Assembly (NCBI GenBank): GCA_015068235.1
Contig: SVKY01000001.1
Coordinates: forward strand, 5,660-69,659
Source of the DNA: Oscillospiraceae bacterium
GTDB taxonomy: Bacteria > Bacillota > Clostridia > Oscillospirales > Oscillospiraceae
Direction: 5' to 3'
DNA: 64,000 bases
Shown: positions 1 through 64,000 of the stretch, one piece after another
Layout of the letters: each line of letters opens with the position of its first letter
Position numbering within the stretch: the first letter of the stretch is position 1
Notes under the pieces: model-generated
Told to the model about the DNA's origin: nothing
The model's input: the letters and a program-made list of their open reading frames with translations, nothing else
Database searches by the model: none
Program-made: the position numbers and the translations under genes

Positions 1-1017
1 ATAGTCATGACCGTAAGCAGGGGTATATGACGTAATAAATGTATCGTTACAGATCAAGCAGGTGAAGGTGCTGTAGCCGTCCTCCATACAATTCGGAGGT
101 GTTATAACTGCAACATAATCATGGTCGTATGCTGCAGTCGTCTGGGTGCTCAAAACCTTTTCACAGACAGTGCAGCGTTGAATGACAATACCGTCCTGTG
201 TGCATGAAACCTCTTGGATTTGCTCTGTTACGGGCTCGTGTCCGGAAGGTATTGTTTCAGTATGGCTTTCCGAGCAGGTTTGGCATGTATAGGTGATAAC
301 GCCGTCTGTTTCACATGTTTTTTCTGTTGTTACAACACCTTCGTCATAGCTGTGACCGAGAGGGTCGGTTTCATCACTGCGATAGGATGTCTTGCAGTTT
401 GTGCAGGTATAGGTTGTGTAGCCTGAGAGAATGCAGGTCGGAGGTGTCTCGACTACCGTGTAATCATGCCCGTAGGCAGCAATTTCGTTTTCTGTATATT
501 GTTTATCACAGGTAGCGCAAACGTGCAGAGTATAGCCATCTTCGGTACAGCTCGGTGCCTTCACTTGTGTTTGGTAACTATGTCCCAACGCTTCGGTAAT
601 AAGATCGGCATAAGAATCACCACATGCGCTACAGGTGTGGGAAGTGTAGCCGTCTTCTTCACAGGTTGGGGCGATTGTTTCAGTAACATAAACATGTCCT
701 GTTGCGCTGACAACATCATCAGTATACGCGTCGCCGCAAACTGTGCACTGATAATTGGTATAGCCGTCTTGTGTGCAGGTGACAGTGGTTACGGTTGCCT
801 CATACTGATGTCCAAGTGCAGAGATCTCATCGGCGATATAGCTGTGATTGCAGTTAGAGCAAATATATGTGGTGCATCCTTCACTTGTGCAGGTCGGGAT
901 TGTAACATAGGGCTCGTAGCTGTGACCGATGAGCGGAAGTATTTCTTTGCTCAATTCCTCACCGCAATGATCGCAAACATCCGTGATGAAACCATCAGAT
1001 TCGCAGGTGGGCTCTGT
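1..1017 (-). repeat. At least 9 tandem ~99-nt (33-aa) coding repeats with the pattern PTC-x3-G-x6-C-x2-C-x3-Y-x8-10-GH. Two more copies lie at about 1830-2040.
   Basis: Translated units include TIPTCTSEGCTTYICSNCNHSYIADEISALGHQYEATV, TTVTCTQDGYTNYQCTVCGDAYTDDVVSATGHVYV and IAPTCEEDGYTSHTCSACGDSYADLITEALGHSY. The three Cys and one His keep invariant spacing. Confidence 0.8.
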
Positions 1018-3684
1018 TCTGATTATGGTCGTCGTCGAATGCAGACAGGCAAATTCTGTGGTATAGCAAGCGTTATCGAGCGACGCTGCGGTTTGCACAT
1101 ACATATGGATGTCGGCTTGCTCGGCACTTGCGTAGCAGGCAAAGCGATTGTATGTGGAATTAAAACGCATATACTTTCTGCTGTTACTGCCCTGTGCAAC
1201 AAAATTCATTGCGCTTGTTGAAGTGTTTCTCGAAAGTGTCCATGAGGCGTCGGCGCTTAGGGTTTGCGTTGAGCAAAGACTGTTTGCATCAGAGGAGGCA
1301 GCGTAAAGATAGCCGTGGCTGTCCTTAAACGAGATGATGCTCGGCTCGCTGTCGCCGTTGACACCAAACCCCAAAGTAAACAGCGCAACAGCTTCGTCAG
1401 TGATGACGATCGTTTTTTTGTCCTCACTCTTGGTGATCGCAACACCCACACGATTTGTAGCATCCTGTGTCGTGCTGATCGCATAATCGTAGTCCGCTGC
1501 GGTGATAAGGATGGTATCGCCAATATAGAGTGTATTCGTTCCGTCAAACTGGGTGAAGGTTCTGGTGATGCCCGTAACTCCGTAAAGATAAAGCGGATAA
1601 AGGATGACATTGCTGTTGCCCGAATAGTAGGTTTTACCTTCGTAGTAGATGGTTGTCGGCGCTGTTGAGGAGTTATCATAGCGCATTGGTACCCAGCCGA
1701 TAAACACGGCATCGTCCGATGCTGTCACGGGGAAGCCTGTGACAGAGGGCATGGTGAAGCTGGTGCCGGTCATGGGTGCGATTTTATCTACACCTTCGGG
1801 GACGATAAAATAGATCGTATGAGGGACCAAAACTTCGGTATAATCGCCTGTATAGCTGTATCCGCAGAGGTTACAGGTGTAGGTCGTGTAGCCCTGCTCG
1901 GTCTCGGTCGGAGGTGTGACGATGCTGCTGTAATCGTGATCGATCATTTCGGTGTAGTCCGATATTGTAACATCGCCGCAGATGGTGCAGGTGTAGGTCG
2001 TATAGCCCTGCGCCGTACAGGTCGGTGCAGTGACAGATGTCGTGTAGTTATGTGCAGAGGGGGCATATTTTTTGTTGCTGTCAATGATCCGCTGAGCGAT
2101 CGATTTGTCCGCGAAATCAAGCATAACAATGCCCATTCTGCTGCCGACATTCCAAAAGCCCTGATTTGCCACTTCCGCCAAAAGATGCGAGTTCATCGTG
2201 CGTGAGCCGGCAAGCGGCGTTGTGACATAGGCGCTGGTTGCGATGCTGTTATAGTTAAAAACGAAGTCACTCTTGGCAATCGTCGGAGGCGTTTGGCTAT
2301 CGGTCGTGCCAAGCTTTCCGTTGAGCTGTTTGGCTGTGTTCAGGAACTGCAGTTTTTTGTTATCAAGAGAGCAGGAGTAATCGTCCTGGATCCAGACACC
2401 GCAGGAAGCGGCATTGGCGCTTTGTCCCGATTGTGTATTGATCTTTTGCGCAAAGTGCAGAGAATCATTATAATTGTCATCCCACTTGCGCAGGTCAGGT
2501 CCTAAGTAGGAGGGGTAACTCGATGTACTGACCTCCAGACGTGACATGATCACGATCTTTCCTCGAACATCACCCAAGGAGGGGGAGTCCTTTGACCAAT
2601 CATATAAGATGCTCTTATAGTTATTCAAAATCGTCAGCGTCTTATCTACAACGGCGCTGTCACCGCTATCCTTCTTGATTACAAAAATAACGGTCTCTGA
2701 AGGATATTTCGTCAAAAAAGATTTGGCGGTTGATAAAGCATAATCCAAGGTCAACGGCTGATCCTTATTCGTACCGTGATCCTTATGATAGCAGGTGACG
2801 AGGCTGTGATTCAAGGTAACGGTACTGTTTGCGTAGCCCAAACGGATATCCAATGCTCGGATACCTGCAAGGAGCTGTTCATCCAAAAACAGCTTTTGGC
2901 AACGTGCGACCGACAGGTCACCCACGGCAATATCGCCGGTGTGTGTAGCTGCAGAGTCGTGTGTGCCGGGGATATTGATCGCCGAAAGGGGAGTGCAGTC
3001 GGGAATATTGTCCATCCAGCTCACATCGGTCGGAAGTGCTTTGCCGGATTCACGGCTGACGATATGAATCCTCCACGGAAAGCCTGTGGCAGAAAGTACA
3101 GTGTTGCAGCCGTCTGTTGCCCAGGACGTTCCGTCAGAAAAACCTTCGGGCGCAAGGTAACGAGTGACACCTTTGGACAGAGTGTAATAGCTTCCGATAT
3201 AGAATGTCTCGGGGTCACAGTCGTTGTCTTCGACGAGATAAAACAGCTTGCTGATATCATTCAGATCACTGTCGTTCCAAACGTGGATATTTGCCCCGAC
3301 AGAGGTGGACTTGCTTTCGATATCCCAAAAAAACAGATCAGATGTATCATCCACGCTCTGGGATTCCTCAAAATTCGACGTTGCCAAAGCAAAAGAGCCG
3401 CTTTCGAGTCTGCGAACCAGCCATTTCGAGGCAGAGCCGCCCCGCCACATATGCACATCTTCGCCGATCATGTCGCCGCCGTTTTCACCGGAGAGTGAAA
3501 AATCGGTATAATTGACCTTGCCGCCGTTGACGTGCTTTGCGGGATAAACGCTGATGTAATCGCCCAATTGCAAATAGCTCGTCACAGCATTGCTCGGAAG
3601 TGCCGTGGCTGCCCATGCAACACAAGGCAGGCAGGAGATGATCAGCGCCAAAAGCACGGTCAAACTGAGAAATCTTTTTTTCAT
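1..3684 (-). CDS. Secreted multidomain protein, C-terminus beyond the left window edge (at least 1228 aa). Contains a signal peptide, a possible lectin-like region, a PI-PLC X-domain-like phosphodiesterase, an unknown middle domain and at least 11 Cys-rich ~33-aa repeats.
   Basis: Absent from the ORF track because no stop codon lies inside the window. The minus frame from ATG 3682-3684 (RBS AAGGAGTGA upstream) read stop-free through the whole gene, confirmed by codon spot checks at several places. N-terminus is MKKRFLSLTVLLALIISCLPCVAWA. Motifs INIPGTHDSAA, LDIRL and MLDFAD are typical of bacterial PI-PLC-like phosphodiesterases. Confidence 0.8.
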   Translation of the reverse strand, partial: MKKRFLSLTVLLALIISCLPCVAWAATALPSNAVTSYLQLGDYISVYPAKHVNGGKVNYTDFSLSGENGGDMIGEDVHMWRGGSASKWLVRRLESGSFALATSNFEESQSVDDTSDLFFWDIESKSTSVGANIHVWNDSDLNDISKLFYLVEDNDCDPETFYIGSYYTLSKGVTRYLAPEGFSDGTSWATDGCNTVLSATGFPWRIHIVSRESGKALPTDVSWMDNIPDCTPLSAINIPGTHDSAATHTGDIAVGDLSVARCQKLFLDEQLLAGIRALDIRLGYANSTVTLNHSLVTCYHKDHGTNKDQPLTLDYALSTAKSFLTKYPSETVIFVIKKDSGDSAVVDKTLTILNNYKSILYDWSKDSPSLGDVRGKIVIMSRLEVSTSSYPSYLGPDLRKWDDNYNDSLHFAQKINTQSGQSANAASCGVWIQDDYSCSLDNKKLQFLNTAKQLNGKLGTTDSQTPPTIAKSDFVFNYNSIATSAYVTTPLAGSRTMNSHLLAEVANQGFWNVGSRMGIVMLDFADKSIAQRIIDSNKKYAPSAHNYTTSVTAPTCTAQGYTTYTCTICGDVTISDYTEMIDHDYSSIVTPPTETEQGYTTYTCNLCGYSYTGDYTEVLVPHTIYFIVPEGVDKIAPMTGTSFTMPSVTGFPVTASDDAVFIGWVPMRYDNSSTAPTTIYYEGKTYYSGNSNVILYPLYLYGVTGITRTFTQFDGTNTLYIGDTILITAADYDYAISTTQDATNRVGVAITKSEDKKTIVITDEAVALFTLGFGVNGDSEPSIISFKDSHGYLYAASSDANSLCSTQTLSADASWTLSRNTSTSAMNFVAQGSNSRKYMRFNSTYNRFACYASAEQADIHMYVQTAASLDNACYTTEFACLHSTTTIIRTEPTCESDGFITDVCDHCGEELSKEILPLIGHSYEPYVTIPTCTSEGCTTYICSNCNHSYIADEISALGHQYEATVTTVTCTQDGYTNYQCTVCGDAYTDDVVSATGHVYVTETIAPTCEEDGYTSHTCSACGDSYADLITEALGHSYQTQVKAPSCTEDGYTLHVCATCDKQYTENEIAAYGHDYTVVETPPTCILSGYTTYTCTNCKTSYRSDETDPLGHSYDEGVVTTEKTCETDGVITYTCQTCSESHTETIPSGHEPVTEQIQEVSCTQDGIVIQRCTVCEKVLSTQTTAAYDHDYVAVITPPNCMEDGYSTFTCLICNDTFITSYTPAYGHDY

Positions 3685-3771
3685 AGTATCACTCCTTAGC
3701 TATACTTTTCCATATTAAAGAAATTATAACATATCGTTACGAAGATTTCAATCATTATTATATTAATATGA

Positions 3772-3810
3772 ATAAAAATCCGATGCGTTTTCACACATCG
3801 GATTCGTTTT
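3772..3810 (-). terminator. Rho-independent terminator after the DUF1624 gene
   Basis: 9-bp stem AATCCGATG (3777-3785) / CATCGGATT (3796-3804), followed on the minus strand by TTTTTA. It overlaps the stop codon at 3809-3811. Confidence 0.6.
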
Positions 3811-4513
3811 ATGAAAAGAGGAGAATTACAATACCTGTGATAATCGGTTGGTGCAGTAAATAAATCTCTAACGAGTGACGTCCGATGAAGCTGAAAAAGC
3901 AAATCACGGGCAACTGCACCGACACACGAGGAAACAGTGTATTCTTATTCCTGTATAAGGATTTGCCGATGGATGCGCCAAGCAGGAAGGAGCCAAGACC
4001 GGGGAAAATCGGAAAGAAGTCCGCACCCGTAAAGATCCTGCCTGAGCGCAACCCCAAGGGGAAGAGAAAATCAACATCAACGGTAAAGGTCATGAACCAG
4101 CGACCGATAGAAATGATTATGATCCCAATGAGCGCCAAAAGCCAAGACGGAAGCCTTTTGAACAGAGGATAGACGAGCATGCAAACTCCGAGCAGATGCA
4201 AAATGCCGAACCAAATGCGCACATTTCCCATCTGCAGCACATAGTCCATGAATACGGTAACGAGCGTGACGAGCATGCCTGCTGCATAGACGATCAGCCC
4301 ACGTTTCACACATTTTGAGCCAAGTGTGACACAGATTCCGGAAATCAAAACAAACAAAAGATGTCCGTATTGCTGCACAACCAGGAACCATTGCGGAATG
4401 TGAAGCGTAAGATCGGTAAACATCAAAAGATCATAGATCAAATGCACGAAGATCATCCCAATGATACATACGCCTCTCAGCGCATCAAGTTCCCAAATGC
4501 GTTGCTTTTTCAT
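3809..4513 (-). CDS. DUF1624 / heparan-alpha-glucosaminide N-acetyltransferase-like polytopic membrane acyltransferase
   Basis: MKKQRIWELDALRGVCIIGMIFVHLIYDL followed by multiple hydrophobic segments. I place the start at the internal ATG 4511-4513, which forms an ATGA overlap with the upstream stop. The ORF-track start at 4636 lies inside the upstream gene. Confidence 0.65.
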   Translation of the reverse strand: MKKQRIWELDALRGVCIIGMIFVHLIYDLLMFTDLTLHIPQWFLVVQQYGHLLFVLISGICVTLGSKCVKRGLIVYAAGMLVTLVTVFMDYVLQMGNVRIWFGILHLLGVCMLVYPLFKRLPSWLLALIGIIIISIGRWFMTFTVDVDFLFPLGLRSGRIFTGADFFPIFPGLGSFLLGASIGKSLYRNKNTLFPRVSVQLPVICFFSFIGRHSLEIYLLHQPIITGIVILLFS

Positions 4514-6216
4514 TCCTGCTGCGCTGCCTCCTCTTCTAAAACACGGTAGGCAACCTTTCCAACCAAGGTTTTGGGGAGATCCTTGCGGAATTCGATCTCC
4601 GACGGCATGGCATATTTGGCAATGCGCTCTTTGCAATAGCCAAGAAGCTCCTGTTTCAGCGCTTCAGAGGGTTGGTATTGCGGCTTTAGCACGACATAAG
4701 CCTTAATGCGCTGCATTTTGTAGGAATCCTTGACTCCGATGACACAAGAGATCAGAACCTTTTCATGACCGTCGATGATATTTTCAAGCTGGCTGGGATA
4801 GACATTATATCCGCTCGTGATGATCATTCGCTTGATGCGCTGTTTGAAGTAGACAAAGCCGTCAGTATCCATTGTGCCCAAATCGCCCGTATGAAGCCAA
4901 ATCCGGCCATCGGCATGGCGCTTCAAGGTGTCGGCCGTTTCTTCGGGATTATCGAGATAGCCTATCATCACGGAAGGACCGCTGAGGCAGATCTCTCCCT
5001 CAACGCCTGCTTCGACTTCGTTTTGTGTACCGGTAGCAACGATCTTAAAATACATATCGGGGAAGGGGATGCCGATCGAGCCGTCTTTCGATGCGCCGAT
5101 CGGAGTCAGGCAGCATGCTGTGACACATTCCGTTGTGCCGTAGCCTTCACGGATCTCAACAGGGGAGTTATGAGCCTTCAAGAAGGCATCGACTTTGTGC
5201 TTCAGTTCTACAGAGAGGCTGTCGCCACCTGAGAAAACGCCTCGAAGGAAAGACATGTCAAGCTTGTCCAATTTTTCTGCACGTAGAAGTGCCTCGAACA
5301 GTGTCGGAACGCCGGGAATGAAATTCGGCTTCTTCGTGCGCAGAAGCTTGGCGTAGGTTTTGATCGAGAAATTCGGGACCAAAATGCACTTTGCACCGCC
5401 AACCAGAGCGGTATGAATGCCGATACCCAGACCGAATCCGTGAAAAATCGGCATGATAGAAAGCATGCTCATTGCGTTGATGCTTTGATAGCCGCTTGCA
5501 GCGATGGTCTGCAATGCCAAGGCATTAAAATTTCGGCTGGAAAGGCAGATGCCCTTTGTCGTACCTGTTGTACCGCCGGAATAGAGAATACAGGCACAGT
5601 CTGAAGCTTTCGCCGTGTCTTTCGGCAAAGGCGAACTACAGTGCAGAATCATATCACTCCAAAGGGTGTAGGTGTCATCTTTGGGAAGCGCCGGGATTTT
5701 TTTCGCCTCCGTCAGATGATAACCGAACCTTGTGAGTGTGGGTAACTCTGTCTGAAGCTGTGCAATGAGCAGCTTCGGCTGGTGCTTCGACAATTTAATC
5801 GCAGAGAAAACCTTGTCATAAAAACGATCTAAAGTCAAAATTGCCTTGCTTTTGGAGACATCCAAATAAAAAGTGATCTCCTGCGTTGCCGAGAGCGGAT
5901 GGATCATATTCGGCACTGCGCCCAAACGATTCAGCGCATAGAAGCAGTGCAACGCCTGCGGCGCATTCGGCATGCAGATCGTCACACGGTCGCCCTTTCG
6001 GATGCCAAAATCGTATAGTGCGCTCGCAGCAGTATCGATCCGCTGCAAAAACGCACGGTAATTTGTTTTCTTTCCCATAAATTCATAAGCGCAATTTGTG
6101 GGATATTTTTTCGCAGTCTGTGCAATGATCTGATAGAGCGTCAGGTCGGGATAATCAAGATGATGTGGGATGTCTCCGTAGAACTTCAGCCACGGGGCAG
6201 AGGATGAAATCGTCAT
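4510..6216 (-). CDS. AMP-dependent acyl-CoA synthetase/ligase (FadD-like)
   Basis: AMP-binding motifs YSGGTTGTTKG, GYGTTE, LHTGDLG and PKTLVGKV. Start chosen at MTISS because GGAGG lies 8 nt upstream of ATG 6214-6216. Confidence 0.85.
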   Translation of the reverse strand: MTISSSAPWLKFYGDIPHHLDYPDLTLYQIIAQTAKKYPTNCAYEFMGKKTNYRAFLQRIDTAASALYDFGIRKGDRVTICMPNAPQALHCFYALNRLGAVPNMIHPLSATQEITFYLDVSKSKAILTLDRFYDKVFSAIKLSKHQPKLLIAQLQTELPTLTRFGYHLTEAKKIPALPKDDTYTLWSDMILHCSSPLPKDTAKASDCACILYSGGTTGTTKGICLSSRNFNALALQTIAASGYQSINAMSMLSIMPIFHGFGLGIGIHTALVGGAKCILVPNFSIKTYAKLLRTKKPNFIPGVPTLFEALLRAEKLDKLDMSFLRGVFSGGDSLSVELKHKVDAFLKAHNSPVEIREGYGTTECVTACCLTPIGASKDGSIGIPFPDMYFKIVATGTQNEVEAGVEGEICLSGPSVMIGYLDNPEETADTLKRHADGRIWLHTGDLGTMDTDGFVYFKQRIKRMIITSGYNVYPSQLENIIDGHEKVLISCVIGVKDSYKMQRIKAYVVLKPQYQPSEALKQELLGYCKERIAKYAMPSEIEFRKDLPKTLVGKVAYRVLEEEAAQQE

Positions 6217-6372
6217 TTTGTGCCTCCAAGTGTTCATTGTCAGCATTATAACAAATTCTTCCTCAAAAATAAATGGTCATTTTTTAACATCTGTTATTTT
6301 TTTATTTTCCTCTTTATTTCTGCGCAAAAATGTAATAAAATATAGAAGAAGAAATATTACATAGGAGATATT

Positions 6373-8742
6373 ATGACACAACAATTTGAAAAGAGATTTA
6401 TTGACGCTCGCAGAGCCTATATTGCTGCGCAGTTTGGTAATATGAACGACCGACAGCTGAGTGCGGTGATGACTACGCAGGGACCTTTGCTGCTTTTGGC
6501 AGGCGCAGGCAGCGGCAAGACCACAGTTTTGATCCATAGGATCGCCAATTTGATGCGTTTTGGCAGTGGCTCGGATTCTGAGTTTGTGCCGGATTGGGTT
6601 ACCGAGGAGGATGTTATTTTCCTGGAGACCGAATCCTTAAAGCCGTCAGAAGATGGGCAGGAGCGAGCATGCAGGCTTTGCGCTCTCGAACCTGCTGCGC
6701 CATGGTCGATCATTGCAATCACTTTTACCAATAAGGCGGCAAATGAGCTAAAGACCCGTTTGGAAAATATGCTCGGTTCGATTGCGCAGGATGTTTGGGC
6801 AATGACGTTTCACTCTGCCTGCTGCCGCATTTTGCGCCGTGAGATCGAGCGTATCGGCTACGATCGCAGCTTTACGATTTATGATACCTCGGATTCCGAA
6901 CGTGTGATCAAGGAAATTTTGAAAGAACGCAATTGGGATGAAAAGCTCTTTGTGCCCAAAGCGGTGCTTGGCATGATTTCCAAAGCGAAGGACAAGCAGC
7001 GCTCGCCCGAGGATTTTGCAAAAGATGTCGGGGATGATTACCGTCTCAAGCGCATTGCGGAGCTTTATGCCGAATATCAAAAGAGATTGAAAGCCTCCAA
7101 TGCGGTGGATTTTGATGATATTATTCTGCTGACGGTGAAAATTTTGCAGGAATTTGAAGAAGTTCGTACCTATTATCAGCGCAAATTCCGATATGTCCTG
7201 ATTGACGAGTATCAGGACACGAACCATCTGCAATATCTTTTGGCATCGCTTTTGGCAGGCGGCTATGAAAATATCTGCGTTGTCGGTGATGATGATCAAA
7301 GCATTTATCGATTCCGAGGCGCAACGATCCAGAATATTTTGGACTTTGAAAAGCAGTTCCACGGCGCAAGAACCATTCGCTTGGAGCAGAATTACCGCTC
7401 CACGCAGTCGATCCTCGATGCGGCAAATGCGGTCATTTCCAATAATATCGGACGTAAAGGAAAGCGCCTGTGGACAAATAACGGCACCGGCGAGAGAATT
7501 CTGCACTACGAGGCAATGAATGAAAGCGATGAAGCGAGCTTTGTTGCAAATCAGATCCTGTCGGAAGTGAAGGGCGGCGCATTTCGTGATTTTGCGGTGC
7601 TTTACCGCACAAATGCGCAATCGAACGCAATGGAATATGCCTTCAAGCGTTCTGGTGTACCGTATCGCATCATCGGCGGCACACGCTTCTTTGACCGTGC
7701 TGAGGTCAAGGATATGCTTGCTTATCTGTGGGTGATCAATAACCGTGCCGATGATCTCAGATTAAAGCGCATCATCAATCAGCCACCGAGAGGGATCGGC
7801 GCAAAGAGCATAGAAACAGTTGAACGCTTGGCATCTGCCGAGCAGGTACCGCTGTATCATGTGATTTCGGATCCGTACAGCTATCAGCCGTTGGAGCGTT
7901 CGGCGCAAAAGCTTCTGCAATTTAGCATGCTGATTGAAGAATGTGCCGCACTTTTGGATACAATGTCCTTGCCGGAGTTTTATGAGGAGCTTTTGGTCCG
8001 CACGGGCTATGTTGCCATGCTTGAGCAGAAGGATGAACAGGAGAACAGAACTCGTTTGGAGAACGTCCGAGAATTGAAATCCTCGCTTGTCAATTATGCG
8101 CAAAATACTGATACGCCGACACTTAATGGATTTTTGGAGGAAATCGCACTCTATACAGACATTGAGCAGTATGATCAAGAAGCGGATGCCGTCGTGATGA
8201 TGACGATGCACTCTGCAAAGGGCTTGGAATTTCCGAATGTCTATCTTGTCGGCGCTGAAGAGGGGATTTTCCCCGGAATGCGTGCGATCGGCGAGCAGGA
8301 GGAGATCGAGGAGGAACGCAGACTATGCTATGTTGCCATCACTCGAGCTAAGAAGCGCTTGACTATTACCAGCGCACGTCAGCGCATGCTTTACGGTCAC
8401 ACAACGGTCAATCGCCGTTCGAGATTCTTGGATGAAATACCATCTGAACTTATGATCGAGGAGGCTGCGCAGAAGCCGAAGGTTGCATATACGCCGATAT
8501 CTTATGCCAAGCCTCAGACACCACAGCGCCCGACAGTCAGCTACATTCCGCAGAAGGCGAAGGCGGCATCGCCGGAATTTGCCAAGGGTGATATGGTAAA
8601 CCACGACACCTTCGGCAGAGGCATGATTTTGTCTGTTTTGAAAATGGGAAACGATGCCATGCTCGAAATTGCATTCGATCAGGTCGGAACAAAACGACTG
8701 ATGGCAGTTGCAGCGGCAGCAAAAATGCGCAAGCTTTCATAA
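6373..8742 (+). CDS. pcrA: ATP-dependent DNA helicase PcrA (UvrD family)
   Basis: Walker A AGAGSGKTTVL, DEYQDTN, the TFHSA and VMMTMHSAKGLEF motifs, a C-terminal Tudor-like tail and the classic pcrA-ligA neighbourhood. Confidence 0.9.
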   Translation: MTQQFEKRFIDARRAYIAAQFGNMNDRQLSAVMTTQGPLLLLAGAGSGKTTVLIHRIANLMRFGSGSDSEFVPDWVTEEDVIFLETESLKPSEDGQERACRLCALEPAAPWSIIAITFTNKAANELKTRLENMLGSIAQDVWAMTFHSACCRILRREIERIGYDRSFTIYDTSDSERVIKEILKERNWDEKLFVPKAVLGMISKAKDKQRSPEDFAKDVGDDYRLKRIAELYAEYQKRLKASNAVDFDDIILLTVKILQEFEEVRTYYQRKFRYVLIDEYQDTNHLQYLLASLLAGGYENICVVGDDDQSIYRFRGATIQNILDFEKQFHGARTIRLEQNYRSTQSILDAANAVISNNIGRKGKRLWTNNGTGERILHYEAMNESDEASFVANQILSEVKGGAFRDFAVLYRTNAQSNAMEYAFKRSGVPYRIIGGTRFFDRAEVKDMLAYLWVINNRADDLRLKRIINQPPRGIGAKSIETVERLASAEQVPLYHVISDPYSYQPLERSAQKLLQFSMLIEECAALLDTMSLPEFYEELLVRTGYVAMLEQKDEQENRTRLENVRELKSSLVNYAQNTDTPTLNGFLEEIALYTDIEQYDQEADAVVMMTMHSAKGLEFPNVYLVGAEEGIFPGMRAIGEQEEIEEERRLCYVAITRAKKRLTITSARQRMLYGHTTVNRRSRFLDEIPSELMIEEAAQKPKVAYTPISYAKPQTPQRPTVSYIPQKAKAASPEFAKGDMVNHDTFGRGMILSVLKMGNDAMLEIAFDQVGTKRLMAVAAAAKMRKLS

Positions 8743-8781
8743 ATCATCCGCATATTGCATAGCTATCATTGAGGTGGTAGC

Positions 8782-11378
<2,597 letters not shown>

Positions 11379-11441
11379 TTGATAAACATATGTTAATATA
11401 AAATAAACAAATATTGTAATTATGCGAAAGGAAACAGAAAA

Positions 11442-12770
11442 ATGAGAAAATTTCTTGCGATTCTGATTTGCCGACTTGCGACATTTGTCGGAAAACTGGT
11501 CGGCAAGGGAACCAGCATGCCCGGTAAATTTGCGTTGAAGGTTTGTCCGGATATTTTAAGACGGATTCAAAAGCCTAAGACAGTGATCGCCGTCACAGGC
11601 AGCAACGGCAAGACCTCCACAGTGGAAATGATCGCAAATGTCTTAAAGGCGAGCGGTAAAACGGTTGCCTATAACATCGAGGGCTCCAATCAGATCGAGG
11701 GCGTTACCACGATGATGCTCAACAGCTGCACATGGGGCGGTAAGATGAAGCAGGATGTTCTGCTGATCGAATCCGACGAGCGTTATACCAAGTTCACTTT
11801 CAAGTGGTTCCATCCGTCGCATTATGTCATCACGAATCTTTACAGAGATCAGTTGACAAGAAATGCACATCCTGAGTGGGTTTTTGATGCCATCAAGGAA
11901 AGTATTTTTGATGACACGCAGTTGATTCTGAACGCTGATGATCCGTTGGTTGCACTCTTTGGACGGAATCGTAAAAACGTGGTTTGGTTCGGCTTGGATC
12001 ACTGCAGCACGGATGATGAGACATTTGTGGGCGCTTATCACGACTTCAAATACTGTCCGGTTTGTAGAAAACCCCTGGTTTATGACTATTATCACTACAA
12101 TCACGTGGGTAAGTATCACTGCAGCGCCTGTGATTTTAAGCGTCACGATACCGATTATGCTGTGACAAATATCGATCTTGCTAATAAAGAGATCACGCTC
12201 AGCGGACAGAAGGATAAGATCCAGCTTGCATTTAAGAGCATTTACAACATCTATAACACATTGGTAACCTATGCGATCTGCCGTTTGATCGGCATTGACA
12301 GCAAAACAGTCATCGCTGCAACGAGCAATTACACTCTGAAGAACGGCCGTTACATCGAATTTACGATTGGAAAGCATGCCGGTACCTTCCTGATTGCGAA
12401 GCACGAAAACTCAGTTGCCTATGATATGTCCTTCCGATATGCCGTTGAGCAAGGGAACCCGTGTAGTGTGGTCATCATCGTCGATGCCGTCAGCCGTAAG
12501 TATTTTACAAGTGAGACCTCGTGGCTTTGGGATATTCACTTCGATTGGCTGAATGCACCTTGCGTCCAGAAGGTTTATCTGTGCGGAAAGTATTGTAATG
12601 ATCTTGCAATGCGTATGACCTTTACCGATGTTCCGCTGGACAAGCTTGTTGTCAGCGAAGATATTTCGGCTGTTTGCGAGCAGATCAAAAACAAAGGTGA
12701 CGAGCATCTGTATGCGGTCACATGCTTCTCCGATCGTATGAAATTCTTGTCAAGCGTGAACGTGAAGTGA
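11442..12770 (+). CDS. murT: Lipid II isoglutaminyl synthase subunit MurT (Mur ligase family with DUF1727)
   Basis: VTGSNGKTST P-loop, the Cys4 ribbon CPVCRKPL...HCSAC typical of MurT, and adjacency to gatD. Confidence 0.8.
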   Translation: MRKFLAILICRLATFVGKLVGKGTSMPGKFALKVCPDILRRIQKPKTVIAVTGSNGKTSTVEMIANVLKASGKTVAYNIEGSNQIEGVTTMMLNSCTWGGKMKQDVLLIESDERYTKFTFKWFHPSHYVITNLYRDQLTRNAHPEWVFDAIKESIFDDTQLILNADDPLVALFGRNRKNVVWFGLDHCSTDDETFVGAYHDFKYCPVCRKPLVYDYYHYNHVGKYHCSACDFKRHDTDYAVTNIDLANKEITLSGQKDKIQLAFKSIYNIYNTLVTYAICRLIGIDSKTVIAATSNYTLKNGRYIEFTIGKHAGTFLIAKHENSVAYDMSFRYAVEQGNPCSVVIIVDAVSRKYFTSETSWLWDIHFDWLNAPCVQKVYLCGKYCNDLAMRMTFTDVPLDKLVVSEDISAVCEQIKNKGDEHLYAVTCFSDRMKFLSSVNVK

Positions 12771-12778
12771 GGTAGGGT

Positions 12779-13492
12779 ATGGAAATTAAAATTTTGCATA
12801 TTTTTGACGATCTGATGAACCTCTACGGTGAGTATGCCAATGTTTCGATTATGGAAAGATATCTGACCGATTTGGGACACAAGGTGACAGTTGACAAGCT
12901 TTCTTTGTACGATGAGAGAGATATTTCGGGCTATGATTTTTATTTCATGGGTTCAGGCACGGAAAGCAAGCAAAAAGTAGCCTTAACGCAGCTTAGAAAG
13001 CATGAAAAAGCACTCAAAGCTGCTTGCGAGCAGGGAATAGTCATGCTGTTCAGTGGCAACAGCTTTGAGCTTTTGGGCGAAAAGATCGTTGATGCTGATG
13101 GCAAGGAATATCAAGGCTTGGGCTTTGATCGTTTCGTGTCGGTCGAAGGCAAAAAACGCATCGTTGGAGATGCGCTTGCCGTTTTCAATAACGATGTGCT
13201 TGTCGGATTTATTAACAAGTGTAGCAAAACAAGCGGCATCACATCCCCTTTGTTTCGAATGAAGATGGGCTTTGGCAATGATCAGGACAAGGGCGATGAA
13301 GGCTTTTGCAAAAACAATTGCTTCGGCACGCATTTGACAGGTCCGATTTTGATCAAGAATCCTGCGATGCTTCGCATGCTTGCAGAGAAAATAGTCGGCA
13401 AAGTTGATTCTGTTGTAAAATATGAATATATGGAGCGCAGTTATCAAACGACCGTTGAGGCGTTGGAAAAGCGCTTAAGCGAAACAAAATAA
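12779..13492 (+). CDS. gatD: Glutamine amidotransferase GatD (CobQ-type), partner of MurT
   Basis: ILHIFDDLMNLYGEYANVSIMERYL and the FMGSGTESKQ pattern of CobB/CobQ-like GATase. It lies immediately downstream of murT. Confidence 0.8.
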   Translation: MEIKILHIFDDLMNLYGEYANVSIMERYLTDLGHKVTVDKLSLYDERDISGYDFYFMGSGTESKQKVALTQLRKHEKALKAACEQGIVMLFSGNSFELLGEKIVDADGKEYQGLGFDRFVSVEGKKRIVGDALAVFNNDVLVGFINKCSKTSGITSPLFRMKMGFGNDQDKGDEGFCKNNCFGTHLTGPILIKNPAMLRMLAEKIVGKVDSVVKYEYMERSYQTTVEALEKRLSETK

Positions 13493-13502
13493 TTGGAGCT
13501 TA

Positions 13503-13537
13503 CCGAGGACGTTTTCGTGACGTCCTCGGTTTTTTTG
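13503..13537 (+). terminator. Rho-independent terminator after gatD
   Basis: Stem CCGAGGACG (13503-13511) / CGTCCTCGG (13521-13529), followed by TTTTTTT. Confidence 0.8.
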
Positions 13538-13585
13538 TGTATATTCCGTCTGGGCGGAGCATACAGTGCAATGGGAGGGACAGGT

Positions 13586-14461
13586 ATGGACGAGGTCAAA
13601 CAAGCAACGGCGGTTTGTCCGCAAATGATCAGACAGGCTTTGGTGCAAATGCCTTCTTCGCAGATTCGTCAGATCGAGGAAATACGCCTTCGCACAGGGC
13701 AACCTCCTACATATTTGAAAAGCGGAAGAGAAAAAGCATTTGCAAGCTTTTTGGTACAGACACATGATCTTGCGGAAGTCATAGACCGTGCAAGTGATAA
13801 TTCCAATTATGCTGTGCAGGATATGCTCAAAAGCGGATTTCTAACGATTGCAGGTGGTCACAGGATCGGTGTATGTGGCAGAGTGGTTTATAAAGAAAAC
13901 GAGATTTACAGTATCAAGGATATTTCTTCTTTGAACATTCGTGTGGCAAGGCAGGTTAGCGGTGTGGCAGATTCGGCGATCTCCTTCATTTGGACACATC
14001 CGAGGTCCACGCTGATTTTAGGACCGCCGGGGCGTGGGAAAACAACCTTGCTCAGAGATCTCATTCGGCAGCTTTCTGATCGATTTTTTTGGCGTATCTG
14101 TGTTGTGGACGAGCGTATGGAAATCGCATCTATCGTCAAAGGTGTGAGTCAATTTGCTTTGGGTTCATATACAGACGTGCTTAGCTGTGTCAGGAAAGAA
14201 GAAGGGATCGAGTTTCTCCTGCGTTCGATGAATCCGCAGTGGATCGCTTTGGATGAGATCACTGCGCAGAAAGATATCGAAGCCATGACGAAAGCGTCTT
14301 ATTGCGGAGTTCGATTTATTGCAACGGCACACGCTGCGTGCATTCAGGAGCTGCAGCAAAGACCGTTATATCAAAACTTGCTCGCCTCTCGGGTGTTTCA
14401 AAATGTCATACTGATCGATGAGAATCGTAATTTACATATGGAGGTACTGACGAATGATTAA
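13586..14461 (+). CDS. spoIIIAA: Stage III sporulation protein AA (AAA ATPase)
   Basis: Walker A GPPGRGKTTLLRDL and first position in an 8-gene spoIIIA-type operon. Start at ATG 13586 is preceded by GGAGGG. Confidence 0.88.
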   Translation: MDEVKQATAVCPQMIRQALVQMPSSQIRQIEEIRLRTGQPPTYLKSGREKAFASFLVQTHDLAEVIDRASDNSNYAVQDMLKSGFLTIAGGHRIGVCGRVVYKENEIYSIKDISSLNIRVARQVSGVADSAISFIWTHPRSTLILGPPGRGKTTLLRDLIRQLSDRFFWRICVVDERMEIASIVKGVSQFALGSYTDVLSCVRKEEGIEFLLRSMNPQWIALDEITAQKDIEAMTKASYCGVRFIATAHAACIQELQQRPLYQNLLASRVFQNVILIDENRNLHMEVLTND

Positions 14462-14963
14462 GATCATAGGAGCGCTCCTGATCCTCGGTGCGGCAGGCGG
14501 CTTCGGCATCGGAAAATCAATGCAATTTTTCAGGCAGCTGCAGCAGCTTCACCAAATGCTCGGCGCAATCGAAATCATTAAATGCGAGCTGAACTACACC
14601 TTGAGACCACTACCACAGCTTTGCTTGCATGCGGCGCAAAGGGTCAGCGGCGCAGTATCGACATTTTTTTCCAACTATGCAAAGCTTCTTGAAAGCGGTC
14701 TGCCACGCACAACAGCAACGCAGAGAGCATTGGAAGAAACCAAGGGTTTATCCTTGCCGAGTGATGCCCAGATGGTGGTTTTGGAGCTTTGCACAACGAT
14801 CGGACGGTATGATCTTGATGGTGAAAATCGAGTGCTTCAGCTCAGCGGACAAAGACTTCGTTCAGCAATTGAACGCTATGACAGAGAAAAGCGTCCTTTG
14901 GCAAAAAGCTATGCTGTTCTTGGCGTAACAACGGGACTTGCTCTCGTGATCTTATTTGCATAG
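14454..14963 (+). CDS. spoIIIAB: Stage III sporulation protein AB
   Basis: Position in the operon, N- and C-terminal TM segments, and 8-nt overlap with spoIIIAA. Confidence 0.8.
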   Translation: MIKIIGALLILGAAGGFGIGKSMQFFRQLQQLHQMLGAIEIIKCELNYTLRPLPQLCLHAAQRVSGAVSTFFSNYAKLLESGLPRTTATQRALEETKGLSLPSDAQMVVLELCTTIGRYDLDGENRVLQLSGQRLRSAIERYDREKRPLAKSYAVLGVTTGLALVILFA

Positions 14964-14965
14964 CG

Positions 14966-15160
14966 ATGGAAATTGATCTGATATTTAAGATTGCTGCGGT
15001 CGGGATCATCGTTTCCATCTTGAATCAGGTTTTGGTGCGCTCGGGAAGAGAAGAACAGGCAACAATGACCACGCTTGCAGGCTTGGTCGTCGTGCTTTTG
15101 ATCGTGGTCCAAAAAATTGCAGAGCTTTTTGATTTGGTCAAAAGCCTGTTTAATTTCTGA
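14966..15160 (+). CDS. spoIIIAC: Stage III sporulation protein AC
   Basis: 64-aa two-TM protein (MEIDLIFKIAAVGIIVSILNQVL) in the conserved position. Confidence 0.8.
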   Translation: MEIDLIFKIAAVGIIVSILNQVLVRSGREEQATMTTLAGLVVVLLIVVQKIAELFDLVKSLFNF

Positions 15161-15555
15161 TGCAAAGCTTATTGCAGGTGGCAGTCGTTGGACTGCTTGC
15201 GGTGATTTTTGCAAGTCTGGTGCGAAAAAGCAGTAAGGAGCTTGCCATCGTTTTGACCTTGGCAGCTTGCGCTGTGATTGGAATTATCTTATTGCAGCTT
15301 GCTGAACCTTTGCTCTCATTTTTGAAAAAGCTGCGCCATATCTCGGGATTAGATGAAGCGCTGATGCAGCCGCTTTTGAAAACGATCGGCATCGGGCTGC
15401 TGACACAGATCAGTGCAAACGTCTGCGCCGATGCAGGCGAAGGTGCGATCGCTAAACTGATTGAGGTCTGTGGGGGAATTATGGCGCTGTATGTTTCAAT
15501 TCCTTTGTTGGAGGCGGTTTTGGAGATGATGGAAGTTTTGGGCGGTGGAGGATGA
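15160..15555 (+). CDS. spoIIIAD: Stage III sporulation protein AD
   Basis: 131-aa polytopic protein with a TGATG-type overlap with spoIIIAC, in the conserved position. Confidence 0.8.
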   Translation: MQSLLQVAVVGLLAVIFASLVRKSSKELAIVLTLAACAVIGIILLQLAEPLLSFLKKLRHISGLDEALMQPLLKTIGIGLLTQISANVCADAGEGAIAKLIEVCGGIMALYVSIPLLEAVLEMMEVLGGGG

Positions 15556-16628
15556 AAAAAGCCCTGATCATTCTGATTCTGCTCAGCCTTCTAATACCTT
15601 CTGTGCTTGCGACTGATGATTCCGAAATTGAAACGGACGCATTGACACAGGAGCTTGACGAGGATGTTGCAGAGTTGTTGCCTGAATACAGCAATACGGA
15701 ACCCATGGATTTTTTTGATTCGCTGAAAAATATGTTTTTCGGTGCCTTTACAAAGGCGAATGACAGCTTGAAAAGCGCACTTCGTCTGTGCGCAGTCCTG
15801 CTTTCGCTTTTAACACTATGCGCTATCACACAGATGAGTGGAGCCGTGCAGGCAGCAAATGCGATCATTCTTGCAGGCTCGCTTGGGATTACGGTAGCGA
15901 TGATGGGAGATTTTCAATCCATGGTTCAGCTTGCCAAGCAGACCGTTGAGGATATGGCTGATTACAGCGCTTGCTATTTGCCGATCATGGCATCTTCTAC
16001 CATGGCTTCCGGCGGCATCACCTCGTCTACGGTCCTTTACAGTGGTACGGTTTTGTTTTCTCAGCTGTTGATGCGTTTGATATCGAAGCTTTTGATTCCC
16101 GGAGTCTATTTTTATATCGCAGTTGCCACAGCAGAAAGCGCTCTTGGAAGTCAAATGCTTTCAGAAATTCGGGAATTTATCGGTTGGCTGATCTCAAAAA
16201 CGTTGCGTATTGTGATGTATATTTTTATTGCTTACATGACGATCACAGGTGTCATCAGCGGTACGAGCGATGCAACGACCGTCAAAGCAACAAAAGCGGC
16301 AGTTTCGGGAATGATCCCCGTTGTGGGGAGCATCGTTTCCGATGCTTCGGAAAGCTTGATTGCAAGCGCTTCCATGCTTAAAAGCTCTGTCGGTGTTTTC
16401 GGAATGCTTGCTGTGATGGGAATCTGTATTGTACCGTTTTTGCGTGTAGGCATTCAATATCTGATGCTCAAGGTAACCTCTGCTGTCAGCGGTACGGTCG
16501 GCTTAGAGCCACATGTGAAGCTTTTGAAGCACTTTTCTCAGGCAATGGGCTATTTGCTTGGGATGTGCGGTGCATATGTTTTGATGCTGCTGATCTCTTC
16601 GGTCTGCTTCTTGAAGGTGATGGTGTGA
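15552..16628 (+). CDS. spoIIIAE: Stage III sporulation protein AE
   Basis: Signal peptide plus a multi-TM permease-like body, with size and position as in spoIIIAE. Confidence 0.8.
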   Translation: MKKALIILILLSLLIPSVLATDDSEIETDALTQELDEDVAELLPEYSNTEPMDFFDSLKNMFFGAFTKANDSLKSALRLCAVLLSLLTLCAITQMSGAVQAANAIILAGSLGITVAMMGDFQSMVQLAKQTVEDMADYSACYLPIMASSTMASGGITSSTVLYSGTVLFSQLLMRLISKLLIPGVYFYIAVATAESALGSQMLSEIREFIGWLISKTLRIVMYIFIAYMTITGVISGTSDATTVKATKAAVSGMIPVVGSIVSDASESLIASASMLKSSVGVFGMLAVMGICIVPFLRVGIQYLMLKVTSAVSGTVGLEPHVKLLKHFSQAMGYLLGMCGAYVLMLLISSVCFLKVMV

Positions 16629-17107
16629 TGGAGTCTGTACGGGAATACTTTTTGCAGATCGTAGCAGTGTGCATGATTGCAGCGATCTCCTGTGCAATCG
16701 TTAAGAATCCCCTGATTGCCAGAGTGATTCGCCTGATCAGCGGAATCTTGATTCTGCTTGTTGTAATCGCTCCATTATCAAAAGTGGATGCGTCAAAGCT
16801 GCCTACATATTTAGATGGTGTTTTGGACTCTGACACACAGATGCAAGAAGCGAAGAATCATGCGCACTTACAGTTTCAAACGCAGGTGCAAAAGGCAACG
16901 CAGGAGCATATTGAATTGATTGCAGACCAATTTGGATTCAACATTCAGGCGGAGGTGACGGTATCTGATGACGAGGTTCCGATTCCGATCGAAGTCAAGC
17001 TGATCGGAACACCAAATGCACAACAAATGCTCCAGCTCTCGGATTACATCGAAACCAATGTCGGTATCCCGAAGGATCAACAAATATGGAGGAGGGTAAA
17101 TGATTGA
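16628..17107 (+). CDS. spoIIIAF: Stage III sporulation protein AF
   Basis: MESVREYFLQIVAVCMIAAI with two TM segments. The start overlaps the spoIIIAE stop by 1 nt. Confidence 0.75.
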   Translation: MESVREYFLQIVAVCMIAAISCAIVKNPLIARVIRLISGILILLVVIAPLSKVDASKLPTYLDGVLDSDTQMQEAKNHAHLQFQTQVQKATQEHIELIADQFGFNIQAEVTVSDDEVPIPIEVKLIGTPNAQQMLQLSDYIETNVGIPKDQQIWRRVND

Positions 17108-17597
17108 AAAAACGATTACGCTGATCAAAAAATATAAATACGTTGCTTTGGTGCTTTTGGTTGGGATAGGGCTTCTTTTGATCCCCTCGGGAGAAACCGA
17201 GGAGGTAAAAGCACCGACTTTGGCAGAAAATAATGACGAAGAATACATCAATCAGCTGCAAACACAGCTTTGCGATATGCTCGGACGAATCAGCGGCGCA
17301 GGAAAGGTGGAGGTTATGCTGACAGCAGAGTATGGCAGCAGGACAGAGTATCATACAGACCTTCAGCTGGATCGGGATGCCGATGGCTCAAGCGAGGAGA
17401 GAAAAACGGTGATATTGTCCGAAGGGAGCGCATACGATAAAGCAGCAGTATCTGCAGTACGCTATCCGCAATTTTTGGGAGCTTTGGTGATTTGCCAAGG
17501 GGCTGATGTTCCATCGGTGAAGCTCGATATTCTCAATGCGGTAAGTGCGCTGACAGGCTTAGGAACCGACCGAATTACGGTGGTTAAAATGAATTGA
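17100..17597 (+). CDS. spoIIIAG: Stage III sporulation protein AG
   Basis: N-terminal TM segment and a C-terminal ring-building-motif-like domain (GAGKVEVMLT...AVRYPQFLGALVICQGA). Confidence 0.8.
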   Translation: MIEKTITLIKKYKYVALVLLVGIGLLLIPSGETEEVKAPTLAENNDEEYINQLQTQLCDMLGRISGAGKVEVMLTAEYGSRTEYHTDLQLDRDADGSSEERKTVILSEGSAYDKAAVSAVRYPQFLGALVICQGADVPSVKLDILNAVSALTGLGTDRITVVKMN

Positions 17598-17613
17598 TAT
17601 GGAGGAATTTACG

Positions 17614-18162
17614 ATGAAAACTTGGAAACGCAATGCAGTGATTGCCGGAGTGTTGGTTCTTGTGTGTGCCGGTATTTACTTGAACTGGCTCTATGGCACG
17701 GATGTACCTGAGCTGACAAAGACATTGGATGCGGACAAAGTGTTAGGTGAAACCACGCTGGTATTGAGCGAAACCGAGCAGGAGCTTGCACCTGTGAGCA
17801 GCACAGAAACCGGAAGTGAGTATTTTGCTCAAATGCGGCTTTCCCGTCAGACAGCTCGAGATGAAGCGGTCGAGCTTTTGCAGGAAACCATCGCATATGC
17901 CGAAGGAGAGGACACAGACGACACCAGAGCGGAACTGGAAAGCATCATCTCGGACGCATTGTCAGAATCGCAGATCGAGAGCATGATCGTGGCAAAGGGC
18001 TATGCCGATTGTGTGGCTTACATCAACGATGATATGATCTCCGTAGCGGTTGCCGAGCCTGAAATCGGGCTTACTGAGAATGATGTTGCATTACTTGCGG
18101 ACATCGTAATGGCACAAACGGACTATAATCTTTCGCAGATTCGTATTTTCGGAGTAGAATAG
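17614..18162 (+). CDS. spoIIIAH: Stage III sporulation protein AH
   Basis: MKTWKRNAVIAGVLVLV TM anchor, an acidic linker and a C-terminal YscJ/FliF-like domain. GGAGGA lies 7 nt upstream of ATG 17614. Confidence 0.75.
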   Translation: MKTWKRNAVIAGVLVLVCAGIYLNWLYGTDVPELTKTLDADKVLGETTLVLSETEQELAPVSSTETGSEYFAQMRLSRQTARDEAVELLQETIAYAEGEDTDDTRAELESIISDALSESQIESMIVAKGYADCVAYINDDMISVAVAEPEIGLTENDVALLADIVMAQTDYNLSQIRIFGVE

Positions 18163-18223
18163 GGTATTGTTTTTTTCGTAAAATGTGGTAGAATATAAGA
18201 AAAAACGAAGGGATGGTTTTACC

Positions 18224-18604
18224 ATGGCAGATAGAAAGGATTATCTTGTCCAATCTTTGGAAAACGGAAACATTTGGATCTCGGAGGAAGTCATTGCCTC
18301 CATCGCAGCACTTGCGGTGCGGGATGTCGATGGCGTGTACGGCTTGAGCACGAGCGCAACGCTGGACCTCGGCAATATCATTGGCAAGAAGAATCTGAGG
18401 AGAGGCATTAAGGTCAACATTGACGGTGAGAAGATCGACATTTCCTGCAACTTGGTTGTGAAGTATGGCGAGGCGGTTATGGACATCGCAAAGCAGGTGC
18501 AGGAGGCAATCAATTCCGAGGTGACCTCCATGACCGGCATCACTCCGAACAAGATCAACATCAACGTCTGCGGTGTCGCTACGCCGAAGACTGCCACGAA
18601 ATAA
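18224..18604 (+). CDS. Asp23/Gls24 family envelope stress protein
   Basis: ISEEVIASIAALAVRDVDGVYGL is the Asp23 family signature. Position between spoIIIA and nusB is common in Clostridia. Confidence 0.8.
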   Translation: MADRKDYLVQSLENGNIWISEEVIASIAALAVRDVDGVYGLSTSATLDLGNIIGKKNLRRGIKVNIDGEKIDISCNLVVKYGEAVMDIAKQVQEAINSEVTSMTGITPNKININVCGVATPKTATK

Positions 18605-18657
18605 ATTACAGGGGTGCTTTCCGCACCCCTATTACCCGTACTTAGAAGGAGAATACT

Positions 18658-19113
18658 ATGACACGGTCTGAAGCCAGAGAGCTTGCAGCTCATCTGATCT
18701 ATGAAATGGATTATATTGACGAAGCTCCGTCGCAGGCAATAGAGGCTCGCATGGAGAGAGAATACTATGACGGTCTTGCCTCTGAGAACGACATTTATGC
18801 CGATCATCCGAGCAAGAAGCAGATGGCTTATATTCGCACCTGCGTGGAGGGCGTGAGCGATCACATGTCGGAGCTTGATGAGAAGATTTCTCAGTTTTCC
18901 GTCGGTTGGAATCTTAAGAGAATCTCTCGTCTGACAAAAGCTGCTTTGCGCCTCGCGATCTATGAGATCCTTTATGTTGACGATGTCCCGACTGGTGTTG
19001 CGATCAATGAGTGTGTGGAATTGACTCGTAAATATGAGGAAGAAGAGATCGTTTCTTTCGTAAACGGCATTCTCGGCTCATTTGCAAGAAGCCTCAAGGA
19101 GCAGGAAAAATGA
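18658..19113 (+). CDS. nusB: Transcription antitermination factor NusB
   Basis: MTRSEARELAAHLIYEMDY...RLAIYEILY...INECVELTRKY. Confidence 0.88.
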   Translation: MTRSEARELAAHLIYEMDYIDEAPSQAIEARMEREYYDGLASENDIYADHPSKKQMAYIRTCVEGVSDHMSELDEKISQFSVGWNLKRISRLTKAALRLAIYEILYVDDVPTGVAINECVELTRKYEEEEIVSFVNGILGSFARSLKEQEK

Positions 19114-20033
19114 TAGTCCTCGGCTTTGATACAAGCAACTATACCACCTCGGTGGCTGCCTTTGACGGCACGCGGGGGCATAATATCTCGCGCCTTCTTG
19201 ATGTGGAGCAGGGAAGTCTTGGCCTGCGCCAAAGTGAGGCGCTGTTTTCCCATGTAAAACGCCTGCCGGAACTGACCGACAGGCTGTTTTCGGATTTGCC
19301 TCGTGAGGAGATCGGTGCAATCGGAGTGAGTACCCGACCGAGAGCCGTCGAGGGCTCATATATGCCTTGCTTTTTGGCAGGACATTCCCAAGCGCAGGTC
19401 ATCGGCTCTGTGCTGCAAGCACCTGTGTATGAATTTTCGCACCAACAGGGACATATTGCGGCGTCCTTATTTTCTTCAGGACATATGGAACTGATGGACG
19501 AGCCTCATTTGGCTTGGCATTTGTCGGGCGGCACAACAGAGCTTTTATATGTTACGCCTGATGGAGTGAACGTGCACGCAGAGAAAATCGGCGGAACCAC
19601 CGATATCTCCGCAGGTCAGCTCATTGACCGAACGGGGAAGCTATTGGGTCTTTCATTCCCAGCTGGAAAGCAGATTGATGTGCTGAGTCAAACGGCGCAA
19701 GATAAAACAGTTTTTCATGTGAAAGTGCACGGAACGGAGTTTTCGCTCTCAGGCGTGCAGAATAAAGTCGAGCAATACCATAACGGAAATGCCGCAGAAA
19801 CGGCAGGCTTTGCACTTCGCTGTTTGATCGGTGCGATCGTCAAAGCAACGAAAAACGCGCTGCAAGAGTATCCGTGCAAGGTCGTTTTTGCAGGCGGTGT
19901 CGCTTCCAATTCGCTTTTAAGAGAGAAGTGCAAGCAAATGCCGTGCATCTTCTGTCCACCGCAATATGCGACAGATAATGCGTTGGGAATCGCAGTTTTG
20001 GCATGGAGGGCGCATCATGCAGCAAATTTATGA
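19110..20033 (+). CDS. Kae1/TsaD-like (peptidase M22, ASKHA fold) paralog
   Basis: MIVLGFDTSNYTTSVA, a HQQGHI motif resembling the TsaD HxxxH site, and AGGVASN near the C-terminus. Confidence 0.55.
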   Translation: MIVLGFDTSNYTTSVAAFDGTRGHNISRLLDVEQGSLGLRQSEALFSHVKRLPELTDRLFSDLPREEIGAIGVSTRPRAVEGSYMPCFLAGHSQAQVIGSVLQAPVYEFSHQQGHIAASLFSSGHMELMDEPHLAWHLSGGTTELLYVTPDGVNVHAEKIGGTTDISAGQLIDRTGKLLGLSFPAGKQIDVLSQTAQDKTVFHVKVHGTEFSLSGVQNKVEQYHNGNAAETAGFALRCLIGAIVKATKNALQEYPCKVVFAGGVASNSLLREKCKQMPCIFCPPQYATDNALGIAVLAWRAHHAANL

Positions 20034-21216
20034 GGTATCGCAGATCAATGATTATTTGAAATGCCGCTTTGAAGAAGATGAGTTTTTATCTCAGCTTTTG
20101 ATTCGTGGCGAGATCAGCAACTATAAGCTCTATCCCTCGGGGCATCACTATTTTTCCTTAAAGGATGCAGGCGGAGCAATGCGCTGCGTGATGTTTAAGG
20201 GCAATGCCTTTCGTCTAAAATTCCGACCAGAAAATGGCATGAAGGTGATTGCGGACGGTCGCATTTCCGTGTTTCCGAGAGATGGCGCCTATCAGCTTTA
20301 CTGCACAGATCTGACACCCGACGGCGTTGGCGATCTGCATGTTGCGTTCGAACAGCTCAAAGCAAGATTGCAGGCAGAGGGTCTATTTTCGCAGTCGAGA
20401 AAGAAGCCACTGCCACGCTTTGCACATACGATCGCAATTATTACATCTTCAGCAGGTGCGGCGCTTCGTGATATGCTGCGCATTTTGCGCAAACGTTATC
20501 CTCTGAGCAAAATTAAGCTTTTGGCGGTACGAGTGCAGGGCGCTGAGGCTCCGGCTGAAATTGCTGCTGCCATTCGCTATGCAAATTTGTTTCAAGTCGC
20601 CGACCTGATCATCACTGGCAGAGGCGGTGGTTCGATCGAGGATCTTTGGGCATTTAATGACGAAAAGGTGGCATACGCCATTGCCAATTCTCAAATTCCC
20701 GTGATTTCCGCTGTCGGTCATGAACCTGATGTTACCATTTCCGATTTTGTGGCTGATCTTCGTGCTGCAACACCGTCAAATGCCGCTGAGCTTGCGGTTC
20801 CCGATCAAATGGAGCTAAGACAGCATCTTTCGGCGCAGCAATCAATGCTTTATACTTTGATGCAGAAGCGTTTGAAGCAGGAACGTCAAAAAATCGTTAC
20901 GCTCTCACAATCCAGATGCTTAAAAAGTCCGCTGAATTATTTTGCTGATCGCAGAATGCAGCTGGATTATACGCACAGACGTTTGAGCGCTGTAAGCGAG
21001 AATTATTTAGGGCGAAAGCGCGAGGCTTTTGTCCGTTTGACAGCAAAGTTAGATGCAATGAGCCCCTTGAAGGTCCTATCACGTGGCTACAGCATGACCC
21101 GAAATGCCGAGGGCAAGGTGATCAAATCGATTGGCGATGTCGCAGTCGGTGATGAATTGATCGTGACTTTGACTGACGGTAAGATGCGCACAGAAGTACT
21201 GGAGGTATCTCAATGA
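20017..21216 (+). CDS. xseA: Exodeoxyribonuclease VII large subunit
   Basis: N-terminal OB fold (ISNYKLYPSGHHYFSLKD), TGRGGGSIEDLWAFNDE, and GGAGGG upstream of ATG 20017. Confidence 0.9.
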   Translation: MQQIYEVSQINDYLKCRFEEDEFLSQLLIRGEISNYKLYPSGHHYFSLKDAGGAMRCVMFKGNAFRLKFRPENGMKVIADGRISVFPRDGAYQLYCTDLTPDGVGDLHVAFEQLKARLQAEGLFSQSRKKPLPRFAHTIAIITSSAGAALRDMLRILRKRYPLSKIKLLAVRVQGAEAPAEIAAAIRYANLFQVADLIITGRGGGSIEDLWAFNDEKVAYAIANSQIPVISAVGHEPDVTISDFVADLRAATPSNAAELAVPDQMELRQHLSAQQSMLYTLMQKRLKQERQKIVTLSQSRCLKSPLNYFADRRMQLDYTHRRLSAVSENYLGRKREAFVRLTAKLDAMSPLKVLSRGYSMTRNAEGKVIKSIGDVAVGDELIVTLTDGKMRTEVLEVSQ

Positions 21217-21443
21217 GCCAAGAATCCATGAATTTTGAACAATCGCTTCAGCGTTTGGATGAGATCGTCAGACGCATAGAGCGTGGAGATGTGCCTTTGC
21301 AAGAGGCGCTAAAGCTGTTTGAAGAGGGAAGTGCTCTCATTACCTCCTGCAATCAGCTTTTGGACGATGCGGAGCTTAAAGTCGTACAGCTCACCAAGGG
21401 GGCTGACGGCAATCCGCAGGAAACGGAGTTTATCGATGAATGA
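21213..21443 (+). CDS. xseB: Exodeoxyribonuclease VII small subunit
   Basis: 76 aa. FEQSLQRLDEIVRRIERGDVPLQEALKLFEEG is the XseB signature. Confidence 0.9.
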   Translation: MSQESMNFEQSLQRLDEIVRRIERGDVPLQEALKLFEEGSALITSCNQLLDDAELKVVQLTKGADGNPQETEFIDE

Positions 21444-22299
21444 TACTAAGATACAGCGTTATGCTGAAGCAATAGAACGCTATTTATCCGAATACTTTTT
21501 ATATGACGAGCCGCAAAAGAAACTCTTTGAAGCGATGCGCTACAGTCTGCTTGCAGGCGGAAAGCGAATCCGTCCGGTGTTGGTGTTGGCATTTTGTGAG
21601 CTTTGCGGCACAAAGGCGGAAGATGCACTGCCCTTTGGTGCTGCGGTCGAGATGGTGCATACCTACAGCTTGATCCATGATGATCTTCCGTGTATGGATA
21701 ACGATGATTTTAGACGCGGAAAACCTACAAATCACAAGGTTTATGGCGAAGCTACCGCAGTTTTGGCAGGAGACGCACTCTTGACGGCGGCATTTGCGCA
21801 GCTTGCAAGTGCAAATCTGCCTTCTGAGAGAATTGTAAAAGCGGTTTCGGTATTGTCTCAATGCGCAGGCGAGCTTGGAATGGTCGGCGGTCAAATTTTA
21901 GACATGGCAGCTGAGGAGAGAGTTTGCACGCAGGAAGAGGTTTTGGCGATCCAATCACGCAAGACAGGTGCATTGATCGCAGCAGCCTGTCAGCTCGGAG
22001 TGATTGCTGCCGGTGGTACGCAGGTGCAGCAAAAAGCAGCAGAAACCTATGCCTATTGTCTTGGTCTTGCGTTTCAGATCCGTGATGATATGCTTGACGT
22101 GATCGGAGACCTAAAGCAGCTCGGCAAGGCGACGGGTATGGACGAGAACAAGAATACATTCGTCCGTCTTTATGGTATCGAGGAATGTGAAAAGTTGGTC
22201 GAGAAATATACGCAACAGGCAATTGATGCACTTTGCGTATTTGACAATGCTGAATTTTTGATCGATCTGGCAAATTCTTTGGCGAAGCGTTTTTCTTAA
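21436..22299 (+). CDS. ispA: Polyprenyl (farnesyl/geranylgeranyl) diphosphate synthase
   Basis: First DDxxD motif LIHDDLPCMDNDDFRRGKP and second motif FQIRDDMLD. Start at ATG 21436 overlaps the xseB end. Confidence 0.88.
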   Translation: MNDTKIQRYAEAIERYLSEYFLYDEPQKKLFEAMRYSLLAGGKRIRPVLVLAFCELCGTKAEDALPFGAAVEMVHTYSLIHDDLPCMDNDDFRRGKPTNHKVYGEATAVLAGDALLTAAFAQLASANLPSERIVKAVSVLSQCAGELGMVGGQILDMAAEERVCTQEEVLAIQSRKTGALIAAACQLGVIAAGGTQVQQKAAETYAYCLGLAFQIRDDMLDVIGDLKQLGKATGMDENKNTFVRLYGIEECEKLVEKYTQQAIDALCVFDNAEFLIDLANSLAKRFS

Positions 22300-22320
22300 A
22301 ACTTTACACATGAGGACTTG

Positions 22321-22350
22321 CCGCCTCCGAATAGATTATTTCGGAGGTGG
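22321..22350 (+). promoter_or_regulatory. 11-bp hairpin that sequesters the sigK Shine-Dalgarno sequence
   Basis: CCGCCTCCGAA (22321-22331) pairs with TTCGGAGGTGG (22340-22350). The 3-prime arm contains the GGAGG located 7 nt upstream of ATG 22355. Confidence 0.5.
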
Positions 22351-22354
22351 TCTC

Positions 22355-23041
22355 ATGATTGGTGCAGCTGTTTGGCTGATGCTCAGCAGCATCATGTATT
22401 CGCTGCGGCTTTCCAATGGCGGCGGTTCGTTTCCGAAACCCTTGTCGGCAAAAGAAGAACAGCATTATCTTCAATTGGCATCACAGGGTGATATTGAAGC
22501 TCGGAACATTTTGATCGAGCGAAATTTACGCTTGGTTGCCCATATTATGAAAAAATACTACACCCAAACCTCGGATCAGGAGGATTTGATCTCCATCGGT
22601 ACGATCGGTTTGATCAAAGGGATCTCCACTTATGATGCCTCAAAAGGCGCACGATTGGCAACCTACGCTGCTCGATGTGTAGAAAATGAGATCCTGATGT
22701 ATTTCCGTGGGCAGAGAAAAAGTGCCTCTGATGTGTCTTTGTCGGATTTTATCGAAACTGCGAAGGACGGCACGGCGCTCTCGCTCATGGAGGTTGTTTG
22801 CTCCGATGAGGATTTGTTTGAGCAGATGTCTGATAAGGAGACCTACGCAAAGCTATACGAGAAAATTCAGACCTGCTTAGAACCGAGAGAACGTAAGATT
22901 ATCATTCTGCGATATGGGATCGGTAATCAAAAACCGCTGACACAGAGACAGATCGCTGATTTATGTGGAATTTCAAGAAGCTATGTCAGCAGGATCGAAC
23001 GAAAAGCACTCAATAAGCTTGAGGCAGAACTGAGCGAATAG
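22355..23041 (+). CDS. sigK: Sporulation sigma factor pro-SigK (uninterrupted, no skin element)
   Basis: A hydrophobic pro-sequence, then SFPKPLSAKEEQHYLQLASQGDIEARNILIERNLRLVAHIMKKY and GISRSYVSRIERKAL. This matches B. subtilis SigK better than SigE. Confidence 0.8.
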   Translation: MIGAAVWLMLSSIMYSLRLSNGGGSFPKPLSAKEEQHYLQLASQGDIEARNILIERNLRLVAHIMKKYYTQTSDQEDLISIGTIGLIKGISTYDASKGARLATYAARCVENEILMYFRGQRKSASDVSLSDFIETAKDGTALSLMEVVCSDEDLFEQMSDKETYAKLYEKIQTCLEPRERKIIILRYGIGNQKPLTQRQIADLCGISRSYVSRIERKALNKLEAELSE

Positions 23042-23054
23042 AGGAGAATTACAA

Positions 23055-23588
23055 ATGAATGCATGGAAGCATTTTCTCACGATCACAAGGCATCGCTGGA
23101 AAGTGAGAAGGAATTGCTGGAAGGTTGGCTTGTATTGGCAAGGATTGACGCATGATTTGTCCAAATACTCTTGGACAGAGTTTTCCGCCGGCATAAAATA
23201 TTATCAAGGCACAAGAAGTCCTAATTCGCAGGAGCGTGAGCTGAACGGATACTCCCTTGCTTGGATGCATCACAAGGGCAGAAACAAGCATCATTTTGAG
23301 TATTGGAACGATATTGACCTGTCAACTAAACAATACGAACCTGTGCCGATGCCGAAGAAATATTTTGTCGAAATGGTGATGGACAGAATTGCAGCGTGCA
23401 AAATATACCATGGCAAAAATTATCAAGACGGTGACGCCTTGGATTATCTGCAAAAATCACTTGAGGCAAAAGAGTCATCCTCTATGCACCCCAAGACGAA
23501 AGAAGATTTGATCTTTGTCTTGACAATGCTGCGTGATAAGGGCGAAAAGGAAACTTTTCAATATTTGAAAAAGCACTTATTATCATAA
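23055..23588 (+). CDS. DUF5662-like protein
   Basis: THDLSKYSWTEFSAGIKYYQGTRSPN...AWMHHKGRNKHHFEYW resembles the DUF5662 family from memory. Confidence 0.45.
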   Translation: MNAWKHFLTITRHRWKVRRNCWKVGLYWQGLTHDLSKYSWTEFSAGIKYYQGTRSPNSQERELNGYSLAWMHHKGRNKHHFEYWNDIDLSTKQYEPVPMPKKYFVEMVMDRIAACKIYHGKNYQDGDALDYLQKSLEAKESSSMHPKTKEDLIFVLTMLRDKGEKETFQYLKKHLLS

Positions 23589-23590
23589 AA

Positions 23591-23628
23591 AATACCAACA
23601 TCGAACAAATTCGCTGTTGGTATTTTTT
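23591..23628. terminator. Bidirectional terminator between convergent genes
   Basis: AATACCAACA (23591-23600) / TGTTGGTATT (23615-23624), with T-runs on both strands. Confidence 0.7.
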
Positions 23629-23629
23629 C

Positions 23630-24565
23630 TTAAAACATAGCAACGTCATTTTCCGGTGCATCAGCCTCTTTGAGCGAAAGTGCTGTCAAGACGGGACCGA
23701 TGCCACGATAGATGGCGTGGAATTTTGTTTGGATCTGTGCGGTCAGCATGACCCATGTGCGAGCTTTGAGTTCGCCTGCTTTTTCATATTTGCAGGGAAT
23801 TCCCATAAATTCAATATCATCAATACAGCACGTCATAACGAAGCGCCCGGGTGCAAAGAAGCCCTCACGTTCCTTGCGCAGCTTTGCGACCTGTGCCTTA
23901 AAGCATACGGTCTTGCCGTTATACTTTTTTGGTTCCTCTGTCAAATCACGGTAAAACAGAGCGTAATCTTCGTCTGCGACTTCAATGATCGGAGCGTTGA
24001 TATCAAAGGGAAGAGGGTCTTCGATGTCATCAAATTTTGTCGTGCCGTCGTCATATTCATAGATGATTCCGACACGTCGGTTAATTGCACGAGCCAACTT
24101 GTGAAGCGGCATGATATCGGTTCCGACAGGCAGACGGTTAAAGCAAACCATCTCACAACCTGTCAGCTTATCAACGACCAAAGAACGCATATTTTGATTG
24201 TAGCTCAAAATATTTCTGCCATCGGCAAACATGACTTCCTGCGCTATGACCCATTCCGAGGGCATTTTTTGGTAGAAAACGCCGACCTGAAGCATTCCGT
24301 TGAGCTCCAATACCACTCGTTCGGCGCAGTGCTTTTTGATCAGCCCCGCAAGTTCGGCTGTGGTAACATCTTCCTCATCCACGATCTCAAGGAAAACATT
24401 TTTGTGCGGATATGCGGAGATATCAAATTCTTCCTCGCCCTCTTCGCATAATAACAGTAGTGTGCGTTCGCCGGCGTTAAAGCGTGTGTCGCAGAGTGTA
24501 TCTTGAATGAATTTGGTTTTTCCTGCGTCCAAAAAACCTGTAAAAGCATATACCGGAATCTGCAT
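23630..24565 (-). CDS. G3E-family P-loop (CobW-like, lacking the CxCC motif) fused to a DUF1980/TIGR03943-type C-terminal domain
   Basis: N-terminus FTGFLDAGKTKFI. C-terminus YNGKTVCFKAQV...GRFVMTCCIDDIEFMGIP...WVMLTAQI carries the CCxxD signature of DUF1980. AAGGAG lies upstream of ATG 24565. Confidence 0.6.
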   Translation of the reverse strand: MQIPVYAFTGFLDAGKTKFIQDTLCDTRFNAGERTLLLLCEEGEEEFDISAYPHKNVFLEIVDEEDVTTAELAGLIKKHCAERVVLELNGMLQVGVFYQKMPSEWVIAQEVMFADGRNILSYNQNMRSLVVDKLTGCEMVCFNRLPVGTDIMPLHKLARAINRRVGIIYEYDDGTTKFDDIEDPLPFDINAPIIEVADEDYALFYRDLTEEPKKYNGKTVCFKAQVAKLRKEREGFFAPGRFVMTCCIDDIEFMGIPCKYEKAGELKARTWVMLTAQIQTKFHAIYRGIGPVLTALSLKEADAPENDVAMF

Positions 24566-24575
24566 GAAATTCTCC

Positions 24576-25739
24576 TTATACGCCGAAACGAGAGGCAATG
24601 GCTTCTTCGTTCAGCTTTGCACCGATCACGCAAATTCTGCCGGTTACGGCAGCACTGCCACTGCGGATGTCGATCTCATGCGGAACATGGTCAAAATGGA
24701 TCCATGTTCCGTCGGTGCTTGCAACAATGCCCTTTGCACGCAGTACCATGCCAAAGCGGTCTTCATCATCAAGCTCTTTCAAAATGCTTTCAATTTCATC
24801 AGCCGTGAATTTTTTTGCTGTTTCAATGCCCCAACTTGTAAAGACATCATCTGCATGATGGTGTCCGTGGTGATCATGATGATGCTCGTGTTCCCCGTGA
24901 CAATGGGGGCAATCGCAATCCTCGTCATGGTGATGATGCTCATGGTGTTCGTGGTGATGGTGATGCTCGTGCTCCTCGTGACAATGGGGGCAATCGCAAT
25001 CTTCGTCATGGTGATGATGCTCATGGTGTTCGTGATGATGGTGATGCTCGTGTTCCCCGTGACAATGGGGGCAATCGCAATCTTCATCGTGATGGTGGTG
25101 ATGCTGTTCGTGCGCTAAAAGCTCAGCAAGCTCACTGTTGAGTGTGTTCTGCTGCTGCATTGCGTCAAGAATTTGCTTGCCGGTCAACTCATCCCAAGGT
25201 GTCGTAATAATCAATGCCTCGCTGTTATGCTCACGCAGAAGGGAAGCAGCAGCTGCAAGCTTTTCGGGTGTAATATTGGAGGTTCTGCTTAAAATAATTG
25301 TAGAAGCTGTTTCGATCTGGTTCAAATAGAATTCACCAAAGTTCTTCAGATAAACCTTGCATTTGGTCGCATCGGCAACGGTAATAAAGCTTCCGAGCTT
25401 CACGCCGTCGCTCTCCACACGGCGCACTGCTCCGATTACATCAGAGAGCTTGCCCACGCCGGAGGGCTCGATCAAAATGCGATCGGGATGGAATTGCTCG
25501 ATCACTTGCACAAGTGCTTTGCCAAAGTCTCCGACGAGCGAACAGCAAATGCAGCCGGAGTTCATCTCATTGACCTCAATGCCTGCGTCCTGCATAAAAC
25601 CGCCGTCTATGCCGATCTCGCCAAACTCGTTTTCGATCAAGACGAGCTTCTCGCCGTTATATGCCTCTTGGATCATTTTCTTGATCAAAGTCGTTTTTCC
25701 GGCGCCTAAGAATCCGGAAAAAATATCAATTGTTGTCAT
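24576..25739 (-). CDS. COG0523/CobW-family metallochaperone GTPase with a His/Cys-rich insert
   Basis: GFLGAGKTTLI P-loop, the GCICCS metal motif, a long His/Cys-rich tract with three DEDCDCPHCH units, and a CobW C-terminal domain. Confidence 0.85.
   Translation of the reverse strand: MTTIDIFSGFLGAGKTTLIKKMIQEAYNGEKLVLIENEFGEIGIDGGFMQDAGIEVNEMNSGCICCSLVGDFGKALVQVIEQFHPDRILIEPSGVGKLSDVIGAVRRVESDGVKLGSFITVADATKCKVYLKNFGEFYLNQIETASTIILSRTSNITPEKLAAAASLLREHNSEALIITTPWDELTGKQILDAMQQQNTLNSELAELLAHEQHHHHHDEDCDCPHCHGEHEHHHHHEHHEHHHHDEDCDCPHCHEEHEHHHHHEHHEHHHHDEDCDCPHCHGEHEHHHDHHGHHHADDVFTSWGIETAKKFTADEIESILKELDDEDRFGMVLRAKGIVASTDGTWIHFDHVPHEIDIRSGSAAVTGRICVIGAKLNEEAIASRFGV
24870..25110 (-). repeat. 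81-bp (27-aa) in-frame tandem repeat, about 2.7 copies, encoding DEDCDCPHCHGEHEHHHHHEHHEHHHH
   Basis: GTGACAATGGGGGCAATCGCAATC recurs at 24897, 24978 and 25059. Confidence 0.85.
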
Positions 25740-25894
25740 ATCGTTGTATTTCCTTTCACTGTATAGATCATTCGGCAATATTATAGCACTCTTTTCATAT
25801 AAGTGCAAGGGAACAAAATTGAAATAACGGTTGATTTTTGGCTCAAAAATGCTATACTTACATATAGAATGATGAAAGGAGGCGCAGCGTATCT

Positions 25895-27937
25895 GTGAGA
25901 GAATATTTCCGATTTGAAAATTTGCGCAAAGAATGGACTCGTCAAAATTATTTACTTCTGCTGCGCTGCCTGATTGCTTCCTTGATCGTTGTGGTTGTTA
26001 CGGAGATTTTAGCCAGGCGTTCCATTGACCATACCTTGACATTTTTAGTCACAAAATTTCCGGTCTTTGCTTATAACGCATTGCTTGTCTTTTTGACTAT
26101 GTGCTTTGCGCTTTTATTCCGCAGGCGTTTCTTCGCTCTGGCTGTTGCAGGCGGAACATGGATCGGTGTTGCGATTGCTGACAGCATTTTGCTTTCCTAT
26201 CGCTCCATGCCGCTAACGGCACCGGATATTTTCCTGATGAGCTCCGTGCGCAGTATTTTTGACAAATATATGAGCTATTTTGAGCTTGGAATTTTGATGT
26301 TTTTGATCGCTGTGGCGATTGCCTGCATTTTTTACATTCTTTATTGCTCTAAAAAATATCAAGTGATCTTCGTCTTTGCAGCCTCACATTTTTTGCTCAC
26401 ACTCGGCTTGTTTGTTCTTTCAACTGTAGTGTTTCAGAGCTTGGGCATCCTTCAAGGCACCAGAGATTTTCACAATCTGCCTCGTGCTTATGAGGAAAAC
26501 GGCTTTTGCTATTGCTTTGCAGCAAGTCTTTGGACCGGTGGCGTCGAGGAGCCTGACGAATACTCCGATGAGGTCGTCGATGACATTCAGGAGGACATTT
26601 TCATTGAGCTTCCGGAAACTGCGCAGGATACGCCCAATATTGTCTTTGTTCAGTTGGAAAGCTTCTTCGATCCGAATTATATGAAGGATCTGATCTTCTC
26701 TGAAAATCCCGTTCCGAATTTTCAATCGATTCGGGAAAACTATCCAAGCGGTTTACTTTCCGTTCCCTGTATCGGCGCAGGAACGGCAAATACAGAGTTT
26801 GAGGTTTTAACCGGAATGAACTTGAGCCATTTCGGCGTGGGAGAATACCCGTATATGACGATCGTGGACTCCGCATGCCCCGAGACAATTGCCTATTGTC
26901 TAAACAGCATCGGATACCGCACCCATGCGATTCACAATAATAATGCGACGTTCTATGACAGAGATATTGTGTATGATAATCTCTCGTTCCAGACCTTCAC
27001 TTCGCTGGAATATATGGATTTAGACCCTGAAACCGATTTTACACCGACACAGTGGGCGAAGGATGCCGTTTTAACAGAGGAAATCCTGAAATGTCTGAAC
27101 GAAGATGAGGAAAAGGACTTCGTTTTTACCGTATCTGTCCAACCACACGGCAGATACCCGACGGAATATTCCGAGCAATTGCAGTATTTGGACTGCGTTG
27201 GCATGGATAACCCTGCCCGTGAGCTTGGATTTGAGTATTATCTTTATCAGCTGCGAGAAACAGATGCGTTTGTTGGTGAGCTTGTCAATGCGCTTTCTGA
27301 CTTTGAGGAAAAAACGGTCGTTGTATTCTATGGCGACCATTTGCCGAGCTTCAATATCAGCGCTGACGAATTGTCATACGGCAATGAGCAGACGACAGAA
27401 TATGTGATTTGGGCAAACTATGATATCGGGAATCAGAAACGTGATGTTCAGACCTACCAGCTTTCTGCCTATGTTATGAACCTTTGCGGCATTCACGAGG
27501 GTGTCATATTCCGCCTGCATCAAAGCTATGATTTCCCTGATGATATGCAATTAGCCTTCCAGGATTATTTGAATCAGTTGGAGTATGATATGCTTGAAGG
27601 CGAGCATTTTGCGCTCAATGGCGAGATCATTCAGCCGATCGGTTTACGCTTTGATGTTGAGGATATCGTTTTCGAAAGTATTTCGGAGGAAGATGAAGCC
27701 TTGCGAATCTATGGAGAGAATTTCACAAGATACTCTGTGGTGTATCTCAACGGAGAAGCGTGTTTAACAGAATTTATTTCCGAGCAGGAGCTGAAAGTGC
27801 ATCAGATCTCACTTGAGGATCAGAATGAGATTTTTGTTGCTCAGATTTCTGCGATCGATGAAATGGAAATTTTGAGCCAAACGCAATCAATCATTTGGGA
27901 GGAACCGGACGATGGCGAATCTGAAACAGTTGAATGA
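25895..27937 (+). CDS. LTA synthase family protein (polytopic N-terminus plus extracellular sulfatase/phosphoglycerol-transferase domain)
   Basis: About 5 TM segments, then the VFVQLESFFD, GTANTEFEVLTG and YGDHLPS motifs of LtaS-type sulfatases. GTG start. Confidence 0.75.
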   Translation: MREYFRFENLRKEWTRQNYLLLLRCLIASLIVVVVTEILARRSIDHTLTFLVTKFPVFAYNALLVFLTMCFALLFRRRFFALAVAGGTWIGVAIADSILLSYRSMPLTAPDIFLMSSVRSIFDKYMSYFELGILMFLIAVAIACIFYILYCSKKYQVIFVFAASHFLLTLGLFVLSTVVFQSLGILQGTRDFHNLPRAYEENGFCYCFAASLWTGGVEEPDEYSDEVVDDIQEDIFIELPETAQDTPNIVFVQLESFFDPNYMKDLIFSENPVPNFQSIRENYPSGLLSVPCIGAGTANTEFEVLTGMNLSHFGVGEYPYMTIVDSACPETIAYCLNSIGYRTHAIHNNNATFYDRDIVYDNLSFQTFTSLEYMDLDPETDFTPTQWAKDAVLTEEILKCLNEDEEKDFVFTVSVQPHGRYPTEYSEQLQYLDCVGMDNPARELGFEYYLYQLRETDAFVGELVNALSDFEEKTVVVFYGDHLPSFNISADELSYGNEQTTEYVIWANYDIGNQKRDVQTYQLSAYVMNLCGIHEGVIFRLHQSYDFPDDMQLAFQDYLNQLEYDMLEGEHFALNGEIIQPIGLRFDVEDIVFESISEEDEALRIYGENFTRYSVVYLNGEACLTEFISEQELKVHQISLEDQNEIFVAQISAIDEMEILSQTQSIIWEEPDDGESETVE

Positions 27938-28328
27938 CTTTTTTCAAAACGATCTGTTTGCAACAAAGCTGTGCGGCATTCGGATCAAGGAGGCTGGCTA
28001 TCACTGCGCTTTATGCACAATGCCGCTGACGGAGAATCACTGTAACGCCAGAGGCAGTGTAATGGGTGGTGCGATATTTACCCTTGCAGATTTTGCTGCT
28101 GCGGTTGCCGCTAACAGCGAGCTATGTGATGAACATGTGATCTCGCTGCATGCGGACATCTCATATTTGAGCGTCGCAAAAGGGGAGCTGCTTTACGCCG
28201 AAGCAAGCAGTGTGAAGCACGGAAAATCGACGACCGTCTATCAGGTGGATATCAGCGATGATTTGGGAACAAAAGTTGCGCAGATCATCGTTACAGGATA
28301 CATCTTAAAAACAAAACCTCCGGTCTGA
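27912..28328 (+). CDS. PaaI-family hotdog thioesterase
   Basis: NARGSVMGGAIFTLADFAAAVAAN. 138 aa. Confidence 0.75.
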   Translation: MANLKQLNDFFQNDLFATKLCGIRIKEAGYHCALCTMPLTENHCNARGSVMGGAIFTLADFAAAVAANSELCDEHVISLHADISYLSVAKGELLYAEASSVKHGKSTTVYQVDISDDLGTKVAQIIVTGYILKTKPPV

Positions 28329-28339
28329 CCGGAGGTTTT
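28313..28339. terminator. Bidirectional terminator between convergent genes
   Basis: AAAACCTCCGGT / ACCGGAGGTTTT perfect 12-bp stem flanked by A- and T-runs. Confidence 0.8.
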
Positions 28340-28341
28340 GT

Positions 28342-29838
28342 TTATTTCTCAATAAAGTTTTCAATATAGAAATCCGAGTGCTTACTGATTTGATCGTTTA
28401 AGTAATCAAGTCCCAATTCTTCCGCAAGCGTTTGTCGTTCAGAAAACAGATTCGTACCGATTCCCAAACGATCACCCTCGATCGTGCAACCAATGGCTGC
28501 AAGCGTTGTCGGGAACATATCCATCGGGGTGAATGAACGATTCTTGCTGTTTACGGCTTCAACAGGGGCGTTGATGATGCAGTTGTAGACATGGCGTTCA
28601 TAATCCTCATCGACGTTGCGGACGAAATATTGATTGTCCATGCTCGGATGGTCGCCGCAAATGATGATGGTCGTATTGTCATAAAATTCCTGCTGTTGGA
28701 TCCATTCGACAAACGCAAGCACCTGTCGGCTGGAGCAGGAAATGACATTTTCATACTGTTCTTCATGCTCGTTACCACAGCAATCGCCATAGTATCCGTC
28801 GATATGGTGCGTATCAGCAGTCAGCATCGTGAAAGCGAAGGGATGTTCAAGAGTTGAAAGACGTTCAAGCTCTCTCTTTGCATAATCAAACAGCTTGCTG
28901 TCTTCAAAGCCCCACCATACCATGTAATCCTCGGGCAGCGTTCCATCTGCACGGGCATCCTCCAAGTCATAAATCTGATCGGTATTATGAAGATCAAAGT
29001 ATTCTTCACGTGCGCCAAAGGTAGCATCGGAACCGACCATCAGGGTTTGATAATAACCGGCATCGTGCAGAATATCCTGCAAATTGGTGGCGCCGGGCAG
29101 ATAACCTTCAAATTTTCCGATTTCAATGGAGGACAGGTCCATCGTGAGAGGAAGACCGGAGGTCTGCGATACCAATGCAGCCGATGTCCATGTCGTGTGT
29201 GTGATGCGTGGCCAGCCGCCGACACCGTCGTTATGAGAGAAATTCGTGTTGTCCCTTGCAAGCTCGTAAAGCTCGGGGATCAGATTTGCATCTCTTGCGC
29301 CACCAAGCTCCTTTGACATGAAAGAGGTTTCCATCGATTCCAGATAAATGTAAATCAGGTTGCGTTTTTCCTCCGGGAAAGAGATGGCTGTAGTTTCGGG
29401 TGCTGCATAATGCTCCTCATAAAGCGTTGTATCATCAAAATAATAGTCAACCACAAAAGCCGGGAAACGCACCATAAAAGCTGCAGAAAAGACCAGCACA
29501 ACACATAGCACGGCGAAGATCGCATTTGAAGTCGTGCGCTTGAGGGGAAAAATCTGCTTTCGAGCAATGCGCAGAGAGAATTTTTTACCCCGATAGAAAA
29601 AAATCGGAAACAGGATCACCGTAGCAATGCCGGCAGGTAAGAGCGCATTGAGCTTCCAGCTGATGGCAATGTTGTTCGAGCAACCCTTCCAGGGTGTCAT
29701 AAAGGTTGAAATGATCGACATAAAGCCGGTATCGCCATAACGATCCGTATACCATTTGGCTAAAAGAATTGCCAAAAGCGACATAAATAATATGCCGCAA
29801 AGCAAAGCATATTTCAAAATTCGACAAGCTTTTTTCAT
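28342..29838 (-). CDS. Second LTA synthase / sulfatase family protein
   Basis: TM-rich N-terminus and the IYIYLESMETSF, TWTSAALVSQTSG and CGDHPSM motifs. Start at MKKACRILKY is preceded by GAGGAG. Confidence 0.75.
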   Translation of the reverse strand: MKKACRILKYALLCGILFMSLLAILLAKWYTDRYGDTGFMSIISTFMTPWKGCSNNIAISWKLNALLPAGIATVILFPIFFYRGKKFSLRIARKQIFPLKRTTSNAIFAVLCVVLVFSAAFMVRFPAFVVDYYFDDTTLYEEHYAAPETTAISFPEEKRNLIYIYLESMETSFMSKELGGARDANLIPELYELARDNTNFSHNDGVGGWPRITHTTWTSAALVSQTSGLPLTMDLSSIEIGKFEGYLPGATNLQDILHDAGYYQTLMVGSDATFGAREEYFDLHNTDQIYDLEDARADGTLPEDYMVWWGFEDSKLFDYAKRELERLSTLEHPFAFTMLTADTHHIDGYYGDCCGNEHEEQYENVISCSSRQVLAFVEWIQQQEFYDNTTIIICGDHPSMDNQYFVRNVDEDYERHVYNCIINAPVEAVNSKNRSFTPMDMFPTTLAAIGCTIEGDRLGIGTNLFSERQTLAEELGLDYLNDQISKHSDFYIENFIEK

Positions 29839-30170
29839 TTGAATCTCCTCGGGGTATATCATCGTGAGGGATATTATACTCCGATTCATATAAATTGTCA
29901 ATGAAAAGAACTGTGAACATTTACAAATTAATTTCGAAATTGTTATTTCTTTGTTCATAATTCGGTAATAAACATATTTTATACTTTGGGTGTAAAGAGG
30001 AAGAACTGCTGCACTTCTGATTTACAAATGCAATCTTTTCATTTATCTCTCTTTTTTATTTTCCCTCTCTTTTTTGTGTGGATTCCTGCTTGTCTTTTGC
30101 CAATGGGACAAGCAGGAATTCTCTATTATGCTTTCCTCCACAATAAGTATCGAGTGTTCCCATAAAATGA

Positions 30171-30199
30171 TTGATTTTTCTCTGAGAATATGATATCTT
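30171..30199 (+). promoter_or_regulatory. Sigma-A-type promoter for the riboswitch transcript
   Basis: TTGATT, 17-nt spacer, TATCTT. Confidence 0.45.
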
Positions 30200-30203
30200 A
30201 ACG

Positions 30204-30345
30204 GCATGCGGAGGGAAGTCGGTGAAAATCCGGCACGAGCCCGTCGCCGTAATGCGCAAACAAAGGCACAGCCTTACCCGATGCCGTAAAGGGGAAATGC
30301 CATTGGCGTAAGCTGAGAAGGTGGTTGTGTTGGCGCTAAAGTCGG
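30204..30345 (+). promoter_or_regulatory. Cobalamin (B12) riboswitch
   Basis: The core GAGGGAAGTCGGTGAAAATCCGGCACGAGCCCGTCGCCGTAA and the B12-box-like GCCATTGGCG...GAGAAGGTGG match the conserved cobalamin riboswitch pattern. Confidence 0.8.
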
Positions 30346-30423
30346 AATATCTTCGCATAATAACTCACAAAAAAAGATCGCGAGTGCCGATTGTGTGAGA
30401 AATTATTTTGAAGGAGAAATGCT

Positions 30424-30846
30424 ATGAAACACAACAAGTTCAAAAGAATTTCGACAATCCTTCTGTGTTTGGCAGCAATTACGGCTATGCTGCTCACAGG
30501 CTGCGTCGATGAAGTCGCCTTGACAGAGGCTGCCACGTTGAGCAATCAGCTTGGCGAAGGTGCAACTGCTTTTACGCTGTGCGTGATCGGCACAGACGGA
30601 AAAGAACAGCAATTCGAGATCCGTACAGACGAAACCACTGTTGGTGACGCTCTGACCAAGGTCGGAATGATCGAAGGAGAGCAAAGCGATTACGGCTTGT
30701 ATATCAAGACCGTGAACGGTGAGACCTTGGATTATGACACCGATGGTAAATATTGGGCGTTTTATATTGGCGAAGAATACGCTATGACGGGTGTGGACTC
30801 GACCGAGATCGTCGAAGGGCAAACCTACACACTCAAGGCAGAATAA
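30424..30846 (+). CDS. DUF4430 (transcobalamin-like) lipoprotein
   Basis: Lipobox LLTGC, and a C-terminus YWAFYIGEEYAMTGVDSTEIVEGQTYTLKAE typical of DUF4430. It sits directly behind the B12 riboswitch. Confidence 0.7.
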   Translation: MKHNKFKRISTILLCLAAITAMLLTGCVDEVALTEAATLSNQLGEGATAFTLCVIGTDGKEQQFEIRTDETTVGDALTKVGMIEGEQSDYGLYIKTVNGETLDYDTDGKYWAFYIGEEYAMTGVDSTEIVEGQTYTLKAE

Positions 30847-30855
30847 CCGAACGAT

Positions 30856-30888
30856 TATCGAGACCGTTTTTTTGCGGTCTCGATTTTT
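30856..30888 (+). terminator. Rho-independent terminator
   Basis: ATCGAGACCG / CGGTCTCGAT stem, then TTTTTT. Confidence 0.8.
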
Positions 30889-30947
30889 TATGTCTATTTT
30901 ACACCCCGAGCGCATAGCTTGTATCATCAAGAAAAAGGAGGAGCAAT

Positions 30948-31334
30948 ATGCGCAGAAGAGGGAAGAGGGGAAGCCGTAATATTATCACGCAGCTTTTGGT
31001 CGCAATGCCACTGCTGACATTTTTGCTTGCGTTTGTATGTGCGAAAATGATCGTCAGCGAAATCCTACGGGAAGAGAGCATTATGCCGTGTGTTTACACG
31101 ATCGTTGGATTCACTTCATTTTTAGCATGCTTATATTGTGCAATACGAATGCCGCAGAAGAAAGCTCTGTGGGGCATCGCTACTGCAGGTGTCTATGCCG
31201 CGATGCTGCTACTTGGCAATCTACTGTTTTTCGGAGTAGGCTACGGTCAGATATTACCGATCATCTTGACCGTATTGGGTGCAGGATTCGTTGCAAGTAT
31301 GCTCGGTGCAATGAAGCGCCGTAAATATGCCTAA
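30948..31334 (+). CDS. Small four-TM membrane protein (TIGR04086-like guess)
   Basis: The hydrophobicity pattern only. Confidence 0.4.
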   Translation: MRRRGKRGSRNIITQLLVAMPLLTFLLAFVCAKMIVSEILREESIMPCVYTIVGFTSFLACLYCAIRMPQKKALWGIATAGVYAAMLLLGNLLFFGVGYGQILPIILTVLGAGFVASMLGAMKRRKYA

Positions 31335-31535
31335 ATTGATTTTGGACAATTGCAAGAAAACTTGCATGACGAAAAAGCGCAAGGTTTTGTGGAACGGACA
31401 AACGGAAACACCATATCTTGATCGCGCATCTCAAAGCAGAAACATAAATATCATTTTGGTTACGCAGTTTACATAACAAAGTTAACATAATATATGTGCA
31501 TAATCAACAAATTTTTACAAAATCACAAAAAAGTA

Positions 31536-31564
31536 TTGATATTCTTAGATTTTTGCGCTATAGT
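31536..31564 (+). promoter_or_regulatory. Near-consensus sigma-A promoter about 190 nt upstream of xerD
   Basis: TTGATA, 17-nt spacer, TATAGT. Confidence 0.5.
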
Positions 31565-31750
31565 ATCATTTGTACGCTTCAGAAAGTTGGTAGAAATAAT
31601 ATTTTTGCTATAACTTGTGATTCGTTTTATTGCAGACACAAGATATTGTTTTTTACCGATCTTTTGACTGAAATCGCTTTTTGCTGATAGGAATTGCGAC
31701 TGCGTTTTGTCGAATTTGTAACTTTTGTAATTTTTGTGAGGAACTGTATT

Positions 31751-32635
31751 ATGGCTGATCTTGTGACTGCATATGAAAACTTTCTTTTGAATATTAAGCA
31801 CGCTTCAGCCAATACGGTGGCTTCCTACATGCGTGATATTCGCCAATTCAGCGACTATATCTTAAATATTGAGGATTCTGATTTGCAGAGTGTTGAGCGT
31901 GAGTCGATCTGTTCCTACACACAATACCTTGCAAACCGAGGCAAGTCTTCCGCTACCATTGCACGCTCCATCGCCTCGCTCAAGAGCTTCTACAGTTACT
32001 GTTGCAATGATGGCTTTGTCCGAACAAATCCCGTTCATGAGATCCCGCAGCAAAAATCAGAAAAAAAGCTGCCGCAGATCTTAAGCGGCAGGGAAGTTGA
32101 GCTCCTGTTAGAGCAACCGAAGTGTACGGATCTGAAGGGCTTCCGCGACAAAGCAATGCTTGAAACGCTCTACGCAACCGGTATGAGAGTGAGTGAGATG
32201 ATTGCATTAAACGTTTCTGATGTCAGTATTTCCGGCTCCTTTATCAAATGTGAAGGAAACGGAAAGTTCCGCATTATTCCCTTATATCCGGCGGCTGTCA
32301 GAGCACTGAGTACATATTTGAATGACATTCGCCCCAAAATGGTCTCCGGACCGCAGGAAGAGGCTTTGTTCTTAAATATGAGCGGTGATCGCATGACCCG
32401 TCAGGGCTTTTGGAAGATTATTAAGCATTATCAGGAGTCTGCGCAGATCAGCAAGGACATCACGCCGCACACACTCAGACACAGTTTTGCAGCGCATCTT
32501 TTGGAAAATGGAGCGGATCTGCATTCGCTTCAGGAAATGCTCGGTCATAGCGATATTTCTTCAACCCAGATTTATACACAGGTTGTTAAGCAAAATTTGA
32601 AGACCGTTTATAAAAAGTTTCACCCGAGAGCATGA
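31751..32635 (+). CDS. xerD: Tyrosine recombinase XerD-like
   Basis: MADLVTAYENFLLNIKHASANTVASYMRD, ATGMRVSE and HTLRHSFAAHLLENGADLHSLQEMLGHSDISSTQIYT. Confidence 0.8.
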   Translation: MADLVTAYENFLLNIKHASANTVASYMRDIRQFSDYILNIEDSDLQSVERESICSYTQYLANRGKSSATIARSIASLKSFYSYCCNDGFVRTNPVHEIPQQKSEKKLPQILSGREVELLLEQPKCTDLKGFRDKAMLETLYATGMRVSEMIALNVSDVSISGSFIKCEGNGKFRIIPLYPAAVRALSTYLNDIRPKMVSGPQEEALFLNMSGDRMTRQGFWKIIKHYQESAQISKDITPHTLRHSFAAHLLENGADLHSLQEMLGHSDISSTQIYTQVVKQNLKTVYKKFHPRA

Positions 32636-32695
32636 TGGCAGGCGAGGATTCGTTTGCTGTTCATAAGAAGAAACGCAGTCCGTTTGGGCTGCGTT

Positions 32696-33334
32696 TCATT
32701 TTATAAACTCATATAATTCAGCAGGGGAATGCGCAATCTTCTCAGCACCGTTTGCGAAAAGCTGCTTTTCGCTACGATAGCCCCATGTGACACAGATACA
32801 TGGAATCTTTGCATTTTTTGCAGTTAAAACATCGACTTCACTGTCGCCGATATAGATCGCATCATTGCCAAAAGTCTTCATGCAGGCTCTGGCCATATCC
32901 GGAGATGGCTTTTTTGCATTTCGATCGGATTCGCCCAGTGCAAGATCAATCAGACCGTCGAAGTATTTTTCCTTTAAGGTCTGCACAAGCCCGTGCGCTT
33001 TGTTTGACACAATGCAGAGCGTATGACCATCGGATTTCAACTGATGCAGAAGCTCGATGATCCCATGATACGGCTTGGTTTGATCCATGCAATGGAGGGT
33101 GTAGTAACGCTTCATTTCTTGCAATGCAAGTGCTTCAACATCTAAAGAAGTACCCGATGGAAGGGAGCGATGCATCAGCATTTTTAGTCCATCACCGACA
33201 GCGGCACAAATTTCTTCCGTCGTTTTTGTTGGAAAACTGAACTTTTTCAGCGAGAAATTGACAGCTGTTCTCAAATCCTCCAAGGTATATAGTAGCGTTC
33301 CGTCCAAATCAAAAATCAAATTCATCTGTTTCAC
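32696..33334 (-). CDS. HAD-superfamily hydrolase (phosphoglycolate-phosphatase-like)
   Basis: Motif I FDLDGTL, VSNK and GDSEVD. Confidence 0.8.
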   Translation of the reverse strand: MKQMNLIFDLDGTLLYTLEDLRTAVNFSLKKFSFPTKTTEEICAAVGDGLKMLMHRSLPSGTSLDVEALALQEMKRYYTLHCMDQTKPYHGIIELLHQLKSDGHTLCIVSNKAHGLVQTLKEKYFDGLIDLALGESDRNAKKPSPDMARACMKTFGNDAIYIGDSEVDVLTAKNAKIPCICVTWGYRSEKQLFANGAEKIAHSPAELYEFIK

Positions 33335-34310
33335 TCTTTTCTATATGCGACAGCGGATTTGCCTCTGCCGCAATTTTCAGCTCAGTATTCTCAATATGTG
33401 TATAAATTTCCGTTGTGTTCAAATGCTCGTGCCCCAAAACCTCCTGCACAGTTTTGATGTCAACGCCGTTTCCTACCATCAAAGTTGCAGCTGTATGCCG
33501 CAGCTTGTGCGCAGAATACTGGCTTGCATCCAAGCCGGCTGCAAGCATATGCTTTTCCACGATCCTATGAACCGCTGTAACACTGATACGCATATGTTTT
33601 TGTGAGACAAAAAGGGCTTTTTCCTCCGGCAAGACCATCTGACTGCGCACAGGAAGATAGCTGTCGATCGCAGCTTTGCACGCTGAACCGAAATAAACAA
33701 TTCGTTCTTTATTACCTTTGCCTTTGACACGCACTCTGTCATCGTAAACGTCAGAAATGTTTAGATCAACCAACTCCGAACGGCGAATACCGCAATTCAA
33801 AAACAGCATCAAAATCGCATAGTCCCGTTTCTCGTGTTTCCCTTGAACAGCACTTAAAAGTCGTTTAGATTCCTCTAAAGTTAAGTATTTTGGCAGAGAT
33901 TTTCGAATTTTCGGAAACTCCACATCCTTTACAGGATTGACTGTCAATTGCTTGGTTCGGACCGTCAAATATTTATAGAAGGATTTGATCGCTGATAGCT
34001 TTCTTGCTCTGGCAGCTGAGCCAATGCCGTGCCTATCGTTATTTTCTCGATCATTTGCCAAATAAGAAAGAAAGTCGAAAATATCAGTTATAGTGATTCT
34101 CTCAATAAAACCTAAGTCGATCTGCTTAATGTTGATCTCATCCAAATCTGTGTGATACGGCATTTCCTTTCGCATTAACATCACAAAACGAAGAAACATA
34201 CGAATATCAAGATAGTATTCACTGATCGTCTTTTGAGATTGACCTTTGATTGTCTCATGATAGGACAGAAATTCTCTTAAAATTTGAGGGGCGTCAGAAT
34301 AGGATTGCAT
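33309..34310 (-). CDS. Tyrosine recombinase XerC-like / site-specific integrase
   Basis: NCGIRRSEL and HKLRHTAATLMVGNGVDIKTVQEVLGHEHLNTTEIYTH. Confidence 0.75.
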   Translation of the reverse strand: MQSYSDAPQILREFLSYHETIKGQSQKTISEYYLDIRMFLRFVMLMRKEMPYHTDLDEINIKQIDLGFIERITITDIFDFLSYLANDRENNDRHGIGSAARARKLSAIKSFYKYLTVRTKQLTVNPVKDVEFPKIRKSLPKYLTLEESKRLLSAVQGKHEKRDYAILMLFLNCGIRRSELVDLNISDVYDDRVRVKGKGNKERIVYFGSACKAAIDSYLPVRSQMVLPEEKALFVSQKHMRISVTAVHRIVEKHMLAAGLDASQYSAHKLRHTAATLMVGNGVDIKTVQEVLGHEHLNTTEIYTHIENTELKIAAEANPLSHIEKSETDEFDF

Positions 34311-34323
34311 ATATTTTCACCGC

Positions 34324-35082
34324 TTATTCAAAAATATACTCTGCGTTCAATGTCAGCTCGTCATCGTTACCCTCATCAACATGCAAGCTTCTTGTAAAAC
34401 TATATCCCATATTTTCCAAACATAGCTCCAAAAAACACAGAAAGATTCCAATATCGATCCGATTGTAAAACGACACGCGCGCAGCCGGCATAATTCCACG
34501 TTTTCCCAACTTTTTATAGCGAAATACTTTCAGGAAATTTTCCTCTCTCTTTACAAACCAGGGTTGCGTATTGCATGCACTCGGTGCAAATCGAACGAGT
34601 TCGGAAACACCGTCCAACACTTCACCATCCCAAATTTCATGTAAGCCTTTTCTCTTGCTCTTAAACATATCTTTACGGAATTTTGTTTCATCATTGATCT
34701 TACGAATCGCAAGCATGATCACAAAGTCAAGCCCATCATATCTGACTTCCTCTGTTTTTCCGATTCCAAACCAAAGCGCACCGATATTTCTTGAAGTCAA
34801 ATAGAGGTCTAATTGTTCGCCAATATAGCCGATATTTTGCAGGTAATTCGGCTTTTTCTCACTATATAGAAGAATGCAATATTCCTGACCACGTTTGCAG
34901 GACGTCTCAGAAGAGGGGAGGACCCTGATCGCAGTTCGGATTGTTGCGTCCAGGACAGAAAAATTCTGAAATTCTTGCAGAATATCATTAATTTCCTGCG
35001 CAGATATCGTAGATTCTCCGCAATTTCTAAATAAATGAAACGATTTTCTTTTGAAAATTTGTTGATATAATAAAGAATTCAT
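34324..35082 (-). CDS. Nitroreductase family protein
   Basis: RKSFHLF at the N-terminus and APSACNTQPWFV, the nitroreductase motif. Confidence 0.7.
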   Translation of the reverse strand: MNSLLYQQIFKRKSFHLFRNCGESTISAQEINDILQEFQNFSVLDATIRTAIRVLPSSETSCKRGQEYCILLYSEKKPNYLQNIGYIGEQLDLYLTSRNIGALWFGIGKTEEVRYDGLDFVIMLAIRKINDETKFRKDMFKSKRKGLHEIWDGEVLDGVSELVRFAPSACNTQPWFVKREENFLKVFRYKKLGKRGIMPAARVSFYNRIDIGIFLCFLELCLENMGYSFTRSLHVDEGNDDELTLNAEYIFE

Positions 35083-35648
35083 ATCGTCACCCCAAAATAA
35101 GAATTATTATCGTTATGATATTTTTTTACAAATGTTTACACTTTGTTGTGAAGGATAGATACACTCAGAATATCAAAAGCCAGTTTTGGTTCAACGCTTT
35201 TCATAAATATCTAAGCCTGACCTTAGCGAGACTATAATGACAGCACGATTCTTTGCTATGTGATTGATCAAATTCTAAAATTGTGCTTTATCTCATTTCG
35301 CAGGGGTCATTTGCTTAGGAGGTTTCTTTTTGCTATGCATTATATTTCTTATCTTAAAATGTTTTAACATATCCGAGATCAGAAAAGATGATCGAAACAT
35401 TTTATATACTTGAAGAATGCAAGACAGTGTAGAAATAATGTCATTGTAAAGATCATCGCTGAACGCATGCGCCGCTGTTACACATTGGCGCATGCCGAGG
35501 CAGCTTTTTCTGATTTTTGCTGTGGAATCTCATATTCAGAAAGAAGTCATTGCAAACGCTTCATTTGCACTAAATCCGTTTTGCGTTCAATCTTTGCCAA
35601 ATACTCCATAAAAACTTCTTCCTGTCATTATTATATCACAACCAAACC

Positions 35649-35685
35649 AAAAACGCAACAAAATTTTTATTTTGTTGCGTTTTTG
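35649..35685. terminator. Bidirectional terminator downstream of the ferredoxin gene
   Basis: AAAAACGCAACAAAAT / ATTTTGTTGCGTTTTT. Confidence 0.7.
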
Positions 35686-35867
35686 AAATTGCTATAAATT
35701 TATTTTTAGGTTATCACCTTTCGCAAGGATAACCATTGAAAGGCAACTGTGATACAGGTTCGACGGATATGATCATGATGGTTCGTGGCGCACTGTTTCC
35801 CGGCAAGAAGTTCTGTGACGCTGAATATCAAGTGCAGTATGTCATTCCCCACAACCGTGAAAGTTTA

Positions 35868-36620
35868 TTAAATGTTCCGATCATCTTTTCCGATTTCGGA
35901 TTCATTGATATTTGGATTGATATATCGGTCTCGTTTCTTTTTATTTTTATAATGAATGGCTTTTTGCGGGCATCTGTGATAGCAGCCCAAGCAAGCAACG
36001 CATTGATCGGAAAATACGATCTTCCCTTCTTGTATCGAAATATTTTCTGAAGGGCAAAGCTTTATACACTTCCCACAAAGCGTACATGCTTCTGTTGCCG
36101 AAAAATCCTTTGCAATCAAATGCCAATTCGCCTTATTTTTCAAATATATTTCCTTCTTCGTCTTGCCTTCTTTTGGGATCAGAGTTGCACCGTTCTTTAA
36201 TTGTGCTATGATTTCATGCAGCATTTTTGGTGCTTTTTTCAATATCGATTTCATGTAGAATTTCGGTACGGTGAAAGTCAATGTATAATTCTCGGGCATT
36301 TTGAGTGAAAAAACACTGCGAATGTATATGCCACACTCTTTCGCATATTCATAGGCAAAACGATCGGCATTCCCTAACATTCCACCAAAATTTAGCACGA
36401 TATCGACGATACAATCATGGTTTAGCTTTGGCATCAGCTCATAAACATGCTTTGGCAGCCCCCACGAATATACCGGCGAAACAATGATCAATCTCTCAAA
36501 TTCCGAAGCATCTCCGTGATAATTCGGAAGATAAATTATTTCACCGCCAAGTTCGGATTTTATCTGTTTTGCGATGAAAAGACTGTTTCCGGTTGAAGAA
36601 AAGTACAATATTCCTATCAT
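35868..36620 (-). CDS. EFR1-type flavodoxin-like domain fused to a 2x[4Fe-4S] ferredoxin
   Basis: ILYFSSTGNS flavodoxin start, plus CTLCGKCIKLCP and CVACLGCYHRCP clusters. The ORF-track start at 36647 would overlap gluQ by 17 nt. Confidence 0.65.
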   Translation of the reverse strand: MIGILYFSSTGNSLFIAKQIKSELGGEIIYLPNYHGDASEFERLIIVSPVYSWGLPKHVYELMPKLNHDCIVDIVLNFGGMLGNADRFAYEYAKECGIYIRSVFSLKMPENYTLTFTVPKFYMKSILKKAPKMLHEIIAQLKNGATLIPKEGKTKKEIYLKNKANWHLIAKDFSATEACTLCGKCIKLCPSENISIQEGKIVFSDQCVACLGCYHRCPQKAIHYKNKKKRDRYINPNINESEIGKDDRNI

Positions 36621-36630
36621 AATTATATCC

Positions 36631-37518
36631 TTAAAAGTTATCATCAATCACAATTGGCGCTCTTGATACATGGTTCCAATGGAAGTCTTTGCACAGATCC
36701 TTCGGCAGAATCGGATCAGGCGTGTTTCTCAGCTTAGCATGGTAAGCAAGCTTACCGATCAATTCTTCTGCGCACATGTGATTTTTAAGATGTGAGATAT
36801 CAAGATCCTTTTCACGCTTGGAAAGTCTCCTTCCGTCCGGCGCAACGAGGAGCGGCACATGATAAAACTGCGGCACTTGAAAGCCTAATTGCTGATACAA
36901 CCAAATCTGCGCCGGCGTAGACGAAAGCAAATCATTTCCACGGACAACCTGTGTTACAGCGCCAAGTGCGTCATCGCAGACAACCGCCAACTGATAGGCA
37001 TAAACGCCATCTGAGCGTCTGAGAATAAAGTCCCCCCACTCAGCACGCAAATTCTGAGTTACTTTTCCACACAAGCCGTCATGAAACTCGATGACGCTGT
37101 CATCCAGTGCAACACGCCATGCAGGTGTACGCTGTTTATATTCTGACGGGGATAGATTCCTGCAAGTGCCTGCATACACCGTTCGTCCGTCCGAAGCATG
37201 CGGGGCATTTGCGCTGTGCAGTTCATTTCGGGTGCAAAAGCACGGATAGGTCGGCAAGCGTGAAAAATAATCGGTATAAATTTCCGTTCTTTGACTTTGA
37301 TATGGCATTTCCTCGTCCCAATCCAGACCTAACCAGCGCAAATCTTCATATATTGCATCTATGTATTCCCGTTTGCTGCGATCGGGATCCAAATCTTCAA
37401 TTCTCAAAAGCATTTTTCCGCCTTGGCTGCGCACTGACAGCCAAGCCATCAGTGCCGTGAAAATATTGCCTAAATGCATCCTCCCCGACGGGCTGGGGGC
37501 AAATCGTCCGATGATCAT
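36631..37518 (-). CDS. gluQ: tRNA glutamyl-Q(34) synthetase GluQRS
   Basis: GRFAPSPSGRMHLGN (HIGH-like), a truncated GluRS catalytic core of 295 aa, and LSKRE (KMSKS-like). Confidence 0.8.
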   Translation of the reverse strand: MIIGRFAPSPSGRMHLGNIFTALMAWLSVRSQGGKMLLRIEDLDPDRSKREYIDAIYEDLRWLGLDWDEEMPYQSQRTEIYTDYFSRLPTYPCFCTRNELHSANAPHASDGRTVYAGTCRNLSPSEYKQRTPAWRVALDDSVIEFHDGLCGKVTQNLRAEWGDFILRRSDGVYAYQLAVVCDDALGAVTQVVRGNDLLSSTPAQIWLYQQLGFQVPQFYHVPLLVAPDGRRLSKREKDLDISHLKNHMCAEELIGKLAYHAKLRNTPDPILPKDLCKDFHWNHVSRAPIVIDDNF

Positions 37519-38420
37519 TGTTTCACCACATTTCGAAGCGGTTTTTCTTCAAGATATTTTTTCAAATTCTCAGTGCAAATCTTCCAAATGCGATCCTCCG
37601 TATCCTGCAAATGTCCCATGCTGACACCTGCCACATGCGGTGTGATGATCACATTGTCCATCGTCCAAAGCTTATGCTCTCTCGGCAGAGGCTCAGGAGT
37701 AACTACATCCAAACCAACACCGAAGAACTTCCCTTCCGACAAAAGCAATTCCAAGGCATCTGTATCGATCAAGCTGCCACGACCAACATTGACAAGAATT
37801 GCGTCATCCTTCATTAGGCGCAGGCGTTCTTCGTTGAAATAGCCCTTCGTCTGTTCGTTGTGCGGAAGCGCACACAAAACGAAATCCGCTTCCGGCAAGA
37901 AAGCTGCGGCATTTTCCAAGTTGGTTCGTCCGTCAAACCCTTCACGCTTGCTCCGCAAATCACGGCAAACGCCGATGGTACGTACTCCAAGCAATTTTAA
38001 GCGCTTGGCAATGACGGTGCCGATATCACCTGCGCCGTAGATCAGCGCAGTTGCACCACTCACCTGCTTTTCACAGCCGAGATCTTCCCAATCGTTTCTA
38101 CGAGTATATGCCGGTAGTCTCCTGCATAAGGAAAACAACATTGCGAGTGCATGCTCTGCGATCGTCTCGCCAAAAGCGCCCGAAGCTGTCGTTAAAATCA
38201 CATTTTCGGGAAAGCAATCTATATATCGATCAGCACCTGCCCAGGTCATTTGCAGCCATTTTAACTTCTTCGCTTGTGCCAATTCCTCGTGCGTTGGTTC
38301 GCCGACGATGATCTCAGCTTCTTCGATCTGTGTCGTTTCTTGCAGACCATCAGCTGCACGTAAAAATTCATCGCTTGCATTGCCGGAAAGTATCATATAT
38401 TTTCTCATTGTTTTCTCCAT
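37515..38420 (-). CDS. D-isomer-specific 2-hydroxyacid dehydrogenase
   Basis: NAD fold IYGAGDIGTVIAKRL, NVGRGSLID and ITPHVAG. Confidence 0.8.
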   Translation of the reverse strand: MEKTMRKYMILSGNASDEFLRAADGLQETTQIEEAEIIVGEPTHEELAQAKKLKWLQMTWAGADRYIDCFPENVILTTASGAFGETIAEHALAMLFSLCRRLPAYTRRNDWEDLGCEKQVSGATALIYGAGDIGTVIAKRLKLLGVRTIGVCRDLRSKREGFDGRTNLENAAAFLPEADFVLCALPHNEQTKGYFNEERLRLMKDDAILVNVGRGSLIDTDALELLLSEGKFFGVGLDVVTPEPLPREHKLWTMDNVIITPHVAGVSMGHLQDTEDRIWKICTENLKKYLEEKPLRNVVKQ

Positions 38421-39475
38421 CAGTAAGCAATATTCAGATCATCAAACCCAATCGGTTCTTTATATGGGTTAAAATACGAATTGAGCAGATCCAAATAATC
38501 TTCATCTGCATCAATACAGACATATTGACCGCTTAAATAGTAAGGTACTGTCGTCATCTTCATATCAGACGTACCGCAAAATAGCACGGACCACGCAAAC
38601 CACACAAAATTCCGTGTAGAAAGATTGGTGTCACAGTATTCCTCCAAAATATCGAGCACTTGCGGAATCTTTTTTATGTTTTTAACGGTCAGCCATTGAT
38701 CCATGGCTGCCACAACGAAATCACGCTGTACTCTGACACGCTCCAAATCCGCCATTGCATAACCGCTTCTAAATCGGACGAGCCACATCGCTTCTTTGCC
38801 GTTGAGTCTTTGTAAACCCGGCTGCAGATCGATATACAAATCATCCTCAGGCTCGGAGTGCTTCATTGCACAGGGTACATCAAAATCAATACCGCCAAAT
38901 AGCTCCACAAGCTCTATAATGCAATCCAAATCGATCAAAACGTACCCATCCGGCACAAATCCCACGCACTGCCTGACGTAGTCCATAAGCCAATACATTC
39001 CCTCTTCGCCGGTGCCGTTGGCGTGGTATGCCAAGTTGATCTTGTGTGGCTCATAGGTAGAGTTCACTTTCGTGTCTCTCGGGATGCTCATTAGATTGAT
39101 CTTGCCGTTTTCACGGTCGGCACATAAAAGCATTAACGTATCTGTACGCAACCCTGATTCGTCGGTACCTGCAATCAAAATGGTTGAAACATTGCTCTTG
39201 TGCCCCTGAGATTCATTTGGACAATCACTGTAAAAAGCCAAAAAGCCAATAAAGGCAATCAACAGCAACAGCACCGATCCAAAAAAGCCGATCATAAGCT
39301 TTAAGAAAATGTGCTTCTTTTTGCGCTTTGGCGCACAATATGGCTTGTACTCAGGTTCTTCGCTGACCACAATATCTTGTGGTTCGTATGGATAATCCTC
39401 ATAGAGCTTGTCTGCAAAGCCGCGCTCGTACGGGTCATCAAGCTGATTCGATCGATTGTTATGATATTCTGACAT
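38420..39475 (-). CDS. LCP (LytR-CpsA-Psr) family cell-wall glycopolymer transferase
   Basis: TM anchor, then ILIAGTDESGLRTDTLMLLCADRENGKINLMSIPRDT. Confidence 0.8.
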   Translation of the reverse strand: MSEYHNNRSNQLDDPYERGFADKLYEDYPYEPQDIVVSEEPEYKPYCAPKRKKKHIFLKLMIGFFGSVLLLLIAFIGFLAFYSDCPNESQGHKSNVSTILIAGTDESGLRTDTLMLLCADRENGKINLMSIPRDTKVNSTYEPHKINLAYHANGTGEEGMYWLMDYVRQCVGFVPDGYVLIDLDCIIELVELFGGIDFDVPCAMKHSEPEDDLYIDLQPGLQRLNGKEAMWLVRFRSGYAMADLERVRVQRDFVVAAMDQWLTVKNIKKIPQVLDILEEYCDTNLSTRNFVWFAWSVLFCGTSDMKMTTVPYYLSGQYVCIDADEDYLDLLNSYFNPYKEPIGFDDLNIAY

Positions 39476-39586
39476 TTTTTCATCACCTTACCTTATATTA
39501 TACTATAAAACTAATTTCATGTAAATATGATCGTCCGGGCAAAGAAAATATTTTTTATTTTTTTTCGAAAAAAGCAAAGAAAGCAG

Positions 39587-39615
39587 TTGACAATAATCGG
39601 TTTCTATGTTATCTT
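39587..39615 (+). promoter_or_regulatory. Sigma-A promoter of the nrdG-nrdD-trxB operon
   Basis: TTGACA, 17-nt spacer, TATCTT. Confidence 0.6.
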
Positions 39616-39619
39616 TTAG

Positions 39620-39667
39620 ACACAACATATTGTGTTTACATAAAAGCATTCCTACAATATATTCAAA
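39620..39667 (+). promoter_or_regulatory. Two NrdR boxes
   Basis: ACACAACATATTGTGT (39620-39635) and CTACAATATATTCAAA (39652-39667) have centres 32 bp apart. They match the NrdR palindrome acaCwAtATaTwGtgt and its usual tandem spacing. Confidence 0.65.
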
Positions 39668-39690
39668 ACACAATACTTTGGAGGGCTAAA

Positions 39691-40371
39691 ATGCGCATTG
39701 GAGGGCTGCAAAAGCTGACTTTATTGGACTTTCCGCAGAAAGTTGCATGTACTGTGTTTCTGCAGGGCTGCAATTTCCGCTGTCCGTTCTGCCATAATAC
39801 GCCGCTTTTGATCGGAACGCAGGAACTTGCACAAGATGAACTTTTCAATTTTTTGAAAAAGCGCCAAGGCATGCTTGACGGAGTTGCCGTCACAGGCGGT
39901 GAGCCATTGATCAATTCCGACATTGCTTCCCTGCTGCGCAAGATCAAGGAGCTTGGTTATGCCGTGAAGCTCGATACCAACGGTTCATTTCCCGAGCGTC
40001 TGAGCGCACTGATCGATGAGAATTTGGTCGATTATGTGGCGATGGACATCAAAAACAGCCGCGAAAAATATGAATTGACAGCCGGAGCAAAAGACATTCT
40101 GCCCGCTGTTGAAAAAAGTGTCCGTCTTCTCTTAGACGGCAAAATTCCCTACGAGTTCCGTACCACAATTGTGGATGAGCTGCACGAGCCTGAAGATTTC
40201 CATGACATTGGGCACTGGCTTTCGGGCGCTGGGGCATATTTTTTGCAGAGCTTTGTGGATTCAGGTCAAATCCTATCAGACGGCATGAGCCCACCGAGCA
40301 AGGATAAAATCGAAAAATGCCTGGCAATTGCCAGTCAATATATATCCAATACCCAAATCCGTGGTTTATAA
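39691..40371 (+). CDS. nrdG: Anaerobic ribonucleotide reductase activating protein (radical SAM)
   Basis: GGLQKLTLLDFPQKVACTVFLQGCNFRCPFCHN. GGAGGG lies upstream of ATG 39691. Confidence 0.88.
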   Translation: MRIGGLQKLTLLDFPQKVACTVFLQGCNFRCPFCHNTPLLIGTQELAQDELFNFLKKRQGMLDGVAVTGGEPLINSDIASLLRKIKELGYAVKLDTNGSFPERLSALIDENLVDYVAMDIKNSREKYELTAGAKDILPAVEKSVRLLLDGKIPYEFRTTIVDELHEPEDFHDIGHWLSGAGAYFLQSFVDSGQILSDGMSPPSKDKIEKCLAIASQYISNTQIRGL

Positions 40372-40393
40372 TATTCGAAAAGGAGAATGTATC

Positions 40394-42757
40394 ATGTTTC
40401 AAGTCATTAAGCGAAATGATAAGACCGTAGATTTTGACATCACCAAGATCGCTGAGGCGATTCGTAAGGCATTTATTGCAAAGGAAAAGATTTTTAACGA
40501 TTCCATCATCGATTTTCTCGCTCTCAAGGTCACTGCTGACTTTGAGCCGAAGATCAAGGACGGCAAGATCCCTGTTGAGGACATCCAGGACAGCGTTGAG
40601 AGCGTTCTGATCCGTGGCGGTTACGATGATATTGCAAAGGCGTACATCCTTTATCGCCGTCAGCGTGAAAAGCTGCGCAATATGAAGTCTACCATTTTAG
40701 ACTACAAAGAGCTTGTTGACAGCTATGTAAAGGTTCAAGACTGGCGTGTAAAGGAAAATTCTACCGTTACATACTCTGTCGGTGGTTTGATCTTGTCCAA
40801 CTCCGGAGCAATCACAGCCAACTATTGGCTCAGCGAGATCTATGACGACGAGATCGCCAATGCTCACCGCAACGCGGATATGCACATTCATGATATGTCC
40901 ATGCTCACCGGTTACTGCGCAGGCTGGTCTCTGCGTCAGCTGATCCAGGAAGGCTTGGGCGGCGTTACCGGAAAGATCACCTCTGCGCCAGCAAAGCACT
41001 TGGCTTCCCTGTGTAATCAGATGGTCAATTTCCTTGGCATTATGCAGAATGAATGGGCTGGCGCACAAGCATTCTCTTCGTTTGATACCTATCTTGCACC
41101 GTTTGTCAAGGTTGACAATCTGACCTATGATCAGGTCAAGAAGTGCGTTGAAAGCTTCATCTACGGTGTCAATACCCCCTCCCGTTGGGGTACTCAGGCC
41201 CCCTTCTCCAACATCACCCTTGACTGGACCGTTCCGAACGATATGGCAGAGCTGCCTGCGATCGTCGGCGGCAAGGAGATGCCCTTCAAGTACAAGGATT
41301 GCAAGAAGGAAATGGACATGGTCAACCGTGCCTTCATTGAAGTCATGATCGAAGGCGATGCCAATGGCAGAGGATTCCAGTATCCGATCCCCACCTACTC
41401 CATCACCCGTGATTTTGATTGGTCGGAATCTCTCAACAACAAGCTTCTGTTTGAGATGACCGCAAAATACGGCACTCCTTACTTCTCTAACTATGTCAAC
41501 AGCGATATGGAGCCGAGCGATGTTCGTTCCATGTGCTGCCGTTTACGTTTGGATTTGCGTGAGTTGCGCAAGAAGACCGGCGGCTTCTTCGGAAGCGGCG
41601 AATCCACAGGTTCTGTCGGCGTTGTTACCATCAATATGCCCAAGATCGCTTATCTTGCCAAGGACAAGGCTGATTTCTACAAGCGCCTCGATCACTTGAT
41701 GGATATCGCAGCTCGTTCCCTGAAAATCAAGCGTACCGTCATTACCAAGCTCATGGATGAGGGTCTGTACCCCTACACCAGACGTTATTTGGGAACGTTT
41801 GATAACCACTTCTCCACACTCGGCTTGATCGGCATGAACGAGGTCGGCTTGAACGCAAATTGGCTGCGCAAGGACATGACCCATAAGGAAACACAGGATT
41901 TCACTGTTGAAGTTCTGAATCATATGCGTGAACGCCTTTCCGATTATCAGGAGATGTACGGCGATCTGTACAACCTGGAGGCAACCCCTGCCGAATCCAC
42001 CACTTACCGCTTCGCAAAGCACGATAAGAAGGACTTCCCGAATATCATCACAGCTGCCAAGGAGGGCGAGACTCCTTATTACACTAACTCATCTCACCTG
42101 CCCGTCAGCTACACCGAAGATATTTTCTCTGCACTCGACATTCAGGACAAGCTTCAGCCGCTTTACACCTCCGGTACGGTCTTCCATGCGTTCTTGGGCG
42201 AAAAGCTGCCTGATTGGAAGGCTGCTGCAAATCTGGTTCGCAAGATCGCTGACAACTATAAGCTTCCCTATTACACCCTTTCTCCGACCTATTCCGTCTG
42301 CCGTGAGCACGGCTATCTTGCCGGCGAGCACTATACCTGCCCGCAATGCGGTCAAAAGGCTGAGGTTTACAGCCGTATCACCGGTTACTACCGTCCTGTG
42401 CAGAACTGGAATGACGGAAAATCTCAGGAATTTAAGGATCGTCAGGTCTACAACATCGAGCATTCGATGCAGACCCGTTTTGCAGAAGACAGCGCCCCTG
42501 AAACCGAACCCTCCGTCAAGGCTGAGGGCAAGCTGATCCTCTTCACCACCACAACATGCCCGAAGTGCGTAATGGCTAAGAAGTTCTTAGCAGATGCAGG
42601 CTTGGAATATGAAACTGTCGTTGTCAACGACAACCCCGATGCGGCACGCAAATATGGCATCAAACAGGCTCCGACGCTGCTCGTACTCGATGGTGAAGAA
42701 GTCATCAGCCGTATCGAAAACCCGTCCAATATCCGCGCCTTTACGGAAAGCTGCTGA
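40394..42757 (+). CDS. nrdD: Anaerobic (class III) ribonucleoside-triphosphate reductase with an N-terminal ATP-cone and a C-terminal fused glutaredoxin/NrdH-like domain
   Basis: ATP-cone VIKRNDKTVDFDITKI, Zn ribbon C-x14-CPQC, glycyl radical motif RITGYYRPVQNWNDGK, and an extra ~85-aa tail LILFTTTTCPKCVMAKKFL...APTLLVLDGEEV (about 42525-42754). Confidence 0.88.
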   Translation: MFQVIKRNDKTVDFDITKIAEAIRKAFIAKEKIFNDSIIDFLALKVTADFEPKIKDGKIPVEDIQDSVESVLIRGGYDDIAKAYILYRRQREKLRNMKSTILDYKELVDSYVKVQDWRVKENSTVTYSVGGLILSNSGAITANYWLSEIYDDEIANAHRNADMHIHDMSMLTGYCAGWSLRQLIQEGLGGVTGKITSAPAKHLASLCNQMVNFLGIMQNEWAGAQAFSSFDTYLAPFVKVDNLTYDQVKKCVESFIYGVNTPSRWGTQAPFSNITLDWTVPNDMAELPAIVGGKEMPFKYKDCKKEMDMVNRAFIEVMIEGDANGRGFQYPIPTYSITRDFDWSESLNNKLLFEMTAKYGTPYFSNYVNSDMEPSDVRSMCCRLRLDLRELRKKTGGFFGSGESTGSVGVVTINMPKIAYLAKDKADFYKRLDHLMDIAARSLKIKRTVITKLMDEGLYPYTRRYLGTFDNHFSTLGLIGMNEVGLNANWLRKDMTHKETQDFTVEVLNHMRERLSDYQEMYGDLYNLEATPAESTTYRFAKHDKKDFPNIITAAKEGETPYYTNSSHLPVSYTEDIFSALDIQDKLQPLYTSGTVFHAFLGEKLPDWKAAANLVRKIADNYKLPYYTLSPTYSVCREHGYLAGEHYTCPQCGQKAEVYSRITGYYRPVQNWNDGKSQEFKDRQVYNIEHSMQTRFAEDSAPETEPSVKAEGKLILFTTTTCPKCVMAKKFLADAGLEYETVVVNDNPDAARKYGIKQAPTLLVLDGEEVISRIENPSNIRAFTESC

Positions 42758-42767
42758 GAGGTTCTCT

Positions 42768-43670
42768 ATGTATGACATCATCATTGTCGGCGCAGGTCCT
42801 GCCGGCTTGACGGCTGCGATTTATGCACGACGTGCAGGAAAGAATGTCCTTGTTCTTGAAAAGGATACCTTTGGCGGTCAGATCACCTATTCTCCAAAGC
42901 TTGAAAACTACCCCGCATTTCAAGAAATCAGTGGCAACGAGCTTGCCCAGCGTATGCTTGAGCAAGCGCTTGCCCTTGGAACCAACATCGATATGGATAC
43001 TGTTGTAGATGTACTCGACGGCGAAGTAAAGACCGTCGTTGGCGAAGGCGGAACATATCAGACAAAAGCCGTGATCATTGCCGCAGGCGCCAAGCATCGC
43101 CGTCTGTACTTGGAAAATGAAGAGCAGTATATCGGCAACGGAATCTCCTTTTGCGCAGTCTGTGACGGTGCGTTTTACGCAGGTCAGCATGTGGCTGTCA
43201 TCGGTGGCGGCAACACAGCACTACAGGAAATTGCGCTGCTTGCAGAGACCTGTAGCCACGTCACGGTCGTTCAAAACCTCGCATTCCTGACAGGCGAAGC
43301 AAAAATGATTGACCTATTGAAGAAAAAGTCAAATATTGACTATCTCTATTCCACCGTTGTCACGGGCTATGAAGGCGAAGATGAGTTGAAGGCAATTTAT
43401 CTTCGCAATACACAAACCGGTGAGGAAAAGCGCATGGAGATCGACGGCATTTTCCTTGCCATTGGCACGGAACCGGAAAATGCAGCCTATTGCAAGGTTT
43501 CTGAACTAAATGATTTTGGTTATATCATTGCAGACGAGCGTTGCTTGACAAAAACAGACGGCATTTTTGTCGCAGGTGATTGCAGAACCAAAGCATATCG
43601 CCAAGTGGCAACAGCCGTGGCAGACGGTGCAACGGCAGCGTTGAACGCATGTAAATATTTGGATCAATAA
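42768..43670 (+). CDS. trxB: Thioredoxin-disulfide reductase family flavoprotein
   Basis: IIIVGAGPAGLTAAIYARRAG, redox CAVC, a second GGGNTA dinucleotide fold, and FVAGD. Confidence 0.85.
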   Translation: MYDIIIVGAGPAGLTAAIYARRAGKNVLVLEKDTFGGQITYSPKLENYPAFQEISGNELAQRMLEQALALGTNIDMDTVVDVLDGEVKTVVGEGGTYQTKAVIIAAGAKHRRLYLENEEQYIGNGISFCAVCDGAFYAGQHVAVIGGGNTALQEIALLAETCSHVTVVQNLAFLTGEAKMIDLLKKKSNIDYLYSTVVTGYEGEDELKAIYLRNTQTGEEKRMEIDGIFLAIGTEPENAAYCKVSELNDFGYIIADERCLTKTDGIFVAGDCRTKAYRQVATAVADGATAALNACKYLDQ

Positions 43671-43675
43671 AATTT

Positions 43676-43710
43676 GGGTGAGGTCATCGATCGACCTCAC
43701 CCAGTTTTTT
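43676..43710 (+). terminator. Rho-independent terminator after trxB
   Basis: GGGTGAGGTC / GACCTCACCC, then TTTTTT. Confidence 0.8.
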
Positions 43711-43748
43711 ATATTATGCTAAGTTTCAGTAAAAAGCAGACTTTGTTA

Positions 43749-43915
43749 TACTAATTCTTAATAAAACGATTGAATCGTTTTATTGTCCGCTCTACGAGCG
43801 GGTGGCGGCGTAGCCGACAAGAATGTTGTACAATACTTTTCTTTCCGCCACAGGCGGTGCAGGATATTCATCCTGCAATAAAATGGTTTTCAAACCATTT
43901 TATCAAGAAACAGTA
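43749..43915 (+). mobile_element. 167-bp MITE-like element, copy L, with imperfect ~37-bp terminal inverted repeats and a TTA/TTA flanking duplication
   Basis: About 90 percent identical to the reverse complement of 48316-48482. Ends are TACTAATTCTTAATAAAACG and the complement of TACTGTTTCTTGATAAAATGG. The flanking TTA at 43746-43748 is repeated at 43916-43918, which is the stop codon of the LRR-SLH gene. Confidence 0.6.
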
Positions 43916-46885
43916 TTATGCAATTGCTCTGTACAGGAACGTTACGATCTGACCACGGGTGCAGCTTGCATTCGGGGCAAACTTTCCACCGCCGACACCC
44001 TGTGTGACATCATTTTCTACCGCCCAAAGGACCGCCTTGAAGTAGTAGTCACTCGTCTTGACATCGGAGAACGGATTGTTCGTGCTTGCAGGAGCAGGTT
44101 CGCCTTGACTTCTCCACAAGAACGTTGCAACCTGACCACGAGTGCAGGTGGCATTTGGTCCGAAGCTCGTTGCGGACAAACCTGTTGTGATGCCGTTTTC
44201 CACTGCCCAAAGAACTGCCTTGTAGTAGTATTCTCCTGCCTTAACGTCCTTGAAGTTATTCTTCGTAGAGGTTGGCTCGGGACTGCCGCAGGCTCTCCAC
44301 AGGAAGGTCACGATCTGACCACGGGTGCACGGCGCATTCGGTGCAAAGCTCGTTGCGCTCATGCCGTTGGTGATGTTCTTTCCAACCGCCCACAAAACGG
44401 GAGTTGCAAAATAATCGCTTTCCTTCACGTCCGTGAACGGATTTTCCGTCGGGGTTTCTGGCTCGTTGGGCTGGTCCGTCGGTTCAGAAGGCTCTTCACT
44501 TGGTTCGGAAGGTTCTTCACTGGGGTAGGAAGGCGCCTCACTCGGCTCTGTGGATTCCTCGCTTGGCTCGGACGGCTCCTCGCTCGGCTCGGTTGTCTCC
44601 TCACTCGGCTCAGAGGGTTCCTCGCTCGGTTCGGAGGGTTCCTCACTCGGTTCGGAGGGTTCCTCACTCGGTTCAGTCGGTTCCTCGCTCGGCTCGGTCG
44701 GTTCTTCCTCAGATTTCGAGTAGTTAAAGTGAATTAATTTATTAATTAAACTATCTGTTAAAGCGACGTTGTCAAATCCAACTGCAATTTCATGCCAAGC
44801 TTCTTCAGAGCCGCTGTAATAGATTTCCAGACTGTTCGATCCTGTCTTTGAAAACGCAGATTCGCCAATAATAGAAACAGTTTCGGGAATGATTAAATAT
44901 CTAAGGTCAAAACAGTTTGCGAATGCACTATCGCCAATGATGATCACGCCGTCCGGAATCTCATAGCTGCTGGAATAGATGTTCGCACCGTCCGGAAGCT
45001 CACACTTACCGTAATAATTCTCCGGACATTGGATCAATTTCGTTTTTTCTTTGTTAAACAGGACACCATTCGCATCAGAACTATAATACTGATTTGCTTC
45101 ATCAACCCAAATCTCATTTAAGCTGCCGCAGTTATAGAACGCTTTCTCACCAATACTCGTCACGTTTTTAGGAATGGTTATGCTCGTCAAGCTTCTGCAC
45201 CAGTAGAATGCCGATTCTCCGATGCTTTTTACACTCTCGGGAATGTTTACACTTTTCAAGCTATAACAATGGGTGAACACGCTGTCACCAATGCATGTCA
45301 CGCCGTCAGCAATCGTAACACTCGTCAGTTTTTCGCTGTCAGAGAATGCTCTGTCAGCAATCGTCAACGTATTACTTCTGACAGTATAGTCTCCTGTAAC
45401 ACTATTACGTGCTTCAATTAGATGTCTACCGATGTACAAAACATCAATTTCCCAATTACTTTCTTCGTTATAGTATGCAGTGCTTCTAAACGCACCGTCT
45501 CCAATACTTGTCACGTTATCAGGAAGCGTTATATTTGAAAGCGCTGAGCAACTCCAAAACGCACCGTCTCCAATACTTTTCACGCTATCGGGAATTATTA
45601 TGCTCGTCAAGTTGACACATGACGAAAATGCATAGTCAGAAATTATCAATGTGTTGCTTCGGATTGTGTACCCATCGGCGATGGTCTCTTTTGCCTCAAT
45701 TAAATACTTGCCGATATATAAAACATCGTTTTCCCAATTACTTTCTTCGTTATAATAAGCAGTATTAGAAAAAACACGACCGTTCATGCTTATTACACTA
45801 TCTGGAAGAGTTACGTTTGTCAAGCTGGTGCAGTTTGCAAACGCAGAACTACCAATACTCGTTACGCCATCAGGGATAGTCACGCTCGTCAAATGACTGC
45901 AACTATAGAATGCACTATCACCGATGCTCGTCACGCTGTTGGGAATGGTATATGCTCCGGAATATGTAACAGGGCACTTTATCAACTCCGTTTTTTCCTT
46001 GTTAAACAAGACACCACTTGCATCAGAGCTGTAATATTGGTTCGCCTCATCTACCAAAAAACCAGCTAAACTGTCGCAGAAAGAAAATGCATTATCGCCA
46101 ATGAATGCTACGCTCTCTGAAATTGTTACACTCGCTAAACTGCTACAGTCGGAGAATGCTTGATCACCAATTCTCATCACGCCGTTGGGAAACGTCACAC
46201 TTGTCAGACCGGTGCAAGAAAGGAATGCCGTACTTTCAATACTTATCACACTATTAGGAATTGTTACATCCGTCAGGTCGTAGCAGTATGAAAAACTGCT
46301 CTTACCAATGTTTGTCACGCTATCGGGAATCGTTATATTCGTTAGATTGCTGCAACTATGAAAACATCTGTCGCTGATTTTCGTCACACTATTGGGAATC
46401 GTTATGCTCGTTAGACTGTAGCAGTTTTGAAAAGCACCCTGACCAAAAATCGTTACGCTGTCGGGAATCATTACGCTTGTTAGACTGCTGCAGAAAGAAA
46501 ATGCCTGCATTCCAATGGTCGTGACACTATCGGAAATCGTCACACTCGTCAGGCTGGAGCAGTCAGAGAACGCATCATTACCGATGCGCGTTACGCTGTC
46601 GGGAATCGTCACGCTCGTCAGGCTGTCGCAGCCATAGAACGCACTATTGCCGATGTCCGTGACGGCGACACCGTCGATTTCAGCTGGGATATCGGCGCTG
46701 GTTACGGTATCGTCGCAATCGGTGATGGTACCGGTTGCTTTGTCGAAATAGATATTGCCGCCCTCGACGGGGTAAACAATATCCGTTTCGGAATAGGCGC
46801 TTACTTGCGTCAGTGGGAACATGGATAGCAGCATTGCCATGCAAAGCAGCATTGCTATCAGTTTTTTACATCGTTTTGTTTTCAT
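43916..46885 (-). CDS. Cell-surface protein with a signal peptide, many BspA-type leucine-rich repeats, an (E/P/S/T)-rich linker and three C-terminal SLH domains
   Basis: MKTKRCKKLIAMLLCMAMLLSMFPLTQVSA. Roughly 23-aa units of the form SVTxIGxxAFxxCxxLTSVTIPD. Three copies of F-DVK-x-DYY...AVLWAVENGIT-G...F-PN-x-CTRGQ-VTFLWR. Confidence 0.85.
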   Translation of the reverse strand: MKTKRCKKLIAMLLCMAMLLSMFPLTQVSAYSETDIVYPVEGGNIYFDKATGTITDCDDTVTSADIPAEIDGVAVTDIGNSAFYGCDSLTSVTIPDSVTRIGNDAFSDCSSLTSVTISDSVTTIGMQAFSFCSSLTSVMIPDSVTIFGQGAFQNCYSLTSITIPNSVTKISDRCFHSCSNLTNITIPDSVTNIGKSSFSYCYDLTDVTIPNSVISIESTAFLSCTGLTSVTFPNGVMRIGDQAFSDCSSLASVTISESVAFIGDNAFSFCDSLAGFLVDEANQYYSSDASGVLFNKEKTELIKCPVTYSGAYTIPNSVTSIGDSAFYSCSHLTSVTIPDGVTSIGSSAFANCTSLTNVTLPDSVISMNGRVFSNTAYYNEESNWENDVLYIGKYLIEAKETIADGYTIRSNTLIISDYAFSSCVNLTSIIIPDSVKSIGDGAFWSCSALSNITLPDNVTSIGDGAFRSTAYYNEESNWEIDVLYIGRHLIEARNSVTGDYTVRSNTLTIADRAFSDSEKLTSVTIADGVTCIGDSVFTHCYSLKSVNIPESVKSIGESAFYWCRSLTSITIPKNVTSIGEKAFYNCGSLNEIWVDEANQYYSSDANGVLFNKEKTKLIQCPENYYGKCELPDGANIYSSSYEIPDGVIIIGDSAFANCFDLRYLIIPETVSIIGESAFSKTGSNSLEIYYSGSEEAWHEIAVGFDNVALTDSLINKLIHFNYSKSEEEPTEPSEEPTEPSEEPSEPSEEPSEPSEEPSEPSEETTEPSEEPSEPSEESTEPSEAPSYPSEEPSEPSEEPSEPTDQPNEPETPTENPFTDVKESDYFATPVLWAVGKNITNGMSATSFAPNAPCTRGQIVTFLWRACGSPEPTSTKNNFKDVKAGEYYYKAVLWAVENGITTGLSATSFGPNATCTRGQVATFLWRSQGEPAPASTNNPFSDVKTSDYYFKAVLWAVENDVTQGVGGGKFAPNASCTRGQIVTFLYRAIA
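44479..44710 (-). repeat. About eleven in-frame 21-nt repeats encoding EEPSEPS/EEPTEPS
   Basis: GAGGAACCCTCCGAACCGAGT-like units seen directly in the DNA. Confidence 0.8.
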
Positions 46886-46992
46886 AATGATCTCCTCTCA
46901 ATTTATATTTTCTGCTGCGGTAAAGCGTCAAATAACAACTTGTCCTTGACGCTATGACTGGACATAAAAGTGTACTTTTTCATCCACTCCAC

Positions 46993-47140
46993 TTGAAAAG
47001 TAAAAATTGTTATGCTATACTTAATTTGGATATAAAATGTAATACAAAAGAAACTGGAAGCAAAAGTACACTTTTTCTTCCAATTTTTAAGTTCAAGAAA
47101 ATTCCACTGTGAAAATACAGTGGAATTTTCTTGCTTTTTC
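46993..47140 (+). promoter_or_regulatory. Candidate extended -10 promoter P1, followed by a perfect 17-bp hairpin with a T-run, upstream of gtrA
   Basis: TTGAAA (46993), 17-nt spacer, TGcTATACT (to 47021). Hairpin CAAGAAAATTCCACTGT (47094-47110) / ACAGTGGAATTTTCTTG (47117-47133), then CTTTTTC. A second TGcTATATT -10 element lies at 47156-47164. Confidence 0.45.
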
Positions 47141-47187
47141 ACTTAAAATGGTGTATGCTATATTAGATTTTAATTAGGAGTTATGCT

Positions 47188-47607
47188 ATGAAAGAGAAAA
47201 TTCTGTCTTTATTCGATGCGAAGATGTGGAAGTTCCTTTTGGTCGGCATCTTGAACACTGTTGTCGGTAACGGCTTGATGTTCCTGCTTTATAATCTTTT
47301 CCATATCGGTTATTGGCCCTCCACCGCCATCAGCTACGCCTTGGCAAGCGTAATGAGCTACTTCTTAAATCGCTATTTCACATTCAAATATCAGGGCAGC
47401 GGCTACGGTGTCGTGCTTCGCTTTGCACTGAACATCATTGTCTGCTACGCCCTTGCTTATGGCATTGCACAGCCGTTAGTTTCATGGATTCTTTCCGCAG
47501 CAAGCGTAACAGTACGTGACAATGTCGCCATGCTCGCAGGCATGTGCCTGTTTGTCGGCTTTAATTATATCGGTCAGCGATTCTTTGCTTTCCGTGAAGA
47601 GAAATAA
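47188..47607 (+). CDS. GtrA family membrane protein
   Basis: 139 aa, 4 TM segments. KFLLVGILNTVVGNGLMFLLY and FNYIGQRFFAF are GtrA-like motifs. Confidence 0.75.
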   Translation: MKEKILSLFDAKMWKFLLVGILNTVVGNGLMFLLYNLFHIGYWPSTAISYALASVMSYFLNRYFTFKYQGSGYGVVLRFALNIIVCYALAYGIAQPLVSWILSAASVTVRDNVAMLAGMCLFVGFNYIGQRFFAFREEK

Positions 47608-47619
47608 GAGGTTTTACCT

Positions 47620-48315
47620 ATGATTCGCAAAACTTTACGCAAGGTCATTCCGACCTATGCCATAATGCCGCTTTGCCTGACGGGTATTATGATGGCTTGC
47701 TCCTACGGGCTTGCGAAGGTGATCCAAGCATTCATCAGCTTTGATCCGATCGATATCACATCTTCGATGGATGCGTTTTTTGGATTTGATCCGATTTGGA
47801 TCTGGGTCTACTTCGGTTCGTACTTCTTCTGGATCTATCAGTATACGACTATCGCCCGTGAGAGCCAAGAAAAAGCTTGTCAGCTTGCTGTCGCCGACGC
47901 AGTTGCAAAAATGATCTGCTTGATCTTTTTCATCGCAATGCCTGCAACCAATGTCCGTCCTGAGATCGAAGGCGGCGGCATCAGCGCAGAGCTTATGCGC
48001 CTGCTTTATTGGATCGACACGCCGACCAACCTGTTCCCCTCCATTCATTGTTTTGTTGCATGGATGGGCACGCGTTACATATTTGAGTGCAAGAAGCTGC
48101 GCTATAAATGGCTTGTTTGTATTTTATGCTTCATTGGCTCGGTTTTGGTATTCCTCTCAACGTTGCACACAAAGCAGCATGTTGTTTGGGACGTCCTGTC
48201 TGGCATTGCAGTTGCCGAAATTGGCTGGTTGGTTGCACGCTTTACCAAGCTTCCGAGGCTGCTTGAAAAGCTGAATGAGAAATTCATGCAGACAAAAATA
48301 TGCAAATATTTATAA
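47620..48315 (+). CDS. PAP2-superfamily membrane phosphatase/phosphotransferase
   Basis: Polytopic, with FPSIHCFVAW and HTKQHVVWDVLSGI resembling PAP2 C2/C3 motifs. Confidence 0.6.
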   Translation: MIRKTLRKVIPTYAIMPLCLTGIMMACSYGLAKVIQAFISFDPIDITSSMDAFFGFDPIWIWVYFGSYFFWIYQYTTIARESQEKACQLAVADAVAKMICLIFFIAMPATNVRPEIEGGGISAELMRLLYWIDTPTNLFPSIHCFVAWMGTRYIFECKKLRYKWLVCILCFIGSVLVFLSTLHTKQHVVWDVLSGIAVAEIGWLVARFTKLPRLLEKLNEKFMQTKICKYL

Positions 48316-48482
48316 TACTGTTTCTTGATAAAATGGTTTGAAAACCATTTTATTGCAAGATGAACGTCCTGCACCGCCTGTGGCGGCAAGAAAAGTATTG
48401 TACAACATTCTTGTCGACTACGCCGCCACCCGCTCGCAGAGTGGGTAATAAAACGATGAAACCGTTTTATTAAGAATTAGTA
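48316..48482 (-). mobile_element. 167-bp MITE-like element, copy R, inverted relative to copy L, with a TAA/TAA flanking duplication
   Basis: The flanking TAA at 48313-48315 (the PAP2 stop codon) is repeated at 48483-48485. Same terminal inverted repeats and internal hairpins as copy L. Confidence 0.6.
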
Positions 48483-48490
48483 TAAAAGTT

Positions 48491-48520
48491 TAGGAGAGAA
48501 GTTAAGCACTTCTCTCCTAA
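48491..48520. terminator. Hairpin terminator at the end of the FemAB gene
   Basis: TAGGAGAGAAGT / ACTTCTCTCCTA 12-bp stem that overlaps the TAG stop. Confidence 0.6.
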
Positions 48521-49524
48521 AATATTTTAGCATACAATTTCAGCAATCGATAAATGAACGGCTTGCACACATAGTCAAACTGTCCTGCATAGGCAACAAA
48601 CTGCGCTGAAAAGCCTTGTTTGAACTGATGAAGTCCGAGCTTTGGATTGCCTTGCACGGGATAACCTTCCACCCCACGCATATCAAAATAACGACAACCT
48701 TCCAAAATTGCATCGCTTTGCATCTGCCATTGCAGAAGCTCATTGGGATGCGATTTTCGATTCTCTGGATCGGAAGCGCCGTACATATACCACGCTCGAT
48801 CGCCCATAAAAACCGCAATGCTGCCTGCAATTGCACGGTTGTTTTCCCACGCTAAATAAAGCCTTGCACGCTCCTCCATCTGATCTAAAAAGCGTTTGAA
48901 ATAGTGATACTCCCTGAGCGAAAAGCCGTTATGCTGCGCAGTTTTCCGCATCAGCGCATAAAAAGCATCCATGTCGCTCGACCTTTCGATCCGAACACCA
49001 TTTTTTACAGCAGTACGCAAGTGACGCCTTGTCGATGGATGATAGCTTTTTTCCAAGTCTTTTGGCGTTTTTTCGTGTAGATCAAGCAAATAGCACATTC
49101 TCGGCTGATACAAGGAATAGTTGTCTGCTTGATCACAGACAAAGCCCTCTCTTTTCATCCATGAGATAAATGCACTATCCTCCTCGCGCACCATCGGATC
49201 CAAGCGGAGGAAAACCGCATTCAAGCGATACGCAAGCTCTTTTGCCGCTTCTAAAAGCTTCAAAAGCGTCTTTTGATCTCCATGGTCATAAATTGGACCT
49301 CTTGGCGCATAGAGGATGGAAGTATTTTTCCATTTCAGCTTTCTTGACAGCAGCGTCATGGTGCCTCGAATTTTTCGATCTGTATCACGGCAAATGATAC
49401 CGTGCCACGACCAATCATTTTTTACTCGTCCCCATAGCGATGTTTGCATAAAGTGACATTTTTTATGCTGTTTTACAAACTCGTCCAATTCCTGCGCATT
49501 TACAAGCTCCGTAAATTCGATCAT
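48517..49524 (-). CDS. FemAB-family peptidoglycan interpeptide-bridge aminoacyltransferase
   Basis: CHFMQTSLWGRVK, ILYAPRGP, and a 335-aa two-GNAT-like layout typical of FemX/FemAB. Confidence 0.7.
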   Translation of the reverse strand: MIEFTELVNAQELDEFVKQHKKCHFMQTSLWGRVKNDWSWHGIICRDTDRKIRGTMTLLSRKLKWKNTSILYAPRGPIYDHGDQKTLLKLLEAAKELAYRLNAVFLRLDPMVREEDSAFISWMKREGFVCDQADNYSLYQPRMCYLLDLHEKTPKDLEKSYHPSTRRHLRTAVKNGVRIERSSDMDAFYALMRKTAQHNGFSLREYHYFKRFLDQMEERARLYLAWENNRAIAGSIAVFMGDRAWYMYGASDPENRKSHPNELLQWQMQSDAILEGCRYFDMRGVEGYPVQGNPKLGLHQFKQGFSAQFVAYAGQFDYVCKPFIYRLLKLYAKIF

Positions 49525-49586
49525 GATATGTACTTCCTTTTCTGTTTGTCAGAAAAAGAATAGCATTCACTTGCATCTGCTTTTCG

Positions 49587-50360
49587 TCAATCTTGCATCA
49601 TATCTGCATCCTCAGCTTCCGAAACTTCTGCATTCATAATGGAATCATCAATGCTTGTCCAACGGATTATTTCGGTATTTAGATTGAAATTAAGACCAAA
49701 ACCAAGACGTTCTCCCTCGGCATTCAAAAGATAGCCCGAGATCACAGCCCAATTTTCACCGTCATCATAATAGGTTTCACTGATTTTGATATCCTCAATG
49801 GTCATATCATAATATTTAGCAAATGCTTCGATTGTTTTTACGGACAATAGCTCTTCACCGAATGTTACGTTTAGGACATCCGCCGCTCGTTCCCAAGGAG
49901 CGATCGCACTTCCGATGCAAAGGATTTTATTGCTTTCTCGGTCAATGATGGCGAATGCACTTTCCGACACAATCCGATAGACTCTTAATATCTGCTGTTC
50001 ATCAATATAAACCAAATGCTCAACATCATAGTGATGTTCAAATTCTTCCACAGCAATTGGCGAAGATTGATATCCATATTCAAGCAGGTCTTCAAATTCT
50101 TTTTGCAGGATCTGCATCGCCTCGGTGATTTGATCGTCGGTGATGTCCAATGCAACCGCTTGTGCATTTGGGTCATTTAGAAGTTGAAGCCGCTTAAAAA
50201 GATCGATATCTTCGTCCAAGCTAACCTGAAGTGAAAGATCGCTTTTAAGTTCCCATTCGTGCGACTTTTGCATTTGATGCCCAAGCAACCATTTCGGAAG
50301 CATGAAGCCCGATGCCACAACTGCACCAATCATAAGAATCATGATCAGCCCTTTTTTCAC
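49587..50360 (-). CDS. Membrane-anchored acidic protein of unknown function
   Basis: GTG start behind GGAGGTGA, overlapping the kinase stop by 1 nt. One N-terminal TM segment. I recognise no family. Confidence 0.55.
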   Translation of the reverse strand: MKKGLIMILMIGAVVASGFMLPKWLLGHQMQKSHEWELKSDLSLQVSLDEDIDLFKRLQLLNDPNAQAVALDITDDQITEAMQILQKEFEDLLEYGYQSSPIAVEEFEHHYDVEHLVYIDEQQILRVYRIVSESAFAIIDRESNKILCIGSAIAPWERAADVLNVTFGEELLSVKTIEAFAKYYDMTIEDIKISETYYDDGENWAVISGYLLNAEGERLGFGLNFNLNTEIIRWTSIDDSIMNAEVSEAEDADMMQD

Positions 50361-51751
50361 TACGCCTCACCTCCCAAACAGATCGATACTCTCGTTCCCC
50401 TTCCGACCACACTTTCAAATCTGAGCTGTGTGCCGTGAAGCGCCGCAATGCGTTCACATAGTGCCAAACCTAAACCTGCTCCACCGTCCGCCCTTGCACG
50501 GGATTTGTTCACCATATAAAACGGCTCGGTCAAGCGTGGAAAAACCTCCTGCGACATACCTCTTCCTTCATCCGTAACACAAAGCAAATATCCGTTAGGG
50601 CGCATTTCGCCGCTTAAAAGAATATTGCTGCCTTCATCAGATGCTTTTCTTGCATTGTCGATCAGGTTGTATAGCAAATTATGCAGCAACTCAGGCATGA
50701 CAAAGAGGCTCCGATCCTCTACATTCAATCGAAGTGTAATCTGTTTCTGTTTTAACATAAAAGCGCAGCTTTTTTCGACCTCAAGTGAAAGCCTTTTCAT
50801 GGAGCAAAGCTTAAAATCAGGCTTCTGCCTCTCTAATGCAAATAAGTCCAACAGCGCAAACGACATTGCCTCCAAACGTTTGCCTTCGGAAACAATGTAA
50901 TCTGCCGCTTCAAAGCGCTTTTGCGCCGACAGCTCACGGCTTCTGAGCGTATCTGCATAACCAATAACGGAAGTCAATGGCGTTTTTAATTCATGAGCAA
51001 AGCTTGCGGTAAAATCCTTTTGCCTTCTGAGCGCTTCGGCAAGCTCCGCAATTTTTTGTTCCAGTACATCCGCCATGTCGTTAAAATCTTTTGCGACCTG
51101 TCCGAACTCATCTTTTGCGCGTACATTAACACGTCTGTCATAATAGCCCGAAGAAAGCCGCTTTGCAGTTCTTGAAATCTTGCTCAACGGTCTTGTTAAT
51201 ACCAAGGTAAAAAGCGTTGTCATCGCTACCGCAATTGCCAAAATCGCAAGCATGATATATTGATAACGTGATAAATTCTCTTGCGTTTGCAGGTAAAGCA
51301 TCGAAACATCATTTTCTCTTTGCACAAAGCAATGAAGAGAGCAAATCTCAAGAGAAAGCGTTGTTACTATATATTCATTCTCACTGATCCAGCTTTGCGA
51401 TGCGTATAGCTTCTGTGGAGCATATACCGCATCGGAGTGCATATTCGCTGTCTGAAAAATAAGCTGTTTTTCTTCGTCCCAAAGCGAAAACTCATAGCTG
51501 CTCAAAGCTCCGCCTGTTTTGGTAAGCTCCTGCATAAGCTGTTTTAGTTCCGTTGTTGACTTGATCTCTTGATCGGCTGATGTGATCGCACGCAGCATTG
51601 TCGAAAAAAGTCTCATTTCCTCCTGTGCAATATCCATCTGCGACGAGAGTCGATCTTCAAATGATAAGCTAACCACACTGTATCCGCCAATCGAAAGCGA
51701 CAGAGTCAAAAGTATCGTTGTCAGCAGGATCATTTTCCACGAAAACTTCAT
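50360..51751 (-). CDS. Sensor histidine kinase (two TM segments, HAMP, HisKA, HATPase)
   Basis: H-box SFAHELKTPLTSVIGYADTL and G-box GGAGLGLALCERI. Start ATG 51751 is preceded by GGAGG; the ORF-track start at 51913 lies inside the regulator gene. Confidence 0.85.
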   Translation of the reverse strand: MKFSWKMILLTTILLTLSLSIGGYSVVSLSFEDRLSSQMDIAQEEMRLFSTMLRAITSADQEIKSTTELKQLMQELTKTGGALSSYEFSLWDEEKQLIFQTANMHSDAVYAPQKLYASQSWISENEYIVTTLSLEICSLHCFVQRENDVSMLYLQTQENLSRYQYIMLAILAIAVAMTTLFTLVLTRPLSKISRTAKRLSSGYYDRRVNVRAKDEFGQVAKDFNDMADVLEQKIAELAEALRRQKDFTASFAHELKTPLTSVIGYADTLRSRELSAQKRFEAADYIVSEGKRLEAMSFALLDLFALERQKPDFKLCSMKRLSLEVEKSCAFMLKQKQITLRLNVEDRSLFVMPELLHNLLYNLIDNARKASDEGSNILLSGEMRPNGYLLCVTDEGRGMSQEVFPRLTEPFYMVNKSRARADGGAGLGLALCERIAALHGTQLRFESVVGRGTRVSICLGGEA

Positions 51752-51752
51752 T

Positions 51753-52403
51753 CTATGCCTCCAACCGATACCCAACCTTATAGATTGCAACCAAGCATTT
51801 CTGCCAGCCGAGTTTTTTTCTGAGTCTTTGCACATGCAAATCAACTGTGCGGCTATCTCCGTTGTATTCCGTTTCCCAGACACGCTCATAGATCGTATCT
51901 CGGAAAAGTGCAATATTTCTGTTTCTGACGAACAGCAATAACAGCTCGTATTCCTTGTGTGTTAACATGATCGGCACACCCTTTTTACTGACGAGCATCG
52001 ATTTTGGCTCAATGATGACATCCCCGATCTCATAGCGTTCCTCGGTTTTTCCGGTTCTGCGCAAAACACTTTCGACTCGAGCGATCAGCTCAACGATCTC
52101 AAAGGGCTTGACCAAATAATCATCTGCACCTGCACGCAGCCCCTGCACACGATCCTGCAAGCTTCCCTTCGCTGTGATAAAGATCACAGGTGTTCCTAAC
52201 GGACGAATTTGCTCCAACAGCTCATAGCCGCTCGCCCCCGGTAGCATAATGTCGAGCAAAATCAGATCATATGTATGATTCTCGATCAAATCCGCAGCCT
52301 CCAAACCGTCATAGACACAGCTGCATTGATATCCACTTGCCGATAAATTCAAGTCGATGAGATTTGCAATCGGACGTTCATCCTCAACAATCAATATTTT
52401 CAT
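51753..52403 (-). CDS. OmpR-family response regulator
   Basis: MKILIVEDERPIANLI, DLILLDIMLPG, and a winged-helix C-terminus VYKVGYRLE. The ORF-track N-terminal extension to 52670 reads through an intergenic repeat. Confidence 0.88.
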   Translation of the reverse strand: MKILIVEDERPIANLIDLNLSASGYQCSCVYDGLEAADLIENHTYDLILLDIMLPGASGYELLEQIRPLGTPVIFITAKGSLQDRVQGLRAGADDYLVKPFEIVELIARVESVLRRTGKTEERYEIGDVIIEPKSMLVSKKGVPIMLTHKEYELLLLFVRNRNIALFRDTIYERVWETEYNGDSRTVDLHVQRLRKKLGWQKCLVAIYKVGYRLEA

Positions 52404-52483
52404 TTGTACACCTTCTTTTCTAAAATTTGCTAACACATTAAGTAATTTCCGATTTACCGGGCAGTTTCGGATTTGTACAGAGG

Positions 52484-52635
52484 AAAGCCTTCTCCTTGAG
52501 GAGAAGGTGCCACGAAGGGGCAGATGAGGTGGAAAGATTACGAATTTGCCGAAAGCTATTGTAAAAAAGCAACTTTTTCTGCACACCTCATCAGTCAGCT
52601 GCGCTGACAGCTTCTCATCAAGGAGAAGCCTTAGC
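52484..52635. repeat. Composite palindromic intergenic repeat made of two ~50-nt inverted arms, each with two internal hairpins, around a ~50-nt spacer
   Basis: The reverse complement of arm A, CACCTCATCTGCCCCTTCGTGGCACCTTCTCCTCAAGGAGAAGGCT, aligns with arm B, CACCTCATCAGTCAGCTGCGCTGACAGCTTCTCATCAAGGAGAAGCCT. Confidence 0.6.
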
Positions 52636-52718
52636 CTGCGCGAACTGAAAGATAAATCGGAATTTGACAAACATTACGATTCTAATTTTGCAACAAATTT
52701 GCATCATTTTTCCATCAT

Positions 52719-52751
52719 AAAAACAGCGGTACGATGCAGTACCGCTGTTTT
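52719..52751. terminator. Terminator after the TIM-barrel/AMP-ligase gene
   Basis: AAAACAGCGGTAC / GTACCGCTGTTTT. Confidence 0.8.
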
Positions 52752-52754
52752 GGA

Positions 52755-55262
52755 TTATATCGTTGATTTTGCGGTGTCGATGCCGTCCCCTTGGAGCTTC
52801 AGCCGTTCGACCGCTTCTTCGCGCATTTTGTATTTCAAAATTTTTCCTGCCGCATTCATCGGGAAAGAATCGACAAAGCAGATATATTTCGGTACCTTGT
52901 GACGTGCCATACTCGCCTTAATAAAATCCGTCATTTCCTGTTCAGAAACCGAGCCGTGCTCTTTGAGGATGATGCACGCCATGATCTCCTCACCGTATTT
53001 TTTATCCGGCACACCGATGACTTGAACATCTCTGACCTTCGGATGTGTATAGATAAATTCCTCGATTTCTTTGGGATAAATGTTTTCACCGCCACGGATG
53101 ATCATGTCCTTGAGTCTGCCTGTAATGCGATAATTTCCATCCTGATCTCTGCACGCCAAATCGCCGGAATGCAGCCAGCCTTCGCTGTCCACCGTGTCAC
53201 GAGTTGCATCGGGCATCTTGTAATAGCCCTTCATCGTGTTGTACCCGCGAGAGCAGAATTCGCCGTTGACACCATCAGGAACTTCTTCGCCTGTCTCGGG
53301 ATCGATGATCTTGCATTGAATATGTGGGAACGCATAACCGACCGTATCGCATCGCAAATCGATTGGATCATCCCAGGAGGACATCGTGCTGCCCGGTGCA
53401 GATTCCGTCTGACCGTAAACGCTGACGATCCCTCGCATATTCATCTCGTCTTTCTGCGCCGCTCTGCGCATCAAATCAGGCGGACAGCCGGCACCAGCCA
53501 TAATGCCTGTACGCATATAGGAAAAGTCGGTTTTTCTATAATCCGGATGGTTAAACATTGCAATGAACATCGTCGGCACGCCGTGGAAGCAGGTAATATG
53601 CTCCTGATTGATGCACGCAAGCGAGGATTTTGCCGAAAAATACGGCAACGGACACAGCGTTGCACCGTGGGTCATAGCAGCTGTCATTGCAAGCACCATG
53701 CCGAAACAGTGGAACATCGGTACCTGGATCATCATGCGATCGGCAGTGGACAGATCCATACGGTCACCGATACATTTTCCATCATTGACAACATTGTAGT
53801 GTGTCAACATAACACCTTTGGGAAAGCCTGTTGTGCCCGATGTATACTGCATATTGCAAACATCGTTGGCTCTGACATTCGCTGCCATGCGATGGACTTC
53901 TTCAATCGGCGTTAAGCTTGCTCGTTCCATCGCTTCATCAAATGTCAAACAGCCGTTTTGGCGGAAGCCAACCGTAATTACATTCCGCAAAAATGGCAGA
54001 CGTTTGCAATGCAAGCTCTTTCCCACTTTCGTGTTCTCAATTTCAGGACAAAGGGTATTTATGATCTCTTTGTAATTAGAATCCAAGCATGATTCAATCA
54101 TCACGAGAGTGTGCGTGTCGGACTGTCTGAGCAGATATTCCGCTTCATGGATCTTGTAAGCCGTATTGACCGTCACCAAGATCGCACCGATCTTCGTTGC
54201 CGCCCAAAATGTAATATACCACGCAGGCACATTTGTTGCCCATATTGCGACCTTACTGCCTGCACGTACACCCATGGAGATCAATGCTCTTGCGAAATTA
54301 TCAACATCTTCTCTGAATTCTTCGTATGTTCGTGTATAGTCTAAGGTCGTATACTTAAACGCATACTGATCCGGGAATTCCTCAACCACACGGTCCAACA
54401 GCTGTGGGAATGTCAGATCAATCAGTTCATCTTTTTTCCACAGGAACTGACCTGAGTGATCGTGGTTGAAATAAAGAGACTTTTTCATGCTTCGGGGCGA
54501 GTCAAAGCGGTTCATATAATTGACAAAATACGGAAAAATAATGTCACGCTCCTGCAGATCCTCCATCCATTCGGGCTTCCATTCCAACGAAATAAAGCCA
54601 TCGTAGTTGATCGAGGACAGCGCACGCATCATATCGGCAACGGGAAGTGTTCCCTCTCCGATCAGATTATAAGTATCCTTATTATCCGAATCACGCAGAT
54701 GCACATGGCGCACATAGGCACCTAAATTCTTGATCGTTGTGTCTGCGCTCTCGCCCATATCCCGATAAGGATGATGCATATCCCAAAGTGCACCGAGATG
54801 ATCGGACGCAAATTCATCCATCACATTTCGAAGCCTTGCCGTATCTGCAAAAATGCCACTCGTTTTGATCAGCAATGTAACGCCGAGCTCCTGTGCATTG
54901 TCCAGTAGCTTTGCAATCCGTTCACGCACAAGCACTTCATTCTCCGTCAGTGCACAGGCGACGACATATTCCACCTTCATCTGTCGTGCGATGTTCATCA
55001 AATCATAAAGCATTTCAATCTTTTCGCCTTCATCTGACAAATCGCACGACGTGTCAAAGCATGGAATTGCCAGCTTTTTCTCTCTAAGCTGACGTGCAGT
55101 CACTGCCAACTGATACTTCTCAAAAGCGCCGCCACGCTCTGTCATGGCGCTTTTATGCAGATTATAGACCTCAATTCCGTGAAAACGCATGTCGATTGCC
55201 GCATCTATCTGCGCTTGCCACGGCAAATCCAGCCAACCTCTTGTGGAAAAGGAGAGCTTCAT
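52755..55262 (-). CDS. Fusion protein: xylose-isomerase-like TIM barrel (about 280 aa) plus AMP-dependent acyl-CoA synthetase (about 550 aa)
   Basis: N-terminus MKLSFSTRGWLDLPWQAQIDAAIDMRFHGIEVYN...HLRDSD. The C-terminal part has YTSGTTGFPKGVMLTH, YGQTES, LHSGDLA...GRLKDMIIRGGENIYP and AAGKILK. ATGA overlap with the upstream gene. Confidence 0.8.
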   Translation of the reverse strand: MKLSFSTRGWLDLPWQAQIDAAIDMRFHGIEVYNLHKSAMTERGGAFEKYQLAVTARQLREKKLAIPCFDTSCDLSDEGEKIEMLYDLMNIARQMKVEYVVACALTENEVLVRERIAKLLDNAQELGVTLLIKTSGIFADTARLRNVMDEFASDHLGALWDMHHPYRDMGESADTTIKNLGAYVRHVHLRDSDNKDTYNLIGEGTLPVADMMRALSSINYDGFISLEWKPEWMEDLQERDIIFPYFVNYMNRFDSPRSMKKSLYFNHDHSGQFLWKKDELIDLTFPQLLDRVVEEFPDQYAFKYTTLDYTRTYEEFREDVDNFARALISMGVRAGSKVAIWATNVPAWYITFWAATKIGAILVTVNTAYKIHEAEYLLRQSDTHTLVMIESCLDSNYKEIINTLCPEIENTKVGKSLHCKRLPFLRNVITVGFRQNGCLTFDEAMERASLTPIEEVHRMAANVRANDVCNMQYTSGTTGFPKGVMLTHYNVVNDGKCIGDRMDLSTADRMMIQVPMFHCFGMVLAMTAAMTHGATLCPLPYFSAKSSLACINQEHITCFHGVPTMFIAMFNHPDYRKTDFSYMRTGIMAGAGCPPDLMRRAAQKDEMNMRGIVSVYGQTESAPGSTMSSWDDPIDLRCDTVGYAFPHIQCKIIDPETGEEVPDGVNGEFCSRGYNTMKGYYKMPDATRDTVDSEGWLHSGDLACRDQDGNYRITGRLKDMIIRGGENIYPKEIEEFIYTHPKVRDVQVIGVPDKKYGEEIMACIILKEHGSVSEQEMTDFIKASMARHKVPKYICFVDSFPMNAAGKILKYKMREEAVERLKLQGDGIDTAKSTI

Positions 55263-56662
55263 ACCTCCGCCTCCTCGTATACGATTTTATTCAATGCGCT
55301 CAAATAAGCTCGGATACTCGAACCGACGATATCGGTTGAAATACCACAGCCTGAATAGAGCTTTCCTTCCGAGCGCAGCTTGACCACCGTCTGACCCATT
55401 GCCTCGGTACCCTCGGTGACAGATTGAATTTGGAAATCGTCGAGTTCATAATGTCTGCCCACGATCTGCTCAATTGCCAAAAAAGCCGCATCAATTGGAC
55501 CATCACCAATGCAAACGCGCTCTAAATTAGCATCCTGTCGTTTGAGCTTCATATGTGCAGTTGCTGAGATCGTGTTGCCTGCGGTGATGACATAATTGTC
55601 AAGAACATATGTCGGCGGCACCTGCATCGCAGCCGATGCCACAATGGCGTCAAGCTCTTTTGCGCTGACCTTTTCCTTCTTCTCGGCAATTGACTTAAAT
55701 GCCTCATAAACAGCCGCACTGTCCTCTTCGGAAAGATCATAGCCCAAATGAACGACCGCCTGCGCAACCGTTGAAACATCGTCATGCACTGTTAAATAAT
55801 CGCTCTCGTCACCTTCTCGAACACCACTTTCAAACGGCGAGGTATCGCTTTTTTGAATCGTGCACATTCGTTCGATCTGCTTGCAAATTCTTCGCATCTG
55901 CGTGGTTTGGATCGTGCTTCGCAGCGCAAAAGCGTCCTCCTTTGCAGCAATCACACGGGCAATATTTTCAACGCTTGCCGTGTTGCGAGGGCAAACCGCA
56001 GCCTTGATTTCATCGACTCCACACGAAAGTGAAGCAACCACACAGGCATTTGCCATGCTGAGTGTATCATTGCAGCGTACACCAACATGAATTTCTTTCA
56101 ATTCAGGCAGTGCATCATAGACAGATTGGACAAATGCCTTGAATTCATCAGGCAGCATCGTTCCTGCAGCATCACAAAGTGTGACGCTCTGCGCGCCTGC
56201 ATCCATTGCGGTCTTGAGCGCACGGATCAAAAAAGTTGAGTCGCTACGTGTAGCATCATCGGCAATAAATTCAACATCATCGCAGACCTCACGGCAATTT
56301 TTGACCGTTTCTTCGATCGAAGCAAGCATCGCCTCAGGCTTCTTGTGGAACAGATATTCCATCTGCACTGCACTGACAGAAGCTCTTACCTGCAAACGAG
56401 GATGTTTTGCTTCCTTTAACGCCTGTATGCTCATTGCAACGCTTTGGGCATTTAATTCCACAGGTACGGCAACAATGCTCTGCTTAACGGCAAGTGCGAT
56501 CGATTTGATCAGCAAGGTATCGATCTTCGTCCGCTTGATCCCATCCAATTCGATCACGCTCACACCAAGCTTATCTAAAAGCTTGGCAAGCTCGATCTTT
56601 TCCTTAAAACTCAGACAATCGCCCTGCTGCATTGTAACATCACTGATTTTGATCGACTTCAT
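55259..56662 (-). CDS. 2-isopropylmalate-synthase-like (HMGL/DRE-TIM plus LeuA dimer/regulatory domain) protein with substituted catalytic motifs
   Basis: ISDVTMQQGDC occupies the place of DTTLRDGEQ, and GVRCNDTLSMANA occupies the place of HCHNDLGLAVAN. The C-terminal LeuA-allosteric-like domain is well preserved (GDGPIDAAFLAIEQIVG...VTEGTEAMGQTVVKL). Confidence 0.65.
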   Translation of the reverse strand: MKSIKISDVTMQQGDCLSFKEKIELAKLLDKLGVSVIELDGIKRTKIDTLLIKSIALAVKQSIVAVPVELNAQSVAMSIQALKEAKHPRLQVRASVSAVQMEYLFHKKPEAMLASIEETVKNCREVCDDVEFIADDATRSDSTFLIRALKTAMDAGAQSVTLCDAAGTMLPDEFKAFVQSVYDALPELKEIHVGVRCNDTLSMANACVVASLSCGVDEIKAAVCPRNTASVENIARVIAAKEDAFALRSTIQTTQMRRICKQIERMCTIQKSDTSPFESGVREGDESDYLTVHDDVSTVAQAVVHLGYDLSEEDSAAVYEAFKSIAEKKEKVSAKELDAIVASAAMQVPPTYVLDNYVITAGNTISATAHMKLKRQDANLERVCIGDGPIDAAFLAIEQIVGRHYELDDFQIQSVTEGTEAMGQTVVKLRSEGKLYSGCGISTDIVGSSIRAYLSALNKIVYEEAEV

Positions 56663-56677
56663 AATTGTTCTCCTAAC

Positions 56678-56932
56678 AAAAAAATCCCTGAAGCTCACGC
56701 TTCAGGGACGAATTTCAAAATTCGCGGTACCACCCTGCTTATCCCCGGAGGGATCACTCTCAGGCTCAAACAAGCCTTCTGCCGATAACGGGGCAACCGT
56801 GCTTCACTACATTCTCGCAAAGCCGACTCGGGAGGGAGAGCGTCAAATCCACGTTTATCGGCTCGCAGCGACCGCCGACTCTCTGAAAACGCAAACAGAT
56901 TCAACTTAGCTCCGTCAACATCTTTTGCTGTT
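56678..56932 (-). promoter_or_regulatory. T-box leader 1, inferred specifier CUC (Leu), with terminator
   Basis: On the minus strand: K-turn TTGACGGAG...CTCCCGAG, CAGAGAG, the T-box AGCAGGGTGGTACCGCGAA (plus coordinates 56721-56739), the terminator TCCCTGAAGC-GTGA-GCTTCAGGGA followed by TTTTTTT, then the RBS. CUC lies at 56836-56838. Confidence 0.85.
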
Positions 56933-56938
56933 AAAAGC

Positions 56939-57004
56939 ATTAAATCACAAAAACATGAAATTGTCAAGAAAAATATTGACAATCGCTTTTCAGTGTGATA
57001 AAGT
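56939..57004. promoter_or_regulatory. Back-to-back divergent sigma-A promoters for T-box leaders 1 and 2
   Basis: Minus strand: TTGACA (56962-56967), 17-nt spacer, TTTAAT (56939-56944). Plus strand: TTGACA (56976-56981), 17-nt spacer, TAAAGT (56999-57004). Confidence 0.55.
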
Positions 57005-57010
57005 AAATGC

Positions 57011-57270
57011 AATAAAGCAAAAGCGTTGACGAAGACGGTCGAATTTTAGTGCTTTCAGAGAGCCGATGTTTGGTGTAAATCGGCAGCATTTGATTCAGTA
57101 CCCATCCCTTCCGAGCCGGAGACCCAAAGATCACACCCAGTAGGCTCTCCCGTATATCTGCGTTAAGGATTAGAGCTTGTTTGAGCTCGAAGAGTGCGGT
57201 TTTTGCCGAAATTGAGTGGTACCGCGGGCGAAATGTATGCTCGTCTCAAGAGAGATCTTGAGACGTTTTT
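57011..57270 (+). promoter_or_regulatory. T-box leader 2, inferred specifier AUC (Ile), with terminator
   Basis: GCGTTGACGAAG...CTTCCGAGC K-turn, CAGAGAG, the distal TGGTGTAAA, the T-box ATTGAGTGGTACCGCGGGC (57209-57227), and the terminator CGTCTCAAG...CTTGAGACG followed by TTTTTTT. AUC lies at 57114-57116. Confidence 0.85.
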
Positions 57271-57296
57271 TTATTTTCTTCAAGGAGGAATCATCG

Positions 57297-59555
57297 ATGT
57301 CAAGCACAACACAATTAATGGAAATTGCCCTTCGTATTCGCGAAATGCGACAAATCGAAGGCTATTCGATCGAAGAAATGGCGGAAAGAACAGCAATTTC
57401 GGCAGAGCTTTATCGCTCCTATGAAACAGGAACCGTTGATCTTCCCTTTTCATTCATTCATAAATGTGCCCTATCCTTCGGAATTGAGATTTCGGAGCTT
57501 TTAGAAGGACATAGTGCTCACCTTTCCTCCTATGCTGTCACTCGTAAAGGTATGGGTAAGCAAACCGCCAAAGAAGAAGGTATCTCGATCGTCAATTTGG
57601 CACCCCGCTTCCGTTCGAAGATCGCCGAACCTTATTGGGTCACCTATGAATATAACAAGGAACAGGAGCAGCGTCCCATTCAGCTTGCAACGCACAGCGG
57701 ACAGGAATTTGATCTGGTTCTGCGTGGTCGCTTGAAGGTTCAAATCGGTGATCATATCGAATATCTTGACGAGGGCGACAGTATTTATTACAACTCCTCG
57801 ATTCCGCACGGCATGGTTGCTGTGGACGGTCGCGATTGTCTCTTCTGCGCCGTGGTCCTTCCCGGAGAAGAAGTTGAGGAACAAGAGATTCGTCGCAGCT
57901 TGATCAGCGCAAAGCGCAGTGAACCGTATATTTGTCAAAAATTCATTGAGACAACGGAAAATTCCGACGGCGCACTTCAAACAATCGCGTTTAAGCAGGA
58001 AGATAGCTTTAACTTTGCCTTTGATATCGTCGATGAGATCGCCAAGAAATACCCCAACAAGCGTGCAATGCTGCATTTGGACAAGCATCAAAACGAACGT
58101 GATCTTACCTTTGAGGATATGCGCAAGGGTTCTTCCAGAGCGGCGAACTATTTCAAAGCTCTTGGCGTTAAGCGTGGCGACCGTGTGATGCTGGTACTCA
58201 AGCGCCACTATCAATTCTGGTATGCGATTTTGGGTCTGCACAAGCTCGGTGCGATCGCCATTCCTGCAACCAATCAGCTTTTAGAGCACGATTTCAGCTA
58301 TCGTTTTAAGGCGGCAGGCGTCAGTGCAATCCTCTGCACCGCAGACGGTTCTACCGCAGATGCGGTCGATGTAGCTGCCAAAGAATACTCAGATTTGAAA
58401 ACAAAGATCATTGTCGGTGGCAGCCGTGACGGATGGCATGATTTCGATGCAGAATTTGGACTTTACAGCAGCCGTTTTGAGCGCACAGAGGATGCCCCTT
58501 GCGGCAAGGATCCGATGCTGATGTTCTTTACCTCCGGTACAACAGGCTATCCCAAGATCGCAACGCATGATTACCGCTATCCCCTTGCGCATTTTGTCAC
58601 GGCGAAATATTGGCACGGAGTATCTTCAGAAGGTCTGCACTTTACCATCTCAGAAACCGGTTGGGGCAAAGCACTTTGGGGCAAGCTCTACGGTCAGTGG
58701 CTGTGCGAGGGTGCTGTATTTACCTATGACTTTGACCGCTTTGATGCAGCGGAAATTCTACCGATGTTTGCAAAATATGGCATCACGACCTTCTGCGCAC
58801 CGCCTACCATGTATCGCATGATGATCCGACAGGATATTAGCAGCTATGATTTTTCCTCCCTGCAGCATATTACCAGCGCAGGCGAAGCGCTGAATCCTGA
58901 GGTTTACCGTGTGTTTGAAAAGCAGACAGGTCTGCGCATCATGGAGGGCTACGGTCAGACAGAAACAACCCTTTCCATTGGCAATCTCATGGGACATGCG
59001 CCGAGATTTGGCTCAATGGGCAAGGCAATGCCGCACTTTGATGTGCATCTTCTCGATCCCGATGGCAACGAATGCACAACAGGTGTCAGTGGCGAAATTT
59101 GCATCAAGACCAGCAAAAAAATCCCCTGCGGTCTGTTTATGGGCTATTATCGTGATGAAGAACGCACCAACGACGTTTGGCATGACGGCTATTATCATAC
59201 AGGTGATGTCGCCTGGCGAGATGAGGACGGATATTTCTGGTATGTTGGTCGCGTGGACGATGTGATCAAGTCCTCCGGCTATCGCATTGGACCGTTCGAG
59301 ATCGAAAGCGTGATCACAGAGCTTCCCTATGTACTCGAGTGCGGCGTCAGCGCAGCAGCTGACGAGGTGCGTGGTCAGGTTGTTAAGGCAAGCATCGTTT
59401 TGGTCAAGGGCACAGCGGCGACCGAGGAATTGAAAAAAGAGATTCAAAACTATGTCAAATCTCGTACCGCACCTTATAAATATCCTCGTATCGTGGAGTT
59501 CCGTGAGAGCCTGCCCAAGACGATCAGCGGTAAAATTATCCGAAATAAACTTTAA
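57297..59555 (+). CDS. XRE-type HTH plus cupin domain fused to a medium-chain-type acyl-CoA synthetase (paralog A)
   Basis: HTH: LRIREMRQIEGYSIEEMAERTAIS. Cupin: DLVLRGRLKVQIGDHIEYLDEGDSIYYNSSIPHG. ACS: FTSGTTGYPK, YGQTET, YHTGDVAWRDEDGYFWYVGRVDDVIKSSGYRIGPFEIE and PKTISGKIIR. AGGAGG lies upstream of ATG 57297. Confidence 0.85.
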   Translation: MSSTTQLMEIALRIREMRQIEGYSIEEMAERTAISAELYRSYETGTVDLPFSFIHKCALSFGIEISELLEGHSAHLSSYAVTRKGMGKQTAKEEGISIVNLAPRFRSKIAEPYWVTYEYNKEQEQRPIQLATHSGQEFDLVLRGRLKVQIGDHIEYLDEGDSIYYNSSIPHGMVAVDGRDCLFCAVVLPGEEVEEQEIRRSLISAKRSEPYICQKFIETTENSDGALQTIAFKQEDSFNFAFDIVDEIAKKYPNKRAMLHLDKHQNERDLTFEDMRKGSSRAANYFKALGVKRGDRVMLVLKRHYQFWYAILGLHKLGAIAIPATNQLLEHDFSYRFKAAGVSAILCTADGSTADAVDVAAKEYSDLKTKIIVGGSRDGWHDFDAEFGLYSSRFERTEDAPCGKDPMLMFFTSGTTGYPKIATHDYRYPLAHFVTAKYWHGVSSEGLHFTISETGWGKALWGKLYGQWLCEGAVFTYDFDRFDAAEILPMFAKYGITTFCAPPTMYRMMIRQDISSYDFSSLQHITSAGEALNPEVYRVFEKQTGLRIMEGYGQTETTLSIGNLMGHAPRFGSMGKAMPHFDVHLLDPDGNECTTGVSGEICIKTSKKIPCGLFMGYYRDEERTNDVWHDGYYHTGDVAWRDEDGYFWYVGRVDDVIKSSGYRIGPFEIESVITELPYVLECGVSAAADEVRGQVVKASIVLVKGTAATEELKKEIQNYVKSRTAPYKYPRIVEFRESLPKTISGKIIRNKL

Positions 59556-59575
59556 CTCTTTACTTGCAAAAAGTG

Positions 59576-59861
59576 TTGACAAATGAACCTCGACATGATA
59601 TGATTCTATAAAGACAAAGACGGAGAGAGATTTCTGCACAAATCATCTGCAGAGAATTGGCGGTCGGTGCAAGCCATGGTGATGTGGAAGTCTTGTCGCT
59701 CCCGAGTCGGAGAGAAGAAAGCTTACTGGCGATTAGACCTCTCTCGCGTTAGCTGCGTTAACCGCCTATTGAGTGGCATCCGAACGGATGCAATTTGAGT
59801 GGTACCGCGGGTTGTATTTTCAGCTCGTCTCAAAGGATCAATCTTTGAGACGAGCTTTTAC
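59576..59861 (+). promoter_or_regulatory. Promoter plus T-box leader 3, inferred specifier GUC (Val), with terminator
   Basis: TTGACA (59576), 17-nt spacer, TATGAT (59599). Stem I GACGGAG...CTCCCGAGTC, GCAGAGA, GGTGCAAG, and the T-box ATTTGAGTGGTACCGCGGGT (59792-59811). Terminator AGCTCGTCTCAAAG...CTTTGAGACGAGCT, then TTTT. GUC lies at 59695-59697. Confidence 0.85.
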
Positions 59862-59882
59862 TATTCTCATACAGGAGGAGCT

Positions 59883-62174
59883 ATGCAGGAACAAAAACTA
59901 ACAGGTTTGGAATATAAAATTCGGGAGATGGCATCTCGTATCCGCGAATTGCGCGAGATCACTGGCTTGAGCGTTGCTGAAATGGCAAAGCGCACCGGTA
60001 TCACAATTAGCGAATACGAGCTCTGTGAGGCAGGGCAGACCGATCTGAATATCGCATTTCTTTATCGCTGCGCCCTAAGCTTTGGCGTTGACGTGACTGA
60101 CCTGATCGAAGGTCACAGCCCGAAGCTGCGTTCTTATACCCTCACTCGATCGGGGCGTGGTCAAAAGATCGAGCAGGCGCATCGTATGACCTACTATAAC
60201 CTCGCAGCAGACTTCCGTAATCGTGTTGCGTTGCCTTTATATGTTGTCATTCAATATAACCAGGACGCTGAGCACGAGGACATCGAGCTGACCACACATG
60301 ACGGTCAGGAGTGTGACCTTGTGATCAAGGGCAGCATGAAGATTCAAATCGGTGAGCATACCGAGATTCTGCACGAGGGCGACAGCATTTATTATGACAG
60401 CTCCACACCTCACGGCATGATCGCTGTCGGTGGTGAGGATTGCGCCTTCTATGCGATGGTTTTGAATCCTTCAGACGATGTCGGCTTAACGCCGAAAGCT
60501 GAGAAGCTTCCGACGCCGTCAGCAACGGAAAAAGACGAAGAAAGACGCATCTATCACGATTTTATCATACCTACGGAAAACGTCTCCGGCGGCATTGAAA
60601 AAATCGCTTTTCAAAATGAAGATCGATTTAATTTTGCTTTTGATGTTGTCGATGCTTTGGCAGAACGTAAGCCTGAAAAGCTTGCAATGCTGCACATTTC
60701 CGAAAATGGAACCGAGCGCCGATTTACCTTCTTGGATGTCAAGAAGGAATCTGCCAGAGCCGCAAACTATTTCAAATCCTTGGGCATTCGCCGTGGCGAT
60801 CGAGTCATGCTCGTGCTCAAGCGGCATTATCAATTTTGGTTTGCACTTTTGGGCTTGCACAAGCTTGGCGCTGTTGCGATCCCTGCAACGAATCAGCTCC
60901 AGGCACACGATTTTACATATCGTTTCAATGCAGCAGATGTCCGTGCAATTCTTTGCACAGCAGACGGAGCTACTGCAGATGAAGTTGCGAGCGCCGCATC
61001 GAAGTGTCCGCAGGTCAAGCACCTGATCATGGTAAATGGTCAAAAAGAAGGCTGGCATGACTTTAATGAAGAATATGCCATGTTCAGTAGCCACTTCCAT
61101 CGAAATGAAGACACACCGTGCGGAAACGATCCAATGCTGATGTTCTTCACATCAGGCACATCGGGCTATCCGAAGCTGGCAGCACACAATTACAAATATC
61201 CCTTGGGTCATTTTATTACTGCAAAATATTGGCACCGAGTCAATCCCGATGGTCTGCATTTGACCATATCCGACACAGGCTGGGCAAAGGCTCTTTGGGG
61301 CAAGCTCTACGGTCAGTGGCTGTGCGAAGCAGCGATCTTTGTCTATGACTTTGACCGCTTCGATGCAGAAAAAATCCTTCCGTTGTTTGCCAAGCATCGT
61401 ATCACAACCTTCTGCGCACCTCCGACGATGTACCGCATGCTGATCAAGGGTGATTTGAGCAAATATGATCTGAGCTCGATCGAGCATGCCTCCATCGCAG
61501 GCGAAGCGCTCAATCCCGAGGTTTTCCGACAGTTCCAGAAGGCAACTGGGCTTCAAATCATGGAGGGCTTCGGTCAATCCGAAAGCACATTGATCATCGG
61601 CAACCTCATTGGCGGCAAGCACAAGATCGGTTCGATGGGCAAGCCCGTCCCCCTTTATGATGTACACCTGCTCAGCGCTGACGGCTCCCCTGCTGCACCC
61701 GGTGAGACCGGAGAGATCTGTATCAACATTGCAAACGAGCTTCCTTGTGGTCTAAGCTATGCTTACGAAGGCAGCCCTGATGTCACCGCCAAAACATGGC
61801 GTGACGGCTTCTATCACACAGGCGACCTCGCTTGGAAGGACGAAGACGGCTTCTTCTGGTATGTCGGACGTGCCGATGATGTGATCAAGTCCTCGGGCTA
61901 TCGCATTGGACCGTTCGAAATTGAAAATGTTATCATGGAGCTTCCCTATGTCTTGGAATGCGGCGTTTCTGCTGCGCCCGATGAAGTGCGTGGGCAGATT
62001 GTCAAGGCAAGCATCGTGCTTGTCAAGGGCACGCAAGCATCTGATGAGCTGAAAAAAGAAATTCAGAACTACGTCAAATCTCGTACAGCGCCTTATAAAT
62101 ATCCCCGAATCGTTGAATTCAGAGAAAGCCTTCCCAAAACGACCAGCGGAAAGATCATCCGCAAGCAGCTATGA
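59883..62174 (+). CDS. XRE-type HTH plus cupin domain fused to a medium-chain-type acyl-CoA synthetase (paralog B)
   Basis: Same architecture and motifs as 57297-59555, collinear along the whole length. AGGAGGAG lies upstream of ATG 59883. Confidence 0.85.
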   Translation: MQEQKLTGLEYKIREMASRIRELREITGLSVAEMAKRTGITISEYELCEAGQTDLNIAFLYRCALSFGVDVTDLIEGHSPKLRSYTLTRSGRGQKIEQAHRMTYYNLAADFRNRVALPLYVVIQYNQDAEHEDIELTTHDGQECDLVIKGSMKIQIGEHTEILHEGDSIYYDSSTPHGMIAVGGEDCAFYAMVLNPSDDVGLTPKAEKLPTPSATEKDEERRIYHDFIIPTENVSGGIEKIAFQNEDRFNFAFDVVDALAERKPEKLAMLHISENGTERRFTFLDVKKESARAANYFKSLGIRRGDRVMLVLKRHYQFWFALLGLHKLGAVAIPATNQLQAHDFTYRFNAADVRAILCTADGATADEVASAASKCPQVKHLIMVNGQKEGWHDFNEEYAMFSSHFHRNEDTPCGNDPMLMFFTSGTSGYPKLAAHNYKYPLGHFITAKYWHRVNPDGLHLTISDTGWAKALWGKLYGQWLCEAAIFVYDFDRFDAEKILPLFAKHRITTFCAPPTMYRMLIKGDLSKYDLSSIEHASIAGEALNPEVFRQFQKATGLQIMEGFGQSESTLIIGNLIGGKHKIGSMGKPVPLYDVHLLSADGSPAAPGETGEICINIANELPCGLSYAYEGSPDVTAKTWRDGFYHTGDLAWKDEDGFFWYVGRADDVIKSSGYRIGPFEIENVIMELPYVLECGVSAAPDEVRGQIVKASIVLVKGTQASDELKKEIQNYVKSRTAPYKYPRIVEFRESLPKTTSGKIIRKQL

Positions 62175-62857
62175 TACGCCGTTTGACCCTCTTTGCAGGG
62201 CACTATGGAAGCGGAAAGACCAATATTGCGGTAAATTATGCTGCATATTTGCGAAAGCAAGGCTTCGCTGTGACGATTGCAGATTTGGACATCGTTAATC
62301 CTTATTTCAGAACAAAGGACAGCGAAAAGCTGCTTAATTCTCTTGGAATTGATTTGATCTGTTCCCCTTTTGCCAACAGCAACTTAGATGTTCCTGCCAT
62401 GCCGGCAGAGGTTTACAGTCTAATCGACAGCCGAACGACGCATGGCGTATTGGATATCGGCGGCGATGATCGTGGTGCGTTGGCACTTGGCAGATACGCT
62501 CCGATGATCAAAGAAGAGAATGATTATGAGATGCTTTTTGTGATCAACCGTTCTCGCCCACTGACTCGCTCTGTGGAAGAGACGCTTCATGTCATGCGTG
62601 AGATCGAAACAGCATGCTCACTTCCCTTCACCGCCGTTGTCAATAACACAAATTTGGGGCGCCATACCACAAAGGAGGACATCCTTGCATCATTGGATTA
62701 TGCAAAAGGCGTGTGCAAAGCAAGCGGTCTTCCGCTTAAAATGACAACGATTCACCACCCGTTATATTCTGAATTGCAATCACATATGAACGACCTGTTC
62801 CCCATACATTTACAGGAACAATACTACGAACTTAGAACGGAGGCCACACATGGCTAA
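62171..62857 (+). CDS. SIMIBI-class P-loop NTPase (MinD/CooC/Mrp-like), function unknown
   Basis: Deviant Walker A FAGHYGSGKTNIAVNYA and LDIGGDD. ATGA overlap with the upstream synthetase, and 8-nt overlap with the downstream ferredoxin. Confidence 0.6.
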   Translation: MIRRLTLFAGHYGSGKTNIAVNYAAYLRKQGFAVTIADLDIVNPYFRTKDSEKLLNSLGIDLICSPFANSNLDVPAMPAEVYSLIDSRTTHGVLDIGGDDRGALALGRYAPMIKEENDYEMLFVINRSRPLTRSVEETLHVMREIETACSLPFTAVVNNTNLGRHTTKEDILASLDYAKGVCKASGLPLKMTTIHHPLYSELQSHMNDLFPIHLQEQYYELRTEATHG

Positions 62858-63056
62858 ACTGACATTCAAAGAAGAATTGTGCAAAGGCTGCGGTCTTTGC
62901 GTCAATGCCTGTCCGAAGGGGCTGCTTGCACTTTCGAGAACAAGGCTGAATCAAAAGGGGCATTCCCCCGTCGAATTAACAAAGCCCGAAGATTGTATCG
63001 GGTGTGCATTCTGCGCAACCATGTGTCCTGATTGCGTGATCACGGTAGAAAGGTAG
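62850..63056 (+). CDS. 2x[4Fe-4S] ferredoxin, delta-subunit type of 2-oxoacid:ferredoxin oxidoreductases
   Basis: CKGCGLCVNACP and CIGCAFCATMCP. 68 aa, immediately upstream of the alpha subunit. Confidence 0.8.
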   Translation: MAKLTFKEELCKGCGLCVNACPKGLLALSRTRLNQKGHSPVELTKPEDCIGCAFCATMCPDCVITVER

Positions 63057-63062
63057 GCAATT

Positions 63063-64000
63063 ATGGAAAAAGTATTGATGAAAGGCAACGAAGCCATTGC
63101 GGAAGCTGCGATTTTAGCAGGCTGCCGTCACTATTTTGGTTATCCGATCACGCCACAGACCGAGGTTGCCGCTTATATGGCAAAGAGAATGCCAAAAATC
63201 GGCGGCGTATTTCTCCAAGCCGAGAGCGAAATTGCAGCGATCAACATGGTCTACGGTGTTGCCGCTACAGGCAAGCGTGCGATGACCTCATCCTCGAGTC
63301 CCGGCATTGCACTCAAATGCGAAGGTATTTCCTACTTGGCAGGTGCTGATTTGCCTGCTTTGATCGTCAACGTACAGCGAGGCGGTCCCGGCTTGGGCGG
63401 TATTCAGCCGTCGCAGTCGGACTATTTCCTCTGCACCAGAGGTCCCGGACACGGTGACTTCCATGTTTTGGTGCTCGCACCGTCAAGCGTACAAGAAATG
63501 GCTGATTTGACACTCAAGGGCTTCGAGCTTGCTGAAAAATACCGCATGCCGGCAATGCTGCTTGCTGATGGCACAATGGGTCAGATGATGGAGCCTGTTG
63601 TCTTGCCGGAAAAGCTCGAAGCTGCTCCTGAAGCACCCGAATGGGCAACCACAGGCACGCAGGGCAAGCGTAAGCACAACATCGCAAATTCCCTCTATCT
63701 CTCCCCTGCTGAGCTGGAACAGCTGAATTTGGAGCGTTTCCGCCGCTATGCGGAGATCGAAGAAAATGAGTGCATGTGGGAAGAATTTATGATGGACGAT
63801 GCGGAATATTGTGTCGTTTCCTGCGGCATTACCGCTCGTGTTTCCAGAAATGCGATTTTGGAGGCACGTGCAAAAGGGATCAAGGTCGGTATGATCCGCC
63901 CGATCACCCTTTGGCCCTTCCCCAAAAAGCCTTTACTCGCCGCAGCAGACCTTGTCAAATCCTTCCTTGTAGTCGAGCTCAGCATGGGTCAAATGCGTGA
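63063..64000 (+). CDS. 2-oxoacid:ferredoxin oxidoreductase alpha subunit (VorB/KorA type), 3-prime end beyond the window
   Basis: Not in the ORF track because it is open-ended. My translation is MEKVLMKGNEAIAEAAILAGCRHYFGYPITPQTEVAAYMAKRMPKIGGVFLQAESEIAAINMVYGVAATGKRAMTSSSSPGIALK...VQRGGPGLGGIQPSQSDYF. Confidence 0.8.
   Translation, partial: MEKVLMKGNEAIAEAAILAGCRHYFGYPITPQTEVAAYMAKRMPKIGGVFLQAESEIAAINMVYGVAATGKRAMTSSSSPGIALKCEGISYLAGADLPALIVNVQRGGPGLGGIQPSQSDYFLCTRGPGHGDFHVLVLAPSSVQEMADLTLKGFELAEKYRMPAMLLADGTMGQMMEPVVLPEKLEAAPEAPEWATTGTQGKRKHNIANSLYLSPAELEQLNLERFRRYAEIEENECMWEEFMMDDAEYCVVSCGITARVSRNAILEARAKGIKVGMIRPITLWPFPKKPLLAAADLVKSFLVVELSMGQMR

Follow-up and report, generated by a model that had tools for sequence, protein, structure and literature searches.

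The stretch analysed here (the window) comprises 64,000 nt from an Oscillospiraceae bacterium (assembly GCA_015068235.1, contig SVKY01000001.1, positions 5,660 to 69,659 of the forward strand), and the locus of interest lies at window positions 52755-64000. In window coordinates, except for the last entry, its features are:

52755..55262, minus strand: degenerate xylose-isomerase-like TIM barrel fused to an AMP-forming acyl-CoA synthetase, 835 aa (Pfam AP_endonuc_2, AMP-binding, AMP-binding_C)
55259..56662, minus strand: predicted pseudo-isopropylmalate synthase (pseudo-IPMS), 467 aa (Pfam HMGL-like and LeuA_dimer)
56676..56927, minus strand: T-box leader, Leu (RF00230 match 56927-56701, 106.8 bits, E 1.3e-22)
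56939..57004, both strands: divergent mirror-image promoters of the Leu and Ile leaders (sequence match)
57017..57272, plus strand: T-box leader, Ile (RF00230 match 57017-57251, 99.0 bits)
57297..59555, plus strand: HTH-cupin-acyl-CoA synthetase, Ile type, 752 aa (Pfam HTH_19, Cupin_2, AMP-binding, AMP-binding_C)
59576..59604, plus strand: promoter of the Val leader (TTGACA, 17 nt spacer, TATGAT, with TG; 11/12 matches)
59608..59865, plus strand: T-box leader, Val (RF00230 match 59608-59835, 95.1 bits)
59883..62174, plus strand: HTH-cupin-acyl-CoA synthetase, Val type, 763 aa, paralog of the Ile type (Pfam/NCBIfam)
62171..62857, plus strand: SIMIBI-class P-loop NTPase, 228 aa (weak Pfam CbiA/ParA match)
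62850..63056, plus strand: two-cluster ferredoxin, oxidoreductase delta subunit, 68 aa (Pfam Fer4; NCBIfam OorD/KorD-like, below cut-off)
63063..64000, plus strand, gene cut by the window end: VorB, alpha subunit of 2-oxoisovalerate:ferredoxin oxidoreductase (VOR) (NCBIfam NF005507)
14037-15119 of source contig L001, just outside the window: BCAT, branched-chain amino acid aminotransferase (IlvE) (NF009897, 455.9 against a cut-off of 307; TIGR01123, 374.6 against 250)

This is largely the arrangement set out in the original prediction. Its gene set, namely an IPMS-like gene with a TIM-barrel/AMP-ligase fusion, an HTH-cupin-AMP-ligase, and the paralog of the latter with a P-loop protein, a ferredoxin and VorB, was recovered with Pfam and NCBIfam. 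Likewise, the three T-box leaders ahead of acyl-CoA synthetase and VOR-type genes were upheld by cmscan with Rfam RF00230 (gathering score 93), which returned three matches above that score, all covering the full length of the model (positions 1-219). The covariance-model alignment also bore out the UGGU bulge in 3/3 leaders. Two finer sequence claims stood only in part: the distal GGTG loop proposed for each leader fails for the Leu leader, where this loop is GCUG, and the T-box sequence reads AGUGGUACCGCG instead of GGUGGUACCGCG in the Ile and Val leaders.

Terminator and antiterminator overlap in each of the leaders, a single arm being 3' in the antiterminator and 5' in the terminator, whose hairpin lies at 56709-56684 (minus strand) for Leu, 57242-57265 (plus) for Ile and 59822-59856 (plus) for Val, with a U-tract following it in the Leu and Ile leaders. 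Each leader has its own upstream promoter of the TTGACA / TGn -10 type; the divergent pair places its -35 TTGACA elements at 56967-56962 (minus) and 56976-56981 (plus), with a TGn-extended -10 on each side, and the T-boxes of related loci are likewise preceded by TTGACAA / TGn -10. No terminator was found between the Ile-type synthetase gene and the Val leader, and no tRNA genes were found within the 64-kb window.

The identity of the amino acid signals rests on the specifiers. By the TBDB register rule, the codon occupies the second to fourth bases on the 5' side of the helix closing the specifier loop (PMC7778990). In the register of the RF00230 covariance model, the specifier loops hold CUC (Leu), AUC (Ile) and GUC (Val), just as had been predicted, followed on the 3' side by C, C and G, respectively, instead of the usual A. 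Comparison of orthologous leaders from 80 related species-level genomes gives the same assignment: ATC stands before the first (Ile-type) synthetase in 72/73 leaders, GTA (43) or GTC (6) before the second (Val-type) synthetase in 49/51, and CTC (17) or CTG (9) before the IPMS-like gene in 26/29. Changes at the specifier position are synonymous only (GTA/GTC, CTC/CTG), with the following base unconstrained across the 80 genomes. Many Ile and Val leaders of the regulon in related genomes score 84-93 bits, slightly below the Rfam gathering score, which may account for the regulon having been overlooked.

The conservation extends to the genes. The fused synthetase is encoded in at least 587 species-level genomes, the homologous genomes being rumen and gut MAGs, and a common gene order recurs: the Leu leader with pseudo-IPMS and the TIM-barrel/synthetase; the Ile leader with a synthetase; and the Val leader with a synthetase, P-loop NTPase, ferredoxin, VorBAC, (CN hydrolase) and BCAT. 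T-boxes, specifiers, gene content and conservation over many species are direct observations.

Within the Leu operon, the IPMS-like gene retains the fold and regulatory domain of LeuA, but not the active site. QQGD and a five-residue deletion stand in place of RDGEQ, and RCN in place of HxH (compared with 3EWB and 3RMJ), and the substrate Arg and the Asp/His/His metal site are lost in the same way in 33/33 orthologs. Since the substrate Arg and all three metal ligands are missing from every ortholog, the sequence identifies this protein as a pseudo-enzyme, a predicted catalytically dead LeuA derivative and no isopropylmalate synthase. Every NCBIfam IPMS cut-off is missed, the best score being 287 bits where 532 are required. 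As in LeuA and CimA (Claisen-condensing DRE-TIM metallolyases that carry an allosteric domain at the C-terminus), the fold is kept, the predicted model superimposing on the Listeria IPMS barrel (3EWB) with 1.5 A rmsd, and the LeuA_dimer domain is complete (PF08502, E 1.5e-30, profile positions 2-130 of 131); what sets it apart from both is the disappearance of metal ligands and substrate Arg throughout the subfamily, of which the C-terminal LeuA regulatory domain is the best-conserved portion. No leuB, leuC or leuD was found in the Leu operon or the window. Indeed, the translationally coupled partner is not LeuBCD, as for LeuA, but an acyl-CoA synthetase: the stop of pseudo-IPMS and the start of the TIM-barrel/synthetase overlap by 4 nt, and in related genomes the latter gene invariably follows the former, behind the Leu T-box. 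This fusion (top NCBIfam hit PRK12583, at 667 bits below the cut-off of 832) has 54% of positions conserved at 90% or more in its synthetase part versus 12% in the TIM domain. It is without a characterised close relative, and we propose it as a candidate isovalerate-CoA ligase.

The Ile-type and Val-type synthetases are nearer to known enzymes. Their best NCBIfam match is MbcS (431 and 420 bits), which misses the equivalog cut-off of 850, such that MbcS and MacsMa are to be read as their nearest characterised type only and the proteins are not filed as MbcS equivalogs. Their synthetase domains share ~52% identity with Methanosarcina MacsMa (match to PDB 3ETC, E 4e-186), and the alternate pocket Trp (Trp259 of MacsMa) is kept, with KYW aligned. 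MacsMa prefers 2-methylbutyrate, and the role of the pocket Trp has also been described (PMC10455477); MbcS accepts 2-methylbutyrate and isobutyrate, and isovalerate hardly (PMC10026030). That characterised members of this type are poor with isovalerate fits the presence of a different synthetase type behind the Leu leader. The two HTH-cupin synthetases form cleanly separate classes, the nearest neighbour falling within its own class in 107/107 cases; a class-specific residue lies at TGW[G/A]K (Gly457 in the Ile type, as in MacsMa, and Ala in the Val type), and 9/11 class-specific residues are held by the N-terminal HTH and cupin module, an addition that MacsMa and MbcS do not carry. We propose that the Ile type is a putative 2-methylbutyrate-CoA ligase, and the Val type a putative isobutyrate-CoA ligase.

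To the right of the window lie the OFOR beta and gamma subunits and the aminotransferase that had been anticipated there. The full Val operon comprises the HTH-cupin synthetase, P-loop NTPase, ferredoxin, VorB, VorA, VorC, a nitrilase-family hydrolase (CN_hydrolase) and BCAT, which passes its NCBIfam equivalog cut-offs, and ends at a terminator at L001 15131-15154. The ferredoxin, VorB, TPP_enzyme_C and POR genes together supply alpha, beta, gamma and delta subunits. VorB passes the NF005507 cut-off of 399 (488.7 bits in the window, 528.3 at full length), while the beta and gamma subunits match generic OFOR models only, with scores below those cut-offs. From gene context (BCAT and the T-boxes), we propose that this four-subunit OFOR is a VOR for branched 2-oxoacids/acyl-CoAs. 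The P-loop NTPase, found in 52 loci and devoid of a conserved Cys, has a model (pLDDT 82) that matches SRP/FtsY, ATPase-type HypB and MipZ at TM 0.5-0.59; its gene overlaps its neighbours at both ends, which suggests translational coupling to the adjoining genes.

The idea that the Val signal is wired to VOR holds in the locus studied, although not as a general rule, as VOR and BCAT stand behind the Ile leader in single-synthetase relatives. In this genome both are behind the Val leader only, which presents a puzzle: starvation for Leu or Ile alone would leave them uninduced, unless basal read-through or another oxidoreductase offers a way out.

Taken together, the locus is likely a salvage regulon that would make Leu, Ile and Val from isovalerate, 2-methylbutyrate and isobutyrate under the control of three transcriptional T-box riboswitches. 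From the genes we infer substrates, flux direction, induction and the roles of accessory domains as follows. An uncharged tRNA-Leu, tRNA-Ile or tRNA-Val would pair with its leader at two points, the anticodon with the CUC, AUC or GUC specifier of Stem I and the free NCCA end with the UGGU bulge, stabilising the antiterminator and allowing RNA polymerase to read through; with charged tRNA, the overlapping terminator would form instead. The Leu leader would thereby release the other-type synthetase fused to the degenerate TIM barrel, along with the dead LeuA derivative; the Ile leader, the MacsMa/MbcS-type AMP-forming synthetase; and the Val leader, its paralog, the four-subunit VOR, the P-loop NTPase, the nitrilase-family hydrolase and BCAT. 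Each acid would be converted with ATP and CoA to its acyl-CoA, then with CO2 and reduced ferredoxin to the 2-oxoacid, and finally transaminated to the amino acid. AMP-forming ligases run toward acyl-CoA, and T-boxes switch genes on when an amino acid is scarce; this chemistry and this switch-on-when-uncharged logic argue for synthesis, not breakdown.

Perhaps the extra modules on the three synthetases are end-product sensors that form a second, protein-level tier of control, via the LeuA domain for Leu and via HTH-cupin for Ile and Val, although we offer this tentatively and consider it less probable than its converse. Under the sensor reading, isovalerate activation would respond to leucine through the leucine-binding regulatory domain left in the dead LeuA, which is paired with the degenerate TIM barrel fused to the synthetase; a remnant of the canonical pathway would then provide feedback sensing for the pathway that replaces it. 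The class-specific HTH-cupin would recognise its cognate amino acid or acid, and would either gate the enzyme or repress transcription in a BirA-like manner.

Could the synthetases instead chiefly give branched acyl-CoA primers for membrane branched-chain fatty acids, as MbcS does in Staphylococcus aureus? Once BCAA, the normal primer source, became scarce, the T-boxes would then have external acids scavenged for lipid synthesis and not for amino acids. Two points speak for this: MbcS, which is documented to supply lipid primers (PMC10026030), is the best NCBIfam match, and the Ile and Leu operons hold a synthetase with neither oxidoreductase nor aminotransferase. However, the Val-type synthetase shares its transcription unit with VOR and BCAT, the Ile leader governs synthetase, VOR and BCAT jointly in single-synthetase genomes, and FabH or lipid genes are absent from the clusters; we regard a chiefly lipid role as unlikely, whilst the acyl-CoAs could serve both amino acids and branched-chain lipids.

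A catabolic cluster, in which BCAT and VOR oxidise BCAA to acyl-CoAs, as they do in anaerobes that ferment amino acids, and the synthetases play an accessory part, is far less probable still. VOR and BCAT are reversible, and fermentative in other Clostridia and archaea, but induction by uncharged tRNA is the reverse of what breakdown needs, AMP-forming synthetases spend two ATP equivalents and conserve no energy, and the fermenters' enzymes (ADP-forming synthetase, or phosphotransacylase and kinase) are absent from the cluster. Least credible of all is a working isopropylmalate synthase in the Leu operon, with Leu made by the ordinary route from 2-oxoisovalerate: the HMGL-like and LeuA_dimer domains, and the JGI label of one ortholog (2-isopropylmalate synthase), speak for it, yet the replaced active-site residues, scores far under all IPMS cut-offs and the lack of leuB, leuC and leuD described above speak against it.

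The proposed salvage regulon combines familiar parts. Its leaders resemble the Firmicutes transcriptional T-boxes of ilv-leu, aaRS and BCAA transporter genes in their Stem I (K-turn, AGAGA, specifier loop and distal loop), UGGU bulge, competing antiterminator and terminator, preferred AUC and CUC specifiers and on-when-uncharged logic. The targets, however, are acyl-CoA synthetases of the AMP-forming kind together with a 2-oxoacid oxidoreductase that depends on ferredoxin, and our literature search found no paper linking T-boxes to such a salvage route; similarly, a role in amino-acid supply under T-box control is proposed here for relatives of MacsMa and MbcS. The reductive carboxylation route by which rumen bacteria and methanogens make Val, Ile and Leu was reportedly described by Allison, Bryant and Robinson in the 1960s-80s, and an anabolic VOR is reported from Methanobacterium. 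The route proposed here would follow the same order: the branched acid is activated to its acyl-CoA, a ferredoxin-dependent OFOR converts this to the 2-oxoacid, and the amino acid is formed last. The rumen and gut habitat is shared as well. Unlike that classical biochemical work, we describe genes, operons and a separate sensor per amino acid, in Oscillospirales and Christensenellales, with the chemistry proposed from the genes.

That Clostridia of the rumen and gut use or require branched short-chain fatty acids has long been known, and our literature search found no paper setting out the Firmicutes genes for branched-acid use or their control. The regulon offers one candidate activating enzyme per acid, each with its own tRNA-charging sensor, tied to VOR and BCAT, and would attach genes and a control circuit to a nutritional route whose biochemistry has been known since the 1960s. 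It would also widen the range of T-box targets from aaRS, de novo biosynthesis and transport to fatty-acid salvage. A large genome-based reconstruction of gut bacteria does not mention the branched-acid route (PMC9026213), so such predictions may mislabel these organisms as auxotrophs for Val, Ile and Leu. The regulon genes could further serve as markers for responders to branched volatile fatty acid feeding, such supplements being in use in ruminants.

Three T-box leaders, each heading its own operon, were recovered when the whole window was scanned against Rfam with the gathering score as the threshold (93 bits for the T-box family, RF00230). Four elements reached this score: three full-length T-box leaders, as originally predicted, and one unrelated cobalamin riboswitch. 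Directly 3' of each leader lies a strong terminator hairpin with a T-tract:

56927-56701 (-): T-box leader, Leu; Rfam 106.8 bits, E 1.3e-22
56709-56684 (-): terminator of the Leu leader
57017-57251 (+): T-box leader, Ile; Rfam 99.0 bits
57242-57265 (+): terminator of the Ile leader
59608-59835 (+): T-box leader, Val; Rfam 95.1 bits
59822-59856 (+): terminator of the Val leader

In the model alignment of each leader, the 3' arm of the antiterminator is also the 5' arm of the terminator, so that the two structures are mutually exclusive. TTGACA promoters whose -10 elements are TGn-extended precede all three leaders. Those of the Leu and Ile leaders are mirror images from which transcription diverges, and the 24-nt inverted repeat between these two leaders consists of the mirrored promoters only. 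Shine-Dalgarno sequences and ATG starts follow the leaders at 56662 (-), 57297 and 59883, in agreement with public gene calls, and longer GTG ORFs from a mechanical ORF list were rejected as true starts because they extend into the leaders. Two details of the original prediction need correcting: the GGTG distal loop assigned to all leaders does not hold for the Leu leader, which reads GCUG, and the T-box sequence proposed does not hold for the Ile and Val leaders, whose boxes read AGUGGUACCGCG.

Which amino acid each leader senses depends on the register of its specifier loop. When the three Stem I regions were folded by minimum free energy, z-scores were 0.25-0.38 and the K-turn was mispaired. 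Such folding is uninformative for T-boxes, so the specifiers were read from the covariance-model alignment and by comparison among loci. On its 3' side, each aligned loop runs as codon, one base, closing helix and then CGAG, giving CUC in the Leu leader (next base C, closing helix CUCC), AUC in the Ile leader (next base C, closing helix CUUC) and GUC in the Val leader (next base G, closing helix CUCC). This register, in which the codon occupies bases 2-4 counted from the loop's 3' end, is the one that TBDB prioritises, and AUC and CUC predominate there among the Ile and Leu specifiers (PMC7778990). In two of the three leaders the codon is followed by a base other than the usual purine, so we tested the register by comparison across 80 loci from other species-level genomes encoding the fused synthetase, parsing their T-boxes by K-turn and helix pairing. 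Leaders before the first synthetase carry ATC (72/73), those before the second GTA (43) or GTC (6), together 49/51, and those before the IPMS-like gene CTC (17) or CTG (9), together 26 of 29, while the following base varies among orthologous leaders between A, C, G and T. Triplets that change only synonymously beside a freely varying neighbour are the pattern expected of a specifier, and the proposed single column of CUC, AUC and GUC is thereby upheld. All three bulges also read UGGU, as had been claimed, which pairs with A73, the discriminator of bacterial tRNA-Leu, tRNA-Ile and tRNA-Val.

The genes behind the leaders were identified by domain and family scans and followed past the window end on the public contig carrying it (L001; window coordinate = L001 + 52170), where the OFOR beta and gamma subunits and the aminotransferase expected just to the right were all found:

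Leu operon, gene 1: LeuA-like protein, 467 aa (pseudo-IPMS)
Leu operon, gene 2: xylose-isomerase-like TIM barrel/AMP-forming acyl-CoA synthetase fusion, 835 aa (TIM-ACS); 4-nt overlap with gene 1
Ile operon: HTH + cupin + AMP-forming synthetase protein, 752 aa
Val operon, gene 1: 763-aa paralog of the Ile-leader protein
Val operon, gene 2: P-loop NTPase, 228 aa, 62171-62857 (+)
Val operon, gene 3: two-cluster ferredoxin, 68 aa
Val operon, gene 4: VorB, 528 bits against a cut-off of 399
Val operon, genes 5-6: TPP-binding beta subunit, then gamma subunit
Val operon, gene 7: nitrilase-family hydrolase (CN_hydrolase), L001 13235-14020, just right of the window, between VorC and the aminotransferase
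Val operon, gene 8: branched-chain aminotransferase (BCAT), passing two equivalog cut-offs

The Val operon closes with a terminator, and no strong internal terminator was seen within it. The rest of the window carries housekeeping and sporulation genes, with no ilv/leu genes among them. The latter include a spoIIIA operon at about 12.9-18.2 kb which, together with large surface proteins bearing LRR_5 repeats and SLH anchors (window 43916-46885 (-) and L001 17857-20109), indicates a spore-forming Firmicute with an S-layer. A further AMP-binding acyl-CoA synthetase-like gene (568 aa, 4510-6246 (-)) adjoins an HGSNAT/acyltransferase-3 membrane protein and lacks a T-box. The cobalamin riboswitch (30165-30372 (+); RF00174, 45.8 bits against 31.5) stands directly upstream of small DUF4430 (about 30424-30846) and DUF3792 (about 30948-31334) genes, a pair that probably serves B12 binding or uptake.

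The catalytic domains of the Ile- and Val-leader proteins match MacsMa of Methanosarcina acetivorans (PDB 3ETC; E 4e-186, ~52% identity) and keep its alternate pocket tryptophan, and their best NCBIfam match is MbcS. MacsMa prefers 2-methylbutyrate (PMC10455477), and MbcS activates 2-methylbutyrate and isobutyrate but isovalerate only very poorly (PMC10026030). The layout of the locus fits these specificities, in that the alpha-branched precursors of Ile and Val would fall to MacsMa/MbcS-type paralogs and beta-branched isovalerate, the Leu precursor, to another synthetase lineage. Synthetases were classed by the specifier in the leader that immediately precedes each gene, which gave 70 Ile-type and 37 Val-type proteins. 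The classes separated perfectly, with a same-class nearest neighbour for 107/107 and two clusters matching the two classes. Across these 107 proteins, eleven positions reach at least 90% conservation inside each class and carry different residues in the two. Nine of them lie in the HTH-cupin module (window 57297-57900 and 59883-60500), for which a sequence search of the PDB gave no match. A search for an HTH operator in the upstream regions of 132 leaders found no conservation beyond the promoter hexamers and the T-box 5' end. The other two lie in the enzyme, as Gly457 to Ala (motif TGW[G/A]K; Gly in MacsMa) and Gly472 to Ala. The TGW[G/A]K position, which we take to align with an acyl-pocket residue of acetyl-CoA synthetase, is bulkier in the Val type, and this would suit the smaller isobutyrate.

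Aligned with the Listeria and Neisseria enzymes, the IPMS-like protein of the Leu operon has QQGD with a five-residue deletion in place of RDGEQ, and RCN in place of HxH. It thus lacks the substrate arginine and each of the three metal ligands; this loss recurs in 33/33 orthologs, with differing replacement residues. Judged by this alignment, the gene does not encode an IPMS. Its barrel still folds as in IPMS, the predicted model lying within 1.5 A of 3EWB when 270 columns are superposed, and within the subfamily conservation is highest in the C-terminal LeuA regulatory domain, which is complete. The neighbouring TIM-ACS, whose best family is PRK12583 at a score under its cut-off, has a poorly conserved TIM barrel (conservation reaches at least 90% at 12% of its positions, compared with 54% for the enzyme) that does not keep the usual metal motif and whose sole match in a sequence search of the PDB is the uncharacterised MJ1311. 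We infer that the pseudo-IPMS and the fused barrel are non-catalytic partner modules, which most plausibly would act as a putative leucine-sensing device on isovalerate activation.

Two further Val-operon proteins invite speculation. The P-loop NTPase occurs in 52 loci and adjoins the ferredoxin/VorBAC genes in all 52; here, its gene overlaps those on either side, an arrangement suggestive of translational coupling. The protein carries the motifs GHYGSGKTN, DLDIVNPYFR, GGDDRGA.ALGR, RPLT and NNsNlg.eT. Most orthologs have no Pfam match above threshold, and NCBI and JGI name it hypothetical. One homolog (P0325) comes from a contig of 1.94 Mb that is probably a near-complete genome. We considered and rejected a NifH-like electron pump in which ATP would drive the low-potential carboxylation: no conserved Cys was found among the orthologs, and the fold of the predicted model is that of a generic SIMIBI NTPase, as in SRP/FtsY, ATPase-type HypB and MipZ. 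Our guess is a role in maturation or assembly of the oxidoreductase. The nitrilase-family hydrolase, best matched by a YafV-type amidohydrolase model (122 bits, below the cut-off of 249), is confined to the closest relatives in the synteny map. Its position next to an aminotransferase recalls the glutamine transaminase/omega-amidase pair of methionine salvage, and by this analogy it may be a putative omega-amidase pulling glutamine-dependent transamination.

The arrangement is widespread. The fused synthetase has thousands of homologs and is encoded by at least 587 species-level genomes from Oscillospiraceae, Acutalibacteraceae, Ruminococcaceae, Christensenellaceae and relatives; almost all of the 80 compared loci are rumen or gut MAGs. 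In a tblastn synteny map the same three units recur in varying relative order and orientation, and the pseudo-IPMS and TIM-ACS pair immediately follows a Leu T-box in almost all loci whose sequence includes the upstream region. Some genomes have a single synthetase, and in these the Ile leader controls synthetase, P-loop, ferredoxin, VorBAC and BCAT as one operon. Rfam confirmed orthologous leaders in a sample of loci, at 93-116 bits for Leu and often at 84-93 bits, just below the gathering score, for Ile and Val. Annotation at the gathering score of 93 thus overlooks full-length Ile and Val T-boxes such as those of the related loci L009 (9680-9921, 12370-12607) and L060 (9714-9950, 12307-12532), which score 84-93 bits. 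The flanks of related loci also hold RNAs unrelated to the regulon: a THF riboswitch (L073 3223-3320 (+), 71 bits) and a Gut-1 RNA (L009 283-355 (+), 51.5 bits).

Both the pathway, a classical piece of biochemistry, and T-boxes are well established; what may be new here is the finding of T-box leaders on acyl-CoA synthetases and on VOR, the 2-oxoisovalerate:ferredoxin oxidoreductase. In a full-text literature search, with several older reviews outside its reach, no publication was found to connect T-box leaders with acyl-CoA synthetases, with VOR or with branched short-chain acids. Wels et al., in their in silico T-box survey, do not mention oxidoreductase, ferredoxin or acyl-CoA, nor does the TBDB paper (PMC7778990) mention CoA or oxidoreductase targets, and the route is not mentioned in a large genome-based reconstruction of gut-bacterial amino-acid synthesis.

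We propose that isobutyrate, 2-methylbutyrate and isovalerate would be activated to their acyl-CoAs, carboxylated reductively to 2-oxoacids at the expense of ferredoxin, and transaminated to the amino acids. Here the Val leader is the only gate on VOR and BCAT, so that a response to Ile or Leu alone would require basal expression or a further oxidoreductase. Between the Ile-type gene and the Val leader no terminator was found, and Ile-induced transcripts would thus reach the Val checkpoint. Uncharged cognate tRNA is the signal by which T-boxes activate genes, and AMP-forming synthetases proceed toward acyl-CoA; both point to synthesis of branched-chain amino acids, and not to their fermentation.

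Follow-up and report, generated by a model that had tools for sequence, protein, structure and literature searches.

A T-box-controlled pseudo-isopropylmalate synthase coupled to an acyl-CoA ligase fusion: a candidate leucine-sensing partner in a predicted isovalerate-to-leucine arm of Oscillospiraceae

An operon under a leucine T-box joins a degenerate relative of 2-isopropylmalate synthase (IPMS, LeuA) to a fusion of a TIM barrel with an acyl-CoA ligase. With a little better than even confidence, we read it as one arm, that for leucine, of a pathway that would turn branched-chain fatty acids into branched-chain amino acids by reductive carboxylation. The genes around it point to synthesis of leucine from isovalerate in the gut carriers, and the pseudo-IPMS is probably a leucine sensor acting as partner of the ligase. 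The operon lies in a window, the whole stretch of DNA analysed, of 64,000 nt from Oscillospiraceae bacterium GCA_015068235.1 (contig SVKY01000001.1, 5,660-69,659 of the forward strand), which holds the following features.

52755..54407, minus strand: acyl-CoA ligase (ANL) domain of the fusion, aa 286-835 (Pfam AMP-binding, 299 bits)
54513..55262, minus strand: xylose-isomerase-like TIM barrel of the fusion, aa 1-250 (Pfam AP_endonuc_2, 3wqo alignment, AlphaFold2, Foldseek)
55259..56662, minus strand: LeuA-like gene, 467 aa, predicted pseudoenzyme (Pfam, NCBIfam, alignment, structure, conservation, dN/dS)
56678..56707, minus strand: intrinsic terminator with a 9-bp stem, GUGA loop and U7 (read off the sequence)
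56701..56927, minus strand: T-box leader of the LeuA-like operon (Rfam RF00230, entire model 1-219 covered)
56836..56838, minus strand: specifier codon CUC, Leu (located by cmscan alignment)
56939..56967, minus strand: sigma-70-type promoter (read off the sequence, without a promoter scan)
57017..57251, plus strand: sister T-box leader, specifier AUC, Ile (Rfam, 99 bits)
57297..59555, plus strand: HTH(XRE)-cupin-MbcS-like acyl-CoA ligase, 752 aa from the ATG at 57297 (Pfam, NCBIfam)
59608..59835, plus strand: sister T-box leader, specifier GUC, Val (Rfam, 95 bits)
59883..62174, plus strand: second HTH-cupin-MbcS-like acyl-CoA ligase, 763 aa from the ATG at 59883 (Pfam, NCBIfam)
62171..62857, plus strand: CbiA/ParA-like P-loop protein (weak Pfam match; position conserved in related loci)
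62850..63056, plus strand: 2x[4Fe-4S] ferredoxin (delta subunit), 68 aa (Pfam Fer4 families)
63066..64000, plus strand: VorB-type 2-oxoacid:ferredoxin oxidoreductase alpha subunit, cut by the window end (tblastn)

The LeuA-like protein starts at the ATG at 56662, giving 467 aa; a GTG at 56698 was rejected as the start since it falls within the terminator hairpin. A DRE-TIM barrel (aa 1-268) is followed by accessory subdomains and a LeuA_dimer regulatory domain (aa 336-467), the same order as in the DRE-TIM metallolyases LeuA of Listeria (3ewb) and Neisseria (3rmj), and Pfam matched HMGL-like (E = 2e-29) and, at full length, LeuA_dimer (E = 1.5e-30). The fold is that of the short bacterial form of LeuA (Foldseek TM 0.94, rmsd 1.6 Å to 3ewb), with which the protein shares DATR and DxxG, the barrel retaining DATR and CDxAG, and, in the regulatory domain, the nearly invariant GDGPIDAA and SGxGxSTDIV, the latter as SGxG(I/L)STDIV. 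An earlier note on this DNA had described a catalytically degenerate IPMS paralog, and residue-level alignment to 3ewb and 3rmj confirmed the motif substitutions: DVTMQQGD replaces DTTLRDGE, VRCND replaces HCHDD/HCHND, and CPRNTAS replaces NGIGERAGN. Unlike LeuA, the barrel has lost the substrate Arg, the metal Asp and the His-x-His, that is, all three metal ligands, together with the GERAGN loop, and alignment to the LeuA structures did not place the catalytic residues at shifted positions. The protein is also ~45 residues shorter than LeuA-type matches (511-516 aa) and scored 287 bits against the LeuA equivalog of NCBIfam (cutoff 532), below every LeuA equivalog cutoff. In the M. tuberculosis IPMS, activity is abolished by R80A, R80K and E218A (PMC10464499). 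Judged by its residues, the LeuA-like protein is a pseudoenzyme, incapable of condensing acetyl-CoA with ketoisovalerate.

Among 106 cluster representatives of the family, the columns of the lost catalytic residues showed entropies of 2.6-3.8 bits, above the mean of 2.37 for the TIM domain. The GIGE segment was deleted in 105 of the representatives, and neither the Arg, the Asp nor either His had given way to a newly conserved residue. Nonetheless, purifying selection acts on the whole protein (dN/dS of 0.03-0.17 for the TIM barrel and 0.02-0.06 for the regulatory domain), by which measure it is still functional. The regulatory domain, noted earlier as a preserved LeuA C-terminal domain, proved to be the best conserved part, with 61% identity across the family versus 35% for the barrel; it had no sequence match in the PDB and was modelled at low confidence (pLDDT < 50).

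The LeuA-like gene overlaps the downstream 835-aa ORF by ATGA at 55262-55259, in line with the translational coupling proposed earlier, and this ORF is indeed a TIM-barrel/AMP-ligase fusion, with Pfam matches to AP_endonuc_2 (aa 20-231), AMP-binding (aa 290-681) and AMP-binding_C (aa 732-807). By its motifs, with YTSGTTGFPKG, the GYGQTE-like segment, GRLKD and the C-terminal catalytic GK all intact, the ligase domain is a competent acyl-CoA ligase. Its PDB relatives are 8weu and FadD13, it scored 667 bits against NCBIfam PRK12583 (under the cutoff of 832), and it is predicted to be an isovalerate-CoA ligase. Its identity across loci is 79-91%, and evolution is 2-4 times faster in the barrels than in this domain. 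The N-terminal barrel of the fusion (AlphaFold2 pLDDT 89.9) has the same fold as the xylose-isomerase-like proteins MJ1311 (3wqo), IolI (1i60), UlaE (3cqj) and AsbF (3dx5), at a Foldseek TM of ~0.7 and at most 11-18% identity to any solved member. Alignment to 3wqo and family conservation showed that it retains the D/H, HxHxxD and E motifs (D161/H164, H186/H188/D191 and E227), whereas an invariant Lys133 stands in place of the relatives' first metal-ligand Glu; the N-terminal STRGW and the other pocket residues are likewise invariant. In contrast to these relatives, the barrel is joined to an acyl-CoA ligase; it has no specific functional relative. Given that most of its metal-site residues are retained and that its pocket residues are invariant, it may be an enzyme whose reaction lies outside the leucine-arm model.

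Upstream of the operon, the promoter combines a -35 TTGACA (56967-56962), a 17-nt spacer and an extended -10 TGaTTTAAT (hexamer 56944-56939), and the TTGACAA and TG-n-TTAAAT blocks are kept in aligned orthologous upstream regions. The leader scored 106.8 bits in cmscan against Rfam (gathering score 93, E = 1e-22) and contains Stem I with a K-turn, a specifier loop and the T-box/antiterminator sequence GGGUGGUACCGCG (56735-56723), with which the terminator hairpin CCCUGAAGC/GCUUCAGGG and its U-run (56707-56678) overlap and compete. In 52 orthologous leaders the specifier read CUG (39), CUC (11), CUA (1) or an outlier (1), giving synonymous Leu codons in 51, while moving the register by +1 or -1 produced inconsistent amino acids. 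The Leu-type T-box with a CUC specifier, already recognised from the leader itself, is thus borne out by the Rfam match and by the orthologues.

The architecture is not a product of chance: it recurs among species-representative genomes, with at least 586 matches, most of them from Oscillospiraceae. Of these matches, 82 related loci from the species-genome scan were examined, and in all 82 the LeuA-like gene stood directly before the TIM-ligase gene, with an overlap of 4 nt in 60 and 1 nt in 11 of them, and the two were adjacent in four of five distant members checked; rare split ORFs of the fusion were still adjacent and in the same cluster, rather than in unrelated contexts. Unlike leuA, the LeuA-like gene was never found beside leuBCD at the loci examined. 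Most loci also carry Ile and Val T-box ligases, the P-loop protein, ferredoxin, the alpha, beta and gamma subunits of VOR (EC 1.2.7.7) and IlvE, in varying gene order. This flanking context, which gives the operon its meaning, was absent from the earlier note. One locus (L089) has the Leu unit alone, then IlvE, ferredoxin and VOR, and in several loci IlvE immediately follows the Leu unit; in many, the oxidoreductase and aminotransferase lie behind a Val or Ile leader, not the Leu leader. Mirror-tree partial correlations, obtained without a proper null model, were 0.50 between the LeuA-like barrel and the xylose-isomerase-like domain and 0.54 between the regulatory domain and the ligase C-terminal domain, a weak hint of contact between the two proteins.

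In the sister units, the AUC specifier was found in 44 orthologous Ile leaders, and Val leaders carried GUC (10) or GUA (5) when read programmatically and GUC (9) or GUA (1) in a further 10 read by eye. The products of 57297..59555 and 59883..62174 are predicted to be a 2-methylbutyrate-CoA ligase and an isobutyrate-CoA ligase, respectively; their best NCBIfam match is MbcS (431 and 420 bits, under the cutoff of 850). The MbcS of S. aureus activates 2-methylbutyrate and isobutyrate (PMC10026030, PMC11167679), which are the predicted substrates of the Ile and Val arms, but serves lipid synthesis, whereas the sister ligases have N-terminal HTH-cupin modules and T-box leaders and the Leu-arm ligase belongs to another ANL subgroup (PRK12583/FadD-like). 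The P-loop protein, which had no NCBIfam match, always sits between the ligases and the oxidoreductase. The VOR alpha subunit of the window is 73% identical (tblastn) to that of a related locus, L001, whose score of 554 bits exceeds the cutoff of 399 for VorB in NCBIfam, and in relatives the alpha subunit is followed by VOR beta and gamma and then by an IlvE that passes the NCBIfam cutoff for branched-chain aminotransferase.

These features would fit a three-armed salvage route, each arm gated by its own T-box. In the leucine arm, uncharged tRNA-Leu would pair with the CUC specifier and stabilise the antiterminator, allowing read-through. The ligase domain would then convert isovalerate to isovaleryl-CoA, the VorB-type oxidoreductase with ferredoxin would carboxylate this to 4-methyl-2-oxopentanoate (ketoisocaproate), and the branched-chain aminotransferase of the cluster would yield leucine; given the positions of the Val and Ile leaders, coordinated expression of VOR and aminotransferase under leucine starvation alone is an assumption of this model. 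The LeuA-like protein would keep its leucine-binding regulatory domain despite a dead active site, be made stoichiometrically with the ligase through the ATGA coupling, and most likely form a complex with it, possibly docked on the N-terminal TIM barrel. Free leucine could thereby feed back on the first, ATP-consuming step.

The earlier note had left a choice between a pseudoenzyme that senses leucine and regulates a ligase for isovalerate, and a new condensation or lyase chemistry. The evidence favours the former, because the cluster with Ile and Val T-box ligases, VOR, ferredoxin and aminotransferase is conserved and because constraint is absent from what were the active-site positions but strongest in the regulatory domain; the latter is less likely, since nothing newly conserved has taken the place of the lost residues. 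A broader version, in which the LeuA-like barrel, the xylose-isomerase-like barrel or both are neofunctionalised rather than dead and catalyse a new leucine-supply reaction (the substrate might be ketoisocaproate, for example, or some precursor that is not isovalerate), could draw on the invariant pocket of the fusion's barrel, the DATR and CDxAG of the LeuA-like barrel under purifying selection, and the uncharacterised nature of both fusions, for which Foldseek gave no specific functional match. We nevertheless consider it improbable, since the lost columns vary above the domain average, the loop is deleted, the barrels evolve faster than the ligase domain, and the known route to leucine is already complete with ligase, VOR and IlvE, leaving an extra step unneeded. 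Somewhat less doubtful, though still unlikely, is a purely structural role, as an assembly factor or an adaptor tethering the ligase to the oxidoreductase and channelling isovaleryl-CoA, with the regulatory domain conserved for dimerisation and docking and not for leucine sensing. The tight translational coupling, the strong purifying selection despite missing catalytic residues and the constant linkage of the pair with VOR agree with such a role, and the C-terminal domain of genuine LeuA also dimerises (Pfam LeuA_dimer; PMC9860122). However, the Ile and Val arms feed the same oxidoreductase without any such adaptor, the motifs common with the genuine regulatory domain are nearly invariant, and the presence of a leucine-pathway protein in the leucine arm would be mere coincidence.

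That isovaleryl-CoA primes iso-branched membrane fatty acids instead of going into leucine, the role of MbcS in S. aureus, is suggested by MbcS itself, which among characterised proteins is nearest to the sister ligases and functions in branched-chain fatty acid synthesis (PMC10026030, PMC11167679) and by the entry of branched acids into lipids of rumen bacteria (PMC7709123). Control by tRNA-Leu charging suits amino-acid supply and not lipid primers, and the linkage to VOR and aminotransferase, with IlvE right after the Leu unit in several loci, makes this reading quite improbable. Hardly credible is an ordinary leuA under an ordinary Leu T-box, as automated annotation would suggest: Leu T-boxes are known upstream of some leuA genes (PMC2494555), JGI labels one family member '2-isopropylmalate synthase' and the best NCBIfam matches are LeuA models, but the scores fall far under the equivalog cutoffs, the metal ligands and substrate Arg are gone, leuBCD neighbours are lacking, and NCBI labels a member 'hypothetical protein'.

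For the favoured leucine-sensing arm, our literature search turned up no account of its ligase genes, of gating by T-boxes or of a pseudo-LeuA. Tracer work by Allison and co-workers reportedly showed that rumen anaerobes reductively carboxylate isovalerate, 2-methylbutyrate and isobutyrate to Leu, Ile and Val, which is the same predicted chemistry in the same habitat, that of gut and rumen Oscillospiraceae. A 2020 paper still described the reverse reaction as 'not proven yet' (PMC7709123).

The proposed pairing resembles, by analogy and without homology, that of HisZ and HisG. HisZ is a dead histidyl-tRNA synthetase paralog that serves as the histidine-sensing regulatory subunit of the ATP phosphoribosyltransferase HisG. 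In both cases an enzyme of the same amino acid would have turned pseudoenzyme and been retained for ligand binding, and its partner would catalyse the first committed step, which consumes ATP; here the partner is an acyl-CoA ligase, and the complex and its end-product sensing are inferred. If true, allosteric control would be added to the transcriptional control exerted by the T-box, much as HisZ does for HisG.

The unit that the earlier note had described on the minus strand was present in all its parts, namely, a T-box leader, a LeuA-like protein of 467 aa (55259-56662), an ATGA overlap between its stop and the next start, and an 835-aa fusion (52755-55262) of a xylose-isomerase-like (XI-like) TIM barrel with an acyl-CoA ligase, hereafter the TIM-ligase. 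Three T-box leaders fall inside 3.2 kb at this place, each scoring above the gathering threshold of 93 for Rfam RF00230 and covering the whole model.

56701-56927, minus strand: T-box leader (Leu), RF00230, 106.8 bits
57017-57251, plus strand: T-box leader (Ile), RF00230, 99 bits
59608-59835, plus strand: T-box leader (Val), RF00230, 95 bits

In the Leu leader, the covariance-model match covers Stem I, the T-box sequence, and the antiterminator. A promoter (TTGACA, 17 nt, TGaTTTAAT) lies on its 5' side, and downstream a 9-bp hairpin followed by U7 shares sequence with the antiterminator 3' arm, forming a competing intrinsic terminator. AGGAG and the ATG of the LeuA-like gene at 56662 follow this hairpin. 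The GTG proposed by the ORF finder at 56698 sits within the terminator, so the protein was taken as 467 aa rather than 479 aa.

The specifier of the Leu leader, read from the cmscan alignment as the three bases before the helix that closes the specifier loop, is CUC. Orthologous leaders were then taken from 82 related loci. Among the 52 Leu leaders in which the Stem I base was located automatically, the specifier was a leucine codon in all but one outlier (CUG in 39, CUC in 11, and CUA in 1; Leu in 51/52), while registers shifted off this position yielded inconsistent amino acids from the flanking bases. Such synonymous variation at the CUC position, together with the inconsistency of the shifted registers, is the classical hallmark of specifiers. 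On this reading of the leaders, the minus-strand T-box is leucine-specific, and its antitermination is predicted to depend on uncharged tRNA-Leu. By the same procedure, the first plus-strand gene showed the isoleucine specifier AUC in 44 leaders and the second showed valine codons, with GUC in 10 and GUA in 5 leaders read by script and GUC in 9 and GUA in 1 of a further 10 printed leaders, including that of the window, read by eye. In 17 of 47 loci (L012, L014, L018, L037, L042, and 12 others), the second plus-strand gene lacks its own T-box and lies only a few bases behind the Ile-controlled ligase; there, the Val arm is predicted to be under tRNA-Ile charging.

The LeuA-like protein matches HMGL-like and a full-length LeuA_dimer in Pfam. 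Like LeuA, it keeps the DRE-TIM barrel, the accessory domains, and the LeuA_dimer regulatory domain, but unlike LeuA it lacks the substrate Arg, the metal Asp, the His-x-His, and the NGIGERAGN loop. When aligned to the catalytic domains of the LeuA structures 3ewb and 3rmj, the protein shows MQQGD at LRDGE, VRCND at HCH(D/N)D (with R-C-N at the His-x-His position), and a shorter CPRNTAS at NGIGERAGN. Across 106 family representatives, the substrate-Arg and metal-Asp columns of LRDG(E/N)Q have entropies of 2.8 and 3.6 bits, and the Arg, Asp, and both His columns span 2.6-3.6 bits against a barrel mean of 2.37, so these positions are unconstrained. The former His-x-His positions vary across the family (E/Q/S/R at the first, S/N/A at the second), and 105 of the 106 representatives have a gap across the Gly and Glu positions of the loop (GIGE segment). 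The same members hold the structural motifs DATR, the Asp of CDxAG, and the first Asp of DxT nearly invariant. In the isopropylmalate synthase (IPMS) of Mycobacterium tuberculosis, R80A and R80K each abolish activity (PMC10464499). Judged by these residues, the LeuA-like protein appears to be catalytically dead as an IPMS. An ordinary leuA, to which we attach almost no credence, was rejected on the loss of the catalytic residues and on the top NCBIfam match (NF002086), which at 287 bits falls under the LeuA equivalog cutoff of 532.

This protein belongs to a large family. The best 120 of at least 8000 candidates from a word-indexed search were all 64-76% identical to it and 466-470 aa long. 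An exhaustive search of 50%-identity representatives returned 346 matches at E <= 1e-30; among the matches listed, about 105 full-length members (453-497 aa, 31-60% identity) came ahead of the first genuine LeuA (P0378, 516 aa), which has DTTLRDG, HCHDD, and NGLGDRAGN. Clustered at 50% identity, the family falls into more than 100 groups. At least 586 relatives turned up when one genome per species was scanned, nearly all of them in uncultured Oscillospiraceae of the gut and rumen, Faecousia among them. A separate 511-aa LeuA relative (P0373) has a half-degenerate site, with DTTLCDGEQ, IRAYND for HCHND, and GIGKRAGC, and may either be a transitional form in evolution or have lost activity in a second, independent event.

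The LeuA-like protein is under purifying selection, which is strongest on the regulatory domain. In close pairs, dN/dS ranged over 0.03-0.17 in the barrel and 0.02-0.06 in the regulatory domain, and mean identity to the window protein was 61% in the regulatory domain, 35% in the barrel, and 33% in the accessory region. A decaying relic was rejected, as these dN/dS values are far below 1. The regulatory domain also retains GDGPIDAA and SGxG(I/L)STDIV, which are common to genuine LeuA. An AlphaFold2 model built on a 22-sequence alignment gave a barrel with pLDDT >90, which Foldseek superposed on LeuA 3ewb with a TM of 0.94 and an rmsd of 1.6 A, and a regulatory domain with pLDDT <50 that was unusable. 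A phmmer search of the PDB with the regulatory domain alone returned no LeuA or CMS regulatory-domain match.

Pairing of the LeuA-like protein with an intact ligase is obligatory and translationally coupled. The TIM-ligase lies immediately 3' of the LeuA-like gene in 82/82 retrieved loci, and the two genes overlap by 4 nt in 60 of them and by 1 nt in 11. The partner is unchanged in distant members (37-42% identity), and one member at 35% identity stands alone on a short contig. In all loci compared, the TIM-ligase Shine-Dalgarno sequence GAGGAGG is embedded in the codons of the C-terminal YEE(E/A)E of the LeuA-like protein (55262-55285, minus strand), so part of the protein conservation at this end may reflect a constraint on the RNA. 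The earlier note had taken a fusion split into halves with unrelated contexts as an argument against its reading; the rare split halves stay adjacent and overlapping within the same cluster, and this objection was rejected. In L083/L084 (6001-8513), two ORFs that overlap by 19 nt encode the TIM barrel (280 aa) and the ligase (562 aa), with the division exactly at the domain boundary in two independent samples; this may be a genuine unfused variant. Another split ORF breaks within the ligase and is probably a frameshift. At the locus of one distant member (L088, 3626-7514), an ABC transporter (an ATPase with TOBE_2, two permeases, and SBP_bac_1) sits directly upstream of the pair on the same strand and might import the substrate.

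In the TIM-ligase, Pfam found AP_endonuc_2 (aa 20-231, 74 bits), AMP-binding (299 bits), and AMP-binding_C (62 bits). The translation shows a complete ANL enzyme in the ligase part, where the P-loop TSGTTGxPKG, the hinge Asp, and the catalytic Lys near the C-terminus are intact, and this part has PDB relatives at E = 1e-74. Across loci, the ligase part is 79-91% identical where the LeuA-like protein is only 55-68% identical. Its best family match, PRK12583 ('fatty acid CoA ligase family protein'), scores under the model cutoff, and isovalerate is suggested as its substrate by the Leu T-box and by the oxidoreductase and aminotransferase context alone. The N-terminal domain was modeled as an XI-like TIM barrel (pLDDT 89.9), whose likeness to solved members is generic (TM about 0.7 at 11-18% identity); Foldseek returned sugar isomerase, epimerase, and dehydratase folds without a functional lead, and a homologue search with this domain found fragments of the same fusion family and no free-standing relatives. 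The barrel keeps the Asp/His, HxHxxD, and Glu motifs, with Asp161, His188, and Glu227 retained and an invariant N-terminal STRGW; the first metal-ligand Glu, as in MJ1311, is here a Thr beside the invariant Lys133. It may be either an enzyme or a docking module.

The two plus-strand units, the Ile arm (57297-59555) and the Val arm (59883-62174), encode paralogous proteins of ~755 aa (57017-62174 with their leaders), each an XRE-type HTH and a cupin fused to a ligase whose best match is MbcS. In Staphylococcus aureus, MbcS activates 2-methylbutyrate and isobutyrate (PMC10026030). The joining of a DNA-binding and sensor module to a ligase recalls the BirA-type enzyme-repressors. A ferredoxin-dependent 2-oxoacid oxidoreductase of the VorB type (VOR) begins downstream.

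62171-62857, plus strand: CbiA/ParA/NUBPL-like P-loop protein, 228 aa
62850-63056, plus strand: 2x[4Fe-4S] ferredoxin, 68 aa
63066 to the window end, plus strand: VOR alpha subunit

Most loci, in at least three gene orders, contain two HTH-cupin-ligases, the P-loop protein, ferredoxin, VOR alpha, beta, and gamma subunits, and a class IV aminotransferase. VOR alpha passes the NCBIfam cutoff for VorB (3-methyl-2-oxobutanoate dehydrogenase, ferredoxin; 554 versus 399), and the aminotransferase passes the branched-chain aminotransferase (IlvE) equivalog (487 versus 307). By gene order, ligase, VOR (EC 1.2.7.7) with ferredoxin, and branched-chain aminotransferase are encoded together, and L089 has an operon of IlvE, the P-loop protein, ferredoxin, and VOR that is led by the Leu unit alone. 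The P-loop protein, which has no NCBIfam match, overlaps both the Val-arm ligase stop and the ferredoxin start, a position kept in nearly all related loci, and might serve the oxidoreductase in Fe-S maturation or assembly. In L089, a free-standing HTH-cupin of 185 aa closes the VOR operon.

Elsewhere in the window, we noted the following features; the gene next after that of NrdD encodes a pyridine-nucleotide disulphide oxidoreductase.

30165-30372, plus strand: cobalamin riboswitch aptamer, Rfam RF00174, 45.8 bits versus 31.5
40328-42757, plus strand: anaerobic ribonucleotide reductase NrdD, with an ATP-cone and a C-terminal glutaredoxin/thioredoxin-like domain
43916-46885, minus strand: 989-aa surface protein with six BspA-type leucine-rich-repeat blocks and three C-terminal SLH domains

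Gene context decides what the Leu operon would do. Three amino-acid-specific switches, three ligases, one VOR, and one transaminase point to a reductive-carboxylation route, which would lead from isovalerate to Leu, from 2-methylbutyrate to Ile, and from isobutyrate to Val. A catabolic direction was rejected, as the ligase is AMP-forming and is predicted to be starvation-induced. The chemistry of reductive carboxylation of these isoacids is known from classical rumen tracer studies. A 2020 paper still called the reverse reaction unproven (PMC7709123), and the literature searched yielded no gene-level description of isovalerate-to-leucine conversion and nothing relevant on a LeuA pseudoenzyme or on T-box-controlled CoA ligases or VOR, an absence that is no proof. 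The earlier note had offered a leucine-sensing pseudoenzyme acting on an isovalerate-activating ligase as one of its readings; our analysis supports it, and the flanking genes add the linkage to VOR, ferredoxin, and branched-chain aminotransferase. In such a scheme, the ligase would activate isovalerate, and the pseudo-IPMS would bind leucine through its retained regulatory domain and, complexed with the ligase, throttle the first ATP-consuming step, a counterpart of the feedback that leucine exerts on LeuA itself in the de novo pathway. The service of the pseudo-IPMS to the ligase would be analogous to that of HisZ to HisG, and the HTH-cupin modules may have a corresponding function in the Ile and Val arms. 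Mirror-tree partial correlations of 0.50 (LeuA-like barrel with XI-like barrel) and 0.54 (regulatory domain with ligase C-terminal domain), for which there is no valid null model, are a weak hint at contacts between the two proteins.

A further-reaching reading, to which we give somewhat less than even odds, is that a large, undescribed family of LeuA-derived pseudoenzymes was exapted as leucine sensors that clamp the ligase in trans, perhaps via the extra TIM barrel and the mobile C-terminal domain. Isovalerate salvage would then be doubly controlled by tRNA-Leu charging and free leucine, with the HTH-cupins as analogous built-in sensors, and together these would be the long-missing 'isoacid' genes of the rumen and gut. 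The LeuA-like protein could instead act solely as an adaptor, structural or for channelling, which we consider unlikely. New catalysis by one or both barrels seems to us quite unlikely; the pocket of the XI-like barrel is conserved, which speaks for it there, whereas the former active site of the LeuA-like barrel is variable. That the ligase supplies a primer for branched lipids we regard as very improbable.

The finding combines known kinds of element, namely, T-box-gated amino acid supply, pseudoenzyme regulatory partners, and isoacid reductive carboxylation, and the flanking genes make the operon of the LeuA-like gene and TIM-ligase considerably more interesting. The gut and rumen are rich in isovalerate, isobutyrate, and 2-methylbutyrate, and ruminant diets are supplemented with these acids as growth factors for fibre-degrading bacteria. 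To our knowledge, the Firmicutes genes that turn these isoacids into amino acids had not been pinned down. As the T-box specifier codons assign three ligases to three predicted substrates, the pathway is directly testable and can be searched for in metagenomes. Members of the LeuA-like family can also be mis-annotated as isopropylmalate synthase, introducing a false leucine-biosynthesis step into metabolic reconstructions. If the sensor role is true, this would be the first case found of an IPMS regulatory domain acting in trans on an unrelated enzyme, and the family would offer a ready-made leucine-responsive module.

Follow-up and report, generated by a model that had tools for sequence, protein, structure and literature searches.

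Two HTH-cupin-acyl-CoA synthetase fusions behind isoleucine and valine T-boxes as probable first enzymes of a branched-chain amino acid salvage pathway

Why should a bacterium of the Oscillospiraceae keep side by side two acyl-CoA synthetases with an HTH-cupin module at the N-terminus, each behind its own T-box? In the window, that is, the whole stretch of 64,000 nucleotides analysed, gene A occupies positions 57297-59555 (+ strand, ATG start, ribosome-binding site AAGGAGGA, 752 aa) and gene B positions 59883-62174 (+ strand, ATG start, ribosome-binding site AGGAGGA, 763 aa). The original prediction had given two reading frames of 752 and 763 aa with these starts, and their coordinates were borne out. 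Protein A consists of an HTH-like five-helix domain (aa 1-72), a cupin (aa ~88-190) with His133, Glu137 and His171, a weakly conserved linker of low predicted-structure confidence (aa 191-232) and a Macs/MbcS-type AMP-forming acyl-CoA synthetase (ACS, aa 233-752). Protein B has the same architecture, the cupin triad being His139, Glu143 and His177.

Pfam searches found AMP-binding (3e-63 in A, 6e-60 in B) and AMP-binding_C (~1e-20 in both), and the ANL core motifs A3, A5, A7, A8 and A10 were all present in the two proteins, which confirms that the adenylate-forming enzyme is complete, as had been proposed. Regarding the N-terminus, HTH_3 and Cupin_2 had been expected: Cupin_2 was over its cut-off in both proteins, but HTH_3 stayed slightly below (21.5 bits in A and 22.8 in B, cut-off 23), and it was HTH_19 that exceeded the threshold (33.2 and 37.2 bits, cut-off 30.2). 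A and B are collinear, with 62% amino acid identity, a dN of 0.30 and a dS of ~2, which is saturated; therefore, the duplication is old, as originally stated. These are real HTH-cupin-ACS fusions. Actually, independent assemblies yielded 108 complete fused ORFs, and the same Pfam architecture appears in thousands of database proteins, which rules out an assembly or frameshift artefact, a possibility that had been raised together with the prediction.

Each gene has a sigma-70-like promoter followed by a T-box leader. The promoter of A (56976-57004, +) has TTGACA, a 17-nt spacer and TAAAGT, with TG before the -10 box, and this near-consensus type recurs in 59 of 68 related loci. Its leader (57017-57251, +; T-box sequence GAGUGGUACCGCG) scores 99 bits with Rfam RF00230 (gathering score 93); the specifier, AUC (Ile), lies at 57104-57106 (+) and the leader terminator, a 10-bp stem and then seven T, at 57242-57272 (+). 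The promoter of B (59576-59604, +; TTGACA, 17-nt spacer, TATGAT, TG before the -10 box) begins 20 nt past the stop codon of A, and no terminator was found between the two. Leader B (59608-59835, +; RF00230, 95.1 bits) has the specifier GUC (Val) at 59695-59697 (+) and a terminator with a 15-bp stem at 59822-59856 (+). A third T-box (56701-56927, -; Rfam, 106.8 bits), divergent from gene A, carries CUC (Leu) at 56836-56838 (-). To check the register of the specifier, we applied it to 144 stem I hits (the window plus 80 related loci), and in 143 of them it yielded only codons of branched-chain amino acids (BCAA). With the Rfam matches above threshold and this check of the register, the claim of a separate T-box for each gene, with AUC in one and GUC in the other, holds.

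The genes around the pair are also informative. A P-loop (CbiA/ParA-like) protein of 228 aa (62171-62857, +), the start of which overlaps the stop codon of B, is conserved in nearly all related loci, where it separates vorD from the ACS genes. It is followed by a VorD-type small 2x[4Fe-4S] ferredoxin-like subunit of a 2-oxoacid:ferredoxin oxidoreductase (62850-63056, +) and by VorB, the alpha subunit of 3-methyl-2-oxobutanoate (2-oxoisovalerate):ferredoxin oxidoreductase (VOR; 63063-64000, +, truncated by the window end), which was assigned by NCBIfam NF005507 (489 bits, cut-off 399) in agreement with Pfam. Contigs of the same genome (L083-L085) carry VorB and then VorA, VorC, a CN-hydrolase and an IlvE-like aminotransferase, the gene order in this genome being A, B, P-loop, vorD/B/A/C, CN-hydrolase and ilvE-like. 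Of the 82 related loci that were examined, the majority keep A, B, P-loop and vor in this core order. On the other strand, the Leu-T-box operon (52755-56662, -) comprises a LeuA-like synthase (55259-56662, -) and a protein of 835 aa (52755-55262, -) in which a xylose-isomerase-like TIM barrel is fused to a different AMP-forming ACS, a candidate activator of isovalerate. The -35 box of this divergent promoter stands back to back with that of gene A, and because of this the two boxes form the palindrome TTGTCAA-N8-TTGACAA. The leucine T-box, the downstream vor-ilvE genes, the Macs/MbcS type of the enzymes and the existence, in other lineages, of the module as a neighbouring gene of its own were all absent from the original prediction.

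The type of specifier goes along with the type of paralog. Among 80 related genomes, AUC T-boxes stood upstream of an A-type fusion in 70 of 72 cases, T-boxes with GUA or GUC upstream of a B-type fusion in 50 of 53, and those with CUC or CUG upstream of the LeuA-like gene in 18 of 18. In a neighbour-joining tree of 108 proteins the A-type and B-type fusions formed separate clades, and none of the 39 Val-associated and 69 Ile-associated proteins was misplaced. Moreover, a single residue among the 520 positions of the catalytic domain discriminates the clades, namely Gly457 in A (codon 58665-58667, +; motif TGW-G-K; Gly in 99% of the Ile-clade proteins) versus Ala468 in B (codon 61284-61286, +; motif TGW-A-K; Ala in 100% of the Val-clade proteins), and it aligns with Val310, an acyl-pocket residue of Acs from E. 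coli and S. enterica. The equivalent of Acs Trp414 is Gly in both A and B, and that of MacsMa Trp259 is retained in both. The match between specifier and clade, together with this difference in the pocket, strongly supports the subfunctionalisation by substrate that had been suggested.

As to the substrates themselves, two enzymes are the closest ones characterised: MacsMa (PDB 3ETC; E = 9e-186) favours 2-methylbutyrate (PMC10455477), and S. aureus MbcS, the best NCBIfam match, accepts 2-methylbutyrate and isobutyrate and hardly isovalerate (PMC10026030), which fits the presence of a separate ACS behind the Leu T-box. From the specificity of the T-boxes, these relatives and the one pocket residue, we predict 2-methylbutyrate as the substrate of A and isobutyrate as that of B. 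The discrimination would rest largely on that residue, with the Gly of A making space for the one carbon that 2-methylbutyrate (C5) has more than isobutyrate (C4), and Ala in its place in B.

T-boxes switch genes on under amino acid starvation, when the cognate tRNA is uncharged, and AMP-forming ligases run towards acyl-CoA. We consider it likely that A and B are isoacid:CoA ligases that start a T-box-gated salvage of branched short-chain fatty acids to BCAA, a reading in which substrate identity, pathway direction and module function are inferred. Uncharged tRNA-Ile would pair with the AUC specifier and stabilise the antiterminator of leader A, so that gene A is transcribed, and uncharged tRNA-Val would act likewise on the GUC leader of gene B. 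Protein A would then convert 2-methylbutyrate to 2-methylbutyryl-CoA and protein B isobutyrate to isobutyryl-CoA; the co-transcribed VorDBAC would reductively carboxylate these acyl-CoAs with reduced ferredoxin to 2-oxo acids, and the IlvE-like aminotransferase would turn the latter into Ile and Val. The third T-box would control the different ACS, presumably activating isovalerate. If so, a gut bacterium would rebuild isoleucine and valine from 2-methylbutyrate and isobutyrate by a physiological pathway already known from rumen work, the classical rumen isoacid pathway (PMC7356843, PMC2812497). Thus, the context points to a biosynthetic isoacid-to-BCAA route instead of the generic medium-chain ACS first proposed. 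An awkward point is that VOR and IlvE, needed for all three amino acids, stand behind the Val leader only, which matters if isoleucine alone is limiting.

VOR enzymes are reversible, and the cluster could instead be catabolic or lipid-synthetic, with an oxidative VOR degrading BCAA or with branched acyl-CoA primers made for fatty acids, and with T-boxes that have no biosynthetic meaning. MbcS does supply fatty-acid synthesis (PMC10026030). Nevertheless, a scan of the 82 loci with 11 reference proteins only showed neither FabH nor fatty-acid genes, and co-transcription links the ligases to VOR and the IlvE-like aminotransferase. Furthermore, a T-box that is on when its tRNA is uncharged is the wrong signal for degrading that amino acid, a ligase that spends ATP is not the energy-conserving exit of a fermentation, and each paralog keeps one amino-acid specifier across ~70 genomes. 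Therefore, we hold the catabolic or lipid-synthetic reading to be very improbable.

The N-terminal module is clearly functional, as shown by its association with the ACS in other lineages and by its share of the clade-specific residues (both below). Within it dN amounts to roughly a fifth of the (saturated) dS, and the His133/Glu137/His171 triad is kept in 108/108 fused proteins and in 52-54 of 55 stand-alone relatives. The module is an old and dedicated companion of this ACS subfamily, fused here but encoded by its own upstream gene in other lineages; in 7 of the 8 contigs checked, all from other lineages including Bacteroidota, the stand-alone module precedes, at a distance of 3-75 nt, an ACS with 50-55% identity. 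This layout, a module gene heading a two-gene operon, is common in local auto-regulators. The full-length AlphaFold model is poor (pLDDT 62). A canonical five-helix XRE fold is seen in the model of the HTH, and HTH_19 is above its Pfam cut-off. The proven repressor PuuR aligns with the module end to end (22% identity, E = 7e-8), and 1Y9Q, an annotated regulator, is homologous to all of it.

The gene layout, the XRE fold and these homologies could indicate a trigger enzyme or auto-repressor, in which PuuR-like DNA binding would repress its own or other promoters depending on the cupin ligand or on the catalytic state of the ligase, and which would add a second, transcriptional control layer over the T-box. 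The acyl-adenylate that acts as corepressor in BirA offers an analogy, and the clade-specific Tyr42 versus Cys48 falls in the putative recognition helix. However, positions 33-38 and 40-41 of that helix vary even inside the Ile clade, and the HTH region is acidic, its net charge averaging about -6 in fused and stand-alone forms as compared with -1 in PuuR. No shared operator-like motif or dyad was found in 69 Ile-type and 50 Val-type promoters, where over-representation was confined to an A/T-rich tract and to the -35 and extended -10 boxes, and the one palindrome of the window is the pair of -35 boxes; operators at other genomic sites are conceivable. In addition, HppE-type enzymes share the fold and, to our knowledge, have an HTH-like and cupin unit without known DNA binding. 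For these reasons the transcription-factor role first proposed finds no support in our results and seems doubtful to us. The closest folds include HppE, Psf4, HEPD and MPnS, which together with the His/Glu/His at the metal-ligand positions of the cupin (108/108 fused, ~95% of stand-alone relatives) and the tight coupling of module and ACS across phyla might suggest a bifunctional protein, with a metal-dependent cupin enzyme (HppE-like or a non-redox lyase/isomerase) acting on the acid or its product. We find this improbable. The Foldseek TM-scores are only ~0.45, the anaerobic hosts argue against oxygen-dependent chemistry, and the way from isoacid to acyl-CoA has no obvious need for an extra step; besides, the repressor PuuR retains His/Glu/His and therefore the triad is no indicator of catalysis. 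Most likely, the module binds a small ligand in its cupin (the acid, the amino acid or the 2-oxo acid), with modulation of the enzyme at the protein level instead of classical repression through an operator. Sensing of a small molecule by the cupin, the alternative offered in the original prediction, may well apply, as the clade-specific residues cluster here, 13 of the 14 discriminating positions being located in the module (Fisher p = 2e-6).

Genes A (57297-59555, 752 aa) and B (59883-62174, 763 aa), both on the forward strand, lie exactly where the original prediction had placed them, each with an ATG start and a strong ribosome-binding site in front of it. The Pfam HMM search that had been proposed for them found an XRE-type HTH, Cupin_2, AMP-binding and AMP-binding_C in both proteins. 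HTH_19 and Cupin_2 scored over their Pfam cut-offs and HTH_3 slightly under its own, and the E-values of AMP-binding and AMP-binding_C were 3e-63 and 4e-20. A single polypeptide therefore carries a catalytic domain and a DNA-binding-type domain in A as well as in B. The ANL core motifs A3, A5, A7, A8 and A10 are intact in both proteins, including the catalytic Lys of A10; in A they read TSGTTGYPK, GQTE, YHTGD, GRVDDVIKSSG and PKTISGK, and B has the equivalents. The two proteins are collinear and 62% identical, with dN 0.30 and dS around 2 at the DNA level. Because this dS is saturated the duplication must be old, as the original prediction had claimed. The prediction had also named an assembly or frameshift artefact as the finding that would overturn the fusion. 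We found 108 complete fused ORFs in independent assemblies, and thousands of proteins in the databases share the architecture, which rules out such an artefact.

Both genes are preceded by a T-box leader on the forward strand, that of A at 57017-57251 (Rfam RF00230, 99.0 bits; specifier AUC, Ile) and that of B at 59608-59835 (95.1 bits; specifier GUC, Val). A third leader, which the original prediction did not mention, is located on the reverse strand at 56701-56927 (106.8 bits; specifier CUC, Leu). All three exceed the gathering score of RF00230, which is 93 bits. The Rfam alignments contain stem I with its K-turn, specifier loop, AGAGA bulge and distal loop, and the specifier codon in a fixed register. 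The T-box sequence is GAGUGGUACCGCG in the A and B leaders and GGGUGGUACCGCG in the Leu leader. Terminators with a T-run at the 3'-end are found at 57242-57265 (A, +), 59822-59856 (B, +) and 56709-56684 (Leu, -), and the three leaders are predicted to fold into either an antiterminator or a terminator with its U-run. Furthermore, a promoter close to consensus, its -10 box extended by TG, precedes each of the three leaders. From the leader class, the three are predicted to respond to their cognate uncharged tRNA.

The specifier was read as the triplet ending one base ahead of the 3' strand of the lower stem I helix, and the triplets AUC for A and GUC for B had already been inferred in the original prediction. 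We examined this register with a stem I covariance model made from the three leaders and run on the window and 80 related loci from species-representative genomes. The model gave 144 matches, with the triplets ATC (72), GTA (43), GTC (10), CTC (12), CTG (6) and GCA (1). That is, 143 of the 144 matches carry Ile, Val or Leu codons in one register, and a wrong register would not yield almost solely triplets of branched-chain amino acids (BCAA). The sole exception, GCA, was found at 8328-8436 of contig L001, ahead of P-loop-vor genes and in a genome with a single fusion gene. This is probably a register ambiguity, as the lower helix can be extended by one pair (UGC plus A).

Taking the first long ORF after each stem I match as the gene controlled, the specifier and the gene agreed almost always in the window and the 80 related loci. 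Of 72 Ile specifiers, 70 were followed by an ORF most similar to A; of 53 Val specifiers, 50 by an ORF most similar to B; and all 18 Leu specifiers by a LeuA-like gene. In a neighbour-joining tree of the 108 complete fusions, all 39 Val-associated proteins fell into a single clade (the Val clade), which contained none of the 69 Ile-associated ones (the Ile clade). The loci span Acutalibacteraceae, Oscillospiraceae, Christensenellaceae and Ruminococcaceae, and the separation in the tree means that the duplication is older than the diversification of these Clostridia from gut and rumen. Each paralog has retained its own amino-acid signal since that time. The subfunctionalisation by substrate that was originally suggested from the two specifiers is thus borne out as far as the match of specifier and clade goes, with no misplacement in the tree, the substrates themselves being predicted. 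The specifiers act as labels of which ligase serves which amino acid, and these labels are consistent over around 70 genomes.

Regarding the substrates, the solved structure nearest to the catalytic part is MacsMa (PDB 3ETC; E = 9e-186, 622 bits, over aa 232-749 of A), the medium-chain acyl-CoA synthetase of Methanosarcina acetivorans. MacsMa is archaeal, whereas A and B are bacterial and T-box-led, and we know of no T-box control of MacsMa. Its crystallised chain (580 aa) lacks the HTH-cupin module, so the alignment covers the catalytic part only. MacsMa favours 2-methylbutyrate and has a Trp-to-Gly change together with an alternative Trp259 (PMC10455477). In an alignment to E. coli Acs, the Trp414 position is Gly in both of our proteins (G553 in A, G564 in B). 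The Trp259 of MacsMa aligns with W439 of A, in a KYW motif, so the alternative Trp is also retained in A. Among the named families the top score was that of the methylbutyryl-CoA synthetase MbcS of S. aureus (NCBIfam NF047394), with 431 bits for A and 420 bits for B over aa 242-752 only. The equivalog cut-off of this family is 850 bits and both proteins fall far below it, so neither is an ortholog of MbcS. The S. aureus enzyme is selective for 2-methylbutyrate and isobutyrate and has little activity on isovalerate (PMC10026030), in line with the presence of another type of ACS behind the Leu T-box, the PRK12583-related fusion with a TIM barrel. MbcS is one enzyme for both acids and feeds branched-chain fatty-acid synthesis, whereas here two paralogs are predicted to be specialised and adjoin genes for a 2-oxoisovalerate-type ferredoxin oxidoreductase (VOR) and IlvE.

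We considered a position as clade-discriminating when it was at least 85% conserved within each clade and different between them. There were 14 such positions, and only one was in the 520-residue catalytic part. It is the G/A residue of the motif TGW-G/A-K, which is Gly457 in A (99% of the Ile clade) and Ala468 in B (100% of the Val clade). MacsMa has Gly here, like A and unlike B. A comparison of the acyl-pocket residues of the two paralogs had been proposed from the beginning, and it placed this difference at the position of the E. coli Acs Val310. At the other pocket positions A and B have Lys for Thr311, Ala for Val386 and Gly for Trp414. These four Acs residues line the acetate pocket, which Ingram-Smith et al. 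reportedly described in 2006. Isobutyrate has one carbon less than 2-methylbutyrate, and Ala in place of Gly should add one methyl to the pocket wall in the paralog expected to take the smaller acid, that is, B. The pair Gly/Ala would then be a testable one-residue rule for how ANL enzymes distinguish C5 from C4 branched acids.

The genes that follow B give a context to these ligases. A P-loop gene starts in overlap with the stop codon of B and is followed by a gene for a small 2x[4Fe-4S] protein and by VorB (489 bits, cut-off 399), the last one cut at the window end. In contigs with an identical B protein the string runs on to VorA, VorC, a CN-hydrolase and an Aminotran_4 (IlvE-like) gene. 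The core order A, B, P-loop, VorD/B/A/C is found in most of the 82 related loci. In these loci a LeuA-like gene and a second ACS are often located upstream of A, the IlvE-like gene is often ahead of the P-loop gene or behind vor, and the CN-hydrolase gene appears in a few loci only. From its gene content, the string combines acid activation (ligases A and B), a 2-oxoisovalerate-type ferredoxin oxidoreductase (VorD/B/A/C) and a branched-chain aminotransferase (Aminotran_4), and thus holds the gene set for the route from isoacids to BCAA.

Allison, Bryant, Robinson and Peel are said to have worked out the isoacid reductive-carboxylation route to BCAA in the 1960s-70s. The direction of the pathway, towards BCAA, follows from the logic of T-boxes, which turn genes on upon uncharged cognate tRNA, together with the direction of AMP-forming ligases, which run toward acyl-CoA. 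In rumen anaerobes isobutyrate gives Val, 2-methylbutyrate gives Ile and isovalerate gives Leu, through the acyl-CoA, the 2-oxo acid and a transamination, a route known from physiological work on rumen organisms (cited in PMC7356843, PMC2812497). Each of its steps has a counterpart among the genes found here, from which the carbon flow is inferred.

In the window genome VOR and IlvE are behind the Val leader only, although all three amino acids need both. Gene A has no terminator before the promoter of B and the Val leader (59555-59608), so its transcripts continue into that leader. In loci without a B gene, vor comes directly after A.

Some neighbours of this string deserve a comment. The P-loop protein (62171-62857, 228 aa) is CbiA/ParA/NUBPL-like and translationally coupled to gene B, and its gene is immediately 5' of vorD in almost all the related loci. 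A role of this protein in the maturation of the oxidoreductase, or as an accessory factor to it, is possible. The CN-hydrolase, a member of the nitrilase superfamily, is directly 5' of the Aminotran_4 gene, around 3.6 kb past the window end (15523-17407 of L083, a contig of the same genome). By analogy, this pair resembles a glutamine transaminase with an omega-amidase, and glutamine could be the amino donor. The operon of the Leu T-box (52755-56927, reverse strand) encodes a short LeuA-like protein of 467 aa, which is under all the LeuA equivalog cut-offs, and an 835-aa protein in which a xylose-isomerase-like TIM barrel (AP_endonuc_2) is joined to a PRK12583-like ACS, the candidate for the activation of isovalerate. 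The two genes of this pair are also 5' of A/B in many related loci.

The other 13 of the 14 clade-discriminating positions are within the first 211 residues, the N-terminal HTH-cupin module (Fisher p = 2e-6). Therefore, the module is functional and its divergence is paralog-specific. Its dN is around one-fifth of the saturated dS. An AlphaFold model from a 77-sequence alignment showed the XRE domain as a bundle of five helices and, confidently, the cupin as a barrel, with a flexible join between them, and the linker between module and ligase had very low confidence. The full-length model (pLDDT 62, pTM 0.52), built on a shallow alignment, is uninformative on how module and ligase pack. Foldseek placed first 1Y9Q, an uncharacterised V. 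cholerae regulator, which is the best match of the module in the PDB by both sequence and fold. Next came HppE, Psf4, HEPD and MPnS, with E = 1e-12 to 1e-9, identities of 17-20% and TM-scores of around 0.45. These are phosphonate-pathway enzymes with an HTH-like alpha domain and an Fe(II) cupin, so they share the two-domain form of the module, and to our knowledge this unit of theirs does not bind DNA. However, they are oxygen- or peroxide-dependent enzymes of aerobes and have no association with an ACS. His133, Glu137 and His171, a putative two-His-one-carboxylate metal site of the cupin, are invariant in the 108 fused proteins, and their equivalents are kept in 52-54 of 55 relatives of stand-alone size. 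We rejected this triad as a proof of an enzyme, because the E. coli regulator PuuR has identical residues.

The original prediction read the proteins as possible trigger enzymes with a transcription-factor module, and PuuR is an argument for a DNA-binding module. This proven repressor aligns to the module from end to end (22% identity, E = 7e-8) with the same His/Glu/His residues, and PuuR-type regulators (PuuR, 1Y9Q) share with it the domain order, the size of around 185 aa and the cupin His/Glu/His. Nevertheless, the module is fused to or encoded beside an enzyme and its HTH is markedly more acidic. The mean net charge of the HTH region is around -6, compared with -1 in PuuR. We had regarded this acidity as proof against DNA binding, but after the calibration with PuuR, whose own charge is only -1, the argument is modest and the difference (-4 to -6) only suggestive. 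The promoters and the recognition helix also speak against a repressor. A search for a shared operator in 119 promoters, 69 Ile-type and 50 Val-type, used exact k-mers as well as degenerate 10-mers that allowed at most 2 mismatches on either strand. It brought up only an A/T-rich, UP-like upstream tract, the -35 and the extended -10. The palindrome TTGTCAA-N8-TTGACAA at the promoter of A (56961-56983) had looked like an operator, but it consists of the two -35 boxes of back-to-back divergent promoters and is not shared by other loci. Furthermore, the putative recognition helix is acidic, and its positions 33-38 and 40-41 are variable even among the proteins of the Ile clade. Therefore the repressor reading found no support in the 119 promoters, and classical operator binding by the module at its own promoters is unlikely on these sequence grounds. 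A wider DNA-binding role, analogous to the enzyme-repressors BirA, NadR and PutA, is still conceivable. BirA is an adenylate-forming ligase with an N-terminal HTH, and the three proteins have an enzyme and a DNA-binding-type domain in one chain, like A and B. However, the extra domain of A and B includes a cupin and their genes are already leader-controlled.

A word-indexed search aimed at close homologs of the module outside fusions yielded little else than pieces of fused proteins. An exhaustive search found many proteins of around 185 aa at 32-44% identity, and we examined the genomic neighbours of eight such proteins. Seven are directly followed, after 3-75 nt and on the same strand, by a gene for an AMP-forming ACS of around 550 aa (fragmented in one of the seven pairs); the eighth had no such neighbour. 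The ACS of these split pairs is 55% (contig L086) and 50% (contig L088) identical to the ligase part of A, the surrounding genes vary among the contigs, and one pair comes from Prolixibacteraceae (Bacteroidota). A T-box scan of the L086 and L088 loci found none. In L095 (197-5243), an unrelated metagenome contig, a split HTH-cupin/ACS pair is directly 3' of 2-oxoacid:ferredoxin oxidoreductase genes with the domains Fer4, POR_N/PFOR_II and TPP_enzyme_C plus POR, which means that the link between ligase and oxidoreductase exists also without the fusion. Just 5' of the split pair of L086 there is a fluoride riboswitch (3598-3680) before a Na+/H+ exchanger-family gene, and it is probably unrelated to the pair.

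There are also two apparent splits of the fusion itself. In L081, a 523-kb contig, both paralogs are split in the linker (6001-10897) by frame changes, one of them at an A-run 2 nt shorter, and they are still behind Ile and Val T-boxes. In another contig, L082 (6001-8268), there is an in-frame TAG in the linker. These cases may be real fission, read-through or a sequencing/indel error.

The module and the ligase subfamily thus form an old two-gene unit that was fused in the lineage of the window. Such an old unit argues for a direct functional link. The module could then be a regulator acting locally, or else a partner of the ligase at the protein level. A bolder reading, possible but less likely than not, is a so far unrecognised and phylum-spanning regulatory partner of Macs-type ACS, encoded either just 5' of the ligase gene or at the N-terminus of the ligase itself, that would bind a pathway metabolite in its His-Glu-His cupin and either gate the enzyme or couple its state to expression. 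The ligand might be the isoacid, the 2-oxo acid or the end product Ile or Val, and once bound it would act by allosteric gating of the adenylating enzyme or by a BirA-like coupling to gene expression. If this is true, gut and rumen Clostridia would have a fast and paralog-specific feedback above the slower T-box control.

The need of rumen and gut anaerobes for isoacids and their conversion to BCAA have been recognised for sixty years, and isoacids are fed to cattle. The pathway (physiologically), T-boxes, Macs/MbcS-type ligases and HTH-cupin proteins are all known. Nevertheless, the genes of the first, committing isoacid step are undescribed in the literature found by our open searches. These searches gave no paper on an HTH-cupin-ACS fusion or on T-box control of isoacid activation, and no account of two amino-acid-specific isoacid ligases behind matching T-boxes, of the single-residue pocket difference or of a fused or adjacent HTH-cupin partner. 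Neither acyl-CoA ligases nor ferredoxin oxidoreductases are mentioned in a survey of T-boxes (PMC2494555). The T-box regulon, which includes synthetases, classical biosynthesis genes and transporters, is now widened by a salvage route. The gene-level map of the pathway (ligases, VOR, aminotransferase) can serve the annotation of metagenomes and the prediction of isoacid dependence. In several lineages, Bacteroidota (another phylum) among them, the HTH-cupin unit goes together with ligases of this subfamily, either in one protein or as a neighbouring gene, which points to an uncharacterised control or assistance of adenylate-forming enzymes.

Elsewhere in the window we found a cobalamin riboswitch aptamer on the forward strand (30165-30372; Rfam 45.8 bits, above the gathering score). 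On the reverse strand, a gene at 43916-46885 encodes a surface protein of 989 aa with six BspA-type leucine-rich-repeat blocks and three SLH domains, and near it there are a FemAB-family gene and a two-component system (48517-52670).
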